Shown here piece after piece: positions 1 through 40,617 of a DNA stretch of 40,617 bases. A program made the translations under genes and the position numbers. Source of the stretch: Candidatus Brennerbacteria bacterium. GTDB lineage: Bacteria > Patescibacteriota > Minisyncoccia > UBA6257 > JACPKE01. The notes under the pieces were generated by a model. It searched no databases, was not told where the DNA came from, and worked only from the letters and a program-made list of their open reading frames with translations. Within the stretch, counting starts at the first letter, position 1; the number at the start of each line of letters is the position of its first letter. The DNA lies in NCBI GenBank assembly GCA_016187205.1, contig JACPKE010000023.1, positions 1-40,617 on the forward strand. The letters are read 5' to 3'.

Positions 1-47
1 TCCGCACGTTAGGAGTGTGCCGTTCTATCCATTGAACTACAAGGGGC
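1..47 (-). tRNA. tRNA-Arg(CCU), 5' portion only, truncated by window edge
   Basis: Reverse complement reads GCCCCTTGTAGTTCAATGGATAGAACG GCACA CTCCTAA CGTGC GGA. It has a GTTC/GAAC D-stem, GG in the D-loop and a 7-nt anticodon loop CU-CCU-AA. One extra nt lies between acceptor and D-stem, there is one stem mismatch, and the 3' half is outside the window. Confidence 0.5.
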
Positions 48-83
48 TTATTTAAATAAAGATAATTTTATTTATATAATAAT

Positions 84-112
84 TTGCCAGCAAGGTAAAG
101 ATTTGATAAATT
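84..112 (+). promoter_or_regulatory. sigma70-like promoter (TTGCCA, 17-nt spacer, TAAATT) upstream of the tRNA cluster
   Basis: Hexamers read directly. The predicted start falls near 119-121, where the first tRNA-like sequence begins. Confidence 0.35.
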
Positions 113-170
113 CTTTAAATGCGCCTTTAGCTCAGTGGCAGAGCGCTTGTTGACCCCATTAGATTTATAC

Positions 171-245
171 GGGCGTTTAGCTCAGTGGTAGAGCGTCACA
201 TTGACATTGTGAAGGCCGCTGGTTCGATCCCAGCAACGCCCACCA
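171..245 (+). tRNA. tRNA-Val(GAC) with encoded CCA
   Basis: GGGCGTT TA GCTC AGTGGTA GAGC G TCACA TTGACAT TGTGA AGGCC GCTGG TTCGATC CCAGC AACGCCC ACCA. All four stems are fully paired, and the T-loop and GG in the D-loop are canonical. Confidence 0.92.
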
Positions 246-347
246 AAAAATCTAACGGGGCAGGCACGCAAGAGGCCGCAGGCCTGCCCCGTAGCCAACT
301 TGTTGTGCTATGGGGTTCAATCCCTGCAAGGCACACAAAAATAAAAA

Positions 348-376
348 TTAGCCTTGTTTACTAAAGGCTAATTTTA
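348..376. terminator. bidirectional rho-independent terminator
   Basis: TTAGCCTT / AAGGCTAA 8-bp stem with T-runs on both strands. It lies between the tRNA cluster (+) and ORF 409..933 (-). Confidence 0.6.
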
Positions 377-408
377 TAGATCTTTTAATTAATAGCAGCG
401 GCTCAAAC

Positions 409-933
409 TCACCAGCCGTCTTCAATATATTCAATCTGCTGTTTTAAAATAATTTCTTCAATACTGCCCGGTTTAGCGATCATCCAATATTTCCAATAGG
501 GCCTAATCCACCAGGAATGAAATTGAAGATTTACCCTGCCTTTGAAAAATATCTCTAGCAAATGATCATCTAGCACATGTCTTAAAAACGACCGTCTTGG
601 TTCTGGAAGATTTTCATCATAAGGATTATCCGAAATTCCGCGCGGAATATACATTGTTCCATCATCAAATATTCTCTCATAGGCAAGAGAAAAGCCTTTT
701 TGATAATCTTTTATCAGAGAAAAGCGAAACACTTCATTTAAATCAATAAATAAATATAATCCCGACTCATCCTTTTTAAAATCAAGTATTCTGCCCTCTA
801 AATTCTCATTAACCTTTACCGTGCCACCCGCCGAACCAACTAATCTGATATACAATGAATCAACGGGATAATTATCCAGGCATAATCTTAAATTTTCAAA
901 ATCCAACTCTTTCGGCATCCAATATTGTTCCAT
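409..933 (-). CDS. hypothetical protein, 174 aa, Trp/Tyr-rich C-terminus
   Basis: Long ORF followed by a terminator. I recognise no family motif. Confidence 0.6.
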   Translation of the reverse strand: MEQYWMPKELDFENLRLCLDNYPVDSLYIRLVGSAGGTVKVNENLEGRILDFKKDESGLYLFIDLNEVFRFSLIKDYQKGFSLAYERIFDDGTMYIPRGISDNPYDENLPEPRRSFLRHVLDDHLLEIFFKGRVNLQFHSWWIRPYWKYWMIAKPGSIEEIILKQQIEYIEDGW

Positions 934-1129
934 CCAAACACCTAATTTTAAATTTTGTTAAATAAATTATCTGATATTACTTTAACAATAAAAATTCCGC
1001 TTGCAAATAAAGCGTATTCTAGTCAATCCTAAGCCCTAACCAATATTCTCACATTCTCAAGAATGTAAGAATATAAACTTTACTAAAATACGCCAAAACA
1101 AAAATCCCGCTTGTTTAAAACGGGATTTA

Positions 1130-1909
1130 TTAATCATTAATCCAATCTTTTATTTTCTGCAATATTTCTTCCGGATCTTTTATTTTAGCTTTTAACGCTT
1201 TCCTGATTTTATAAACCCTGTCTTCGTATTTTTGCCACCAAAGCTCATGAAGATAGAAACCCAGAATAACCAACTGCAATACCAGCAAAATAGCGCCGAC
1301 AACTTTATAAAAATCGCGCTCCCAGGCGATTCCGGCAATATAAAAAATATCTCCGGCGGCAAAAGCAAAAGTATGTCCGCGGGCAGTGGCGCTGGTCACC
1401 AAATCATTCAATAAAAATTCTTTTAAAAAAACCAAATAGGGCTGGGTTTTCCTTTCCCGGCGCTTTTCTCGACTGTAAAGCCAAAAACCGCACATAATCC
1501 CGAGACTGCCGAAAAACGACAACAGAAAAATCCAATGCATTAAAATACCGAAATTCCCCGACAACGGAGTAAAATGCAAGCTTAAAAAAATCATCCAAAA
1601 CCCAAGAAAGTAATCGCGCGTATGGTCGGCGGCAGTTCCAAAAGCCGTAACGGAATTGTTGTTGCGGGCAGTCGGACCGTCAAAAAAATCAGTCAGCCAG
1701 GCAATGGTTAAAAACCAAATCTGCCTTGATAAAGATTTACGGTAATAAAAATCAATCATTGCCGCAACAAGAACAAGAAAACCCGCAACAGTCAAAAGAT
1801 TAGCCGCCTGTGGAATAATTCCCAAAGGCCTGGTCAAAGGCCAAAGCAGATGGTCGCGCGCCCATTTTTCAAGCGGCGTCCAATACCCTTCTTTTTCTTC
1901 ATCAGCCAT
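1130..1909 (-). CDS. CDP-alcohol phosphatidyltransferase family membrane protein
   Basis: Signature D-x2-DG-x2-AR-x8-G-x3-D-x3-D present as DFFDGPTARNNNSVTAFGTAADHTRD, plus multiple hydrophobic helices. Confidence 0.85.
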   Translation of the reverse strand: MADEEKEGYWTPLEKWARDHLLWPLTRPLGIIPQAANLLTVAGFLVLVAAMIDFYYRKSLSRQIWFLTIAWLTDFFDGPTARNNNSVTAFGTAADHTRDYFLGFWMIFLSLHFTPLSGNFGILMHWIFLLSFFGSLGIMCGFWLYSREKRRERKTQPYLVFLKEFLLNDLVTSATARGHTFAFAAGDIFYIAGIAWERDFYKVVGAILLVLQLVILGFYLHELWWQKYEDRVYKIRKALKAKIKDPEEILQKIKDWIND

Positions 1910-2072
1910 TTCATTCTCCCTGTCCCTCCATAGGTTTTTGCCCTTCCGAAATTTTAACGAAAGAAGAATAGCGTAGGAGGACTTATAAAATTATAAAATC
2001 CTAAGTTCAGACTAGCTAAAATTGACTTAAAAAGTCAAACGGGTAAAATTATAAAATATTAATTTTAAAGAA

Positions 2073-2143
2073 GGGCCTATAGTAAAACGGCATTACATCT
2101 CCATGGCATGGAGGAGGTCGGGGTTCAATTCCCCGTAGGTCCA
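2073..2143 (+). tRNA. tRNA-Ala(GGC), no encoded CCA
   Basis: GGGCCTA..TCTCC ATGGCAT GGAGG..CGGGG TTCAATT CCCCG TAGGTCC A. The G3:U70 wobble typical of tRNA-Ala is present, and a hairpin (AATCCAGCTTCAG/CTGAAACTGGATT) follows. Confidence 0.85.
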
Positions 2144-2259
2144 TAACTAAAATCCAGCTTCAGCGTTATTTTTTATACTGAAACTGGATTTATTAGCATA
2201 GCTTGCTATTCTAAAAACAGTCAAAGACTGATTAAAAATTAAAATAAAAGGAGCAGACA

Positions 2260-2868
2260 ATGGAAATAAAAGAAAAATGGCTTGATGGCTGGGTTTTGGA
2301 TATTACTGAAAATAAATCGTTGATGGCGACATATGCCGCCGAATGCCATGCGATGCAATTATTCGGCCGCAAACTATTTGATTTTGGAGTTATATCAAAA
2401 CAAGGCGGCAATTTCGCCATCCGCGACCGGAACAACCCGAATGTATTTATATCAACGGCGCACGGCGTAAATAAAAGCAAATTAAGAAAATCTGATTTTC
2501 TGATTGTCAGATTTATCAACTGGCGCGACAAAAAGGTTTTTGTTGATGCTTTTGACGAACATGCCATGCCTTCTACCGATACGCTGTTAATGGGCCAGAC
2601 TTTTATTACTGATCCGGAATTAAACACTTGGGTGCATTTTCATAAAACAGTCAAAACGCCGCATGAAATAAAAATGAACTATCCCGTTACTAATGAAGCA
2701 GAAATGGCGATTTTTACTTTTATGATAATTAATAAAGTCATGACGATAAATTTAATAGACCATGATAAAATAAGAAAAACGCGACCGGATAATCAACCCG
2801 ATTCAGCTATAATTCTCGGAAAAGATTATCTGGAAACTTTTCAACGAACAATCAAGTTGATAGTTTGA
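2260..2868 (+). CDS. class II aldolase/adducin-domain family protein
   Basis: GGNFAIRD, FISTAHG, MPSTD and WVHFH line up with the GNVSVR / ITPTG / PSSE / VHNH blocks of FucA-type aldolases (alignment from memory). SD AAAGGAG lies upstream. Confidence 0.6.
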   Translation: MEIKEKWLDGWVLDITENKSLMATYAAECHAMQLFGRKLFDFGVISKQGGNFAIRDRNNPNVFISTAHGVNKSKLRKSDFLIVRFINWRDKKVFVDAFDEHAMPSTDTLLMGQTFITDPELNTWVHFHKTVKTPHEIKMNYPVTNEAEMAIFTFMIINKVMTINLIDHDKIRKTRPDNQPDSAIILGKDYLETFQRTIKLIV

Positions 2869-2931
2869 AAAATTTAAAACTAATTTTTTATTCGCCCTCG
2901 CTTCGCCGAAGCTTGCAAAAGCGAAGGTGAG

Positions 2932-2960
2932 CCGCGCTAACTGTTCAGCGCGGATTTTAT
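2932..2960 (+). terminator. rho-independent terminator
   Basis: CCGCGCT / AGCGCGG stem followed by ATTTTATT. Confidence 0.55.
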
Positions 2961-2961
2961 T

Positions 2962-3048
2962 GGAGGGTTGGCAGAGCGGTCTAATGCGCTGGTTTCGAAA
3001 ACCAGTTGGAGCGAAAGTTCCTCGCAGGTTCAAATCCTGCACCCTCCG
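2962..3048 (+). tRNA. tRNA-Ser(CGA) with long variable arm, no encoded CCA
   Basis: GGAGGGT TG GCAG AGCGGTCTAA TGC G CTGGT TTCGAAA ACCAG [long variable arm] GCAGG TTCAAAT CCTGC ACCCTCC G. Confidence 0.9.
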
Positions 3049-3137
3049 CAGATATAAAATTTTGCAATTATACATTACTATCCTATACTCAAATAAGTTT
3101 TTTGTTAATAAAATTTATTTTTAAGAAAAGGAGAGAA

Positions 3138-3410
3138 ATGCTATATGCTGGATATTATACAACATTAGACAGTTGTTGGATTAAAATCAGCTATGATTTA
3201 GAAATACTTAAAAGAGAATGGTGTTTTGGTATGGTAATATTTGAAGCGCCAGGGTTAACCTACGATGAATTACAAAAACGATTTCCAAACAATCCAGACC
3301 GCTATGATATTTTTAATTGGTTAAAAGAAAATTACCAAGAAATTCATAGAGATGGAGTGCCTGAAGATGGGGTGAATAATAAATTTGATGCTTTTATTAT
3401 TAATTCCTGA
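3138..3410 (+). CDS. hypothetical protein, 90 aa (start moved to Met45 of ORF 3006..3410)
   Basis: SD AAAAGGAGAGAA lies just upstream of the ATG at 3138, and the longer ORF would overlap tRNA-Ser. A terminator follows at 3483-3508. Confidence 0.55.
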   Translation: MLYAGYYTTLDSCWIKISYDLEILKREWCFGMVIFEAPGLTYDELQKRFPNNPDRYDIFNWLKENYQEIHRDGVPEDGVNNKFDAFIINS

Positions 3411-3482
3411 AATAGAGAATGATTGGATTTGTAGCAACGCTTATCTTAAGTTTTCTTAAACGTGGTACTTATCTAAACCACG

Positions 3483-3508
3483 AAAAGCCACTAAATAGGT
3501 GGCTTTTT
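3483..3508 (+). terminator. rho-independent terminator
   Basis: AAAAGCCAC / GTGGCTTTT stem followed by a T-run. Confidence 0.6.
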
Positions 3509-3555
3509 ATTTAAAATAAAAAGGGAGCTTCTATCAGAAGCTCCGAGATAACTAA

Positions 3556-3720
3556 CTAATGCCACAAAAAATAGCCAGATAACATACCAGTAAATAGTGC
3601 AGGCGCATCGTAAACCAAAAATCTCCACCCGGTAGGATCAATACCGGTATAATGCTTAACAATGGTATTTGTAATACCATAGATTAGAGCACAAACAAGC
3701 ATCAACCATAACTTTTTCAT
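3556..3720 (-). CDS. small hydrophobic protein, 54 aa (below ORF-track cutoff)
   Basis: Hand translation gives MKKLWLMLVCALIYGITNTIVKHYTGIDPTGWRFLVYDAPALFTGMLSGYFLWH. SD GGAGGAG lies 6 nt upstream and a hairpin GGAGCTTCT/AGAAGCTCC lies downstream. Confidence 0.5.
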   Translation of the reverse strand: MKKLWLMLVCALIYGITNTIVKHYTGIDPTGWRFLVYDAPALFTGMLSGYFLWH

Positions 3721-3895
3721 CTAACTCCTCCATTTTTAAGTTTGAAAACAGGTTTTTAAGTAAAATCAATACTAAATAAAGTATATAACACTAATATACT
3801 ATTGTCAATACCATACCATTTATATTTATATCTCGCGCATAAAAATTAGAAGGGATTTTATTGCAAAAATATTTATGATAAAATAAAAATAAACT

Positions 3896-4951
3896 ATGAA
3901 ATCCGAAAAATCGCCAATAATTCAAATAATCAAAAAAGTGATGCCGTCGGTGGTTTCAATTATTATCTCCAAAAGTTTGGAGGAATTGGAAAAGGAACTG
4001 CCGGCAACGTTATCGCCGCTTCTTCCTTTTGGAACGCCGATGCCCAAAATTCCCGAAGAAGAAATTGACGCTCATGGAATGGTTAAAATCGGCGGCGGTT
4101 CCGGTTCAATAGTTGATGAAGGCGGGATTATTCTGACCAACAAACACGTCGTGATTGACCCAAAAGCCGAATACACCGTTGTCACTCAAGATAACCAAAA
4201 ACATCCGGCAGAAATTTTAGCTCGCGACCCTGTAAACGATGTGGCCATCTTAAAAATAAAAGATGTCAAAGTTAAATTACCGGAAATAAAATTAGGGGAT
4301 TCGGATCATCTTGAGCTTGGCCAGACAGTAATCGCAATCGGCAACGCGCTGGGCATTTTCCGAAATACCGTATCACTCGGCATTGTTTCCGGACTGTCAC
4401 GTTCTTTAGCGGCCGCAGTTGATTTAAAGGCTACTGTCCAGGAAATGAGAGGACTTATTCAAACCGACGCGGCTATCAATCCGGGCAATTCCGGCGGGCC
4501 CCTGGTGGACAGCAACGGCTATGTTATCGGAATCAATACTGCGATTATTTTCGGCGCCCAAAATATCGGCTTTGCTATTCCGGTTAACGCCGCTAAAAGA
4601 GATCTGGCCGATCTTAAAAAATACGGCCGCATCCGCCGGCCACTTTTAGGACTCCGCTATATTATTCTTGACGAAGATTCAAAAGAAAAAAACAAACTGC
4701 CCGTCGGGTATGGCGCTTTAATCGCCGCTGAAATGCATCATCACGACGGCGTAGTGCCGGACAGCCCGGCTGATAAAGCGGGTATTAAAGAAAAAGACAT
4801 TATTCTGGAATGTAACGGCGAAAAAATAACAAAAGAAAAAACCATTCAGGATTTTCTGGAAAATATGACTGTAGGAGAAATAATGAATTTAAAAGTTCTG
4901 CGCAAGAAAAAAGAATTCGCCGTTAAAGTAACTCTAGCGGAAAGAAAGTAA
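3896..4951 (+). CDS. HtrA/DegP-family serine protease with C-terminal PDZ, no N-terminal hydrophobic segment
   Basis: Triad contexts TNKHVV, NDVAILK and GNSGGPL. The C-terminal region is PDZ-like. Confidence 0.9.
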   Translation: MKSEKSPIIQIIKKVMPSVVSIIISKSLEELEKELPATLSPLLPFGTPMPKIPEEEIDAHGMVKIGGGSGSIVDEGGIILTNKHVVIDPKAEYTVVTQDNQKHPAEILARDPVNDVAILKIKDVKVKLPEIKLGDSDHLELGQTVIAIGNALGIFRNTVSLGIVSGLSRSLAAAVDLKATVQEMRGLIQTDAAINPGNSGGPLVDSNGYVIGINTAIIFGAQNIGFAIPVNAAKRDLADLKKYGRIRRPLLGLRYIILDEDSKEKNKLPVGYGALIAAEMHHHDGVVPDSPADKAGIKEKDIILECNGEKITKEKTIQDFLENMTVGEIMNLKVLRKKKEFAVKVTLAERK

Positions 4952-5029
4952 ACTTCGCGAATATACGAATATAGCGCTGATATACGAATTCGCATATTCG
5001 TGCTTGATTCGCATATTAGTGCAGTTTAT
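4952..5029 (-). repeat. ORF-less (solo) copy of the TIR-bounded GxxExxY cassette seen at 20799-21266
   Basis: The left ~40 nt and right ~38 nt match the two flanks of the cassette at 20.8-21.3 kb. Only the first ~8 codons (MRIKHEYAN) of the cassette ORF remain. Confidence 0.75.
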
Positions 5030-5791
5030 TCAAATTCTCCAGCTTGAAGTCCCTAAAATCAAAACCAATAAAATAATAAAAACTGTTCCGCGGCTTAAAA
5101 ATAAAGTTCTTGTCAGCTTGCCCTGAAAATAATAATCCAGGAAATCGCGCATTAAAAAAACCAAAAGCGTTAAAAGGGCCGCGCTGTTAAAAAAGCTTAA
5201 AGGCAGAAGCGCAATTGCCCATAAAAATTCCACTGCGGCCAGACCAAGAACCAAAGCCACTGTTTTTTCCCGCTTTGGAAATATTCCCGCTAAAACGGTA
5301 ATCGCTTCGGAAAAAAGCATAAAAATCGCGGCTGACTCCAAAAAATATTTCATTAAAAAATAAGCGGACTTATCGGAAGCAAAAAATAAAACAGCGGTAA
5401 TGAAAAACAGCGCCGTATTTAAATTCCTGTAAACCCTGCCGCGGTCTTGAAAAATCAAATCTCCCAACCCGAAAAGCCAATAAGCCAAAACAACCAAAAA
5501 TAGCCAAACAACGCCAAAAACTAATGGCGTTAAAACGTATTCGGATTGGCTGATAAGATAAGAGCTCAACCAAAAAATAATGGTTGATTTTAAAAATAAT
5601 TTTTTTTCCGGCTGGCGGCTGTAAACAAAAATAAACGCGGCAAAAAAAACAACCGCAGCTGTTAAAGGAGAAAAACTGAAAAAATAGACCAGCCAGAAAG
5701 AAACGGCGAAAATTAAAACCTTAGACGCCGATTTCAACAGTCTGCTGGCCCGCCATTTTTCCGGAAATTGAAATTTTAACTTTCTGACCAT
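5030..5791 (-). CDS. polytopic membrane protein, unknown function (start uncertain)
   Basis: 253-aa ORF with several hydrophobic helices. The annotated ATG overlaps the clpB 3' end by 71 nt; an internal TTG near 5742 is an alternative start. Confidence 0.6.
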
Positions 5792-8363
5792 CTTTAATCT
5801 GCCCTTTAATTATTTTATCGGCTAAATTATCCAGAATGACTTTTTGAATAAGCCGTTTAATCGGTCTGGCGCCATACTCCACGCTAAAACCGTTAACGGC
5901 GATGTATTTTTTTACTTCCGGATTTATTTTGACCTTAATCTGGCGCAAAGCAAGTTTTTTTTCAATTTCGGCAAACTGAATATCAGCTATCTCTTCAACG
6001 TCAACCGGCCGCAAAGAATTAAAAATAAGGGTTTCATCCAAACGGTTTAAAAATTCCGGCTTGAAGGTTTGGCGCAAAGATTCCATAATTTTCGCGCGAA
6101 AATTATCTTCCTTGCCCTTCAGCCCGTCATCCGATTCCGATGAAAAACCCAGATTGGACATCTCGCGAAAATAACCGCTACCGACATTTGAAGTCATAAT
6201 AATAATCGTATTTTTAAAATTAACTGTCTTGCCCTTGCTGTCGGTCAAACGGCCGTTATCCAAAATCTGAAGCAAAAGATTAAAAACTTCCGGATGCGCC
6301 TTTTCTATTTCATCAAACAAAATCAAGCTGTACGGCCGGTGGCGAACCGCGTCAGTCAAACGGCCGCCTTCCTCATAACCGACATAACCAGGCGGAGCTC
6401 CGATTAGACGGGCGGTTGAATGACGTTCCATATATTCCGACATATCAATGCGAAGCAAAGATTTTTCGTCATTAAACATAAATTCCGAGAGCGCCCGCGC
6501 CAATTCAGTCTTGCCGACGCCGGTAGACCCTAAAAACATAAAAGAAGCAATTGGTCTTGATTCATCGCCAAGTCCGGCGCGGCTCCGGCGCAAAGCCCTG
6601 GCTACAGCTTCAATAGCTTCCTTTTGACCAACAACTCTTTTAGATAAAGTTTCTTCAATGCGATTCAGCTTATTAATTTCCGATTCCAACATTCTGGTTA
6701 CCGGAATACCTGTCCAGCGCGAAACCACTTCGGCAATATCTTCCTCGTCAACATATTCCTTGATAAATTTGTCGTGCCGGTTATTCTTGGAAAAATATTT
6801 TTTTTCAAAAGATTCAAATTCCTTTTCGGCGGCCGGCAGTTCACCGTAAAGAATCTGCGCCACTTTTTCAAGATTGCCGTCTCTTTCGGCAACTTCCGCG
6901 ATCCGACGCAAATCTTCGGTCCGGCGCCGCAAAGTATTAAGATTTTCAAAAGCGATCTTTTCCGCATGCCAGCGCGCTGACAAAAGATCGTTCGCGCTTT
7001 TAAATCCAACAAGTTCTTTTTCTATTTCTTTAAGACGGGATTTGGCAACTTTGCTGTTTTCTTTTGACAAGGCTGATTTTTCTATTTCAAGACGGGTAAT
7101 TTCGCGGCGTTTGACATCAAGTTCTTTTGGAAGGCTGTCGCTGTCAAGCCTGCGGCTGGCCGCGGCTTCATCAATAAGGTCAACTGCTTTATCGGGCAAA
7201 AAACGGTCACTGATATACCTGGCGGAAAGATTAACCGCCGCCACAATCGCCTCGTCGCTTACCTTTACGCCATGATGGGTTTCATATTTTTCCTTAAGGC
7301 CGCGCAAAATAGCGATGCTGTCTTCTATAGCCGGCTCATCAACATTAATCGGCTGCAACCGGCGTTCAAGCGCCGGGTCTTTTTCAATATGGCGCTGATA
7401 TTCTTTAATCGTAGTGGCGCCGATGGCATGTAATTCTCCCCTGGCAAGAGACGGCTTTAAAAGATTGGATGCGTCAACAGCGCCTTCGGCTGCGCCAGCC
7501 CCGACAATCATATGAATTTCATCTATAAAAAGTATCATCCTGCCGCTGGCGTTTTTAATTTCTTTCAGAAACGCTTTTAAGCGGTCTTCAAATTCGCCGC
7601 GGAATTTTGTTCCGGCAATCAAAGAACCAAGGTCAAGCATAATAATTTCCTTATTTTTAAGAGGTTCCGGCACTTCCCCGCTGATAATCCTTTGCGCCAG
7701 GCCTTCAACAATGGCTGTCTTGCCAACGCCCGGCTCGCCCACCAAAACCGGATTATTTTTGGTTCTGCGGCTCAAAACCTGAATAACCCTCCGCAATTCT
7801 TCCTCGCGGCCGATAACCGGATCAAGTTTTCCTTCCCGCGCCTGTTCGGTCAAATTAATCGCGTACTTGTCCAAAACCTGAAACTTAGATTCCGGCATTT
7901 CATCGGTAATTCTTGCGGAGCCGCGTAACTGGGATAAAATCCGCATCACAATTTCCCGACGCACCCCGAAATTATTCAAAATAGTCTGGGCCGAAGAAGG
8001 CACATCAAATAAAGCCATCAACAAATGCTCGCAAGAAACAAACTCATCTTTTTGCTGAAGAGCCACTTTAGCGGCCTGGTCCAAAATTTTCATCAGTTCC
8101 TGCGACAAATAAAGCTGCCCGACCGTTGAGGTGGAAAATAATTTCGGAAGGCGGGCAAGTTCCTGTTCCAGTTCCTGTTCCAAAGCCGACAAATTTACAT
8201 TAGCGCGCACCAAAAGAGGCCTTACAAGGGTCTGGTCCTCGCCTATTAAAGCGCGCAAAAGATGCAAAGCTTTTAATTCGCCATGAGATTCTTTGGCGGC
8301 TAAATCCTGCGCGTTCTGCAGAGCTTCCTGAGCTTTAATTGTAAAACGATGAAAGTTAGGCAT
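5721..8363 (-). CDS. clpB: ATP-dependent chaperone ClpB
   Basis: Two AAA+ modules (GEPGVGKT and GSTGVGKT Walker A), a Clp N domain, a long coiled-coil middle domain; 880 aa. Confidence 0.97.
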
Positions 8364-8409
8364 TTTAATTATTTTACTATTTTTTAAGATAAAGTAAAGC
8401 GGCGGCTAA

Positions 8410-10167
8410 TCACCTAAAACCGATTTGCAATTCATACAGCTTTTTATAAACGCCTCCTTCTATTTTCATCAATTCTTCGTGCCTGCCTTTTTCAACGATT
8501 CTGCCCTTATCCAGCACCAAAATCAAATCCGCTTTCCTGACGGTGCTGAAGCGGTGGGCAATTATAAAAGTCGTTCGATTTTTCATTAATTTTTCCAAAG
8601 ATTCGCCGATGAATTCTTCGGATTTCGCGTCCAAGGCCGAAGTCGGTTCGTCTAAAATCAAAATTCTCGGATTTCGCAGAATCGCCCTGGCAATGGCGAT
8701 TCTTTGTTTCTGTCCGGTTGACAGCTTAATCCCCCGCTCGCCGACCAATTGATTATATTTTTTAGGAAAATTTTCAATAAATTCATCGGCATGAGCCAAA
8801 CGCGCCGCTTCCATTACGTCCGCATCGTTTGCGTCAAACTTGCCGTATTTAATGTTATTTTTAACAGTATCGTTAAAAAGCATAATTTCCTGTGGCACAA
8901 TGCTGATAAAGGCCCGCAAAACCCTAAGGTCTAAATTTTTAATATTATGGCCGTCTATTAAAATCCGGCCATGATTCGGCTGAAAATAAAAAGAAATTAA
9001 ATCAATCAAGGTTGTTTTTCCAACCCCTGACTCACCGACTAAAGCAACGGTTTGTCCGGAATTAACCGCAAAAGAAACATCGTCTAAAACTTTATTCTGA
9101 TTTTTAGAGTAGCCGAAACTGACGTTTTGAAATTCAATCTTACCATTAAGCTCCGCCAAAATGACCGCGTTCTTTGGCACATAAATTTCTTCCGGTTTTT
9201 GTAAAATTTCTTCCGCTCTTTCAATTGCCACTAAACCGTTTTGAATAAGACTCCAATTTCTGCCAAGAGTTATAAAAGGAGCGAAAAACATAGCAGCGTA
9301 CCCCTGAAACGCCAGCAACTCGCCGATAGTCAATTCGTTTTTCCATATTAAAAATATGGAAAAAATTAGCAGGGCGAAATTAGTAAAAGTAATCAACAAT
9401 CTCTGGGTTAAATTTAAACTGGATTGCAACGCTACAAAATTTATAAAAAACCGCGCCGCTTTCAAACGAAAATTTTTAAAAAATTTTCTTTTTTCATACT
9501 TTTCCGTAGTGGCTTGTTTAATCGCTTGAACATTCAAAACACTGTCATAAGCGTCGCCATACGCCACCGACCAGCTCCGATGCATTTTTTTTAATAAATC
9601 AGCTATTCTTGGCGCGATTTTTATTAAGACCAAAATATAAATAAAAACCGAAAAAATCAGCATAACGGCTAAAACCGGCTTAATGCTGAAAGTTATAAAA
9701 ATAGCGATAATAATACTTAAAAAATCGGGAAATGAATCAATCAATATACGATTTACAATACTGCTAAGCCAGTCCGAGGCGCGGTCAATTCGTTTTGTAA
9801 TTTCGCCTATTTTATGTTTTTTATGAAAAGACAGCGGAAAAAGAAGAAGTTTTGAAAACCCGTCAATAAGATAATTGCTTTCCAAAGTAACAGCTAAAGT
9901 TTCCCGCCTTACATCTTTAAATTTATCGGCAATATCATGGATACCTCGGCTTAAAATCCACAAACCAAGAAATAAAATAATTGCGCTGCTTACCCTTCCT
10001 AAGATAGCGTCAAAAAGTCGTCCGCCGATATAAGGAACCGCGGCATTGGCGCCTGCCGATACCAAGCTTATGCCTAAAATAATAAATAATTGGCGCCGGT
10101 GCGGTTTTAAATAACGAAAAACAATATTTAATCTTTTCAGATAATTTTCTTTTTTAGCATTAAACAT
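8410..10167 (-). CDS. ABC exporter, fused permease/ATPase (MsbA-like type I exporter)
   Basis: N-terminal 6-TM region, Walker A GESGVGKTT, signature LSTGQKQR, Walker B ILILDEPTSALD. Confidence 0.93.
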   Translation of the reverse strand: MFNAKKENYLKRLNIVFRYLKPHRRQLFIILGISLVSAGANAAVPYIGGRLFDAILGRVSSAIILFLGLWILSRGIHDIADKFKDVRRETLAVTLESNYLIDGFSKLLLFPLSFHKKHKIGEITKRIDRASDWLSSIVNRILIDSFPDFLSIIIAIFITFSIKPVLAVMLIFSVFIYILVLIKIAPRIADLLKKMHRSWSVAYGDAYDSVLNVQAIKQATTEKYEKRKFFKNFRLKAARFFINFVALQSSLNLTQRLLITFTNFALLIFSIFLIWKNELTIGELLAFQGYAAMFFAPFITLGRNWSLIQNGLVAIERAEEILQKPEEIYVPKNAVILAELNGKIEFQNVSFGYSKNQNKVLDDVSFAVNSGQTVALVGESGVGKTTLIDLISFYFQPNHGRILIDGHNIKNLDLRVLRAFISIVPQEIMLFNDTVKNNIKYGKFDANDADVMEAARLAHADEFIENFPKKYNQLVGERGIKLSTGQKQRIAIARAILRNPRILILDEPTSALDAKSEEFIGESLEKLMKNRTTFIIAHRFSTVRKADLILVLDKGRIVEKGRHEELMKIEGGVYKKLYELQIGFR

Positions 10168-10204
10168 TTTTGTATTTTAGCATAAATCGCGATATAATAT
10201 TTAA

Positions 10205-10519
10205 ATGAATATCAAAAGAAAATATCCACCGCAATCGCTACGGGGCATTTTATGGTCTGTTAAAACATCAAATTTAAATTTAGAAAAAGACAAAACATAT
10301 ATTATTCATCAAATATTAAGATACGGCAATCTTAAACAAATTTCTTGGCTCTTTAAAACTTACGGTAAAAATACCATTAGACGGGTTTTTTTGGAGCAAC
10401 CGCAAAAAATTTACAACTTGCCGAATTTTTATTTTATAAAAGATGTCGTTTTAAAAATAAAAAAAAGGACGTTGATTTCCAAATATGATTCAACCTCGCT
10501 TAGAAATATTAGGCCCTGA
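10205..10519 (+). CDS. small partner protein of AbiEii-type NTase (module 1), 104 aa
   Basis: Homologous by eye to ORF 16412..16636 (LW..N..(E/D)..K..YII....(Y/F)GN.K...W....Y....(I/L)R(R/K)V). Its 3' end overlaps the downstream NTase gene. Confidence 0.65.
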   Translation: MNIKRKYPPQSLRGILWSVKTSNLNLEKDKTYIIHQILRYGNLKQISWLFKTYGKNTIRRVFLEQPQKIYNLPNFYFIKDVVLKIKKRTLISKYDSTSLRNIRP

Positions 10520-11123
10520 AAGACTAAAAACTTTTTTAACACTAAAAGAATGGAAGCGGGAAGGCGTTTTGGGGGGCGGCACCGCTATCGCGCTGCAGCT
10601 TAAACATCGTTATTCTTATGATTTTGACATTTTTTTTAAAAAACCGATTGTTAAAAAATATTTTAATAAAGCCAAAACGATTTTTAACATTAAAAAGAAA
10701 TTAGTTGATACAATCGACCAACTTACTTTTTTAACAAAAGACGAAGTAAAAATAACTTTTTTATACTATAATTTTCTCCCGTTACATCCAAAAATTAAAA
10801 CAAATTCTTTGCCGCTTTTTAATTTAAAAGACTTAGCTTCCGATAAAGCGGCGACTATCGGCCGCCGCGGAATGTGGCGTGATTATTTTGACCTTTTTAT
10901 TTTATTAAAAAGCGGCGCAGTTAGTTTTGAAACCTTGTTGGGAGAAACCGCGAAAAGATTCGGCGTTGATTTTTCCGAAAAACTCTTTCTGGAACAACTT
11001 GTTTATTATGGCGATATTGCAAATTTTAATATTGATTTTATTTCCAAAGAATATAAACCGGACGAAATTCAAAGATTTTTTAAGAAAATCACGAGTAATT
11101 ATATAAAAAGTAAAATTTTTTAA
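10485..11123 (+). CDS. nucleotidyltransferase, AbiEii/AbiGii toxin family (module 1)
   Basis: GGGTAIALQLKHRYSYDFDIFF matches the GGTAL..R.S.DLDF NTase motif of DUF1814/AbiEii proteins. Confidence 0.75.
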   Translation: MIQPRLEILGPERLKTFLTLKEWKREGVLGGGTAIALQLKHRYSYDFDIFFKKPIVKKYFNKAKTIFNIKKKLVDTIDQLTFLTKDEVKITFLYYNFLPLHPKIKTNSLPLFNLKDLASDKAATIGRRGMWRDYFDLFILLKSGAVSFETLLGETAKRFGVDFSEKLFLEQLVYYGDIANFNIDFISKEYKPDEIQRFFKKITSNYIKSKIF

Positions 11124-11131
11124 AAAAAAAT

Positions 11132-11156
11132 AGGCGCATTGGATTCAATGCGCCTC
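11132..11156. terminator. bidirectional terminator between convergent genes
   Basis: AGGCGCATTG / CAATGCGCCT 10-bp stem with an A-run before it and T-rich sequence after. Confidence 0.6.
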
Positions 11157-11178
11157 TGTTGAGAAATCTTCCGCTTTT

Positions 11179-11727
11179 TTAAAGTATCTCATCAACTAAA
11201 CCAAGCCGCAGGGCTTCATCGGCAGCAAGATTTCTTTTCTCTTCGCATAGTCTGTTAACTTCTTCAATTTTCATCCCTGAACGTCCAGCTATTATACTCT
11301 CATAATCTTCCTGCGATTTTTGATTTTCCGCTATTCTTTTTTTTGACTCTTCTTCAAATTTTTTCCAATCCATTCCCAAAGTTATCTCAAAATTATGGAA
11401 AAACATTGTGCTATGACGCATCATTTTTCTTCTATGGCATGCCTGCAAAACAAGGATAGCCATAGAATTAGCTTCTTTAAAAACAGTGCCTGTTATCAAC
11501 GATTCTGAATACTTGATAATATCATATAAGTCAAACCCGGCCCCCACATTACCGCCTTTACTGTTGATATATAAAAATATTTCCTGGTTTGGATATTTGG
11601 CATTAAGCCATAAAACCATTTTAGCGATCTTGTCAGCTTGCTGGTCATCAATTCTGCCTTCTAAATAAATTTTTCGCTGTTCCAACAAAACCAACGAAAA
11701 GACTTTTTCTAAATCTTCATCAATCAT
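11179..11727 (-). CDS. ClpP-family protease homologue, orphan and divergent, 182 aa
   Basis: LYINSKGGNVGAG, ANSMA (Ser) and FFHNF (His) align with ClpP LYINSPGG / AASMG / MIHQP. No clpX or clpA is adjacent. Confidence 0.8.
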   Translation of the reverse strand: MIDEDLEKVFSLVLLEQRKIYLEGRIDDQQADKIAKMVLWLNAKYPNQEIFLYINSKGGNVGAGFDLYDIIKYSESLITGTVFKEANSMAILVLQACHRRKMMRHSTMFFHNFEITLGMDWKKFEEESKKRIAENQKSQEDYESIIAGRSGMKIEEVNRLCEEKRNLAADEALRLGLVDEIL

Positions 11728-11980
11728 TGATTCTTCCTCCTTCCATATGTTATTTTTAAATAAACTTAATAAACTAAGTTTTCTTTAACAGAGAATAGCA
11801 TTTTAAATGCTTTTCGTCAATCCCTCACCTTTCATCCCTCACTTTTGGAAAAAGTGAGGGATTCAAAGATTAAAATGAATAATCAAGCCATAAGCAGTGC
11901 GATATTCGTGCCGTAAAACGGCTAATCTTGGAAAGGTGAAGGATCAAGGTCGCTCATAAAATTTAATAAAATAGAAAAAT

Positions 11981-12241
11981 ATGTCTCAAGAAATACCAAA
12001 ACCATTAAATGAAGCGGAAATGGAAAAAAAGAAAATAGAAGAAGAGAAAAGAATTATCAAAGAAGCAGAAAATAGGGAAGGAATTAAAGATGAAGAAGAA
12101 GGAACAGAAAGCGAACTTAATAAAATTATAGAAGAAGAAAGAAAAGGAACTCAAAAAGAAATCACTGTAGACGAACGCACCGGCGAAATGCTAACACCGC
12201 AAGATATCAAAGAAAGAAGAGAAAAAGGATTTGAAAGATAA
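11981..12241 (+). CDS. Lys/Glu-rich hypothetical protein, 86 aa
   Basis: ORF with a highly charged, low-complexity sequence, followed by hairpins. Confidence 0.45.
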   Translation: MSQEIPKPLNEAEMEKKKIEEEKRIIKEAENREGIKDEEEGTESELNKIIEEERKGTQKEITVDERTGEMLTPQDIKERREKGFER

Positions 12242-12418
12242 ATAGTGAAGAGTCCCACCTTTACAGGCGGGACTTCTTATAATTCAAGCTTCGCTTGTCC
12301 AGCACTATGACGCGTCATAGTGCTGGACCTTGCTCTCACCCCCGCCATTACAGACGGGGAACTCCCACGAAGTTAGAAACCGTTTTTACAAATAATTTCT
12401 GAAAAAAAGGTTTCTTCA

Positions 12419-12446
12419 TTGATTTTTTAAGTAACTGATGTAAAAT
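12419..12446 (+). promoter_or_regulatory. sigma70-like promoter (TTGATT, 16-nt spacer, TAAAAT) placing the transcription start at or next to the ATG at 12454
   Basis: Hexamers read directly. Only 7 nt separate the -10 box from the ATG and there is no SD, so the mRNA would be leaderless or nearly so. Confidence 0.4.
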
Positions 12447-12453
12447 ATATTAT

Positions 12454-12681
12454 ATGAACACCACAACAACAAAATCATATGTTGCGTCAACACGCCAATA
12501 TGCTCTTACCGAAGCCCAAGAAGCAGTCATTAAATTAATTACTCTAAAACCATTACTTTCTTCACGAGATGAGGAAACGCTTTCGCTTTTAATCAATAAA
12601 GAACTTATGCAACGGCTCAAAAAAAGCCTAAAAGAAGCAGAAAAAGGGAAAGTAGAACCGCTTAAAAATATCCTTAAATAA
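12454..12681 (+). CDS. putative antitoxin of the adjacent RelE/ParE toxin, 75 aa
   Basis: Small acidic/helical ORF 5 nt upstream of a RelE/ParE-type gene. The assignment rests on position only. Confidence 0.55.
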   Translation: MNTTTTKSYVASTRQYALTEAQEAVIKLITLKPLLSSRDEETLSLLINKELMQRLKKSLKEAEKGKVEPLKNILK

Positions 12682-12686
12682 AAAAG

Positions 12687-12971
12687 ATGTATCGGCGCGT
12701 TATTACTCCTTCGGCAAAGCGCTCGCTTAAAAAACTGCCGTTCTCCGTCCGAAAAACTCTGGTTGATTCAACAAAAATACTTGAGTCCGATCCTTATGCC
12801 GGAGAAAAACTCTCGGGTTCTTTACGTTTTCTTTATTCGTTTCACTTTAAGGTTTCCAATATTCAATATCGGGTTGCGTACACAATAAATCAAAATGATA
12901 AGCTAATTATTATGCATTTCGCTCATACCCGCGAAAATTTCTACGAAAAACTTCATCATCTTTTTAAATAA
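12687..12971 (+). CDS. type II toxin, RelE/ParE family, 94 aa
   Basis: Size and motifs match: YRVAYTINQNDKLIIMHFAHTRENFY resembles the YR..Y.I......I.I..I.HR..Y core of RelE/ParE. Confidence 0.75.
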   Translation: MYRRVITPSAKRSLKKLPFSVRKTLVDSTKILESDPYAGEKLSGSLRFLYSFHFKVSNIQYRVAYTINQNDKLIIMHFAHTRENFYEKLHHLFK

Positions 12972-12984
12972 ACTCCGTCAAAAA

Positions 12985-13010
12985 TAAAAAGCTTGATAAA
13001 TCAAGCTTTT
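12985..13010. terminator. bidirectional rho-independent terminator
   Basis: AAAAAGCTTGAT AAA TCAAGCTTTTT. Confidence 0.7.
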
Positions 13011-13126
13011 TGGATCTCGCGGTCTCGCCGCTCTTTATATTCAACTTGCCATCAAGTTGAAATTTCCGAGCAATCCCCGCTCACGTCGGACCCTTCCGCC
13101 GACGTCTCCGCCCATGTACGGAGAAA

Positions 13127-13309
13127 TTATTTTACATGGCTATTATCAAGAACTGCCTCAATACTTACGCTAACATGATCATAACACCTTAAATGTGTAG
13201 TGAACCGTTCAAGCGCTTCAGCAAGATCAGATCCTTCATAATAAACATTCTGTCCAGGTTGGTATTCAGATCGTGGAAAAGTATGTATGACCAATGTTCT
13301 ATATATCAT
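13127..13309 (-). CDS. hypothetical mini-protein, 60 aa (start moved to the ATG after the SD)
   Basis: AAAGGAGGTG lies 6 nt upstream of the ATG. It is the last gene of the three-gene mini-protein operon. Confidence 0.55.
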   Translation of the reverse strand: MIYRTLVIHTFPRSEYQPGQNVYYEGSDLAEALERFTTHLRCYDHVSVSIEAVLDNSHVK

Positions 13310-13397
13310 TACATTCACCTCCTTTCATTCGGTTAAATGGCTCGACCGCGGTTAATAATCTGAATATTTCCTCGCCGTCGTCGCGAGAAAAAACTCT

Positions 13398-13571
13398 TCA
13401 CAGAACTGTTATCTTATGGCATTTCGGACAAGTTATCCTGATCCGCCCATCGAATAAACTGGGCTGATGTTTATCAGGATTAATCACGCCCTTCCATAAA
13501 GATTTGCAGTATGGGCAATTCGTTGGAATTAGAGCTAACCTTTTAATAACTTGTAGTTTTTGTTTTAACAT
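13398..13571 (-). CDS. zinc-ribbon mini-protein, 57 aa (below ORF-track cutoff)
   Basis: Hand translation gives MLKQKLQVIKRLALIPTNCPYCKSLWKGVINPDKHQPSLFDGRIRITCPKCHKITVL, with two CxxC pairs. The ATG directly abuts the TAA of the upstream ORF, and SD AAGGAGGG lies in the upstream ORF tail. Confidence 0.6.
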   Translation of the reverse strand: MLKQKLQVIKRLALIPTNCPYCKSLWKGVINPDKHQPSLFDGRIRITCPKCHKITVL

Positions 13572-13766
13572 TTATCCCTCCTTTCTTGAAAAAATGTCTA
13601 TATAATGTTCGCTATACTCTAAAACGCCATTTGTTCGCGAATGTAAATTACCATCGCAAACCTCGCAGGCGAACCATACCTTTTCACACTTATCACAAAT
13701 AAATTCTTCGGGTTCGCCAAATCCGCCAGATAAACGAAGCAATGCGCCGCCGCAATTACATTTCAT
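13572..13766 (-). CDS. Cys-rich zinc-ribbon mini-protein, 64 aa (ORF track gives 70 aa from 13784)
   Basis: MKCNCGG...CDKCEKVWFACEVCDG contains 7 Cys including CxC and two CxxC. SD AGGGAGAAAG favours the second Met. Confidence 0.6.
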   Translation of the reverse strand: MKCNCGGALLRLSGGFGEPEEFICDKCEKVWFACEVCDGNLHSRTNGVLEYSEHYIDIFSRKEG

Positions 13767-14271
13767 ATACTTTCTCCCTATCATTTAATTGTTTTTACAA
13801 AGAACTTTTAGGAAGCTAAATTTATTTAAAAATTCTCTCCCTTTCAGAAACTTTCAATTATTTGAAAATCTCTGAAAGAAAGGTGATTGATTTTTATCAC
13901 CTTAAAAATAAATGCAGCCAGTGAATCGCAAGATAAAAACTCTTATCTCAGACGCCGAGCATCACTGTATTGTTTTGGTTAAGACTAAGAAAGGTGAAGA
14001 GCGCCTTTCTTATAACAATTCTCCCAAAACTAGAGTCACCATTCATCACAAAATTGGAATAGAGCTCTCCTTATTCCAAAACTTGTGAGTGGCTCTGACA
14101 TGGCGTCGCTGCATTTTCTTATAAAAGAACTCGCGGGAAATTTTAGAAAACTTATTTCTAATTATTTCCCTTCCAAAGATCGCTTTATCTTTTTCTCAAG
14201 CGATCTTTGGAAGAGAGGCAAGCGATGTTTTGCTTGCCTGACTACATCTTTCACCTCCTTTTATTATTGCT

Positions 14272-14556
14272 TCATTTTTTTTCTTCAAAAATCCGACAAA
14301 ATTCTTCACCTGCCTTTATTAACTCTTCAACTTCTTCCTCCCTGGTATTACAACCCAAAGAGGGATTCCCTAGCTGATCATTAAGTTGAGAAAAAATCAC
14401 ATGAGTAATAGGAATAAAATCATATCGCCGATTTTCTATTATTATTCTGTTTTCTTTCTTCAGCTCTTTTAACTTAGTTAAAAGAGCTTTTGTAAAAGAT
14501 AAAGAAAATCCATTAACAACATCCTGTTTTAACACTAACTGTTGCTTTTGTTTCAT
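14272..14556 (-). CDS. hypothetical protein, 94 aa
   Basis: ORF with SD AAGGAGGG upstream and its own consensus promoter. I recognise no family. Confidence 0.55.
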   Translation of the reverse strand: MKQKQQLVLKQDVVNGFSLSFTKALLTKLKELKKENRIIIENRRYDFIPITHVIFSQLNDQLGNPSLGCNTREEEVEELIKAGEEFCRIFEEKK

Positions 14557-14599
14557 TTTATCCCTCCTTATATTATTAATAATTTAAGTTTCTGCTGTC

Positions 14600-14627
14600 A
14601 TTATACTCCTTTACAGAATTTTGTCAA
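14600..14627 (-). promoter_or_regulatory. consensus sigma70 promoter (TTGACA, 16-nt spacer, TATAAT) for ORF 14272..14556
   Basis: Both hexamers are perfect on the minus strand. Confidence 0.65.
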
Positions 14628-14741
14628 GGGGGTATAACATATTAAATCTAAAAAGCTGATTTTACCGCATTATATATAGATAAATTAGTATAATTTGAGT
14701 TGTTAATTTAAAATAACATAAAAAATGTTGATTTAAAAAAT

Positions 14742-14765
14742 GAGGGCTGTCAAATGACAGCCCTC
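14742..14765 (-). terminator. rho-independent terminator (minus strand), preceded by a second hairpin at 14775-14801
   Basis: GAGGGCTGTCA / TGACAGCCCTC 11-bp stem followed by ATTTTTT on the minus strand. Confidence 0.7.
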
Positions 14766-14798
14766 TTGGGGTTTCCCGAAAAAAATACTGCTTTTTTC

Positions 14799-14970
14799 GG
14801 GAAATTACACAATTATACTTTGCTTTCAATCAATTTCTAAAAATCACCACCCATTCATATTTCCTCCTTTCTTTTTATGCGTTTATGGGGAAATTATCAT
14901 ACTTCTTTCAATCAATTTTTTACAAATCACCACCCATTCATATTTCCTCCTTTCTTTTTATGCGTTTATG
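14799..14970 (-). repeat. tandem direct repeat, 2 units (89 and 83 nt) with an identical 45-nt core
   Basis: The core ATCACCACCCATTCATATTTCCTCCTTTCTTTTTATGCGTTTATG occurs at 14843-14887 and 14926-14970. Confidence 0.9.
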
Positions 14971-15104
14971 CAGATGACGCCACTTTTTGCCAGTAACCCA
15001 ACGATTCAGTATAAATATCGTTGGGCGCCGCTAAAGTGAATTACCATCCGCCCATCGCATCCTCCCTAAAAAGTTAATAAATTTTCAATCCCAAAACTTG
15101 TTAT

Positions 15105-15132
15105 ATTATAGCAATATATAAAAATAAGTCAA
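15105..15132 (-). promoter_or_regulatory. near-consensus sigma70 promoter (TTGACT, 16-nt spacer, TATAAT) driving the mini-ORF RNA
   Basis: Hexamers read on the minus strand, immediately after the TrmB-like stop codon. Confidence 0.6.
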
Positions 15133-15133
15133 G

Positions 15134-15745
15134 CTATTTTTCTTTCTTATATTTTTCTGCCGCTTCCCAGGCCAAATCAAATATTATGTTTGTCATCCTG
15201 GCAATACCTTCGTCTTCTATTAAAACTCCGGACGGTTCGTTTAAAAAAGAAACAAACCATACTTTATTGCCGTAAATACTCATATCTCCTTTAAATCCTA
15301 AAGCCACAAATCCTTTTATTTCCGAACATTCTGTTTTTAAAAAATCGTTCATCATTGTCCGCAACCCTTCTTTTCCTTGTAAAAATCTGACTTTTAATTT
15401 CGGCCCGGCTATTTTAAACAAACTTTCAAGTTCAGGCGTAATTTTTTTTAAAACTTCAGATTTTTCATCCAGGTCTTTTTCCAATTCCTTTTTTCGCGCA
15501 TTAAAAAACCTGACGATATTTACCGGATTTTCAGCCGCAAAAAATGTTTTTTTGCCTTTTTCCACGCTGCTTATCAAGCCATGCTTCATCAAAGACTCAA
15601 TTATAATATACACGGTTACCCGCTTTACTCCTGATTTTTCTGCCAACTGTTGAATCGTCGCTTCTCCCAAATCTAAAGCCGCTAAATAAACTTGAGATTC
15701 TTTTTCCGAAAATCCAATTTTTTCTAAATCTTGATGGTTAATCAT
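15134..15745 (-). CDS. TrmB-family winged-helix transcriptional regulator
   Basis: The N-terminal LEKIGFSEKESQVYLAALDLGEATIQQLAEKSGVKRVTVYIIIESLMKHGLI is typical of TrmB-type HTH. Confidence 0.75.
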   Translation of the reverse strand: MINHQDLEKIGFSEKESQVYLAALDLGEATIQQLAEKSGVKRVTVYIIIESLMKHGLISSVEKGKKTFFAAENPVNIVRFFNARKKELEKDLDEKSEVLKKITPELESLFKIAGPKLKVRFLQGKEGLRTMMNDFLKTECSEIKGFVALGFKGDMSIYGNKVWFVSFLNEPSGVLIEDEGIARMTNIIFDLAWEAAEKYKKEK

Positions 15746-15764
15746 AAAAAGTTAACAAAAAATT

Positions 15765-16463
15765 TTATTTAATTAGTTTTTTGGCAATCAAAGTTATTTC
15801 TTTCCTAAAAAAAGATTTAATCTTTTTCCAATCAGCGTCAAAATATATTTCCGGCTCCGGATCGCTTTCCGCGTCTTCAAAATACACCAAAGATTTTAAT
15901 ATATGGTGATAATTATGAGCTATTGCCGGATATTGCGCTTTGAGCCGTTTAATAATATTTTCCAGGGATTCAATATTATTCGCGCACCAATAAAGGTCAA
16001 AAAAATCCCTTTTCCGGCCGCGTTGAGAAATCGCTGTAATTTTCATTACGCCGATATCAATCGGGTTAAGCACGCGAATTGTTCCATAAATCGCCGGTTT
16101 TTGTTTAGGAATAAAAAACGGGTAAGCGATAAAACTGGCTTTGGCTCCGAAAAATTCGCCATAAATTGTATTTTTTCTGCTAAATGTCTCCTTCCAATTA
16201 GGATTATTAGAATAACGCTCCAACAGTTCTTTTGTATTAAAATTTTTAAGCTCGGTAAAAAAATCTAAATCAACCGACCGCCGATGCCCAACCCGCAAGG
16301 CTAAAGCAGTTCCACCGGCCAAATACCATTTTGATTTACCAAGCCATGTTTCAGAAGATAAAAAATCAAGCGCTTTTTTTGTTTTGCGCGGCAAGATATC
16401 ATAATGCCAGATTATTTTTTCGCCATTAATGTCCATAATGATTTTGTTTCCGGCCTTAAACAT
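15765..16463 (-). CDS. nucleotidyltransferase, AbiEii/AbiGii toxin family (module 2)
   Basis: WYLAGGTALALRVGHRRSVDLDFFT motif, plus the C-terminal KRDFFDLYW block typical of the family. Confidence 0.85.
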   Translation of the reverse strand: MFKAGNKIIMDINGEKIIWHYDILPRKTKKALDFLSSETWLGKSKWYLAGGTALALRVGHRRSVDLDFFTELKNFNTKELLERYSNNPNWKETFSRKNTIYGEFFGAKASFIAYPFFIPKQKPAIYGTIRVLNPIDIGVMKITAISQRGRKRDFFDLYWCANNIESLENIIKRLKAQYPAIAHNYHHILKSLVYFEDAESDPEPEIYFDADWKKIKSFFRKEITLIAKKLIK

Positions 16464-16636
16464 CTTGATTTAGAAATTACTTTCCTTAATAATCTATTGC
16501 TGTAAAAATTTAAAACCCAGCGCGCTTCTTTATCGTTACCGAAATCAGCCACCCGCTCAATGATATATTGAGCGTTTTTTTTAGGGTCTATTTTGTTTGG
16601 ATTTGTATCCCAAAATAACGCTTGTCTAAACTTCAT
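16412..16636 (-). CDS. small partner protein of AbiEii-type NTase (module 2), 74 aa
   Basis: Homologous to ORF 10205..10519 and overlaps the 5' end of the NTase ORF. Confidence 0.65.
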   Translation of the reverse strand: MKFRQALFWDTNPNKIDPKKNAQYIIERVADFGNDKEARWVLNFYSNRLLRKVISKSRCLRPETKSLWTLMAKK

Positions 16637-16648
16637 CCCTTTATTATA

Positions 16649-18004
16649 TCACATTTCCGGCCGTTCTTCAAGCACGGTTTTTAAATTCAAAACCTTGTCG
16701 CCGCGCTGGATTTTTAAATTCAAAACATCGCCAACGCTGTATTTTTGTACGAACGAAGCAAGGGTATGATCCTGGTCAATTTGCTGGCCGTTAACTTCCA
16801 AAATAATATCCTCGGCCTGGATTCCGGCTTTAGCTGCCGGAGAATTCGGTAAAACTCCAGGCCCCTGGTCATTGCCGCGGACAAGCGCGCCATACTTAAC
16901 CGGCAATTTCTGTTTTTCGGAAACTTCCGGCGAAAGATGAATATAACGCACGCCTAAATAAGCGGAAATAATTCGGCCGCTTTTTTGAACGGAATTAATG
17001 GCTCTTTTTGCCTGATTGATTGGAATGGCAAAACCGATATTCTCGGCTCCGGATGCAATCGCGGTATTTATGCCTATCACTTCCCCGCGCAAATTAAGAA
17101 TCGGACCTCCGGAATTGCCCGGATTTATGGCCGCGTCTGTCTGAATTACCCCTTCAATTGTTTCAGACATTCCGCCGCCGGAAGCGGTTACTGTGCGTGC
17201 CAAACCGGAAATCACTCCCACTGAAACAGTATTACGGAATTCTCCCAATGCATTACCTATAGCAATGGCGGTTTGCCCAAGCTTAATCGTATCGGAATTT
17301 CCCAAAGCGACAACCGGCAAATTGCTGGTTTTGATTTTTAAAACAGCTAAATCAAGAGACGGATCCCGCGCTAAAACTTTCGCGTCATATTTCTTGCCGT
17401 CATTGGTTAAAACAGTATATTCAGCCGCTTCATCAGCCACTACATGTTTATTAGTTACAATTAAACCGTCCGCTGAAACTATAAAACCGCTGCCGCCGCC
17501 GACTTCCTGATGTTTTGTTTTTCCTTTAGAGCAAGGCTGATTAAATTGCTGAAAAGGCCCAAAATCAAAAAACTGGTTAAATTCCGGCGGCAAATCGCCG
17601 AAAGGATTAAAAGGGCACTGCTCTATAACCGGCAAATCCTTGGAAATTATAATAGAAACAACCGCCGGCGACGCCTTTTCAACGGCTCCGATAACCGCCT
17701 GCTCATAATCAAGCGCGGGTTTGTAAAGAGACGTCGGTTCTTCCAGTTTTACTTCATTATTCTGACCAAAATCTTCATTTAATTTTCCGGAACCAAACTT
17801 CGGAAGAAAACGATTTAAAAAATCCTGAAATAAATTAGCTTGTCCCGCTAACAGCGGGGCCTGCCTAGCGGTAGGCATAGCCTGATTTTCATTTTTAAAA
17901 TAATTTTGCGCTAATGATGGCAGATGAAAACCGGAAATTCTGGCAACTACAAAAATAGATGCCAACGCGATTATTATTAAAAAAACAATTATTTTTTTAT
18001 CCAT
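16649..18004 (-). CDS. HtrA/DegP-family serine protease with N-terminal membrane anchor and PDZ
   Basis: N-terminal helix IIVFLIIIALASIFVV, triad contexts TNKHVV / LDLAVLK / GNSGGP, C-terminal PDZ. Confidence 0.92.
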   Translation of the reverse strand: MDKKIIVFLIIIALASIFVVARISGFHLPSLAQNYFKNENQAMPTARQAPLLAGQANLFQDFLNRFLPKFGSGKLNEDFGQNNEVKLEEPTSLYKPALDYEQAVIGAVEKASPAVVSIIISKDLPVIEQCPFNPFGDLPPEFNQFFDFGPFQQFNQPCSKGKTKHQEVGGGSGFIVSADGLIVTNKHVVADEAAEYTVLTNDGKKYDAKVLARDPSLDLAVLKIKTSNLPVVALGNSDTIKLGQTAIAIGNALGEFRNTVSVGVISGLARTVTASGGGMSETIEGVIQTDAAINPGNSGGPILNLRGEVIGINTAIASGAENIGFAIPINQAKRAINSVQKSGRIISAYLGVRYIHLSPEVSEKQKLPVKYGALVRGNDQGPGVLPNSPAAKAGIQAEDIILEVNGQQIDQDHTLASFVQKYSVGDVLNLKIQRGDKVLNLKTVLEERPEM

Positions 18005-19256
18005 AAATAATATTTTTAATCCTCTTTAAAGCTTCGTCAAGTTCTGATTTTTCAGTAAATTTTCCAAAAGTAAACCGCAGACTCTGCCTGATTCTTTTTT
18101 CATTACAGCCGATTGCCGCCAGAACACTGGAAAGTTTGACTGAACGCGCCGAACAGGCCGAACCGGACGAAACCGCAATTCCGGTCAGATCAAGCTTTAC
18201 CAATAGATCCTCCGCCGAATATCCGGGCAGGCAAATATTTAAATTATTAGGTAAGCGATTTGTGAAACTTCCATTAACAGCGGCTCGCGGAAAAATTTTC
18301 TTAAATCCATGCCAAAAATAATCGCGAAGATTTTTTATTCTTTTACTTTCCTGTTCCCTGTTTTCAACAGCCAACTCAACGGCTTTGGCAAAACCAACTA
18401 TTAAAGGAACGTTTTCCGTGCCGGAACGAAAACCAAATTCCTGGCCCCCGCCGGTGAGAATAGAATTTAGAATACAGAATTTAGAATTTAGAGAACGAAC
18501 ATATAACGCGCCAACGCCTTTAGGGCCGTAAATTTTATGGCCCGACAACGTCATTAAATCAACGCCAAGCTTGTTAACATCGCAGTCCAGATACTGAAAT
18601 GACTGCGCAACGTCGCTATGTAAAATGGGAAATGCGACATGAGCAATGCGACTATTTTCTACATGTCGCTTGTTGCTTGTCGCTCGAAAATTTCCGATTA
18701 TTTCGGCGATTTCCGCAATCGGCTGAATTGTTCCGATTTCATTATTAGCGTGCATTATAGACACTAAAACAGTTTGTTCGTTTAAAGCCGCTTTTAATTT
18801 TTTCAAATCAACAAAACCAGCGCGGCTTACCGGCAAATAAATTACTTCAATACCGCTACTTTCCAAATCCCGCGCGGTTGCTAAAATAGATTCATGCTCA
18901 ATTGAAGAAACAATAATACGGGGATTTAAAAGCTTCCTATATTCTAAATTCTGTATTCTAAATTCTCTAACTGCGCCGCGCAGCGCCAGGTTATTAGCTT
19001 CCGTCGCCGAGCCGGTAAAAATTATTTCCCGGAAATCAGCACCAATTGCCGCGGCAATTTTTTCCCGCGACTCATCCACCCCTGCCATTGCTTCCTGGCC
19101 AAAAAAATGCAGAGAGCCCGGATTGCCGAATTTACGGCCAAAATACGGCCTCATGGCTTTCTCAACTTCAGGATCAACCGGTGTAGTAGCCGCATAATCC
19201 AAGTAAATTTTATCAGTTTTTTTATTAAAATTTCCTGCCATCAAAAAATTCTGCAA
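17997..19256 (-). CDS. cysteine desulfurase (NifS/IscS-like class V aminotransferase)
   Basis: PLP-lysine context SGHKIYGPKGVGALYVR, catalytic Cys loop SSGSACS, GGGQE.G.RSGTEN block. Confidence 0.9.
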   Translation of the reverse strand: MQNFLMAGNFNKKTDKIYLDYAATTPVDPEVEKAMRPYFGRKFGNPGSLHFFGQEAMAGVDESREKIAAAIGADFREIIFTGSATEANNLALRGAVREFRIQNLEYRKLLNPRIIVSSIEHESILATARDLESSGIEVIYLPVSRAGFVDLKKLKAALNEQTVLVSIMHANNEIGTIQPIAEIAEIIGNFRATSNKRHVENSRIAHVAFPILHSDVAQSFQYLDCDVNKLGVDLMTLSGHKIYGPKGVGALYVRSLNSKFCILNSILTGGGQEFGFRSGTENVPLIVGFAKAVELAVENREQESKRIKNLRDYFWHGFKKIFPRAAVNGSFTNRLPNNLNICLPGYSAEDLLVKLDLTGIAVSSGSACSARSVKLSSVLAAIGCNEKRIRQSLRFTFGKFTEKSELDEALKRIKNIIYG

Positions 19257-19279
19257 TAAAAAGGCTGATTTTAAAATAC

Positions 19280-19308
19280 TTGACTTTTATTCGCTATATG
19301 TATATAAT
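19280..19308 (+). promoter_or_regulatory. sigma70 promoter (TTGACT, 17-nt spacer, TATAAT)
   Basis: Hexamers read directly, upstream of the small ORF at 19355. Confidence 0.6.
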
Positions 19309-19354
19309 ATTACAAGTTGAAATTGAAAATTTTAATTTAAAAAGGAGAGATATA

Positions 19355-19579
19355 ATGTGCACAATATTTTTGCCATACAAATGGGACGTAAAACAAACAA
19401 TGACAAAAGTAAAACGTGCTTTGAATAAAGCTGAAAAGACGAAACAAAAACGCCTTACTATTAATGTAAGGACTATAAGTCATTTATATGAATTTTCCAA
19501 AAACGTCATTCAAAGCAGCGACAGACTAGACGAAGAGGCGGGGAGGACACAGGAATACCTAGTATCCAGATTCAAATAG
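19355..19579 (+). CDS. hypothetical protein, 74 aa (start moved to Met26 of ORF 19280..19579)
   Basis: SD AAAAGGAGAG lies 5-6 nt upstream of the ATG at 19355. The longer ORF would begin inside the promoter. A terminator follows. Confidence 0.5.
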   Translation: MCTIFLPYKWDVKQTMTKVKRALNKAEKTKQKRLTINVRTISHLYEFSKNVIQSSDRLDEEAGRTQEYLVSRFK

Positions 19580-19619
19580 ATATTAACCGTCTAAGTTATT
19601 AAATAAAAACTTTCACAAC

Positions 19620-19655
19620 GAGCCTAGGAAGTAAAATCTTCCGGGCTCTTTTTTT
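19620..19655 (+). terminator. rho-independent terminator
   Basis: GAGCCTAGGAAG / CTTCCGGGCTC stem followed by TTTTTTT. Confidence 0.7.
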
Positions 19656-19698
19656 AAAAATAAAATTGCTTTTAACGTTTAAGAATAAAAAGATTTAT

Positions 19699-19917
19699 TT
19701 AATTTTGTCTAAAATCATTTTCGGTTAAATTCGCTTGGCGCAAAATTGATCTAAAAGTTCCATAAGGAATTTCTTTTCTGCCGGCTGGAACAATTACGGT
19801 CAAGGTTGGATTTCCAGTTTTTCTAAATTTAGCATGACTGCCTTTTTGGGAAATATAAATAAAGCCCTTTTTCTGAAGGACTTTGATAATTTCCGAAGAT
19901 GAATAAAATTTAGGCAT
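19699..19917 (-). CDS. hicA: type II toxin HicA (mRNA interferase family)
   Basis: 72 aa; KVLQKKGFIYISQKGSHAKF...IPYGTFRSILRQANL matches the HicA core. Confidence 0.85.
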   Translation of the reverse strand: MPKFYSSSEIIKVLQKKGFIYISQKGSHAKFRKTGNPTLTVIVPAGRKEIPYGTFRSILRQANLTENDFRQN

Positions 19918-19980
19918 GGCAAATTGATGCCTTTGATAATTTCCGAAGATGAATAAAATTTAGGCATGGCAAATTGATGC
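19881..19980. repeat. perfect 50-bp tandem duplication spanning the hicB-stop / hicA-start junction
   Basis: CTTTGATAATTTCCGAAGATGAATAAAATTTAGGCATGGCAAATTGATGC occurs twice back to back. Confidence 0.9.
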
Positions 19981-20178
19981 CTTCACAAGTTCCGGTTTTT
20001 CAATTTTTGTCACTTTCGGAATTTTTATATCCTCAAAATACAACTCCAGCGCCTCATCCAACGCCGTTAATGCTTCTTTCTTGGTTTTACCAAAACTTGA
20101 AATATCAATATTTAAACACTGGGCGACATAAAATTTGCCTTCCTTCCAAACCACATTTTTAAAATTAAGTTGACGCAT
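19960..20178 (-). CDS. hicB: type II antitoxin, HicB family
   Basis: 72 aa; FYVAQCLNIDISSFGKTKKEALTALDEALELYFE is typical of the HicB N-terminal fold. It lies upstream of hicA. Confidence 0.8.
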   Translation of the reverse strand: MRQLNFKNVVWKEGKFYVAQCLNIDISSFGKTKKEALTALDEALELYFEDIKIPKVTKIEKPELVKASICHA

Positions 20179-20234
20179 ATTTTATTGTTTCTATGCCATC
20201 ATATTATCAAATAAACAAAAATAAATCAAATCGG

Positions 20235-20798
20235 CTACAACAGCTGCGCCTGCACTTTTTCTTCTTTAGGATAATTAAAAGCCAGTTTTATCATTTCCGG
20301 ATGGTCGCGGCGCGGCACCCAAAGATACCCTTGTTTTTGCGCCATTTCATAAAGATCCTTGGTCAGTTTAACGTCATTAATACAATAATTTTTCAATTCT
20401 TCAAAATTGCCCTTTTTATAAAGCTCAATCGCTTCAAGGCCATGGTGAGTTTTCCCGATTCCGATATTTGCCTGAGCCAAAGCGTTTAAACCAATTCTAA
20501 AACCAACGGCTTTTTGCACGTCTTCAAACAAATCAACGGTCGGTATGGCGGTCACGTCAAAGCTGAAAAATCTTTTTAAAACAGGCATATCAAACTTCCT
20601 TAAACAAAAACCGACAACCAGCCGCGTTCTTTTCAAAAGCTCACCCAGCTTGTCAAGCTCATTCTCAAAAAAAGACAAATAAACGTCCTGGTCATAAGAA
20701 TAAACACCGACAAAGGACGGCTCCAAAGCGCCGGTATTATCCTGACCAACGTCAAAAAACGAATTTTTTGTTTCTATGTCTAAAACTATTTTATCCAT
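20235..20798 (-). CDS. RNase H-like 3'-5' exonuclease (DEDD family)
   Basis: Exo I VLDIET, Exo III-like H..........NDV (HHGLEAIELYKKGNFEELKNYCINDV); 187 aa. Confidence 0.65.
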   Translation of the reverse strand: MDKIVLDIETKNSFFDVGQDNTGALEPSFVGVYSYDQDVYLSFFENELDKLGELLKRTRLVVGFCLRKFDMPVLKRFFSFDVTAIPTVDLFEDVQKAVGFRIGLNALAQANIGIGKTHHGLEAIELYKKGNFEELKNYCINDVKLTKDLYEMAQKQGYLWVPRRDHPEMIKLAFNYPKEEKVQAQLL

Positions 20799-21266
20799 AA
20801 AACTTCGCTAATATACGAATGTAGCGCTGATATACGAATTAATTACTGTTGATTATTCTTCTATAACGCACTCCGTCTTTAAGAAAATAGATGAGAATAG
20901 CCAATTTTAGATTAACATTTTTCAAATATGAAACAACTTGATTAATATGAATATAGCCTAATTTCGGCATTATCTTCATTTCAACAACGATTGTATTTTC
21001 TACAACAAAATCTAAAAACACTCGTCCTATATTTTTATTATTAAAAGTTATAGCTACAAATTTTTCTTTTTCAAATTTTATCCCAAGGTCATTTAATGTT
21101 AAAGCATAAGCTTTTTGATAAATATTCTCTTGATATCCCCAACCCAACTTATTATATACATCAAAAGCCGCGCCAATTAATTTAAAACTAAGTTCCGGAT
21201 AAAAAAGATCTGTCTTTTTAACTGACGCATTAGTATATTCGCGCTTGATTCGCATATTCGTGAAGT
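20799..21266 (-). mobile_element. TIR-bounded cassette carrying a GxxExxY-family (PD-(D/E)XK-like) ORF
   Basis: The flanks contain imperfect inverted ATTCGYATATTMG-type repeats, and both flanks recur fused together at 4952-5029 without the ORF body. Confidence 0.65.
20839..21255 (-). CDS. GxxExxY protein (PD-(D/E)XK nuclease-like small protein)
   Basis: 138 aa with GYQENIY (G-x-x-E-x-x-Y) and the downstream LDFVVENTIVVEMK block typical of this family. Confidence 0.8.
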   Translation of the reverse strand: MRIKREYTNASVKKTDLFYPELSFKLIGAAFDVYNKLGWGYQENIYQKAYALTLNDLGIKFEKEKFVAITFNNKNIGRVFLDFVVENTIVVEMKIMPKLGYIHINQVVSYLKNVNLKLAILIYFLKDGVRYRRIINSN

Positions 21267-21746
21267 TTACACGTGTCTATCGGCAACTTTTGAAGCCGCA
21301 TAACTGTCTGGTTTTGTCCTTACTTCAAAATTATGCGCCCGAATCATTCCGACCACTTCTTGAATCATTGTTTTAGTCGGTCCGTTTTCGCCTACATCAA
21401 CATGAATTTCAAAATCAAACTTTGGCGTCTGCTGTCCGGAAAACTCATCAAAAACATCCTGCGCTATTTCCAAAGAAAGCATAACTTCTTTTAAAATCCG
21501 GTCACGCAAAGTGTAAAATTTGTCAAAAGTAACATGCCGCCAAAAGTAACGGCCGCCGTTGCCCACGCGATGAACCACAATAGCGGTAACAAAATCAGCC
21601 AAATCCCCGCTGGTTTTTTCGGAATCGGTTCCAATAATAACTTTATACCGGCGGTTAGGCTCAGCCAGCATAAAACGGATAACTTCATCCACCACTTGTT
21701 TGGGCGTTAAACGAAGACCGAAAGAACTATTAAATAGAACTGGCAT
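21267..21746 (-). CDS. RNase H-like YkuK/DUF458 family protein
   Basis: IIGTDSE......FVTAIVVHRVGNGG pattern as in YkuK-type proteins (from memory). Confidence 0.6.
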   Translation of the reverse strand: MPVLFNSSFGLRLTPKQVVDEVIRFMLAEPNRRYKVIIGTDSEKTSGDLADFVTAIVVHRVGNGGRYFWRHVTFDKFYTLRDRILKEVMLSLEIAQDVFDEFSGQQTPKFDFEIHVDVGENGPTKTMIQEVVGMIRAHNFEVRTKPDSYAASKVADRHV

Positions 21747-21819
21747 TAATTTAGTCCTTCGACTTTGCTCAGGACTAACCCTGAACTTACCGAATGGGTT
21801 AGTTTGTAGCTTATAGCTT

Positions 21820-23289
21820 TTAGCTTATAGAGTCAATGACTTTTTTAAGTTCGTGTAATTTATTTTTAAAAATATCTTTATAAACCGCCTCAACATTCAA
21901 ACGAAGCAATGGTTCGGTGTTAGATAAACGAAGATTGAACCACCAGCTTTTGTCAAAGCTTCCGCCGGCAATGCCATTTTTAAACTCCATTGTCAGTCCG
22001 TCCAAACGAGAAATACGAGCGGCGGACTTGCGGTATTTTTTTTCTATTGCTTTTAAAATCAACTCCTTATTTTGAATTTTAAAATTCATTTCTCCGGAAT
22101 GATGATAAACCGGCAATAAATCAATAAAATCGGATAAGTAATAAGGCAAGCGAGAAACCGCGCTGATAATTTGAAGAGCGGCGGTAATGCCGGAATCAAA
22201 ATAAAATCCGTTCGGGCCATCGCCAGAACGAGATAAGCCATCGATTTGTCCCGCCTTGGCGGTGGCTTGTCCCGCCTTGGCGGTGGCAAAAAAATAATAA
22301 TGGCCCGACTGCTCGCAACCAAGGGGAATTTTCTTTTGTTTCATTAATTTTTTTATAAAAAAATGTCCAACCTTGCTTTCAACCAGTTGAAAATCCAAAT
22401 TTGTAACCGCGTTTTTTTTAACCAGCCAACCGGTTCTAACATCAGCAATAACTTTTAACTCTCGCTTTAAATTATTAATTTTGAAATACCAGATAAGCAG
22501 ATAAGCGACAACATCCGAATCTACAACCCGTCCTTTATTATCAATAAAAAAAGCTCGGTCTCCGTCAGCGTCAAAAATCGCCCCCAAATCAGCTTTATTT
22601 TGAATCACGGCTTTTTGGAGCTGTTTTAAAGCGCCGGCGGCGGTAGGATTAGGGCCATGAGCGGAGAAATTGCCATCAGGCCGGCTGTTAATTAAAACAA
22701 CATTCAACTTTAAACTTTTAACCTTTAACTTATTCAAGACCAACCCGGTTGTTCCATTAGAACAATCAAAAACCACTTTCAGAGGTTTTTTGATATTAAT
22801 AAAACTATTTAAAAATTTAACGTATAATTGAAAATAATTCTGGGACATCTCAACTTATCTTTTAAGCAATTTTAATATTTGGACGCCGCTTATCGGAACG
22901 GCGTTTCTGCCGACGATTTTCAAACCATTATATTCTTTCGGATTATGCGAAGCGGTAATCATTATGCCGCCAGCCGCTTTAAAATGATTCACCAAAAAAT
23001 AAAACATCGGCGTGGTCATAACCCCGCCTGGAATAGTTTTTAGTTTATAGTTTTTTCCGCCAGAGGCGGATCCGCCTTCGGCGGAAGTTTCTAGCGATTT
23101 TAACACTGCTTTATAAAGTCGAGGCGAGCTTAAACGGGCATCCCGCGCAATTAAAACTTTCCCATGCTGAAATATTTTTACAATTCCCGCAGCGATAAAC
23201 CCAACTGTTTTCTCGTTGATTTCTTCTGAATACCGTCCGCGAATATCATAAGCTTTAAAGATGCCAATATTTTTAATTTCTTTAAACAT
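21820..23289 (-). pseudogene. phosphoglucomutase/phosphomannomutase-family gene split by an in-frame TAA into ORFs 22855..23289 and 21820..22848
   Basis: The N-terminal ORF has the active-site TASHNP. The C-terminal ORF has the metal loop FDADGDR and sugar loop GCEQSGH. Both ORFs are in the same frame, and the junction reads KR-TAA-VE-M. Confidence 0.7.
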
Positions 23290-23337
23290 AGCGAAAAAAA
23301 AATATTTAATATTGAGTGCCCGCCTAAACCCTCGCGC

Positions 23338-24102
23338 CTATTTTAATAATGTCAAAATTTGATCGTGAATTATTTTATTAGATACAACGATATTTTTTGA
23401 TGATTCAGAAATAGGATTGCCGCTAAAATCCGTTATTTCGCCGCCAGCCTCTTTCACAAGTAAAACCCCCGCTCCATAATCCCAATAATTAAATTTTGTT
23501 TTGTAATAAGCATCTATTTCACCGGAAGCAATTCGAGCGAGATGAAGCGCTCCGCTGCCTAAAATCCGAATATGTCTAACTTGAGCGCAAATTTTGCTTA
23601 AAATTTCATAGTTTTTTATTCTTGCTTCAACATTTGAGGAATTATCAGTTGCTAATATAGTATTAATTACCTGTTTTTCGAGAGATACATTAATTTTCTT
23701 ATCATTCAAATAAGCGCCTTTCCCCTTTTCTGCGCTGTAAAGTTTATCCGATAGCGGATTATAAATTAATCCTAGAATTAACTGCTTATTTTGTTCTACG
23801 GCTATGGAAATACAAAATTCCTCTATGCCTCTGGAGAAATTTATCGTTCCATCCACCGGATCAATGATCCATCTAAATTCAGATGAATTATTTTCTTCCC
23901 CTTTTTCTTCGGAAAGTATAGAGTGATTAGGAAAATTTTTTTTAATACAATCAATAATAATTCTTTCTGATTTCAAATCTGCTTCTGCAAGAATATCAAG
24001 TTTATTTTTCATTTCATATTTCTTAATGCTTCCCCCAAATAGCTGTTTTAAAACGTCTCCGCTTTCTTTAATTGCTTCAATTGCGATATTTTTAATATTC
24101 AT
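23338..24102 (-). CDS. inositol monophosphatase family protein (SuhB-like)
   Basis: ILSEEKGE and WIIDPVDGTINF motifs, plus the C-terminal WDYGAG block. Confidence 0.9.
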   Translation of the reverse strand: MNIKNIAIEAIKESGDVLKQLFGGSIKKYEMKNKLDILAEADLKSERIIIDCIKKNFPNHSILSEEKGEENNSSEFRWIIDPVDGTINFSRGIEEFCISIAVEQNKQLILGLIYNPLSDKLYSAEKGKGAYLNDKKINVSLEKQVINTILATDNSSNVEARIKNYEILSKICAQVRHIRILGSGALHLARIASGEIDAYYKTKFNYWDYGAGVLLVKEAGGEITDFSGNPISESSKNIVVSNKIIHDQILTLLK

Positions 24103-24466
24103 ATTTTTCTTGCTTTAATTTAAACAAAAATCTGCATAAACTAAAGCATGATTGAATTTTACCTGATTTTACTTAATAATAGAAATAAGGGCTTTCTCTG
24201 AATTTTCAAGTCCTGAGCTTGCCGAAGGACGCAGAAAATTCAGCCAGCAAACCTTACCCCCTCCTTTTAGACGACCTGGAATATATATAAAACATGAAAA
24301 AATCAAAAAACATAAACAACTTTAAAACTCAAATGTTATATCTTATTAAGGTCGCTCAAAAGGAGGGGGTGCTCAATGTTGTGGGACATTCGGCTGAGCT
24401 CAGTCGAAGCCCTAAAATTATTGCGCCTCGCATTGAACTCGGCTTATAATTTTAGACAACATTGGC

Positions 24467-26584
24467 ATGTCCCGCAACAATAAAAACGGAAAAAACGGCA
24501 AAAATGGCGCAAACAATGAAGAGAAACAGCGGCTGCACCCGGATGTCAAGAAATCAGTACTGGCAATTATCCTTCTTGGCATAAGCGTTTTGATGATATT
24601 AAGCGCGTTCAACGAAGCCGGTCCGGCCGGACAATTTTTTTATTCTTTCTTGTCAAAACTTTTCGGCTGGGGATATTACATCTGGCCGATGACGCTTTTT
24701 ATTTCCGCCTGCGTCATGCTTTCGGCTAATCGCGCCCGTCCTTTCCCCATAACCGTGACAGCGGCCGTTGTTTTCATAGCCGCCGGCCTTGGCATAATTG
24801 ACATCAACTTTCCGCAACAGGGCGGGTTCACCGGCTCGTTAATAGGCGCCATTAAAATTCCTTTCGGCTATCCGGCTTCGTTGGTAATTTTAACCACTTT
24901 TCTGGCCGCGGCTTTCATTATAATGCTGAACTGGCCGATTAAAATTTCCTGGAACCGGCTGATTGCAAAAAAAGAACAAAATAACAACGACACGCAAGAC
25001 CAGCAAGAACTTACAATATTAAACAGCACTGCCGCAACCCGCGCCTCTGTCCAAACCCCGGCTCAAAATTACGCCGCCGAAACTGAATCAAAAACAGAAG
25101 ACCATGGAATAACCAAAAAAGAATACGCTGAAACTAAAACAAAACCATTTAAAGCGATTAAAATGAAAGATTATGTTCCGCCGCCAATTGACCTTCTTAA
25201 ATCATCCAGCGAAAAACCGACAATAGGCGACCTGCGCGCCAATGCCAATATCATCAAAAGAACTCTTGAAAGTTTCGGGATTCCGGTTGAAATGGGCGAA
25301 ATCAGCGTTGGTCCGGCAGTAACCCGTTATACCCTAAAACCGGCCGAAGGAGTTAAAATCTCAAGAATTACCGCTTTAAACCAGGACCTGGCTCTTGCTT
25401 TAGCGGCCCACCCAATAAGAATAGAAGCGCCGATTCCGGGAAAATCCCTGGTCGGCATTGAAGTGCCGAATAAATCAGCGGCTTTGGTGCGGCTCGGTAA
25501 TCTTATGGCTTATCCTGAATTTGCCGGTTCCGGCCCGCTTGGTTTTATCATAGGCCGGGACGTTAGCGGAACGCCGATTTTTTCCGACATCGCTAAAATG
25601 CCCCATCTTTTGATAGCCGGAGCAACAGGCAGCGGCAAAAGCGTAACAATACACTCATTGCTGATTTCCCTGCTTTATAAAAATTCACCAGCCACTTTAA
25701 AAATGATTTTGATAGATCCAAAGAGGGTTGAACTTTCCGTTTATGAAGGCATGCCCCATTTAGTAGCGCCTGTCGTGACCGAAAACAAAAAGACATTGAG
25801 CGTTTTCAGGTGGGCGGTTCAAGAGATGGAGCACCGCTATGAACTCCTTCTGGAAGCCGGCGCCCGGGATATTAAAAGCTATAACGTTAAAACGCAAGAT
25901 AACCCGCTTCCATATTTATTATTGGTTATAGATGAACTGGCCGACTTAATGGCTTCTTACGGCCGCGAAGTTGAGGGGTCAATCATACGGCTCGCCCAAA
26001 TGGCGCGCGCTACCGGAATTCATCTTGTTGTTTCCACCCAGCGGCCGTCAGTTGAAGTCATTACCGGACTGATTAAAGCCAACATCACTTCCCGAATCGC
26101 TTTGCAGGTTGCCAGCCAGGTTGATTCCCGCACCATCTTAGACACCGCCGGCGCGGAAAAACTTTTGGGCAGCGGCGACCTTTTATTCATTTCGCCTGAT
26201 TTTTCCAAACCCAAACGAATTCAAGCGGCTTATATTTCCGAAGAAGAAATAAACAAAGTAACCGACTTTATCAGGGAAAACAATAAAATTGTTTTGGAAA
26301 CAAACGGACAATCATTTGAAGGAGCTGACAGCGGAGCACCGCTCAATAACGAAATTTTTGACGAAGCTATTGAAGAAGAAGACGAGCTTTATGATGAAGC
26401 GGTAAAAATAGTTACGGAAGCCCAAAAAGCGTCGGCTTCCCTGCTACAGCGCCGCCTTAAAGTCGGCTACGCGCGGGCCGCGCGGCTGCTTGATATAATG
26501 GAAGCCAAAGGCTTGATAAGTCCGGGCGACGGTGCAAAACCAAGAGAAGTGTTTTTAAATAAAGATAATAATAATGACTACTAA
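24467..26584 (+). CDS. ftsK: DNA translocase FtsK/SpoIIIE
   Basis: N-terminal TM helices, Walker A GATGSGKS, Walker B LLVIDELADL, C-terminal gamma wHTH LLQRRLKVGYARAARLLDIME. Confidence 0.95.
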   Translation: MSRNNKNGKNGKNGANNEEKQRLHPDVKKSVLAIILLGISVLMILSAFNEAGPAGQFFYSFLSKLFGWGYYIWPMTLFISACVMLSANRARPFPITVTAAVVFIAAGLGIIDINFPQQGGFTGSLIGAIKIPFGYPASLVILTTFLAAAFIIMLNWPIKISWNRLIAKKEQNNNDTQDQQELTILNSTAATRASVQTPAQNYAAETESKTEDHGITKKEYAETKTKPFKAIKMKDYVPPPIDLLKSSSEKPTIGDLRANANIIKRTLESFGIPVEMGEISVGPAVTRYTLKPAEGVKISRITALNQDLALALAAHPIRIEAPIPGKSLVGIEVPNKSAALVRLGNLMAYPEFAGSGPLGFIIGRDVSGTPIFSDIAKMPHLLIAGATGSGKSVTIHSLLISLLYKNSPATLKMILIDPKRVELSVYEGMPHLVAPVVTENKKTLSVFRWAVQEMEHRYELLLEAGARDIKSYNVKTQDNPLPYLLLVIDELADLMASYGREVEGSIIRLAQMARATGIHLVVSTQRPSVEVITGLIKANITSRIALQVASQVDSRTILDTAGAEKLLGSGDLLFISPDFSKPKRIQAAYISEEEINKVTDFIRENNKIVLETNGQSFEGADSGAPLNNEIFDEAIEEEDELYDEAVKIVTEAQKASASLLQRRLKVGYARAARLLDIMEAKGLISPGDGAKPREVFLNKDNNNDY

Positions 26585-27248
26585 AGAAAAAAATTTCAGC
26601 GCTGCCTTAGCCGGTTTGATTGAAATAAAAGGATTTAATCCGGAAAAACTGGCGGATGTCAGCGGCGTGCCTCCGCATTTTATTGAAAGGCTTATCAATG
26701 AAAATTTTGATAAACTGCCGCCGGCTCCTTACGTGCGTGGATATATTTTAAAAATCGCCGATGCCTTAAACACCGACGGCAACGCGCTATGGCAGGATTT
26801 CCAGAAAGAAAACGAATTGATTAAAAAATCCGGCGCCTATGATCATTTACCTCACAACCGCTTTGCTCCGAAAAAAATCAGCAGAAAAAAAATTATTCTT
26901 TGCGGCATTTTGATTGCCGCGTTTGCTTACCTCGCTTTTAGAAGCGATAATTTATTAGGCCGGCCGAACCTGTATCTTGCGACTCCGGCTATTGACGAAA
27001 TAACCAGCGAGCCGATAATCAAAATAACGGGCCAAATCAATCCAAAAGACGCCGTCAAAATAAACAGCCAGGAAGTTTTTGCCGACCAAAACGGAAATTT
27101 TGAAAAAGACTTAAATCTTCAAATCGGACTCAATAACATAGAAATAAAAGTCAAAAGATTTCTGGGGCGGGAAATCATTGAAAACAGACGTGTGATATAC
27201 GCGCCGCTTAATCAAAATAACAATATTCAACAAAATGACCAACGATAA
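26574..27248 (+). CDS. RodZ-like HTH membrane protein
   Basis: N-terminal HTH with [18 protein letters not shown], a single TM helix, and an extracytoplasmic tail. Confidence 0.6.
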
Positions 27249-28245
27249 AAATAAAATAGAAAAAAATAAAAAAGATGAGCTGACCGGCTTAATCAGCACG
27301 CTCCAAGACAAATACGGGGAAGGCGCGGTAATGAAACTCGGTGAACAAACGCACATCAAGGTGGAAACAATTCCGACCGGATCTTTTTCTTTGGATTTAG
27401 CCCTTGGTGTCGGCGGATTGCCGCGCGGCAGAGTCATTGAAATTTTCGGACCGGAATCTTCGGGAAAAACTACCCTGGCTCTCCATGCGGTGGCGGAAGC
27501 CCAAAAACTGGGTGGTAAAGCCGCTTTTATTGACGCGGAGCATGCTCTTGATCCGCAATACGCCAAAAGAATCGGCGTCAAAACCGACGAACTGCTTATT
27601 TCCCAGCCAAATAACGGGGAGGAAGCTCTTAATATCCTTGAAAGCCTGGTTCGTTCCGGCATTATTGATGTGGTAGTTATTGATTCGGTGGCGGCTCTTA
27701 CGCCGCAAGCGGAAATAGAAGGCGAAATGGGCGCGCATCATGTCGGATTGCAGGCGCGGTTAATGTCCCAGGCGCTCCGCAAACTGACGGCAATCGCCGC
27801 TAAATCAAAAACAGTTATTATTTTCATCAACCAGATAAGAATGATGATCGGGGTGATGTTCGGCAATCCGGAAACCACTCCTGGCGGCCGAGCTTTAAGG
27901 TTTTACGCCTCTGTCAGAATTGATATCCGCCGGGCCGCGCAGATTAAAAAAGGCGAAGAATCCGTTGGTAATCGCGTTAAAGCCAAAGTCGTAAAAAACA
28001 AAGTGGCGCCGCCTTTTAAAATCGCCGAATTTGACATTATGTACGGCCAGGGAATTTCCTACACCGGCGATGTCGTCAATACCGCTCTTACGCGGGGAGT
28101 TATAACCAAAGCCGGAGCCAGCTATAGCTTTGAAGGAGAAAAGCTCGGAGTAGGAATTGAAAACGTTAAAGCTAAGCTCAAAGAAGACAAAAAAACTCTT
28201 AATGAAATCAAAAAGAAAACCGAAGCCGCGTTTTTAAGCGAATAA
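27235..28245 (+). CDS. recA: recombinase RecA
   Basis: [12 protein letters not shown] Walker [19 protein letters not shown]; 336 aa. Confidence 0.97.
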
Positions 28246-28416
28246 TCTTTATCCCTTTGACTCCTGTGTATTTACAATGAATTTTCATGGTGAGACGATG
28301 GCCTCACCGAGCGCAATATGTATCTGACCTTATGCACATCTAGATGAAATTGACATTACCTTAAAAAAAATATATAAAAAGACAAGTAATAATTAAAAAC
28401 TGAAAAGGAGGGTGAA

Positions 28417-29628
28417 GTGAAAAAAATATTATTACTGACGACTATTATTTTATTGGCATTATCATTCCGCTTTTCTTATGCCAGCTATGACTTGGGAACC
28501 GAAGTTTCTTTGAAACAAAATTATCTGGAAGATAAAAAACTCGGAACAAGCAGTGTTTTTTCAAGCACGATTAGCGCATGGGAACAAAATCAGCCCACAA
28601 TCGCCGTCAGATATTCAATTGCCGATAATTCCAGCCGAAGCGCGGCCTTTTTACCGCTAATTAAAAAACAATTTGATTTCGGCGCTGGATTAAAGCTGAA
28701 CGAAAATTACATGCTGAAACTCGCTTCTACCCAACTGACGGAAGACAGCCAGAAAAAAAATGAGGCAAAAGATTTTAACGCTTACGGAATTTATCTTAAC
28801 CGCTACGGCAGTTTTTTTAAAAAAACCGAAATAGGAGCTGAATATGATAATACCGGGAAAACGCTTTATTATGGATATAGCCGGATTAATCTCTCGGAAA
28901 AAACAGCCGTGTTAGCGGGTTTTTCAACGGAAAATTCCGAAAAAGATACCGAACAGCGGTTTGGCCTGGCAATAGCGCCAAATTTAAAATCTTATTCCCT
29001 AATTTTCGGCTTAACCCGAAATTTAACAATAAATGACAATGCTAAATTATACGGCCTGGCTTATTTCGGCGCGGAAAATACCGGATTCCCAAGCTTTATA
29101 ACTGTTTTCAGAGATAAACCGGAAAGCAAATATTTTCTGGGAATCGCGGCTTTTGGAGGCAAAGCGCTTAACCAGCGTTCGTATCAAGGAATTTATGACG
29201 TTATGTTTGCGGGAACTCTATCAGGCACAAGAGTAGTTGCCAACAGGAATTTTAACCAAATCGGCGTTTCAAATCTTTATAAAACCCAGGACTACGGAAA
29301 ACTGGTTATAACAACAAGCATCGGTGATATTAAGATCACCGATGCAACATCATTATTTTTTGACTCCGAAGAAATAACATATTCATTTAACGGCAATAAA
29401 CCGGTGCAGCTCTGGTTTTTATCTTTCGGCCATAACGGAGAAACTAATCTGTCTTTTAACCCAATATCCAAGAGCTTAAAAGAAGATTACCAAGAAACTT
29501 TAGTTTTCGGCATTGGCGTAAAATTTTCGGAACAAAAACAAATTTTTGACGTAAACCTGCGAAACTCTTACAGCTTAAACCAATCCGAGTGGTCAGGAGT
29601 ATCGGCTATGCTTAACTTTTATTTTTAA
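28417..29628 (+). CDS. secreted beta-rich protein with outer-membrane-barrel-like C-terminus (GTG start)
   Basis: Signal peptide MKKILLLTTIILLALSFRFSYA, SD AAAGGAGGGTGAA, alternating hydrophobic pattern, terminal ...MLNFYF. Confidence 0.6.
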   Translation: MKKILLLTTIILLALSFRFSYASYDLGTEVSLKQNYLEDKKLGTSSVFSSTISAWEQNQPTIAVRYSIADNSSRSAAFLPLIKKQFDFGAGLKLNENYMLKLASTQLTEDSQKKNEAKDFNAYGIYLNRYGSFFKKTEIGAEYDNTGKTLYYGYSRINLSEKTAVLAGFSTENSEKDTEQRFGLAIAPNLKSYSLIFGLTRNLTINDNAKLYGLAYFGAENTGFPSFITVFRDKPESKYFLGIAAFGGKALNQRSYQGIYDVMFAGTLSGTRVVANRNFNQIGVSNLYKTQDYGKLVITTSIGDIKITDATSLFFDSEEITYSFNGNKPVQLWFLSFGHNGETNLSFNPISKSLKEDYQETLVFGIGVKFSEQKQIFDVNLRNSYSLNQSEWSGVSAMLNFYF

Positions 29629-29634
29629 ATTTAA

Positions 29635-29668
29635 AGCCCCTGGATAATAAATCAGGGGCTTAATTTTT
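29635..29668. terminator. bidirectional terminator
   Basis: AGCCCCTG / CAGGGGCT stem followed by TAATTTTTT. Confidence 0.55.
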
Positions 29669-29817
29669 TAACGAAAAGGGCCATTTTCGCAATCGCACTG
29701 ACCCTTACAATTGCACTGTTTTTGATGACAACAATCATTAGAAGAGCAATTCTTTTTTGATTTTTTTCTATTTTTACCAAATAAAGACTCAAAAAACATT
29801 TTAATCCTCTTCTTCAT
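29668..29817 (-). CDS. Cys-rich basic mini-protein, 49 aa (below ORF-track cutoff)
   Basis: Hand translation gives MKKRIKMFFESLFGKNRKKSKKNCSSNDCCHQKQCNCKGQCDCENGPFR. SD AAGGAGG lies 5-6 nt upstream. Confidence 0.5.
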   Translation of the reverse strand: MKKRIKMFFESLFGKNRKKSKKNCSSNDCCHQKQCNCKGQCDCENGPFR

Positions 29818-29898
29818 TTTCGCCTCCTTATAATTTTATTAAATTAACCGTCTATTAACTTACAATTATTTTAAAATTAAAGCAAATTTTTTATAATT

Positions 29899-30683
29899 TT
29901 AATTCCCTGCATTCAATTTATAAAAATTCTCAAAAATTTTAGCTACAACAATCGGACCGGTTCCGCCTGGAGTCGGAGTGTAAAATGCTAATTGACTTTT
30001 AACATCTGACAATTGACTAACGTCAAAATCACCGGCTGGTTTGCCGCCTGAATATTCATAACCAAAATCAATAATTCCGGCGTCGTCTTTAAGCATATCC
30101 GGCTTGATTAGTCCGGCTTTGCCAACGCCGGAAATCACTAAATCAGCTTGTTTTAAAAGATTAAAATCACTGCCTCTGGCCAAAAGATAAATTTCAGGAC
30201 ATTGTCCTGCCAGCCAAGTCGCTATTGGCTTGCCAATAAGACATCCTAAACCGACAACAGCCACTTTTTTAGCGAGTAGCGAGTAGCTAGTAGCAAATAG
30301 AATTTCTTGCACAGCGCCGACAGCCGGCGGCAACACCGGATTACGGCCCGCGTAAAACGCTCCTGGCGATTTAAATGCTCCGGCAAAGGCAATTGGACAA
30401 TCATGCCGCCAACAGGTTTTTGCAAAGCGATTTTTAAAACTTCCTTGCGCGCGCCATCGTTAGTCATTCCTTTAACAGCGGCATCGGAAAATTTATAAAT
30501 TTTAAAATCAATTCCGAGTTCTTTGGCGGCGTTTTCTTTTTGTTTTAAAAAATTTTCAGAAATCGCGTTTTCTCCAAACAAAATCGCCGCAAACCTTTTT
30601 TTCGGCCGCGGCTGGGTTTTTAATCGCGCAAATATTTCTTCTTTTATCCCCACACCTTCCAAAATACTCTGTGGTCTTATCAT
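29899..30683 (-). pseudogene. folD: folD-like gene (methylene-THF dehydrogenase/cyclohydrolase) in two overlapping frames; the C-terminal part is in the -1 frame
   Basis: The N-terminal ORF ends its homology at VQLPLPEHLN. The C-terminal ORF carries VAVVG..IGKP and TPTPGGTGP. The frame relation follows from the ORF-track coordinates. Confidence 0.75.
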
Positions 30684-30783
30684 AGAAATAAATAGCTTAA
30701 AATCCTTCCCGCAAAGTTTAATATCCTATTGGAAGGTGTAGGGATTTATTTTCCTGCCGTTAATAATCTGCACGCGTTTTAAA

Positions 30784-33135
30784 TTATTGCGCCGGATAAG
30801 GAGATGGGTAACCGCTTTGATACTGCTGTTGGTATTGCTGATATTGGTCAGGCGAAGGATAAGTCGGAGCATACTGTTGTAAAAATCTGTCATATCCGCA
30901 GTTAGGATGATTGACAATCAGCTTTTGAATTTCTTGACGGCAAATATCCGAAGCAATATTTTCCTTACAAGCCAAGGGCATTACAAAAGCAGGACAAACA
31001 GCTGTTGTTCCAGCGCCCGGTTCAATAGTTCCGCTTGGCAAACTCTTTTGCCATCCTTGCGGCACATCGCAAGGAGTTGGAAATTCCTTGCAAACTCCGG
31101 AGGCCGGATCGCAAGCGCGCGTTATAACCTGAATGCAATACTCGGGTCGCGTGGACGACTGTTCCGCTGTTCCTGCCTGCTTACAGCCGTAATAAACGCC
31201 GCATTCCGGTGAATTAAATACTTGGTATTTAATCTGCCCTTCGGGACAGGAATCAACTGTCGGCATTTTCGGGCACATTCCGGTTTTAATCGGCAATGGC
31301 TGCGGCGGCATCATATTATTACCAATATTTCCGCGGAAACATCCGGCATATTTAAAACGCTCTCCGGGATTCCCAGCCACTAATTCTTTAACTTTCTGCT
31401 CGCAAACCGCGCTACCCGGCTCTTTTTGGCACTCATCTATGGGACATTCTAATGGTCCGCCATAACCTGAACTTGAACCAAAAGATCCGCCCATCATTCC
31501 ACCCTGCTGCATCATTCCACCCTGCTGCATCATTCCGCCTGGGCGCATACCTTGCTGACCGTCAAATCGCATACATTCCTCACCATGACTAGCGCAATAA
31601 TTCATGCATTCTTCCGGAGTGCGACAGCCGCCCGGCCCTCCAAAACGGGGCATTCCGCTTCCCGGCATTGTTCCACTGCTCATCATTCCTTGCCTAAAAC
31701 CATTTTCTCGGCCTTCCATTGGCATAAAACCTTCTCTTCTTTCACCTTGAAAAGGCATTATTTTTTCAAAACAAGAACGCATTTTATCCTTAATATCAAA
31801 ATTAATCTCCCCTTTGCCTTCAGATAAATTTTCAAAATCGCTTCCTAGTGCGTCTTTTAAACAAGCCTGCGCTTCCGGCGGTGCATTCTTTAAAATTTCT
31901 TCCAGCTTAGGCATTGCCGGCTTCGGCATACTTTCAAAACAGGCGCGCATTTTTTCGCCGATTTCCGGAGAAGGCACGGCTTCGCCTGAACGGATTTTTT
32001 CAAAATCAGCTCCAAGCTTTTCCTGCATACATGCCAGCATTTCCGGCGGCATATGCTCAAAAGCTTCTTTAGGCGCGGCAACGCGTCCCATATGAGTTTC
32101 AAAACATGAACGCATTCTATTGCCAATATCCGGACCAGGGGTCAAACGCCCGGCCTTGATGTCTTCAATAATATTTTCTCCAAGGTTAGCTTTTAAACAT
32201 TCCGCGACTTCCGGCGGAGCGTTTTCCAGGCCTATTCTCATATGCCCCATACTTTCTTTCATCCGCTGGGCATCTTCTTCTTTTATAAACCCATGCTCTT
32301 TCGCAAAATTAAAACAAGTTTCCTGGTTTGCCTGGTCATTGCAAAAAGCTTCGCACGCGTCTTTTGTTTTACAGCCGCCAGGACCGCCTTCCTGCATAAA
32401 ACGGCGGAATTCATTGGCTTGATCGGCTTTAATAAATCCGGCCTTAACCCCGAAATCAAAACATTCCTGCTGATGGCTTGAATCGGAACAATAAGCCTCA
32501 CAGGCTTCGCGGGACTGGCAACCCCCAGGAGATTCTCCTTTAGACATTAACTCATGCGCTTTTTTAGCAATGCCGATTTCTTCTTTAGGCAAAACTCCGG
32601 ATTGTTCGGCAAAAGCCAAGCATTCATCGGCATGGTTTGACTGCGAACAATAAGATTCGCAAGCTTGACGGTTGCGGCAGTTCCCCGGAAGTTTTGCGCC
32701 GGAACGCAAAGCTTTGGCTACTTTTTTCGCTTCACCGATTTCATCGGAAGGCAACAAATTATTAGCTTCGGCAAATTTAAGGCAGGTTTGAATATTAGCA
32801 ATATCTTCGCAGTAAGCCCGGCATTCGGATTCTGTTTTGCATCCGCCGGGTCCGCCGCCGGATTCCAAAATTCCGGTTAATTTATCAATCCGATTCTCAA
32901 CTGCGCTCTGGTCAATTTTTACGGTAAAACCATGCTTGGCGGCAAACTCCGAACAAGCTTTAAAATTTTCTGTTCGGTCACAATACGCTTTACACTGGCT
33001 TTGGTTAACACAATTACCCAGCTCTTCAACCGGAAAAGTAATATCAAAAGGATTGGCCGCAAAAACAATATAAGCGCTTAACAAAGCGGCGAAGCTTAAA
33101 GATAAAATTCCTAAAATTTTATGAGTTTTCATCAT
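30784..33135 (-). CDS. large secreted cysteine-rich modular repeat protein, 783 aa
   Basis: Signal peptide; six C-x5-C-x3-C-x6-8-C modules (e.g. GGPGGCKTESECRAYCEDIANIQTC); three APPE..CLK..LG....MR.CFE modules; a G/M/Q-rich linker; a Cys-rich C-terminal region; a Q/Y/P-rich tail. Confidence 0.8.
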   Translation of the reverse strand: MMKTHKILGILSLSFAALLSAYIVFAANPFDITFPVEELGNCVNQSQCKAYCDRTENFKACSEFAAKHGFTVKIDQSAVENRIDKLTGILESGGGPGGCKTESECRAYCEDIANIQTCLKFAEANNLLPSDEIGEAKKVAKALRSGAKLPGNCRNRQACESYCSQSNHADECLAFAEQSGVLPKEEIGIAKKAHELMSKGESPGGCQSREACEAYCSDSSHQQECFDFGVKAGFIKADQANEFRRFMQEGGPGGCKTKDACEAFCNDQANQETCFNFAKEHGFIKEEDAQRMKESMGHMRIGLENAPPEVAECLKANLGENIIEDIKAGRLTPGPDIGNRMRSCFETHMGRVAAPKEAFEHMPPEMLACMQEKLGADFEKIRSGEAVPSPEIGEKMRACFESMPKPAMPKLEEILKNAPPEAQACLKDALGSDFENLSEGKGEINFDIKDKMRSCFEKIMPFQGERREGFMPMEGRENGFRQGMMSSGTMPGSGMPRFGGPGGCRTPEECMNYCASHGEECMRFDGQQGMRPGGMMQQGGMMQQGGMMGGSFGSSSGYGGPLECPIDECQKEPGSAVCEQKVKELVAGNPGERFKYAGCFRGNIGNNMMPPQPLPIKTGMCPKMPTVDSCPEGQIKYQVFNSPECGVYYGCKQAGTAEQSSTRPEYCIQVITRACDPASGVCKEFPTPCDVPQGWQKSLPSGTIEPGAGTTAVCPAFVMPLACKENIASDICRQEIQKLIVNHPNCGYDRFLQQYAPTYPSPDQYQQYQQQYQSGYPSPYPAQ

Positions 33136-33144
33136 AATTAATTG

Positions 33145-33435
33145 TTATTGTGAAAATGGATTTTTATAAACACTTTCAAAAGGATTCAAAGGGGCGGAAA
33201 AAGGATTGGCTTCCGGTAATTTCCCTGCAACCGGATTTTCAACCTGGGAAACAATATCAGAACCTAAACCTTCGGCTGGTTTTGCTATAGACGCTTTTGG
33301 CTGAACCGAAACAGGAACCGGAGCATAAGAAAAAAATAAATTAAAAAATTCCTGACGCCAAAAATAAACAGCTGCCGTAGCCGCAATAATTGCTATTAAT
33401 ATAAAAATAGAAATGGCATTTTCACTTTTGCTCAT
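33145..33435 (-). CDS. small membrane-anchored protein, 96 aa, co-oriented upstream of the Cys-rich protein
   Basis: N-terminal helix ISIFILIAIIAATAAVYFW, with a 9-nt gap to the next gene. Confidence 0.6.
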   Translation of the reverse strand: MSKSENAISIFILIAIIAATAAVYFWRQEFFNLFFSYAPVPVSVQPKASIAKPAEGLGSDIVSQVENPVAGKLPEANPFSAPLNPFESVYKNPFSQ

Positions 33436-33490
33436 AATATTGTTATTATAGCATATTAAAATTTACGAATGCAGTATAACGGCAAAAAAC

Positions 33491-33865
33491 TTAATTATTT
33501 TCAATAATTACCGATTTTTTTACTTTAATATCACTTAAAATTTTAACTATCTGCTTTTTAAAGACCGGTAAGTCGTCTTGAATGGTTTTCCATAATATTT
33601 CTTCATCAATGCCAAAATATTCATGAATTACTTTATTCCTCATGCTTTTAATTTCGTTCCAGGCCACATTTGAATTTTTGGCTTTTATTCCTTCGGGAAT
33701 ATTTTTTACCGCTTCACCAATAACTGAAAGATTCCTAATAACCGCATCAATTATTTGTTCATTTTTGGAAAATTTTTCAAAATTAACGCCACGCGTATAT
33801 TTCTCTATTTTTCTGATAGAATCTTTAATATCTTCCAAATAAAGTTTTATTCCTCTTTTAGACAT
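33491..33865 (-). CDS. hepT: HepT-type (DUF86) RNase toxin
   Basis: R-x4-H-x-Y motif as RNKVIHEY; 124 aa; overlaps the upstream MNT gene by 8 nt. Confidence 0.85.
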   Translation of the reverse strand: MSKRGIKLYLEDIKDSIRKIEKYTRGVNFEKFSKNEQIIDAVIRNLSVIGEAVKNIPEGIKAKNSNVAWNEIKSMRNKVIHEYFGIDEEILWKTIQDDLPVFKKQIVKILSDIKVKKSVIIENN

Positions 33866-34148
33866 ATTGCACTTCTTTAAGAATTTCTTTTTTAACTGCT
33901 GATTTGATAGCTTTCTTGGAAATTAAATCCACTTTTTTCCGTAAAACGCGGCTCAATAAATTTTCCAACCGAATAAAATCAAAAAAGCCGATGGGGATTT
34001 CAAATTCCACCAGAATATCCAAATCGCTTCCTATCTTCTGCTCGCCGCGAACAAAAGAACCGAAAATCCCGATTTTTTTAACATGATATTTTGCTTTAAT
34101 CAAAGGAAGTTGTTCATGAATTTTTTCCCGTATTTTTTCATTTTCCAT
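33858..34148 (-). CDS. mntA: MNT-type nucleotidyltransferase antitoxin (MntA)
   Basis: GIFGSFVRGE...SDLDILV (GSxxRG...DxD) minimal NTase motif; 96 aa. Confidence 0.85.
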   Translation of the reverse strand: MENEKIREKIHEQLPLIKAKYHVKKIGIFGSFVRGEQKIGSDLDILVEFEIPIGFFDFIRLENLLSRVLRKKVDLISKKAIKSAVKKEILKEVQYV

Positions 34149-34356
34149 ATAGTATAAGCATAATAAATAAAAGAAAAAATAACAATTTTACAAAAAACTG
34201 AAACTCTGACTTTTTTAATTTATCAACTACGCGATTTTGTTACGCTCTTCTGACATTATTTTTTTAATTTTTGTTTAACATACTAATTTATAATATTAAA
34301 CCTATGCAAGCGTGCAGATTTTATTTTAAACTTACCTTGAATAAAAACCTGTAAAA

Positions 34357-35595
34357 TTAATAACGTAAAGGAAATTTTTTTGCCAATAAGCTGATTTTTT
34401 TCGCCAATACCGCAACTTGTTCTTTCTGCAAAACAGCGAAATAAACCAGTTGCGCTATATCAACCATTTCACGCTCTTTCATTCCCCGGCTTGTCACCGA
34501 AGGAGTTCCCAAACGAAGCCCGCTCGGCTTAAAAGGCGATTTATCTTCAGGCACAACATTGCGATTGGCTAAAATACCGATAGTTTCCAACCGTTTTTCC
34601 GCGGTCATTCCGTCAACCCCAACGTTTTTTAAATCAATCACCATTAAATGATTATCGGTTCCGCCTGTTATTAAATCAAAACCCCGCTCAATTAAAGCTC
34701 TTGACAACGATTGGCTATTTTTAATTATTTGTTCTTGATATTTTTTAAATTCCGGCTTTAAAGCCTCATTAAACATTCCCGCGATAGCCGCGATAGTATG
34801 GTTATGAGGCCCGCCCTGCATTCCGGGAAAAACAGCCTTATCAATCAATTCAGCCAGTTCTTTTTTGCAAAAAATAATCGCTCCCCTTGGACCGCGCAAA
34901 GTCTTATGAGTCGTGGCCATTACCGCGTCGCTGTAAGAAAACGGCGATTGCTGAAGCCCGGCCGCCACCAAACCGGCAATATGAGAAATATCAGCAATAT
35001 GGTAAGCCTGGACTTTTTTAGCGATTATCCCTATTTTTTTAAAATCAACTTTACGCGGATAAGAAGTGAAGCCGGAAATAATTATTCTTGGCTTGTGCTT
35101 TTTTGCCAAACGTTCAATTTCACGGTAATTAATCAGCCCGGTCGCCTGATTAATCCCGTATTGAATGCTTTTATAGATCCGGCCGGAAAAATTAACATTA
35201 TGGCCGTGAGTCAAATGCCCGCCGCCGAAAAGCGACATTCCCATCAAAACTTCGCCGGGCTTCATTAAAGCCGAATAAATTTCAAGATTAGCCGGAGAAC
35301 CGGAATACGGCTGAACATTAACATGCCATTTTTTAGGGTTCAATTTAAAAGCTTTAAGCGCCCGCTCTTTGGCCAGATTTTCTATAGCGTCATAATACTT
35401 ATTGCCAGGATAATAACGTTTCCCAGGATAACCTTCGGAGTATTTATTTGCGAGTGGCGAGCCAAGCGCTTCAAGAAGCTGCGGAGAAATAATATTTTCC
35501 GAAGGAATCAAATCAATAGTTTCCTGCTGACGTTTTATTTCAGCCGTTATTAAACGGCAAAGCAAAGGGTCAGATTTTTTTAAAAACTTAAACAT
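34357..35595 (-). CDS. glyA: serine hydroxymethyltransferase
   Basis: PLP-lysine context TTHKTLRGPRGA, the GGHLTHGH block; 412 aa. Confidence 0.96.
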   Translation of the reverse strand: MFKFLKKSDPLLCRLITAEIKRQQETIDLIPSENIISPQLLEALGSPLANKYSEGYPGKRYYPGNKYYDAIENLAKERALKAFKLNPKKWHVNVQPYSGSPANLEIYSALMKPGEVLMGMSLFGGGHLTHGHNVNFSGRIYKSIQYGINQATGLINYREIERLAKKHKPRIIISGFTSYPRKVDFKKIGIIAKKVQAYHIADISHIAGLVAAGLQQSPFSYSDAVMATTHKTLRGPRGAIIFCKKELAELIDKAVFPGMQGGPHNHTIAAIAGMFNEALKPEFKKYQEQIIKNSQSLSRALIERGFDLITGGTDNHLMVIDLKNVGVDGMTAEKRLETIGILANRNVVPEDKSPFKPSGLRLGTPSVTSRGMKEREMVDIAQLVYFAVLQKEQVAVLAKKISLLAKKFPLRY

Positions 35596-35596
35596 A

Positions 35597-35731
35597 CCCA
35601 GTAGTAGAAACTCGATTGATTAATTATAATTCGTTGACCCTTGGTTAATCATTGTTTATTGAACCAGCAATGTTCATTCTTTAAACTCTCTCCGACTTTG
35701 TCGGAGGAATCGAGTTTTCACTACTGGGCAT
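35597..35731 (-). promoter_or_regulatory. structured leader element copy A, abutting the glyA start codon
   Basis: About 21-nt termini are inverted complements (CCCAGTAGTAGAAACTCGATT / AATCGAGTTTTCACTACTGGG), there is an internal hairpin CTCCGAC-AAA-GTCGGAG, and a second copy lies at 38939-39074. No SD sits between the element and the ATG. Confidence 0.6.
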
Positions 35732-35988
35732 ATTTTAACAAATACGAAACAACGAATTTCATCAAAATATTTCCAATCAATCCGAATTTATTCGGATATA
35801 TTCGTAGATTCGGATTCATTTGTAGATTTGCATCGGTCATATTTAAAATAACAAAAAAGCTCCTGTTAACCAAGAGCTTAAAAAAAATTCAATATCAATG
35901 CCAAATTTTTGACCATAAACAAAATAATTTATATAGTTATTTAAGATATTTAAAATTAAAAAGTGTCGCAAAAATAAGGAGGGCCGCC

Positions 35989-36291
35989 TTGAGCAAACTG
36001 GGAATTATATTAACGAGCATCTGTTTGCTTGATTTAATCGGAACAATATTTGCAATACATTTTGGGTATGGAAAAGAAAGAAATCCGATATTAGCTTATT
36101 TTTTTGAACGTTGGGGATTAACCGGCCTTGCTCTTTCTAAAATTCTTTTAACAATAGTTGCGATTTCTATTTTTGAAACAATTTTAAAATTCAATTTAAC
36201 AAGCCGGCAAAAAGTGGAAATGTGCTACAAAATTACGATTTGGGGCTACTTATTAATTCTTATAGGAAGTATTGCGTATTTCAATTTATAG
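35989..36291 (+). CDS. small polytopic membrane protein, about 100 aa, TTG start
   Basis: SD AAGGAGGG lies 5 nt upstream of the TTG. The upstream two-thirds of ORF 35641..36291 runs through repeat/leader DNA. A terminator follows. Confidence 0.5.
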   Translation: MSKLGIILTSICLLDLIGTIFAIHFGYGKERNPILAYFFERWGLTGLALSKILLTIVAISIFETILKFNLTSRQKVEMCYKITIWGYLLILIGSIAYFNL

Positions 36292-36380
36292 CCGCCTAAC
36301 AAAAACGAACGGCGGTTTTTTATTTTTACCCCCAAAGATATATACCGCGTTGCTTATCAAAAATATTTCTAATTTAGTAA

Positions 36381-36424
36381 AGTTTTAGTCAACTATACGC
36401 GATCGCGCGTAGTTGACTAAAACT
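36381..36424. terminator. 15-bp perfect inverted repeat between convergent genes
   Basis: AGTTTTAGTCAACTA / TAGTTGACTAAAACT with a palindromic CGCGATCGCG-containing loop. Confidence 0.55.
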
Positions 36425-36455
36425 AAAATTTAATAAAAATGGATTGCGACGAAAC

Positions 36456-37511
36456 TTACAAAACCATTTTAACAATATTTGCTATTTTGTCCGGATCATG
36501 CCTGATCATGCCTTTTGACCGCAAAAGGTCGGCTGTAATAACAGTCGGCCGGTTCGCAAAATTCTCCCTGTCAAACTGAACCAGTTCGGCTTTTTCCTGC
36601 ACATAATTTTTCATCCGGCTCCAGCCGGGTTTTTTATTATTTATTACTACGAAATCCAAAATTCCCTTCCCTAAATACCGCTCCAAAGTTTTTAAAAAAT
36701 CAGAAGCGCTAAAACCATGAGTTTCACCATATTTAGTCATCACATTAACGAAATAAATTTTTTTGGCGCGGCTCTTTTTCAAAATTTCGTTCATTCCTTT
36801 GACCAAAAAATTAGGAATTAAACTGGTGTAAAGATCTCCGGGCCCGATTAAAACCGCATCGGCTTTTAAAATAGCGGCGGACACTTCGGGGTTTATAACA
36901 GCCTGCGGTTTTAACCAGATTTTTTTAATACTGGAACCGATATCATATTTTGGAATGTCAATATTTGTTTCTCCCCGGACTATTTTGCCGTTATCCAGTT
37001 CAGCGTACAGCCTCGCGTTTTTCAAAGTTACCGGAAGCACCTGTCCCTGCACGGCAAGAATTCTGCCCGCTTCTTTAACCGCCAGATCAAAACTGCCGGT
37101 TAGCCGCTCCAAAGCCGTAAGCATTAAATTTCCGAAACTGTGGCCGTTAAGCCCGGCTCCTTCTTCAAACCGATAATTAAAAAGGCGGGCTAAAATCTCA
37201 TTGTCGGTGCGCGCCAAAGCAACAAGCGAACGCCTAACATCGCCCGGCGGCAAAATGCCGAATTCCTCGCGTAAAATTCCGGTTGAACCGCCGTCATCGG
37301 ACATCGTAACCACGGCGGTTAAATCGCTAAAATACTTGCGAAGTCCGGTTAAAACGGTAAAAACGCCGGTGCCGCCGCCGATAACAACGATTTTTTTCTG
37401 GGGATAAGGTTTTGACAACGATTTCAGTATAACCCAATGACCTGATTTTAAAAAGCCTCGCTTGCGGGACTTTTTAATAACTGAACAAATTAAACGCAAG
37501 GCTTGCGACAA
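36456..37511 (-). CDS. YvcK/CofD-like (UPF0052, gluconeogenesis factor family) protein; start uncertain
   Basis: VVIGGGTGVFTVLTGL and MSDDGGSTGILR motifs. The ORF-track start is a TTG. Confidence 0.8.
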   Translation of the reverse strand: MSQALRLICSVIKKSRKRGFLKSGHWVILKSLSKPYPQKKIVVIGGGTGVFTVLTGLRKYFSDLTAVVTMSDDGGSTGILREEFGILPPGDVRRSLVALARTDNEILARLFNYRFEEGAGLNGHSFGNLMLTALERLTGSFDLAVKEAGRILAVQGQVLPVTLKNARLYAELDNGKIVRGETNIDIPKYDIGSSIKKIWLKPQAVINPEVSAAILKADAVLIGPGDLYTSLIPNFLVKGMNEILKKSRAKKIYFVNVMTKYGETHGFSASDFLKTLERYLGKGILDFVVINNKKPGWSRMKNYVQEKAELVQFDRENFANRPTVITADLLRSKGMIRHDPDKIANIVKMVL

Positions 37512-37578
37512 GGATAAAGATTATAAGTCCGACGATTATTTTTGAAAATGACATGGCAAATAAAATTTAAATTAATTT

Positions 37579-38937
37579 TTAATTATAAAACAACGACGGT
37601 GTAAGCGGTTTTAAAACAGCCGAAAATTGGCGCAAATGTTTCGGCGCTTGAACAATTGTAAAGCCGCGCAGATTTTTTCTTTGTTTCCAAATTCTCAAAC
37701 CGGCTTCCAGAACGGATTCTATATGGGATTTTGTATAAACTCGGCGGGGAATTGCCAAACGCACCAGTTCTAAAGGCTCGTTCATTCCCCTGGTCAGACT
37801 GCCGGCCATCTCCGAACACCTCATTCCGGCTTCGGCATAAAAAGCTACAATTAAAGTTTGGGCCGGAAAATTATTTTTTTTAACATGCGCCAAGGTTTTC
37901 GCCGCGTCAATATAAACCGCGTGCCCGCCCGGAGGATTAACCAATGAAAAACCGATTTTTGCCAACCCGCTGTGAAGATAAGCTACCTGCGAAACGCGAT
38001 AATCCAAATAATCTTCATGGGCTGTTTCTTCAAAACCCCGAATCGCCGATTCCATGGTTTTGCCGGACATGCCGCCGGAAGTCGGATAACCTTCGTAAAA
38101 ATTAGCCAGCCTTCTTAAATTAGCCGCGATACTTTTATTATTGGTTGACAAAAATCCGCCGGCATCCGAAAGTCCGTCTTTTTTCGCGCTCATATAAACC
38201 ACATCGGCCAAACCGCAAAGTTTTTTAATGATCTCCTGAACACTGAAACGTTCAAATCCTTTTTCCAATTTCTTTATAAAAAAACCATTTTCCGATATGC
38301 GGCAAGCATCAAGAATCAACGGAATATTGCGGCTAGCCGCCAATTTGGAAGCCGCAAAAACATTTTCGTAAGAAACCGGCTGGCCGCCGTTGGTATTATT
38401 TGTCAAAGTAAGCACAATGGCTTTAACAGATGAATTATTTTGCCGTAAAAATTTTTCGGCTTTTTTCAAATCAAGATTCCCTTTAAATTTTTTCCAGGAA
38501 GAAAGTTCTCCCTGAACTAAAAAATCAAGGCAATTGGCGCCGGCTGATTCAAAATTGCCGCGCGTAGTGTCGTAAAGAGTATTGGATAAAATAAAATCTC
38601 CGGGCGAGCTTACCAGAACTTCAGCCAGCAGTTTTTCCGCGCCTCTTGCCTGATGAACCGGAATAATTTCTTTTTTACCGCTTAATTTTTGAATCGCTTT
38701 TTTAAAACGGAGCCAGCTTTCTGATTCACTGTAAGCCTCGTCGCCCATTCCGGAAGCCGCCAGCTGATATTTGCTTAAAGCGCCGGTGCCGGAATCAGTT
38801 AAAAAATCAAACGCGATTTTATCTCCGGGCACTTTAAAAATATTATAACCGGCCTCGGCTAAAACTTTCAGCCGCTGCCTGCGGGTTAAAAAAACTATCG
38901 GTTCAATGGTTTTAATCCTAAACGGTTCTGTGAACAT
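37579..38937 (-). CDS. tryptophanase / tyrosine phenol-lyase family (beta-eliminating lyase), PLP-dependent
   Basis: N-terminal FRIKTIEPI, DFLTDSGTGA, PLP-lysine context SAKKDG; 452 aa. Confidence 0.85.
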   Translation of the reverse strand: MFTEPFRIKTIEPIVFLTRRQRLKVLAEAGYNIFKVPGDKIAFDFLTDSGTGALSKYQLAASGMGDEAYSESESWLRFKKAIQKLSGKKEIIPVHQARGAEKLLAEVLVSSPGDFILSNTLYDTTRGNFESAGANCLDFLVQGELSSWKKFKGNLDLKKAEKFLRQNNSSVKAIVLTLTNNTNGGQPVSYENVFAASKLAASRNIPLILDACRISENGFFIKKLEKGFERFSVQEIIKKLCGLADVVYMSAKKDGLSDAGGFLSTNNKSIAANLRRLANFYEGYPTSGGMSGKTMESAIRGFEETAHEDYLDYRVSQVAYLHSGLAKIGFSLVNPPGGHAVYIDAAKTLAHVKKNNFPAQTLIVAFYAEAGMRCSEMAGSLTRGMNEPLELVRLAIPRRVYTKSHIESVLEAGLRIWKQRKNLRGFTIVQAPKHLRQFSAVLKPLTPSLFYN

Positions 38938-38938
38938 T

Positions 38939-39074
38939 CCCAGTAGTAGAAACTCGATAATTTTAATTATTATTCATCAACCTTTGATTAATCATTTTTT
39001 ATTAAACCAGAAGTGTTTTTTCTTTAAACTCTCTCCGACTTTGTCGGAGGAATCAAGTTTTCACTACTGGACAT
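38939..39074 (-). promoter_or_regulatory. structured leader element copy B, abutting the start codon of the tryptophanase-like gene
   Basis: It has the same termini and the same internal CTCCGAC-AAA-GTCGGAG hairpin as copy A, while the interior has diverged. Confidence 0.6.
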
Positions 39075-39094
39075 TATTTAATTAAACCAAAATA

Positions 39095-39116
39095 AATTTA
39101 TTTCAGCGGAGAATTT
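39095..39116. repeat. 22-bp perfect direct repeat, copy 1 (AATTTATTTCAGCGGAGAATTT)
   Basis: Identical to 39857-39878, which lies inside the ileS 3' end. Confidence 0.9.
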
Positions 39117-39285
39117 ATTATTCACCTGCAAGAATACCCGCCCGCTTGCGGGCGGGATGAATTGCGGTATGTGAATAATAAACCCCCCGCTTTTTGATCA
39201 AAAAGCGGGGGTGAATAACCGCAAGACCACAGAGCGGTTTTGGATACCGCACCACTCTGTGGTGCGGTTATTCATTTTTATAATC

Positions 39286-39567
39286 TCAAATGCGTTTCTT
39301 GATTTGAGCATAAACCGTTGCTCGATGTTGAATAATAAGAATTTTTACTATATTTTTATCAATTTTATAAATAATGCGATAATCACCTGCGCGAAATTTG
39401 CGGTATCCTTTAAGCGAACGCCTCAACGGCTTGCCATATAAATCAGGTCGAACCATCAAACGGCTTTCAATCAAAAGACGAACTCTTTCTTTCCATTCAC
39501 CGGAAAGCTTGGGAATATCATCGCGAACAACACGATAATGATAGACAACATCAAACATTAGTCCCAA
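39286..39567 (-). CDS. type II toxin, RelE/StbE family
   Basis: KGYRKFRAGDYRIIYKIDKNIVKILIIQHRATVY matches the RelE core; 93 aa; overlaps the upstream antitoxin by 10 nt. Confidence 0.85.
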   Translation of the reverse strand: MGLMFDVVYHYRVVRDDIPKLSGEWKERVRLLIESRLMVRPDLYGKPLRRSLKGYRKFRAGDYRIIYKIDKNIVKILIIQHRATVYAQIKKRI

Positions 39568-39779
39568 GCTTTTTTATGCGAAAGATAACGCGCGTTCTTG
39601 GTATCCCGCTCCCCAGCGATAACGTCCCATACCTGCTCTTCTTCTATTTCAAGAGCTATTTCAAGAAGACGCGCCGCTTTTGTCGCCTGAGGAATGCGAT
39701 CGCGGCGAGCCAACCTGGCAAGTTTTTCTTTTATATTATCCGACAAACTAATATTAATTCTTGTTTTAATTGTAGGCAT
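39558..39779 (-). CDS. ribbon-helix-helix antitoxin (CopG/RelB-like)
   Basis: N-terminal beta strand plus helices (TRINISLSDNIKEKLARLARRD); 73 aa; lies upstream of the RelE-type toxin. Confidence 0.75.
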   Translation of the reverse strand: MPTIKTRINISLSDNIKEKLARLARRDRIPQATKAARLLEIALEIEEEQVWDVIAGERDTKNARYLSHKKAWD

Positions 39780-39809
39780 ATTATAAATGTATCAAAAGTG
39801 TATCATATG

Positions 39810-40617
39810 TCAAACCTTCCTTATTCCAAACCAAACCGGCCAATCGTCAATTCTGGAATTTATTTCAGCGGAGAATTTGCCTGTTTTTTTAAATTCAACT
39901 GTCCTGGCGCCTACCCCTTGCTTAAGCGATAAATCAACGTTCATTAAAATTTTTTCCAAAATATCCGGCGCCTGAACCATTAAAATGATCCGGTCTTTCT
40001 GCTTCAGTCCGGCATCCTGGCGCAAATCCTGGATCATCCTGATTGTTTCCCGCACAATCCCTTCAGCTTTTAATTCTGGCGTAATATTAACATCAAGTTC
40101 AATTTCATCTTTTATTTCAGAATCAAAAATTATTTTTTTAACATTAATTTCATCGCTTAAAATTTTTAATAATTCCTTACTAACTTTAAACTTTTGACTT
40201 TTTACTTTTAACTTTTGAAGCGGTTGCCTGACTTTAATACCGGCTTCCGCTCTTTTAGCCAAAGCCAAACTGGCTAACCGTCGTATTTCTTTCATTAAAT
40301 CCAGCAATTCATTGTCAATCATCTTCTTATCCGCTTTAGGCCAATTCTCAAAGTGAACTGACGACTTATGACTGACAACTAATGACTTATATAATGCTTC
40401 GCTGAAAAATGGAGTTAAAGGGGCAATGAGCTTGCTGATTTCAAAAAGCAGAAAACCGAAAACAGCGGAGGCATTTTCAAAATCTTTTTTGCTTTCCGAA
40501 TGCTGGAACCTCCGCCTCGACCGCCTGATATACCAGCGTGAAAGATCTTCCGCCAAAGCCGCTATTGATTTGGCCGCGGCCCCTATATCGTATTTTTCAA
40601 AATTACCGGTCGCCTCA
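39810..40617 (-). CDS. ileS: isoleucyl-tRNA synthetase, C-terminal part (5' end outside window)
   Basis: DLSRWYIRRSRRRF anticodon-binding-domain motif. The reading frame stays open to the window edge beyond the ORF-track start at 40556. Confidence 0.85.
   Translation of the reverse strand, partial: EATGNFEKYDIGAAAKSIAALAEDLSRWYIRRSRRRFQHSESKKDFENASAVFGFLLFEISKLIAPLTPFFSEALYKSLVVSHKSSVHFENWPKADKKMIDNELLDLMKEIRRLASLALAKRAEAGIKVRQPLQKLKVKSQKFKVSKELLKILSDEINVKKIIFDSEIKDEIELDVNITPELKAEGIVRETIRMIQDLRQDAGLKQKDRIILMVQAPDILEKILMNVDLSLKQGVGARTVEFKKTGKFSAEINSRIDDWPVWFGIRKV
39857..39878. repeat. 22-bp perfect direct repeat, copy 2, inside the ileS coding sequence
   Basis: Identical to 39095-39116. Confidence 0.9.

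Follow-up and report, generated by a model that had tools for sequence, protein, structure and literature searches.

The mechanism of the MenT/AbiEii family of nucleotidyltransferases (NTases) has been described in several studies (PMC7450476, PMC10435456, PMC11375011, bioRxiv 10.64898/2026.01.19.700257), and DUF1814 proteins are not all toxins (PMC7450476). Two genes of this family are found in the window, the whole 40,617-nt stretch of DNA that was analysed, from the tiny groundwater bacterium Candidatus Brennerbacteria (Patescibacteria/CPR), where they lie in a region (positions 10205–16636) with many toxin-antitoxin-type genes (Table 1). A sequence-only reading had presented this region as an island bracketed by two inward-facing modules and as the best candidate in the window for an undescribed defence or addiction-type locus. 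The features that it listed are all present. The segment is nevertheless probably a plastic intergenic hotspot in the chromosome, with three independent toxin-antitoxin-type modules and lineage-specific small genes and RNAs, in which DUF6922 would act as the NTase antitoxin.

Table 1. Features of the 10.2–16.6 kb region (window coordinates).
Feature	Position	Strand	Description
DUF6922_1	10205-10519	+	104 aa, small helical, putative antitoxin of module 1; PF21956, E=3.5e-14
NTase1	10485-11123	+	212 aa, short DUF1814/AbiEii family, putative toxin of module 1; PF08843, E=2.9e-10
GC-rich hairpin	11132-11155		between convergent NTase1 and ClpP-like genes
ClpP-like peptidase, divergent	11179-11727	-	182 aa; PF00574, E=2e-29
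Lys/Glu-rich (KE) ORF	11981-12241	+	86 aa; position conserved in L081
Three consecutive GC-rich hairpins	12250-12362		downstream of KE ORF
Putative antitoxin of ParE-like toxin	12454-12681	+	75 aa; promoter-like site 12419-12446
ParE/RelE-superfamily toxin (type II)	12687-12971	+	94 aa; PF15781, E=1e-16; PF05016, E=8e-7
Array of about five hairpins	12986-13124		between convergent ParE and small-ORF genes
Small ORF	13127-13318	-	63 aa as listed
Conserved 5'UTR and Shine-Dalgarno block	13314-13393	-	87% identical to L095
Two abutting small ORFs	13398-13784	-	70 aa at 13572-13784, 57 aa at 13398-13571
Conserved hairpin block	14166-14240	-	core GGCAAGCAAAACATCGCTTGCC
Orphan ORF	14272-14556	-	94 aa; promoter TTGACA-16-TATAAT at 14600-14627
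Structured RNA, about 365 nt	14733-15098	-	promoter 15105-15132, terminator 14742-14765
TrmB-family winged-helix regulator	15134-15745	-	203 aa; PF01978, E=2e-15
NTase2	15765-16463	-	232 aa, short DUF1814/AbiEii family, putative toxin of module 2; PF08843, E=1.3e-19
DUF6922_2	16412-16636	-	74 aa, four-helix, putative antitoxin of module 2; PF21956, E=3.8e-18

Each module pairs a small protein with an overlapping NTase, as the sequence-only reading had it, the overlap being 35 nt in module 1 and 52 nt in module 2. The alignment also bears out the motif GGTA..AL...R.S.D.D.F proposed as common to both NTases, and the two small partners are indeed homologous (24% identity, E=3e-8). The NTases are 27% identical to each other (E=1e-11), and both retain the catalytic residues. 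Across six aligned NTases the pol-beta motifs (GGT, S-x-D-x-D) and the DUF1814 motifs (K141, R..RD.FD) are invariant, in NTase2 as G50, G51, T52, S63, D65, D67, K141, R148, R152, D153 and D156; NTase1, which also matches the PADLOC AbiEii profile (E=7e-9), retains GGTA, S-x-D-x-D, K and R..RD.FD. These motifs align to JHP933, which gave the sole sequence match among solved structures, a weak one (E=0.14). The best Foldseek matches of NTase2 are MenT1 structures (8an4/8an5, probability 0.99, from a low-confidence model with pLDDT 54). For DUF6922_2, modelled with AF2 at pLDDT 80, no PDB relative was found by fold or sequence, and no description of the DUF6922 partner was found in the searchable literature.

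The DUF6922 family comprises 1886 clusters at 50% identity, mostly of 56–150 aa, and its pairing with a short AbiEii gene occurs in several CPR phyla. An AbiEii gene immediately follows DUF6922 in 12 of the 12 loci examined, a small sample whose CPR members all belong to one close DUF6922 subfamily: both window modules, L081, L094, L095, L086, L087 (with a truncated AbiEii copy), L089, L091, and three plasmid loci (Microscilla pSD15 and plasmids of Phocaeicola vulgatus and Bacteroides fragilis). Elsewhere the pairs lie amid housekeeping genes unrelated to them, and no ClpP-like, ParE or mini-protein gene is next to them. DUF6922 and AbiEii are also found fused (P0215, P0251), although frameshifts or assembly errors in overlapping genes could have produced these fusions. 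In other cases DUF6922 is joined to a helix-turn-helix domain (P0254, P0268, L098, L101), which on Bacteroidota plasmids is of the Xre type. DUF6922 plus short AbiEii is a self-contained two-gene unit.

Module 2 also shows a discordance in sequence identity. In the closest relative, L081, the HtrA, ABC and ClpB genes are 84–93% identical to those of the window, whereas the syntenic DUF6922 and NTase copies are only 53% and 57–58% identical to DUF6922_2 and NTase2. Copies in L094 and in other CPR genomes, one annotated as Falkowbacteria and one only as "Patescibacteria group", reach 81–82% and 70–72%, and DUF6922_2 has 592 close homologues (73–86% identity) annotated from several CPR phyla. The nearest representative of DUF6922_1, which is absent from L081, is P0253 (56% identical). 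From these comparisons the two convergent modules appear to be distinct representatives of a two-gene unit that is widespread and passes horizontally between genomes.

The sequence-only interpretation of one island, or one multi-gene system bounded by the two modules, is borne out only in part. GC content is 0.345 in the region and 0.41–0.43 in its flanks, gene content differs between relatives, and domain searches of the region's ORFs found no integrase or transposase, in agreement with the sequence-only reading. Synteny supports a variable region and speaks against a unitary one. L081 has the order HtrA - DUF6922 - NTase - KE ORF - ClpP-like - ABC, so that module 2, the ClpP-like gene and the KE ORF between them, whose positions are kept in relatives, form a positional backbone, and the extra DNA of the window relative to L081 lies in two separate places (10168–11178 and 12245–15758). 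Module 1 alone is restricted to the window genome. No long direct or inverted repeats were found at the region borders, leaving the bracketing by convergent modules as geometry without a supporting signal. Nor do the modules reflect a recent duplication, since at the identities given above they are ancient paralogues. The single island is therefore not supported: the paralogues are old, backbone genes persist in L081, the extra DNA is split between two places, and the pairs occur elsewhere among unrelated neighbours. A lineage-specific three-gene unit, DUF6922-AbiEii-TrmB, is conceivable. The TrmB gene starts 19 nt after NTase2, and the same order is found in L094 and L095, making three related genomes. 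In CPR genomes further removed, TrmB homologues occur without the NTase pair, and pairs outside the window lineage lack a TrmB neighbour. Since L094 and L095 share HtrA/DUF6922-AbiEii-TrmB-RNA, the TrmB block is likely to be ancestral, and L081 to have lost it.

On the two-gene reading, the ClpP-like gene, KE ORF, TrmB, mini-ORF RNA and small ORFs stand beside the NTase modules through descent or local turnover and do not belong to them. The ClpP-like protein scores far below the NCBIfam ClpP cut-offs, matches phage prohead proteases with equal score, and is 27% identical to canonical CPR ClpP. Residue alignment shows Ser and His kept and the catalytic Asp replaced by Lys, as in the 55% identical L081 orthologue at the same position. 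Domain searches found no family match for the KE ORF, whose L081 homologue has 61 aa (63% identical over 41 aa). A perfect 32-nt palindrome (12297–12328) lies within the downstream hairpins, and the hairpin beyond NTase1 is probably a bidirectional terminator. Terminator-like hairpins number 12, compared with 5.7 +/- 2.4 in shuffles.

The third module is a type II pair of the usual ParE/RelE kind. Its putative antitoxin has no Pfam match and shares 37% identity with the ORF in the antitoxin position of a ParE pair in L094, the sole relative of the pair, at a different site. A leaderless mRNA, as suggested earlier, is plausible because the ORF starts 7–8 nt after the -10 hexamer and lacks a Shine-Dalgarno sequence. 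An MNT-HepT pair stands alone elsewhere in the window (33491–34148); in this genome, toxin-antitoxin pairs occur one by one at scattered sites.

A supposed three-gene mini-protein operon with two zinc ribbons is better described as a pair plus one, since the third ORF has its own 5'UTR; the 70- and 57-aa ORFs do each contain the CxxC...CxxC Cys pairs typical of zinc ribbons, and neither has homologues in related loci. For the third ORF, a start at ATG 13309 and hence a length of 60 aa is more likely, and no homologues of it were found. Its 5'UTR block precedes a non-homologous 148-aa ORF in L095, where stretch 13020–13085 of the hairpin array is also conserved. The core of the 14166–14240 hairpin block, just downstream of a Shine-Dalgarno sequence and ATG-TAG (14242–14247), is invariant in the window, L094 and two L095 copies. 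The 94-aa orphan does have a consensus promoter (12/12), and the promoter and 5'UTR block (14580–14674) is conserved in L094 and L095, there driving an unrelated 70-aa ORF. Compared with a variant that is identical in all other respects, the window's TrmB allele has an in-frame deletion of 56 aa. Downstream of TrmB, also in L094 and L095, is a conserved, structured RNA with M-x-G-W mini-ORFs, running from promoter to terminator as first described. Its three four-codon ORFs (MGGW* at 15041–15055, MNGW* at 14927–14941 and 14844–14858) each follow a strong Shine-Dalgarno sequence, the latter two within an 83-nt tandem duplication.

The best reading of DUF6922-AbiEii, from sequence and context, is that the NTases are toxins of the MenT/AbiEii kind that modify tRNA and that DUF6922, as a new antitoxin domain, neutralises them. 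The small DUF6922 gene lies upstream of a minimal NTase gene (about 200–230 aa) and overlaps it. By homology to MenT1, MenT3 and AbiEii, the free NTase would add nucleotides to tRNA 3'-CCA ends and stop translation, and DUF6922 would bind and neutralise it by sequestration, by inducing the NTase to phosphorylate itself on the conserved Ser that stands two positions ahead of the DxD motif (S63 in NTase2), or both. We infer in this way the toxicity, tRNA target and neutralisation mode of the pair, and whatever part it may play in phage defence or in addiction. A DNA-binding domain joined to a toxin-binding domain is the classic antitoxin layout; the Bacteroidota Xre HTH-DUF6922 proteins would conform to it, and CPR DUF6922 would be a reduced form with the toxin-binding domain alone. 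DUF6922 differs from the AbiEi, MenA1 and MenA3 antitoxins, to which it has no detectable similarity in sequence or fold. Both window NTases keep the serine at which MenT3 is phosphorylated.

The window is a contig of 40,617 nt from a metagenome-assembled genome, annotated at NCBI as Candidatus Brennerbacteria (Patescibacteria/CPR), and the sources of its relatives are groundwater and similar metagenomes. The segment studied here lies at 10.2–16.6 kb, and the content listed for it in an earlier, sequence-only reading was borne out. Two modules are present, each consisting of a DUF6922 gene (PF21956, E=3.5e-14 and 3.8e-18) and an AbiEii-type nucleotidyltransferase (NTase) gene (PF08843, E=2.9e-10 and 1.3e-19). 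The modules are homologous, as had been proposed, at 27% identity between the NTases and 24% between the small partners, and are therefore anciently diverged; a recent duplication is ruled out by these values. The enclosed genes comprise a ClpP-like gene, a Lys/Glu-rich ORF (KE ORF), a gene for a ParE-like toxin with a 75-aa ORF, three small ORFs (two with CxxC pairs) and a TrmB gene, together with a 94-aa orphan ORF whose promoter matches the consensus at 12 of 12 positions and a promoter-to-terminator RNA with three 4-codon ORFs. The abundance of hairpins is likewise real, with 12 terminator-like hairpins against 5.7 ± 2.4 in shuffled sequences, or about twice as many. Domain searches of the segment found neither integrase nor transposase, as already noticed from the sequence, and there is also no border repeat and no adjacent tRNA or attachment site, the nearest tRNA being at 2962–3049.

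Coordinates of the features discussed, in the window and in related contigs
Feature	Window	Strand	Related contigs	Remark
Second HtrA-like protease	3896-4951	+
ClpB	5721-8363	-		left flank of segment
ABC exporter	8410-10167	-		left flank of segment
Surplus DNA relative to L081, site 1	10168-11178			module 1
DUF6922_1	10205-10519	+		module 1
NTase1	10485-11123	+		module 1
ClpP-like	11179-11727	-
KE ORF	11981-12241	+		86 aa
Surplus DNA relative to L081, site 2	12245-15758			3.5 kb
GC-rich palindrome	12297-12328			32 nt
ParE-like pair	12454-12971	+
Collinear intergenic blocks	13020-13085, 13314-13393, 14166-14240, 14580-14674		L095 2271-4203; L094 7357-7943
Small ORF	13127-13318	-
Small-ORF pair with Cys pairs	13398-13784	-
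Hairpin GGCAAGCAAAACATCGCTTGCCTC	14215-14238	-	L094 7916-7939; L095 2836-2859 and 4170-4193
Shine-Dalgarno and start-stop ORF	14242-14259	-
94-aa ORF	14272-14556	-
Mini-ORF RNA	14733-15098	-	L094 6905-7165; L095 1832-2085
TrmB	15134-15745	-
Inverted repeat around NTase2	15721-15741 / 16456-16476			21 nt
NTase2	15765-16463	-		module 2
DUF6922_2	16412-16636	-		module 2
HtrA	16649-18004	-		right flank of segment
NifS-like aminotransferase	17997-19256	-		right flank of segment
PD-(D/E)XK nuclease-family gene	20839-21255	-
MNT-HepT pair	33491-34148	-
DUF6922 with AbiEii remnant			L087 6001-6611

The proposal that this content forms a single island or defence system bracketed by the two modules was not upheld by comparison with relatives. 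The closest of these is L081, a contig from Hainich groundwater, in which HtrA and the ABC exporter are 90% and 84% identical to those of the window; ClpB of its sister scaffold L003 is 93% identical. The gene order in L081 is HtrA, DUF6922, NTase, KE ORF, ClpP-like and ABC exporter, and module 2, the KE ORF and the ClpP-like gene therefore occupy conserved positions. An apparent absence of the ClpP-like gene from L003 was rejected, as L003 has N-gaps and L081, from the same site, carries the gene. Compared with L081, the window contains surplus DNA at two separate sites, one of them module 1, which is placed in a 100-nt spacer between the ClpP-like terminator and the ABC exporter promoter, and the other a 3.5-kb block between the KE ORF and NTase2. 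In two further relatives, L094 and L095, the DUF6922, AbiEii and TrmB genes are followed by the same RNA as in the window, with HtrA directly upstream in L094. Because this arrangement is common to all three genomes, the TrmB block is probably ancestral and was lost in L081. In L082, a more distant relative, unrelated genes are found between HtrA and ClpB. At least three pieces thus vary independently across L081, L094 and L095, and insertion of an island as one piece is ruled out by an indel map made up of several pieces. A 21-nt inverted repeat around NTase2 was also discarded as a border; it lies in coding sequence, is one of 94 such pairs, and is probably due to chance.

Variable presence and atypical composition, as expected of a mobile island, gave a mixed picture. 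Presence does differ among close relatives, but as at least three pieces that vary independently. GC content is 0.345 in the segment versus 0.41–0.43 in its flanks, and tetranucleotide deviation reaches its maximum within the window at 12–15 kb (z about 2.7), although ClpB and a large gene at 30–33 kb, both housekeeping stretches, are nearly as deviant. The segment is better seen as a plastic spacer in which genes were gained, lost and replaced on several independent occasions than as a bracketed unit, and represents ordinary hotspot plasticity, though densely packed for a CPR genome. Like toxin-antitoxin (TA) and defence hotspots, it has conserved flanks (NifS-HtrA and ABC-ClpB), a content that differs among relatives, replaced alleles and a GC content below that of the flanks. 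Unlike them, it has no integrase, transposase or tRNA anchor, and module 2, the KE ORF, the ClpP-like gene, TrmB and the RNA are vertically inherited within it. It is also very small and comes from a phylum in which such genes are regarded as scarce, CPR genomes having been reported to contain few TA and defence genes (PMC12455944, PMC8080830). The earlier observation is confirmed, and the interpretation placed on it is partly supported.

The DUF6922-AbiEii pair, by comparison, is an autonomous, mobile two-gene module. The two genes overlap by 35 nt in module 1 and by 52 nt in module 2, and an AbiEii gene lies immediately downstream in all 12 DUF6922 loci examined, one copy being truncated. 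DUF6922_2 has 592 close homologues, and the best 120 of these 592 are 73–86% identical, 73–95 aa long and single-domain; Falkowbacteria, Peregrinibacteria and Magasanikbacteria are named among these 120. Four independent CPR contexts show the DUF6922 gene with an AbiEii gene overlapping its downstream end, in one case a truncated remnant, among unrelated housekeeping neighbors (UvrD, PilM, pyruvate:ferredoxin oxidoreductase, UvrA, RNase Y and type II secretion genes). In the CPR contig L087, an intact DUF6922 gene precedes a remnant of 136 aa whose match to AbiEii is confined to the C-terminal half, apparently a decaying copy of the module.

The pair is also found on plasmids. A tblastn search of plasmids returned 11 records with NTase2 and three with DUF6922_2, all three within those 11. 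On Microscilla pSD15 and on plasmids of Phocaeicola vulgatus and Bacteroides fragilis, the partner directly upstream of AbiEii is a 159–174 aa protein in which DUF6922 is joined to an Xre-type helix-turn-helix (HTH), and its gene overlaps the AbiEii gene on the two Bacteroidaceae plasmids. The partner ORF on an Aquifex plasmid is not convincingly DUF6922 (hhalign probability 11%), and the Azospirillum and Aliarcobacter plasmid partners gave no DUF6922 match. An exhaustive profile search placed the DUF6922 family at 1886 clusters at 50% identity, mostly of 56–150 aa, with rare fusions of DUF6922 to AbiEii (P0215, P0251) and of HTH to DUF6922 (P0254, P0268). No mention of DUF6922 was found in the searchable literature. 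Scanning IMG/VR gave no match to the NTase subfamily, and the INPHARED phage collection yielded two distant unannotated contigs only.

Identities between the window and its relatives are discordant at module 2. DUF6922_2 and NTase2 are 82% and 70% identical to their counterparts in L094, and 81% and 70–72% identical to those of other CPR genomes, Falkowbacteria included. The syntenic copies in L081 are just 53% and 58% identical, despite the housekeeping genes of L081 being the most similar to those of the window. The discordance points to replacement of alleles or horizontal exchange at a fixed site.

Both window NTases score above the PF08843 gathering score and match multiple PADLOC AbiEii models, PADLOC recognizing the AbiEii half of the pair only. 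An AbiEi/COG5340 partner was not found anywhere in the region with Pfam or PADLOC; the upstream genes are DUF6922 only. Residues invariant in six NTases, including both window copies, are G50, G51, T52, D65-x-D67, K141 and R152-D153-x-F-D156, and the catalytic motifs align to those of JHP933. D80, K189 and D211 are essential in MenT3 (PMC7450476), and NTase1 and NTase2 keep the equivalents of these residues required for toxicity, namely the DxD aspartate, the motif III lysine and the motif IV aspartate. The phospho-acceptor in this family is taken as the Ser/Thr that precedes the first DxD aspartate by two positions (MenT3 S78, MenT4 S67, AbiEii T65). The predicted acceptor is accordingly a serine in both NTase2 (R-S63-V-D65-L-D67) and NTase1 (Y-S-Y-D-F-D), and this putative acceptor is invariant in the alignment of six. 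In MenT3 the serine of S-x-D-x-D is phosphorylated (PMC7450476). MenT1, MenT3 and AbiEii add nucleotides to tRNA 3'-CCA ends and are shut off by structurally unrelated antitoxins that induce auto-phosphorylation of the toxin (PMC11375011; bioRxiv 10.64898/2026.01.19.700257).

The only solved structure reached by the NTase sequence profile is JHP933, at a weak E=0.14. An AF2 model of NTase2 built from a 2-sequence alignment was poor (pLDDT 54); with this low-confidence model, the best Foldseek match was MenT1 (8an4/8an5; probability 0.99, E=0.011, TM 0.41–0.48), followed by CCA-adding enzymes. The predicted structure of DUF6922 has four helices (pLDDT 80), and the protein has no sequence match in the PDB, whether searched as a single sequence or as a profile, and no Foldseek match at E≤0.001.

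Downstream of TrmB in the window, L094 and L095 lies an RNA of about 365 nt in the window, with its own near-consensus promoter (11 of 12 positions) and a strong terminator. It folds far better than shuffled sequences in all three genomes (z = -4.3, -3.9 and -5.5). Each RNA carries two or three mini-ORFs of the pattern M-x-G-W, preceded by Shine-Dalgarno sequences: MGGW* occurs in all three genomes with synonymous GGC/GGT codons, and the others are MNGW*, present twice through an 83-nt tandem duplication, MKGWI* and MPGWV*. The motif was found nowhere else in the window or in seven related loci scanned. Compensatory changes between genomes occur in the first hairpin and in the terminator stem. 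The three RNAs share mini-ORF 1, the hairpins and the terminator, but the bases around mini-ORF 1 pair differently in the window than in L094/L095. Rfam at the gathering threshold recovered only three tRNAs, outside the segment, and at permissive thresholds nothing credible (SprD, 31 bits versus a cut-off of 100), while IMG/VR scans gave no match to the conserved hairpin or the mini-ORF motif.

Across the window, L094 and L095, collinear intergenic blocks comprising promoter/5'UTR and Shine-Dalgarno regions and hairpins show 76–88% identity. Behind these blocks stand small ORFs that are non-homologous (94 aa versus 70 aa; 60 aa versus 148 aa), which looks like cassette replacement behind conserved regulatory DNA. 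The mini-ORF RNA and the conserved blocks together may recall leader-peptide or minigene RNAs and cassette exchange at conserved joints. One hairpin, GGCAAGCAAAACATCGCTTGCCTC, is invariant, loop included, in four copies from the three genomes, and occurs neither elsewhere in the window nor in IMG/VR. Between this hairpin and the end of the 94-aa ORF, close to both, stands a start-stop ORF (ATG TAG) preceded by a strong Shine-Dalgarno sequence (AGGAGG). Directly downstream of the KE ORF lies a perfect GC-rich palindrome flanked by two more GC-rich hairpins, in a non-coding stretch much GC-richer than its surroundings.

The ParE-like toxin matches PF15781 (E=1e-16) and PF05016 (E=8e-7), and together with the 75-aa ORF it makes up a standard type II ParE-like pair with the layout of ParDE and RelBE, a small antitoxin ORF ending 5 nt before the toxin start. 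The pair differs from ParDE/RelBE in that the putative antitoxin matches no Pfam family and its mRNA may be leaderless. A related ParE pair is found in L094 at a different position. The ClpP-like protein has a Pfam domain at 103 bits, and its NCBIfam ClpP score of 97 lies below the cut-off of 249. It is 27% identical to canonical CPR ClpP, and in both the window and the L081 orthologue it keeps the catalytic Ser and His with Asp replaced by Lys. It therefore lacks both the Ser-His-Asp triad and the equivalog-level similarity of ClpP (peptidase S14). It scores equally against phage prohead proteases (PHROG 94, E=3.5e-24; NCBIfam Clp_rel_HeadMat, E=8e-16), and a homologue search returned two distant k-mer relatives only. 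TrmB homologues in more distant CPR genomes (L096, L097) are unlinked to NTase pairs and are followed by long non-coding stretches and small-ORF arrays. The window TrmB is without a 56-aa in-frame stretch, between ...FVAL and FKGDMSIYG..., that is present in P0125, a protein of 259 aa from another sample that is otherwise 100% identical, and in all homologues (240–265 aa). This gap represents either a strain-level deletion or an assembly collapse.

Outside the segment, a TA pair of MNT (NTP_transf_2, 96 aa) and HepT (124 aa) stands alone in a low-GC pocket between housekeeping genes. A PD-(D/E)XK nuclease-family gene (PF13366, E=5e-29) forms a single-gene insertion between RNase H-like genes that adjoin each other in the relatives L094 and L003. 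Selfish modules are scattered singly in the genome of the window. The window also encodes another HtrA-like protease, which shares about 50% identity with the HtrA flanking the segment and is 93% conserved in L003.

Our preferred reading is that DUF6922 is a toxin-binding antitoxin domain of a minimal MenT-like toxin, and we infer every functional step of it. DUF6922 would neutralize the NTase by binding, by induced auto-phosphorylation of S63, or by both, and in other phyla the HTH fusions would provide autoregulation. The fullest version of this proposal holds that DUF6922 is a previously unrecognized antitoxin domain that controls minimal DUF1814 tRNA-NTase toxins by inducing auto-phosphorylation and has spread horizontally through the supposedly TA-poor CPR, and that in Brennerbacteria the pair is also wired to TrmB and to a conserved structured RNA whose translated M-x-G-W mini-ORFs head swappable small-protein cassettes, each behind a conserved promoter/5'UTR block; taken in its entirety, it is a long shot. 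A related and unlikely alternative is that module 2 in Brennerbacteria is a three-component unit of DUF6922 neutralizer, AbiEii-like NTase toxin and TrmB, the last a trans-acting regulator replacing the fused HTH of other phyla, with the mini-ORF RNA perhaps part of the circuit. In its favor, the window, L094 and L095 keep the DUF6922-AbiEii-TrmB order, with a gap of 18–19 nt between NTase and TrmB, despite carrying different alleles of the NTase pair (82/70% versus 51/57% identity), all three have the RNA conserved immediately behind TrmB, and CPR DUF6922 proteins are without the HTH seen in Bacteroidota homologues. However, these genomes are related and the shared order may be inherited synteny; the pair occurs without TrmB in L081, L086, L089 and L091, as TrmB does without an NTase pair in L096 and L097, and the 56-aa internal deletion in the window allele argues against an essential role. 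It is quite unlikely that DUF6922 and the NTase are instead the two subunits of an enzyme that modifies RNA or nucleotides in some cellular role, for example tRNA repair or modification or small-molecule modification, with DUF6922 as specificity or regulatory subunit. DUF1814 proteins are not all toxins (PMC7450476), the conservation of DUF6922 across CPR phyla among its best 120 of 592 homologues is very strong, and the natural DUF6922-NTase fusions are not what one would usually expect where a toxin has a labile antitoxin. Against this stand the patchy, discordant distribution in close relatives, the two divergent copies in one small genome and the plasmid copies, which are typical of selfish or defence modules and not of housekeeping genes, as well as the upstream overlapping small gene and the Xre-HTH fusions, both hallmark antitoxin features, and the truncated NTase beside an intact DUF6922 in L087, a decay pattern expected for TA loci.

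Two broader explanations concern the whole region. That the 6.4-kb block is one multi-gene defence or addiction system, or a mobile island delimited by inward-facing NTase modules, with protease, regulator, mini-proteins and RNAs acting together, is very unlikely and already largely contradicted. Low GC, the tetranucleotide maximum, an unusually low coding density, many hairpins and variability among relatives would fit such a system, and three TA pairs in 6.4 kb stand out against the reported poverty of CPR genomes (PMC12455944, PMC8080830). Yet the modules are distant paralogues at 24–27% identity, the borders show no repeats, integrase or adjacent tRNA, and at least three pieces vary independently in L081, L094 and L095. 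In addition, neither eight other DUF6922-AbiEii contexts nor the distant TrmB contexts bring the components together, and even where a genome shares the intergenic DNA, homologues of the small ORFs are missing. Equally improbable is a decayed prophage or integrated element in which the ClpP-like protein is a prohead protease and the KE ORF a scaffold remnant, the rest being small zinc-ribbon proteins, a regulator and TA genes. The ClpP-like protein does match head-maturation proteases as well as it matches cellular ClpP and is without the catalytic Asp, and small orphan ORFs are abundant; however, no capsid, terminase, portal, integrase or attachment repeat was found in the region, IMG/VR gave no match to the NTase subfamily, hairpin or RNA motif, and the ClpP-like gene and the KE ORF are positionally conserved between species.

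What makes the region most interesting is that minimal DUF1814 toxins have here a partner family of antitoxin type that had not been described. Research on DUF1814 (MenT/AbiEii) toxins is active, and antitoxins with no structural relationship to one another seem to have arrived at the same way of acting, the induction of auto-phosphorylation in the toxin. DUF6922 would add a very small partner family, a bare 74-aa domain in CPR bacteria and an Xre-fused one on Bacteroidota plasmids, and so provides a compact system in which to test the generality of that mechanism. Ultra-small CPR genomes, often called poor in TA and defence genes, pass such modules between CPR phyla and can accumulate several in a single short hotspot. 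The conserved mini-ORF RNA is a side observation that deserves further attention.

Among known systems, MenAT1 of Mycobacterium tuberculosis (Rv0078B-Rv0078A) resembles the pair described here in combining a short DUF1814 toxin of about 195 aa with a small all-helical antitoxin unrelated to AbiEi. According to PMC10435456 and PMC11375011, MenT1 extends tRNA 3' acceptor ends and its antitoxin triggers auto-phosphorylation of the toxin on Ser/Thr beside DxD. The S-x-D-x-D sequence is kept in both NTase1 and NTase2, and MenT1 is the top Foldseek match of the low-confidence NTase2 model. In contrast, no sequence or fold match was found between MenA1 and DUF6922, and MenA1 contacts MenT1 via a single extended helix (PMC11375011) whereas DUF6922 is predicted to be a compact four-helix protein. 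The hosts of the DUF6922 pair are CPR bacteria and Bacteroidota.

AbiE (AbiEi-AbiEii) and MenAT3/4 share with the window pairs the toxin family PF08843 with its four conserved motifs and an antitoxin gene upstream of, and overlapping, the toxin gene. Their antitoxins have an N-terminal DNA-binding and a C-terminal neutralizing domain, a layout similar to that of the Bacteroidota DUF6922 partner. The cognate antitoxin in those systems is, however, AbiEi/COG5340, and the window pairs have no such protein; the CPR partner is just 74–104 aa and is without an HTH domain. The NTases are also shorter, about 198–232 aa in CPR and on two of the three Bacteroidota plasmids (307 aa on the B. fragilis plasmid). 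A further parallel is jhp0932-JHP933 from the Helicobacter pylori plasticity zone, in which JHP933, the 232-aa protein matched weakly by the NTase profile (E=0.14), has a small gene, jhp0932, upstream and overlapping in what has been called a "classic TA configuration" (PMC7450476). As described in PMC4125220, jhp0932-JHP933 lies in a variable genomic region, as the window modules do.

Follow-up and report, generated by a model that had tools for sequence, protein, structure and literature searches.

A putative small-RNA gene with conserved, Shine-Dalgarno-led mini-ORFs beside a TrmBL2-like regulator gene in Candidatus Brennerbacteria

On the minus strand of the window (the whole stretch of 40,617 nucleotides that was analysed, from a Candidatus Brennerbacteria bacterium) a near-consensus promoter is followed by three strong Shine-Dalgarno (SD) sequences, each leading a reading frame of only four codons, and then by hairpins and a terminator. 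Is this stretch an RNA gene of its own, are frames as short as these translated, and what could such an RNA do? These questions were approached by comparing the window with two syntenic loci, L001 and L002, which are fairly close relatives of each other. The promoter, the three SD-led ORFs, the hairpins, the terminator and the promoter of the next gene, all of which the earlier note had read from the letters of the window, were located as follows.

15134-15745, minus strand: gene for a TrmBL2-like winged-helix regulator (Pfam TrmB), upstream of the RNA unit
15105-15132, minus strand: promoter P1, -35 box TTGACT at 15132-15127, 16-nt spacer with TG, -10 box TATAAT at 15110-15105
15066-15080, minus strand: leader block TTATTAAC-TTTTTAG, rich in A/U and without variation in alignment A1, adjoining the 5' side of SD1
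15041-15066, minus strand: SD1 and ORF1, with GGGAGG at 15066-15061 and the 5-nt spacer ATGCG
15055-15041, minus strand: ORF1, ATG GGC GGA TGG TAA (MGGW), kept in L001 and L002
14996-15026, minus strand: hairpin P1, 10-bp stem and 11-nt loop, between ORF1 and the second SD
14789-14970, minus strand: tandem duplication of the SD2-ORF2 module, period 83-89 nt
14945-14959, minus strand: copy a of the extended SD2 block, AAAAAGAAAGGAGGA, whose 15 nt are identical in the window, L001 and L002
14927-14941, minus strand: ORF2a, ATG AAT GGG TGG TGA (MNGW), with counterparts in L001 and L002
14862-14876, minus strand: extended SD2 block, copy b, tandem duplicate of copy a
14844-14858, minus strand: ORF2b, ATG AAT GGG TGG TGA (MNGW), tandem duplicate of ORF2a
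14772-14804, minus strand: hairpin A, 13-14 bp, A/U-rich with a CCCG/CGGG core, directly before the terminator
14735-14765, minus strand: intrinsic terminator B, stem GAGGGCTGTCA/TGACAGCCCTC followed by a T-run, kept in L001 and L002
14600-14627, minus strand: promoter P2 of the next cassette, TTGACA-16-TATAAT, not part of the RNA

The hexamers of promoter P1 match the consensus at 11 of 12 positions, the extended TG is present, and transcription would start at about 15098 (-). With the terminator stem at 14765-14742 and its T-run at 14740-14735, the RNA would be some 360 nt long in the window and about 240-250 nt in the relatives. As a whole it folds more stably than its shuffles (z = -3.9), and hairpin P1, with the arms GCCCAACGAT/ATCGTTGGGT in the window, reaches z = -4.0. 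Both ORF2 copies are preceded by AAAGGAGGA-AAT.

A chance origin of the SD-led mini-ORFs is unlikely. The window holds seven GGAGG-led ORFs of at most five codons (shuffles: mean 1.5, maximum 5), all on the strand of the unit and within the island in which it lies, and the SD2-ORF2 27-mer occurs exactly twice, with no occurrence expected from shuffles. The two copies are spaced by 83 nt and share 54 nt at 96% identity, with an identical core of 47 nt (14841-14887) instead of the 45 nt counted earlier. Contigs across the inter-repeat junction are present in the runs X1, X2 and X5, from two studies; the duplication is therefore real and no assembly artefact. It is confined to the lineage of the window, since L001 and L002 each have a single second ORF, and does not belong to the conserved design. 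An alternative code that would extend ORF2 past its TGA was ruled out: TGA ends 5 of the 26 long ORFs, and long ORFs under table 11 cover 69% of the window. An antisense ORF was likewise rejected, as the stop-free antisense frames have no start codons and the frame shifts between loci.

The regulators in L001 and L002 are 62-63% identical to that of the window and the RNAs 70-78%. At this distance both loci keep the promoter (both hexamers, 12/12 in L001, but not the spacer sequence), the SD with ATG-GGN-GGA-TGG-TAA (MGGW), a compensated hairpin, the SD block, the second ORF and the hairpin-plus-terminator end. Hairpin P1 has 10 bp in all three homologues (-14.6, -17.1 and -19.9 kcal/mol) and starts 11-15 nt past the ORF1 stop, while its stems differ, CCCAACGAU/AUCGUUGGG in the window versus CCCACGA/UCGUGGG in L001 and L002, a paired insertion apart. 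Terminator B shows a compensatory C-G to G-C change in the two relatives, and the site of hairpin A is taken there by a hairpin of other sequence. The best-conserved blocks of the unit in alignment A1 are SD1 with ORF1 and the 15-nt SD2 block, a purine run that includes a GGAGGA SD. Pairing is predicted between the leader block and the A-rich half of the first SD2 block, at 5.6-7.0 expected pairs in the ensemble of each of the three homologues; this helix is without covariation because both of its sides are invariant. Translational coupling of ORF2 to ORF1 through the same helix was considered and dropped, the predictions being inconsistent among the homologues.

Within ORF1 the three loci differ by one synonymous change (GGC/GGT at codon 2) and all stop at UAA, against a background of diverging flanks, namely the spacer between SD1 and ATG and the sequence after the TAA. 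The second ORF reads MNGW (TGA) in the window, MKGWI-TAA in L001 and MPGWV-TAG in L002. Its codon 2 varies freely (AAT/AAA/CCT), codon 3 is GGG or GGT, its spacer from SD2 to AUG measures 4, 7 and 5 nt (a range of 4-7 nt) and all three stop codons are in use. Gly codon changes thus fall at wobble positions only, and apart from AUG the one sense codon that never varies, in any mini-ORF of the three loci, is UGG. Since Gly codons change at the wobble position only, codon 2 is free, the spacer is variable and three different stops are used, the pattern of variation in this comparison points to translation. The earlier note had named conservation of nothing but the DNA-level repeat as evidence against its pattern M-x-G-W-stop; in the homologous loci M-x-G-W is kept at the codon level, whereas a stop directly after Trp is not, as MKGWI and MPGWV illustrate. 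No ORF of more than five codons is conserved in any frame of the unit in the three loci.

We consider it probable, with fair assurance, that the RNA is conserved and that selection acts on its mini-ORFs as ORFs. As judged from the alignment, the stretch appears to be a real, conserved small-RNA gene that depends on translation for its function, and it probably acts by engaging ribosomes, because its best-conserved parts are two ribosome-binding sites and their mini-ORFs. If translated, the frames of 4-5 codons would rank with the shortest for which purifying selection has been shown, and this on a dedicated RNA and not in a leader.

When all loci retrieved, with the closest HtrA relatives L021 and L022 among them, were searched with the unit by BLAST, it was present only in L001-L003. 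The two-ORF pattern gave four matches in genome contigs, all of them tandem repeats with long open frames in genomes of 64-73% GC and unrelated, and viral contigs scanned for both patterns gave none. Nine matches to the ORF1 pattern in metagenome contigs included no credible relative: five contigs belong to one lineage of 75% GC, three are isolated, and one AT-rich contig (L018) is without a second ORF. At the gathering threshold Rfam matched nothing beyond tRNAs in the window, L001, L002, L004, L006 and L021; the best sub-threshold match, in a search to E <= 10, had E = 0.05 and is implausible. Such an RNA was not found in the literature searched.

The TrmBL2-like gene upstream, overlooked in the earlier note, is likely the conserved partner of the RNA unit, as their synteny holds in L001, L002 and L003. 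The full-length homologue P0002 matches TrmBL2 (PDB 5BOX) along its entire length (E = 3.7e-7), and the C-terminal domain of the regulator, about 180 aa, is without assigned function by Pfam and structure match. The copy in the window has an in-frame internal deletion of 56 aa. A remnant of the TrmB gene was ruled out as an explanation for the unit, as this deletion lies within the gene, whose C-terminus and stop are conserved. Among five loci of distant TrmB homologues one (L006) has an analogous unit and four have none. The island that contains the unit is an inserted, accessory one with two AbiEii modules and ParE, the neighbours of the unit being genes for DUF6922, AbiEii, the TrmB-like protein, a small orphan and ParE. 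The locus is present in several groundwater samples.

By analogy with known systems, we tentatively propose, at a probability of roughly 0.4, that the RNA traps ribosomes and tRNA-Trp at early UGG codons in the manner of a minigene or of CreT. Ribosomes would load very efficiently on the strong SDs, reach UGG at position +4 and then terminate or drop off, and the strong SD would let a ribosome re-initiate on the same RNA. In this way the RNA would tie up ribosomes and the tRNA-Trp of the cell as a brake, whose output would be set transcriptionally, most plausibly by the upstream TrmBL2-like regulator. CPR bacteria are thought to have very few ribosomes, so an RNA that loads and holds them could be a global growth switch.

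The toxic minigenes, of which lambda bar is an example, offer one precedent. They are SD-led ORFs of 2-5 codons, in which re-initiation and peptidyl-tRNA drop-off are favoured by a strong SD and a UAA stop; the present unit likewise has GGAGG SDs, AUG starts, 4-5 codons and, in ORF1, UAA. NGG codons at positions +2 to +5, UGG and GGG among them, are prone to drop-off (PMC2490762, PMC8708949, PMC12204400). In E. coli their presence there leads to peptidyl-tRNA drop-off and is inhibitory to pth(Ts) cells (PMC2490762; PMC12204400), and minigene toxicity is raised by a strong SD and a UAA stop (PMC8708949). However, lambda bar and the synthetic minigenes are phage-borne or artificial and were studied in E. 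coli pth mutants, whereas the present RNA gene is chromosomal and conserved, belongs to a CPR bacterium and has structured domains and a linked regulator.

The other precedent is CreTA. CreT toxins depend on an SD and a mini-ORF with a hairpin downstream (PMC8501985); those of Haloarcula and Halobacterium sequester Arg- or Ile-tRNA (PMC8501985; bioRxiv 10.64898/2026.06.02.729485), and the P. aeruginosa CreT has a 15-nt mini-ORF with a Pro-Pro requirement at the amino-acid level (bioRxiv 10.64898/2026.06.02.729485). A strongly promoted small RNA with an SD, a very short ORF and a stable hairpin is predicted at all three loci, ORF1 also measures 15 nt, what is constrained is likewise particular codons or residues and no protein product, and the setting is again one of addiction or defence. 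The differences are that CRISPR-Cas genes and a CreA (degenerate repeat) gene are absent from the neighbourhood, that the neighbour is a protein regulator, that each RNA has two ORFs, and that Gly-Trp (GGN-GGA-UGG or x-GGN-UGG) is conserved in place of tandem rare Arg/Ile codons or Pro-Pro. The only CRISPR-like signal is a sub-threshold Rfam match of 18 bits, against a cut-off of 39.

It counts in favour of such a trap that Trp is the rarest amino acid of the genome (0.84% of codons, with the standard code in use). Several observations weigh against it. UGG is not rare as such (8.4 per 1000, outside the 15 rarest codons), and in L001 and L002 ORF2 has an extra codon after Trp. The NGG rule is derived from E. 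coli. Duplication of the second module and presence in several groundwater samples ill suit a strongly toxic RNA, the putative repressor of the window carries the 56-aa deletion, and four of the five distant TrmB loci have no such unit; moreover, the case rests on three diverged loci, two of which are fairly close. If the trap exists, it would extend the minigene/CreT principle, by which tiny ORFs act as weapons or brakes on translation, to a new phylum, with the new residue pair Gly-Trp and with a protein regulator in place of a CRISPR-guided one. More speculative, and in our view doubtful, is that a TrmBL2-like repressor and the minigene RNA form a two-part module of an undescribed kind, in which derepressed Gly-Trp mini-ORFs would capture the tRNA-Trp and the few ribosomes of an ultra-small CPR cell and bring about stasis. 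If true, this would be a protein-repressed analogue of CreTA that serves addiction, dormancy or abortive infection, with ORFs that rank among the shortest genes on which selection acts.

An unlikely reading, albeit one that the invariant UGG of every mini-ORF would suit, is a sensor of Trp-tRNA or translation status, in which a ribosome pausing at UGG would alter the fold or stability of the RNA and signal in trans, possibly to the TrmBL2-like regulator or the P2 cassette, with no poisoning of translation. Codons 2-4 of ORF1 are predicted to be paired (P ~0.7) with a downstream segment in the three homologues, and a ribosome on them would thus rearrange the 5' domain. To our knowledge Patescibacteria are generally without amino-acid synthesis, and a Trp sensor would thus be useful to them. 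However, no alternative structure reaches the terminator, a footprint on ORF1 affects SD2 accessibility inconsistently among the homologues, a single Trp codon is weak beside the tandem codons of classical leaders, and no output target was identified. The unit resembles trpL and TnaC in having a short ORF with Trp followed by hairpins and a terminator, but it has one Trp codon, no antiterminator alternative and no regulated operon downstream. The peptide is also far too short for tunnel sensing and Trp is not always its last codon; the extra codon in MKGWI and MPGWV therefore weakens the case for TnaC-like stalling at the stop codon, an idea raised in the earlier note.

Somewhat less probable than a sensor are the peptides themselves as the product, with fMet-Gly-Gly-Trp and fMet-x-Gly-Trp(-x) serving as intracellular ligands, most plausibly of the TrmBL2-like regulator, or as enzyme substrates. 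Gly-Trp is kept through three Gly codons (GGA, GGG and GGT) that are read by different tRNAs, and the regulator has its C-terminal domain without assigned function. Four-residue peptides, however, are inefficiently made and rapidly degraded, no modifying or export gene is conserved beside the unit in the neighbourhoods of the window and of L001/L002, and residue 2 and the extra C-terminal residue of ORF2 vary freely; three loci give no power for peptide-regulator co-variation. Were the sensor or the peptide-ligand system to prove right instead of the trap, the unit would still be a new RNA family linked to TrmBL2-like regulators.

Lower again we place an untranslated regulatory or sponge RNA, CsrB-like or an anti-SD decoy, in which a protein or the 30S subunit would be bound by the GGAGG/GGAUGG motifs, the AUG and stop codons being incidental. 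The invariant purine block of 15 nt exceeds the length that an SD needs, the helix between leader and SD2 could account for the conservation of both blocks at the RNA level, and the fold is better than that of the shuffles. Against this, AUG, frame and an in-frame stop within 1-2 codons survive spacer indels, each of the three stop codons occurs, wobble positions and free codons are where the substitutions lie, and there is no Rfam match. Toxin-antitoxin RNAs do not fit: the type I reading of the earlier note is without support, as no ORF above five codons is conserved and neither a hydrophobic toxin of ~20-60 aa nor an antisense RNA is present, and for a ToxI-like type III system a conserved repeat array and a ToxN/AbiQ-like gene are missing, the repeat occurring in the lineage of the window only.

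It is very improbable that the unit is just the 3' UTR of the AbiEii-TrmB operon or the 5' leader of the next cassette, with mini-ORFs that stabilise mRNA, their ribosomes shielding it from RNases, or couple translation, despite the absence of a terminator after TrmB and the precedent of minigenes that protect mRNAs or tune neighbours (axe-txe mg2 and the LEE4 leader; PMC8708949), for it has its own conserved near-consensus promoter and a strong constitutive terminator ahead of a next gene that is unrelated between loci and driven by its own promoter. The conserved promoter and terminator agree with the first description of the unit as stand-alone. Strictly so it is not: the TrmB-like stop codon is followed after only 1 nt, and without a terminator, by the -35 box of P1, so that the unit is also the 3' end of the transcript of the upstream operon. 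That it is no plain leader, as was also suggested at first, holds well. The terminator stem has a probability of 0.997-1.000 (P > 0.99 throughout) with or without a ribosome footprint on any mini-ORF in the three homologues, and an attenuator was ruled out because this stem forms regardless of ribosome position and an antiterminator is absent. The gene behind P2 differs between the window and L001/L002, which together with the constitutive terminator means that the unit is not the leader of that gene; for the 94-aa downstream protein in the window no homologues were found. P2 itself matches the consensus at 12 of 12 positions and, together with the start of its 5' UTR, is about 89% invariant across the three loci.

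Judged by comparison with its homologues, the promoter-to-terminator unit on the minus strand of the window is a small RNA, conserved within a restricted lineage, whose Met-x-Gly-Trp mini-ORFs look translated and are each led by a Shine-Dalgarno (SD) sequence. Every element listed in the earlier note is present on the minus-strand reading, and the interpretation given there is partly supported. The hairpin described as 9 bp has a 10-bp stem, and the tandem duplication of the ORF2 module, found at 83-nt spacing, has an identical core of 47 nt, not 45.

15132-15105, minus: promoter of the RNA unit, TTGACT-16-TATAAT, 11/12 matches, extended TG
15055-15041, minus: ORF1, GGGAGG, 5 nt, ATG GGC GGA TGG TAA
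15026-14996, minus: hairpin P1, 10 bp
ATG at 14941 and 14858, minus: two identical ORF2 modules, AAAGGAGGA-AAT-ATG AAT GGG TGG TGA
14804-14772, minus: hairpin A, A/U-rich
14765-14735, minus: terminator B, GC-rich with T-run, directly after hairpin A
14627-14600, minus: P2, the next promoter, 12/12 consensus match

A 27-mer of the ORF2 module occurs twice in the window against 0 expected. GGAGG-led ORFs of at most five codons number 7, compared with a shuffle mean of 1.5 (maximum 5), and all are found on the strand of the RNA unit within one island. Compared with shuffled sequences, the inferred transcript of 364 nt is predicted to fold more stably (z = -3.9). The -35 box begins 1 nt past the stop of the upstream TrmB-like gene with no terminator between, so that the RNA is also the 3' end of the upstream operon's mRNA; the unit, proposed to be stand-alone, is so only in having its own promoter and terminator. 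Two further GGAGG-led elements in which a stop directly follows the ATG lie in the same island and strand, at 14258 and 13322, the former not conserved in the diverged syntenic loci L001 and L002.

Only three close homologues of the TrmB-like protein were found among 5.8 billion protein clusters. Their contigs keep the order DUF6922, AbiEii, TrmB-like gene, RNA unit as far as they extend, with nifS and htrA also upstream in L001. L003 differs very little from the window and is truncated, breaking off within the RNA unit; no family was called for its upstream gene. In L001 and L002 the TrmB protein is 62-63% identical to that of the window and the RNA 70-78% identical where alignable. Both share one design: a consensus promoter right next to the TrmB stop, a leader block TTATTAAC(C)TTTT, GGAGGA followed after 5 nt by ATG GGT GGA TGG TAA, a 10-bp hairpin, an invariant block AAAAAGAAAGGAGGA (the SD2 block) and a second mini-ORF, and finally a hairpin and terminator.

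ORF1 reads MGGW-TAA at 3/3 loci (window, L001, L002) with one synonymous change, GGC/GGT; its SD-AUG spacer is always 5 nt and varies in sequence (ATGCG, ACGCA, ATGTC), and the sequence past the TAA is wholly diverged. ORF2 compares as follows.

Window: ATG AAT GGG TGG TGA, MNGW, SD2-AUG spacer 4 nt
L001: ATG AAA GGT TGG ATC TAA, MKGWI, SD2-AUG spacer 7 nt
L002: ATG CCT GGG TGG GTC TAG, MPGWV, SD2-AUG spacer 5 nt

Codon 2 is free, Gly variation is confined to the wobble position, UGG is invariant at codon 4 of the SD-led 4-5 codon ORFs of the three loci, and all three stop codons are in use. This pattern suggests that the constraint on the mini-ORFs acts on translation rather than on an RNA motif, and we infer that the RNA is produced for translation. 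Of the M-x-G-W-stop form claimed earlier, ORF1 keeps the stop directly after Trp in L001 and L002, and their ORF2s keep M-x-G-W with an extra codon behind it. No longer frame is conserved across the three loci: the 46-aa gene called in L001 is broken in L002 and in the window, and the long antisense stop-free frames lack start codons and shift frame between loci. The suggestion of a type I toxin-antitoxin RNA therefore fails. Each repeat copy also holds an overlapping +1-frame ORF, ATG GGT GGT GAT TTG/TTT stop (MGGDL / MGGDF; 14923-14937 and 14840-14854, minus), 8 nt from the SD; these are absent from L001 and L002 and hence probably incidental.

The unique junction between the repeats is spanned by short contigs in three sequencing runs (X1, X2, X5; two studies), and the duplication is therefore real. 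Since L001 and L002 each have one second ORF against two in the window, the tandem repeat appears to be a recent, lineage-specific amplification. Its absence there also led to rejection of a type III toxin-antitoxin RNA.

Although the sequence changes, every homologue keeps hairpins P1 and A and terminator B: P1 has a paired insertion, B a swap of C-G to G-C, and hairpin A is CCCG/CGGG or CUA/UAG between homologues. Folding predictions for 3/3 homologues pair the leader block with the A-rich half of the SD2 block (5.6-7.0 expected pairs). Neither block varies, and this modelled pairing may be the reason for the invariance of both.

The unit has no Rfam family. The claim that it is not a simple leader was borne out: the next gene, of 94 aa in the window and 70 aa in L001 and L002, is unrelated between loci and has its own promoter. 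Across loci, about 89% of positions are invariant in this P2 promoter (TTGACAAAATT..GTAAAGGAGTATAAT) together with the initial ~25 nt of its 5' UTR (window 14557-14660, minus; L001 5280-5375; L002 2292-2385). P2 resembles a conserved slot for expression whose cargo can be exchanged, and the conservation of its spacer suggests an operator. Two elements, one rich in GC and hairpins (..AGCCATGTAAAATA..CATGGCGGAGACG..GTGAGCGGGGATT..) and the other a hairpin GGCAAGCAAAACATCGCTTGCC, turn up behind different small genes (window 13011-13140 and 14216-14245, minus; L001 5575-5848; L002 2590-2870). They have no Rfam match and look like conserved cassette-end RNA elements.

The genome belongs to the Patescibacteria (CPR), near Jorgensenbacteria-like lineages by its HtrA homologues; the window has 39% GC and the standard code, TGA ending 5/26 long ORFs. 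The unit is part of an accessory island with two DUF6922/AbiEii-type modules, a ParE-like toxin gene, zinc-ribbon mini-proteins and, directly upstream of the RNA, the TrmB-family gene. In L023 (67% HtrA identity; 4977-9045) clpB directly follows htrA, an empty site, so that the ~6.4-kb island (about 10205-16636) is an insertion. The RNA is absent from L021 and L022, which are the nearest relatives by HtrA if L001's own genome is set aside; L021 (90% HtrA identity) has other island content, DUF6922-AbiEii and a 1187-aa ORF.

Along its entire length, the upstream regulator can be aligned with archaeal TrmBL2 (PDB 5BOX; E = 3.7e-7). The window's gene (15134-15745, minus; 203 aa) lacks 168 nt (56 aa, in frame) near 15297/15298 relative to its full-length homologue P0002 in L003. 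Among the run contigs a single one, in X2, reaches across this site, and it shows the gene at full length; what the window lacks therefore reflects a strain variant or else an artefact of assembly. Because the missing residues are internal and the C-terminus is kept, the RNA does not represent leftover 3' sequence of TrmB.

In E. coli, peptidyl-tRNA drop-off occurs from NGG codons (UGG, GGG, AGG, CGG) at +2 to +5, and pth(Ts) cells are inhibited (PMC2490762; PMC12204400). Strong SDs permit re-initiation without ribosome release, and minigenes become more toxic with a UAA stop (PMC8708949). A CreT toxin is built from an SD, a mini-ORF and a hairpin (PMC8501985); in that of P. aeruginosa the mini-ORF is 15 nt long and has an amino-acid-level requirement (bioRxiv 10.64898/2026.06.02.729485). 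Similarly, ORF1 is 15 nt long, is led by an SD, ends in UAA and has a hairpin 11-15 nt further on, and the window's ORF2 has GGG-UGG, like the E. coli drop-off codons. AGAAAGGAGG is fully complementary to a Bacillus-type 16S 3' tail. With Trp the rarest amino acid in this genome (0.84%), these parallels favour, at a probability of roughly 0.4, a minigene/CreT-like trap for ribosomes and tRNA-Trp, which would be under transcriptional control, probably by the adjacent TrmBL2-like regulator. By analogy, the unit is best filed as a variant among minigene/CreT-type RNAs. Against such a trap stand the extra codon past Trp in two ORF2s (L001, L002), the fact that UGG is not a rare codon, the internal deletion of the putative repressor in the window's assembly, and the amplified second module and presence in several samples, which argue against strong toxicity.

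A sensor of Trp-tRNA, in line with the fixed UGG, is unlikely: the predicted probability of terminator formation stays above 0.99 when a ribosome footprint covers any of the mini-ORFs, just as it does when none is present, which indicates no attenuator logic. Somewhat less probable still are peptides acting as ligands; Gly and Trp are kept, codon 2 is free. An untranslated sponge is more doubtful again, given the constraint on translation. A plain UTR, continuous with the upstream mRNA as the RNA is, is very improbable for a unit with its own promoter and a strong terminator.

The RNA is linked to TrmB at 3/3 close loci, and an analogous unit occurs at 1/5 distant TrmB-homologue loci (absent at L004, L007, L024 and L026). 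In L006 (3275-3713, minus) it is convergent to the TrmB homologue (43% identity) and comprises a promoter TTGACA-17-TATCAT, SD-ATG GGA GAC TAA (MGD), GC-rich hairpins, SD-ATG GAG GAT TAA (MED) and a shared bidirectional terminator, a design as in the window but without Trp. Pattern scans of GTDB representative genomes, JGI metagenomes and viral contigs gave 0 further members, and no RNA of this description was found in the literature searched. In Acidobacteriota contigs (L008 3846-3975; L010 908-1031), the two-ORF pattern is matched by ~100-nt tandem repeats with GGAGGCCGAGATGATTGGATGGAGATC, owing solely to their repetitive nature. One lineage of metagenome contigs of about 75% GC (L012, L013, L014, L019, L020) conserves GGAGG-N5-ATG GGC GGA TGG TAA some 80 nt ahead of a gene starting with GTG, which may be an unrelated upstream ORF or coincidence.

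Follow-up and report, generated by a model that had tools for sequence, protein, structure and literature searches.

The window analysed here, a 40,617-nt stretch of Candidatus Brennerbacteria DNA (contig JACPKE010000023.1 of assembly GCA_016187205.1), carries two copies of a short repeat, each immediately ahead of a gene on the minus strand. Copy A (35597..35728, minus strand; 132 nt from terminus to terminus) abuts the start codon of glyA, the serine hydroxymethyltransferase gene (34357..35595, minus strand; Pfam SHMT, E 2e-157), whose product is a 100% match to a protein from a Candidatus Brennerbacteria MAG. Copy B (38939..39071, minus strand; 133 nt) abuts the start codon of a tryptophanase-like beta-eliminating lyase gene (37579..38937, minus strand; Pfam Beta_elim_lyase, E 1e-51). 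Read on the minus strand, the 3' end of copy A is followed by a single T and then the glyA ATG (35595-35593), and that of copy B by a single A and then the lyase ATG (38937-38935). The two copies are 88% identical, and the likeness ends at their flanks. Both the terminal 20-mer and a 20-mer from the internal hairpin are confined to copies A and B in the window, where shuffled sequences lead one to expect none. All this agrees with the first-pass annotation, which had placed two minus-strand copies with common termini and a common hairpin 1 nt before these two ATGs. The boundaries that it drew, however, took in the duplicated ATG upstream of each copy, which is flanking target DNA and not part of the element.

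Copy A has perfect 20-nt arms, with the terminal inverted repeats CCCAGTAGTGAAAACTCGAT at its 5' end (35709..35728, minus strand) and ATCGAGTTTCTACTACTGGG at its 3' end (35597..35616, minus strand). It lies between two direct repeats of TATG on the same strand; the upstream one (35729..35732) holds an orphaned ATG that opens a 16-codon mini-ORF, and the downstream one (35593..35596) includes the glyA start codon. Copy B is similarly flanked by AATG, at 39072..39075 upstream and at 38935..38938 downstream (minus strand), where the repeat includes the lyase start codon. Its 5' arm departs from the consensus at two positions (T1 and T17), both of which become U.G wobbles in the sense strand. As RNA, the termini pair over 20 bp, with a G.U and an A.C in the middle, much as the earlier annotation had proposed, and the predicted folds of the two copies reach -54.5 kcal/mol (z -7.9) and -38.9 kcal/mol (z -4.2).

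Between the arms, both copies carry a subterminal hairpin, P2, at 35690..35706 in copy A (CTCCGAC-AAA-GTCGGAG) and at 39033..39049 in copy B (both minus strand). Copy A also contains an internal pseudo-3'-arm, CATTGCTGG (35664..35672, minus strand), which as RNA can pair with the outer half of the 5' arm in a fold of the nascent transcript; the energy of this duplex has z = -4.0 relative to shuffled sequences, and the pseudo-arm is a subfamily feature. Closer to the gene lies AAGGGTC (35636..35642, minus strand), the copy A version of a family motif, AAAGGTC, that occurs about 20-25 nt ahead of the 3' arm in right-aligned copies and in the alignment. A further hairpin, suggested earlier by an apparent compensatory change between the copies (GAAC/GUUC against AAAC/GUUU), is not kept in the alignment of related copies. 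Rfam searches at gathering and permissive thresholds returned nothing above noise for the window copies, and a scan for sigma-70 promoters and intrinsic terminators made no call within them and found no -35 element.

The neighbourhood of the two copies has features of its own. GC-rich terminator-like hairpins, both on the minus strand, lie directly ahead of the promoter region of the lyase gene (39137-39211) and of that of glyA (35857-35879); weak sub-threshold Rfam hits (anti-hemB and RT-7) fall on the hairpin at 39137-39211 and look like noise. A toxin-antitoxin pair, consisting of a HepT-like RNase and an MNT-type nucleotidyltransferase (33491-34148, minus strand), adjoins the glyA locus, and a ParE-like toxin ORF (39286-39567, minus strand) adjoins the lyase locus. 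Elsewhere in the window, at 21820-23289 (minus strand), a 342-aa ORF with phosphoglucomutase domains II-IV only has a separate 144-aa ORF directly upstream, and together these may represent a split or frameshifted PGM/PMM gene.

The closest relatives of this glyA (81-84% identical protein, same gene order) have no element ahead of the gene. At locus L071, the lyase site is likewise intact and unoccupied, with ttttaattaaataATG equal to the 5' flank in the window; where the window reads tttaattaaatAATG, then the element, then AATGttcaca, L071 has the empty counterpart ttttaattaaataATGcttccc. The lyase site of L068, on the other hand, is occupied. The L068 contig starts inside the element (L068:1-35) with a foldback-like junction (TCTACTACTCGTCGAGTTTCTACTACTGGG), and the hairpin of the element may break or distort short-read assemblies at such sites. 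Perfect 4-bp direct repeats flank 66 of the 102 copies that we list below, and some copies have repeats of 5 bp. The duplicated word is TATG in 42 listed copies, with AATG, CATG and ATGA among the others, and the target consensus outside start codons is the palindromic G-TNNA-C, in which TNNA is the central word. The empty sites in relatives, together with the direct repeats, demonstrate insertion with target duplication and thereby identify the family as a MITE. Several of the usual traits are present: small non-coding size, terminal inverted repeats, target-site duplication, dispersed copies and empty sites. The element thus derives from a DNA transposon, is bounded by 20-bp terminal inverted repeats and codes for no protein.

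Scanning one genome per GTDB species for the terminal 19-mer yielded 67 stretches, nearly all from Patescibacteria MAGs; the hosts were Jorgensenbacteria, Wolfebacteria, Brennerbacteria and unclassified Patescibacteria. These GTDB genomes contained 39 paired copies, and one MAG held about 25 copies of the element. The same 19-mer recovered at least 120 stretches from metagenomes, and after arm pairing the Patescibacteria genomes and metagenomes gave at least 102 distinct copies. Single copies measure 59-150 bp, longer items being nested or tandem copies. The termini are near-invariant (CCCAGTAGTGAAAACTCGAT...ATCGAGTTTCTACTACTGGG, with 20-nt arms), which is partly a matter of ascertainment, as the copy search demanded one perfect arm. 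An interior-only nhmmer profile aimed at copies with decayed termini returned only known or duplicate copies, all with intact termini. We found no published description of the repeat family in the literature; it is widespread in Patescibacteria and apparently undescribed.

Across 97 of the listed copies, 1706 of 1746 arm positions are Watson-Crick paired, and the variants that do occur in the arms are compensatory (CCGG...CCGG; CTTGAT/ATCAAG; and GCCCGCGAT/ATCGCGGGT in L022). In a tandem array at L022:1950-2320, the inner arm halves and the internal pseudo-arm of the first member have changed together (GCCCGCGAT / ATCGCGGGG / ATCGCGGGT). The same locus has, at L022:3900-3935, a terminator-like hairpin (ACCCCGTAGTAAAAC-TTT-TACTACGGGG, then TTTTT) that resembles the outer halves of the arms. 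P2 is a GC-rich hairpin that begins 2-4 nt past the 5' arm, and covariation, which the first-pass annotation had proposed to test for the element, is strong in it: all seven of its pairs (7/7) show double changes, and 93% of its cells pair, compared with 74% in shuffles and 29-42% when slid. This covarying hairpin occurs at the 5' end only.

The interiors have otherwise diverged widely, even inside one genome; only the termini and one short hairpin are kept. Nor does the element have coding capacity. The 16-codon ORF at the 5' end reads as earlier described in both window copies, but it is not a conserved peptide: its length varies from 6 to 52 codons across the family, which rules out a conserved leader peptide. 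An interior mini-ORF (MI[IN][KQ]R...) is missing from many copies and fails as a conserved feature, being restricted to one subfamily; elsewhere its ATG is lost and the AAAGGTC motif stays. The internal pseudo-3'-arm able to pair with the 5' arm in nascent RNA is significant in about 37% of the listed copies, both window copies included, and we therefore rejected it as a general RNA switch required by the whole family.

Some properties of the element differ between its strands. The sense strand of the interior is purine-rich, with more A than T in 79 of 95 listed copies and 80 runs of five or more A against 32 such runs of T, and its last eight positions are about 90% A/T. In the terminal helix, G.U outnumbers A.C by 22 to 10, and P2 is more stable in the sense direction in 55 of 77 copies (55:22). 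Folding of whole elements did not differ between sense and antisense (p = 0.41), and we regard these strand-asymmetry signals for a sense-strand RNA role as weak. The orthologous pair L038/L138 shows no difference in the native promoter flank or in the final ~35 nt of the element, against ~65% identity in the interior, a pattern that points to in-place constraint on the gene-proximal part.

The position of the element relative to genes is systematic. In 62 of the 102 listed copies a same-strand ORF starts 0-2 nt past the 3' end, the distance being exactly 1 nt in 52 of them. In these start-codon copies the ATG lies within the target duplication, and in 59 listed copies the gap between helix and AUG is 0-1 nt. 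Most surviving copies duplicate NATG, usually TATG, leaving one ATG upstream of the element while the gene keeps its own ATG 0-1 nt after the 3' end. Start-codon siting thus accounts for about 60% of the listed copies, and the orientation bias is near-absolute: a clear mirrored arrangement occurs in one case among the listed copies (L036, with CATA). The non-ATG copies in tandem gene contexts are also co-oriented, by 10:1, and some copies lie 9-57 nt upstream of other genes. Since a near-symmetric element could enter TATG/CATA or G-TNNA-C either way round, the orientation bias presumably stems from selection on expression of the downstream gene; probably only the sense orientation would leave that gene expressible. 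Tandem arrays whose members share one TATG (L022, L081, L107 and L176/L181) suggest a real site preference as well. The first-pass annotation had offered, as one option, a MITE whose insertion site happens to be the start codon. The MITE part holds, given the duplications, the empty sites and the many copies, but happenstance does not fit the ~60% of copies at start codons, and the random orientations and contexts of a plain MITE are not what we see. We put the probability that the element is mobile and MITE-like, and that it is biased both towards start codons and in orientation, at roughly 0.85.

What lies behind these start codons is diverse. The 53 proteins encoded directly after ATG-adjacent copies contain 77 Pfam families, each in at most two proteins, and at least 50 unrelated genes, many of them essential, are preceded by the element. 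Their products include ribosomal proteins L19, S2 and L14, DnaK, GatB, CTP synthase, RuvB, sigma-70, GreA, MreB, Obg and a penicillin-binding protein. Searching related genomes for the termini and tabulating the genes downstream, as had been suggested, thus revealed a recurrent association with gene starts and no single pathway. Given this diversity, the pairing of two PLP enzymes in the window is incidental.

These target genes look leaderless from their upstream sequences. By a strict rule, a TATAAT-like hexamer occurs in 17 of 52 upstream flanks, with its peak 6-9 nt ahead of the first ATG and with TGnTATAAT forms included, and only 4 of the 52 contain a motif resembling a Shine-Dalgarno (SD) sequence. 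With a -10-like box at this distance, the duplicated TATG spans about -1 to +3 of the probable transcription start. A TAAAAT/TATAAT box 6-9 nt ahead of the ATG is also seen in several window genes, for example those starting at 8363, 10167 and 33435 (minus strand). As had been noted, there is no SD between the element and the ATG in the window copies; the accompanying claim that most other genes there have strong SDs did not survive, as an SD-like motif precedes only 6 of the 30 long window ORFs (at their mechanical starts). Its absence ahead of glyA and the lyase gene is therefore not exceptional, and widespread leaderless or SD-less initiation in this Brennerbacteria genome is suggested.

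How the element moves is less clear than that it does. No transposase was found in the window. A search of 194 loci (1.3 Mb) for arm pairs 0.3-5 kb apart brought up neither an autonomous copy nor a transposase bounded by these termini, and viral contigs and plasmid and phage collections yielded no autonomous parent. The CCC...GGG ends, the 4-5-bp repeats and the TNNA consensus fit the IS1380/piggyBac type (CC(C) termini with 4-5-bp A/T-rich duplications), which gives a lead rather than a test. A transposase would then act in trans, and the ends and duplications make a DDE enzyme of the IS1380/piggyBac kind the probable candidate.

Two observations sit awkwardly here. A ~20-nt GC palindrome (CCTGCCTGCCGGCAGGCAGG-like) is nested in one arm only of several copies: in the 5' arm at L019:6576-6600, L043:1319-1345 and L047, and in the 3' arm in L048 and L042. 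Its position coincides exactly with the G.U/A.C mismatch in the middle of the terminal helix, and since L019 and L043 are separate loci of one genome, palindrome-bearing copies seem to have moved. A palindrome in one arm alone is hard to reconcile with a transposase that recognises the two arms in double-stranded form. The other concerns targets: subfamilies within one genome favour different sites (ATG-type versus TTGA), which selection explains only loosely. In the MAG containing L041, a second interior type prefers TTGA sites and the hairpin-bearing type prefers ATG sites. L041 itself has a 323-codon ORF between two co-oriented copies (L041:715-1938), with TTGA at 4/4 junctions, and the upstream ORF has its stop codon in the duplication, as the TGA of that word.

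Movement of folded single-stranded DNA by a Y1 (HUH) transposase that recognises the hairpin and a short target word, as in REP/REPIN-RAYT or IS200/IS605 elements, would accommodate much of this: the extra hairpin tolerated in one arm, the compensatory arm variants, the strand-specific and subfamily-specific choice of target, the GTAG in both arms and the absence of a terminus-flanked autonomous copy from the 194 loci. To our knowledge, however, these families make no target duplications, whereas the empty sites prove variable, target-derived duplications of 4-5 bp; the arms are not themselves palindromes, and the conserved hairpin is at one end only. We consider this origin very unlikely. The duplications led us to reject the REPIN, IS200/IS605 and integron readings alike, and the last of these is scarcely credible. 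Recombination sites of the attC kind, marking the boundaries of gene cassettes, would match the size range (59-150 bp), the conserved paired ends with a central mismatch and variable middle, the co-orientation with genes and the single ORF between two copies in L041; but RYYYAAC/GTTRRRY core sites are absent, direct repeats flank the copies, the neighbours are core housekeeping genes in conserved synteny, and there are only two copies in 40 kb. The data also refute the suggestion with which the first-pass annotation began, to which we give equally little credence: a riboswitch or cis-regulatory leader responding to glycine, serine, aromatic amino acids, PLP or folate, through which glyA and the lyase gene would be regulated together. 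Both window copies precede PLP enzymes and fold stably, yet the family has unrelated genes downstream and no conserved interior core, close relatives have the same genes without the element, Rfam offers no match, and the target duplications mark inserted DNA.

With the element taken as a MITE, its effect on the gene behind it is much less certain than its identity, and our expectation is split among read-through, processing and internal-promoter models. In the sense orientation, transcription from the native promoter may run on through the purine-rich, U-tract-poor element, which would then serve as a new leader. Translation that begins at the orphaned 5' AUG, or pairing of the internal pseudo-arm, may keep the 5' arm off the 3' arm and thereby unmask the AUG of the gene; another possibility is a cut in the terminal helix close to its base. 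In its strict form, this last idea, which is akin to one offered by the first-pass annotation, makes the RNA hairpin a processing signal: a double-strand-specific or structure-specific RNase would cut at or near the base of the terminal helix and so regenerate an mRNA with its 5' end at the AUG or 1 nt ahead of it, and only insertions abutting the start codons of leaderless genes would be tolerated. Of the three models, cutting close to the base of the helix gives the best account of the exact abutment (a gap of 0-1 nt in those 59 copies), and the leaderless look of the targets, the tolerance of insertion by essential genes and the conserved native promoter flank in L038/L138 are consistent with it. 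RNase III normally cuts inside a helix rather than at its base, however; the helix is nearly alike in both orientations, so cutting alone leaves the orientation bias unexplained; and for the copies that lie 9-57 nt upstream of other genes, no such mechanism is called for. In favour of processing, Patescibacteria have kept RNase III (PMC12641178). On balance, we think processing of this kind is possible but doubtful.

We are about as doubtful of an outward-facing promoter at the 3' end of the same mobile element, which would produce a ~15-nt leader consisting of the 3' arm alone, with no hairpin in the mRNA. In 13 of 54 ATG-type copies, against 1 of 25 others, a match of at least 5/6 to TATAAT stops exactly 1 nt short of the 3' arm; the A/T-rich final interior positions and the in situ conservation of the last ~35 nt in L038/L138 are in keeping with this, and the directionality of a promoter would explain the orientation bias. 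On the other side, the window copies have no -35 element and drew no promoter call, the hexamer is limited to about one copy in four and may be shared by descent, the exact abutment on the ATG is left unexplained, and the native promoter flank is conserved too in L038/L138. A bolder idea joins targeting to processing: the element would home to the transcription and translation start of leaderless genes, where it would have evolved to do no harm, and folding of its transcript would allow the ~130 nt of insert to be excised or looped out, restoring a translatable 5' AUG. We hold this to be decidedly unlikely. If true, the element would be a mobile, protein-free 'leader intron' able to sit ahead of essential genes, and not only transposition but also selection on RNA processing, acting at the level of the host, would maintain its near-invariant termini.

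Among known repeats, the Correia elements (NEMIS) of Neisseria are comparable, being likewise ~100-150-bp MITEs with long terminal inverted repeats that lie next to genes and form hairpins in the shared transcripts. RNase III cuts the Correia transcripts, and promoters are provided by some of the copies. However, Correia elements duplicate TA rather than 4-5 bp, their terminal sequences are unrelated, and they are not known to be concentrated on start codons or almost uniformly co-oriented. ERIC/IRU and other enterobacterial MITE-like repeats are also imperfect palindromes transcribed with their neighbours, and their orientation affects the fate of the mRNA; ERIC differs in sequence, in hosts and in lacking start-codon precision, and its mobility is barely documented, whereas both empty and filled sites are seen here. 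REPINs (RAYT-moved REP doublets) share the short intergenic hairpins, the GTAG word, ends more conserved than the middle and the lack of an internal transposase, but they make no target duplication and each REP is palindromic, unlike the arms of this family, which are not self-complementary. IS200/IS605-derived elements have subterminal hairpins at both ends and no duplication, in contrast to the 5'-only hairpin and varying duplications described above. The IS1380 and piggyBac-type DDE transposons, as a possible parent, have similar CC(C) termini and 4-5-bp A/T-rich duplications, and our TNNA consensus resembles the TTAA of piggyBac; neither the start-codon bias nor the orientation bias is known as a feature of those families. 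By analogy only, the retrotransposon Ty3 also lands within a nucleotide or two of transcription starts, in its case those of RNA polymerase III, but Ty3 is eukaryotic and guided by transcription factors, and the pattern here may come partly from selection. The element is a MITE, of a known kind, and its start-codon precision and orientation bias set the family apart from Correia, ERIC and REPIN-type repeats.

Recognising this removes a false riboswitch lead. It also matters for annotation, as these elements create spurious short ORFs and can mislead start-codon calls. Their behaviour is unusual among bacterial MITEs: about 60% of the listed copies duplicate a start codon, the orientation is almost fixed, and ribosomal protein and chaperone genes lie behind them. 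It follows from this pattern that leaderless or SD-less genes are numerous in these organisms, and that 130 nt of hairpin-forming RNA is tolerated at gene starts. The family therefore provides a handle on transcription starts and translation initiation in an uncultivated phylum, as well as on how a transposon can target, or survive at, start sites.
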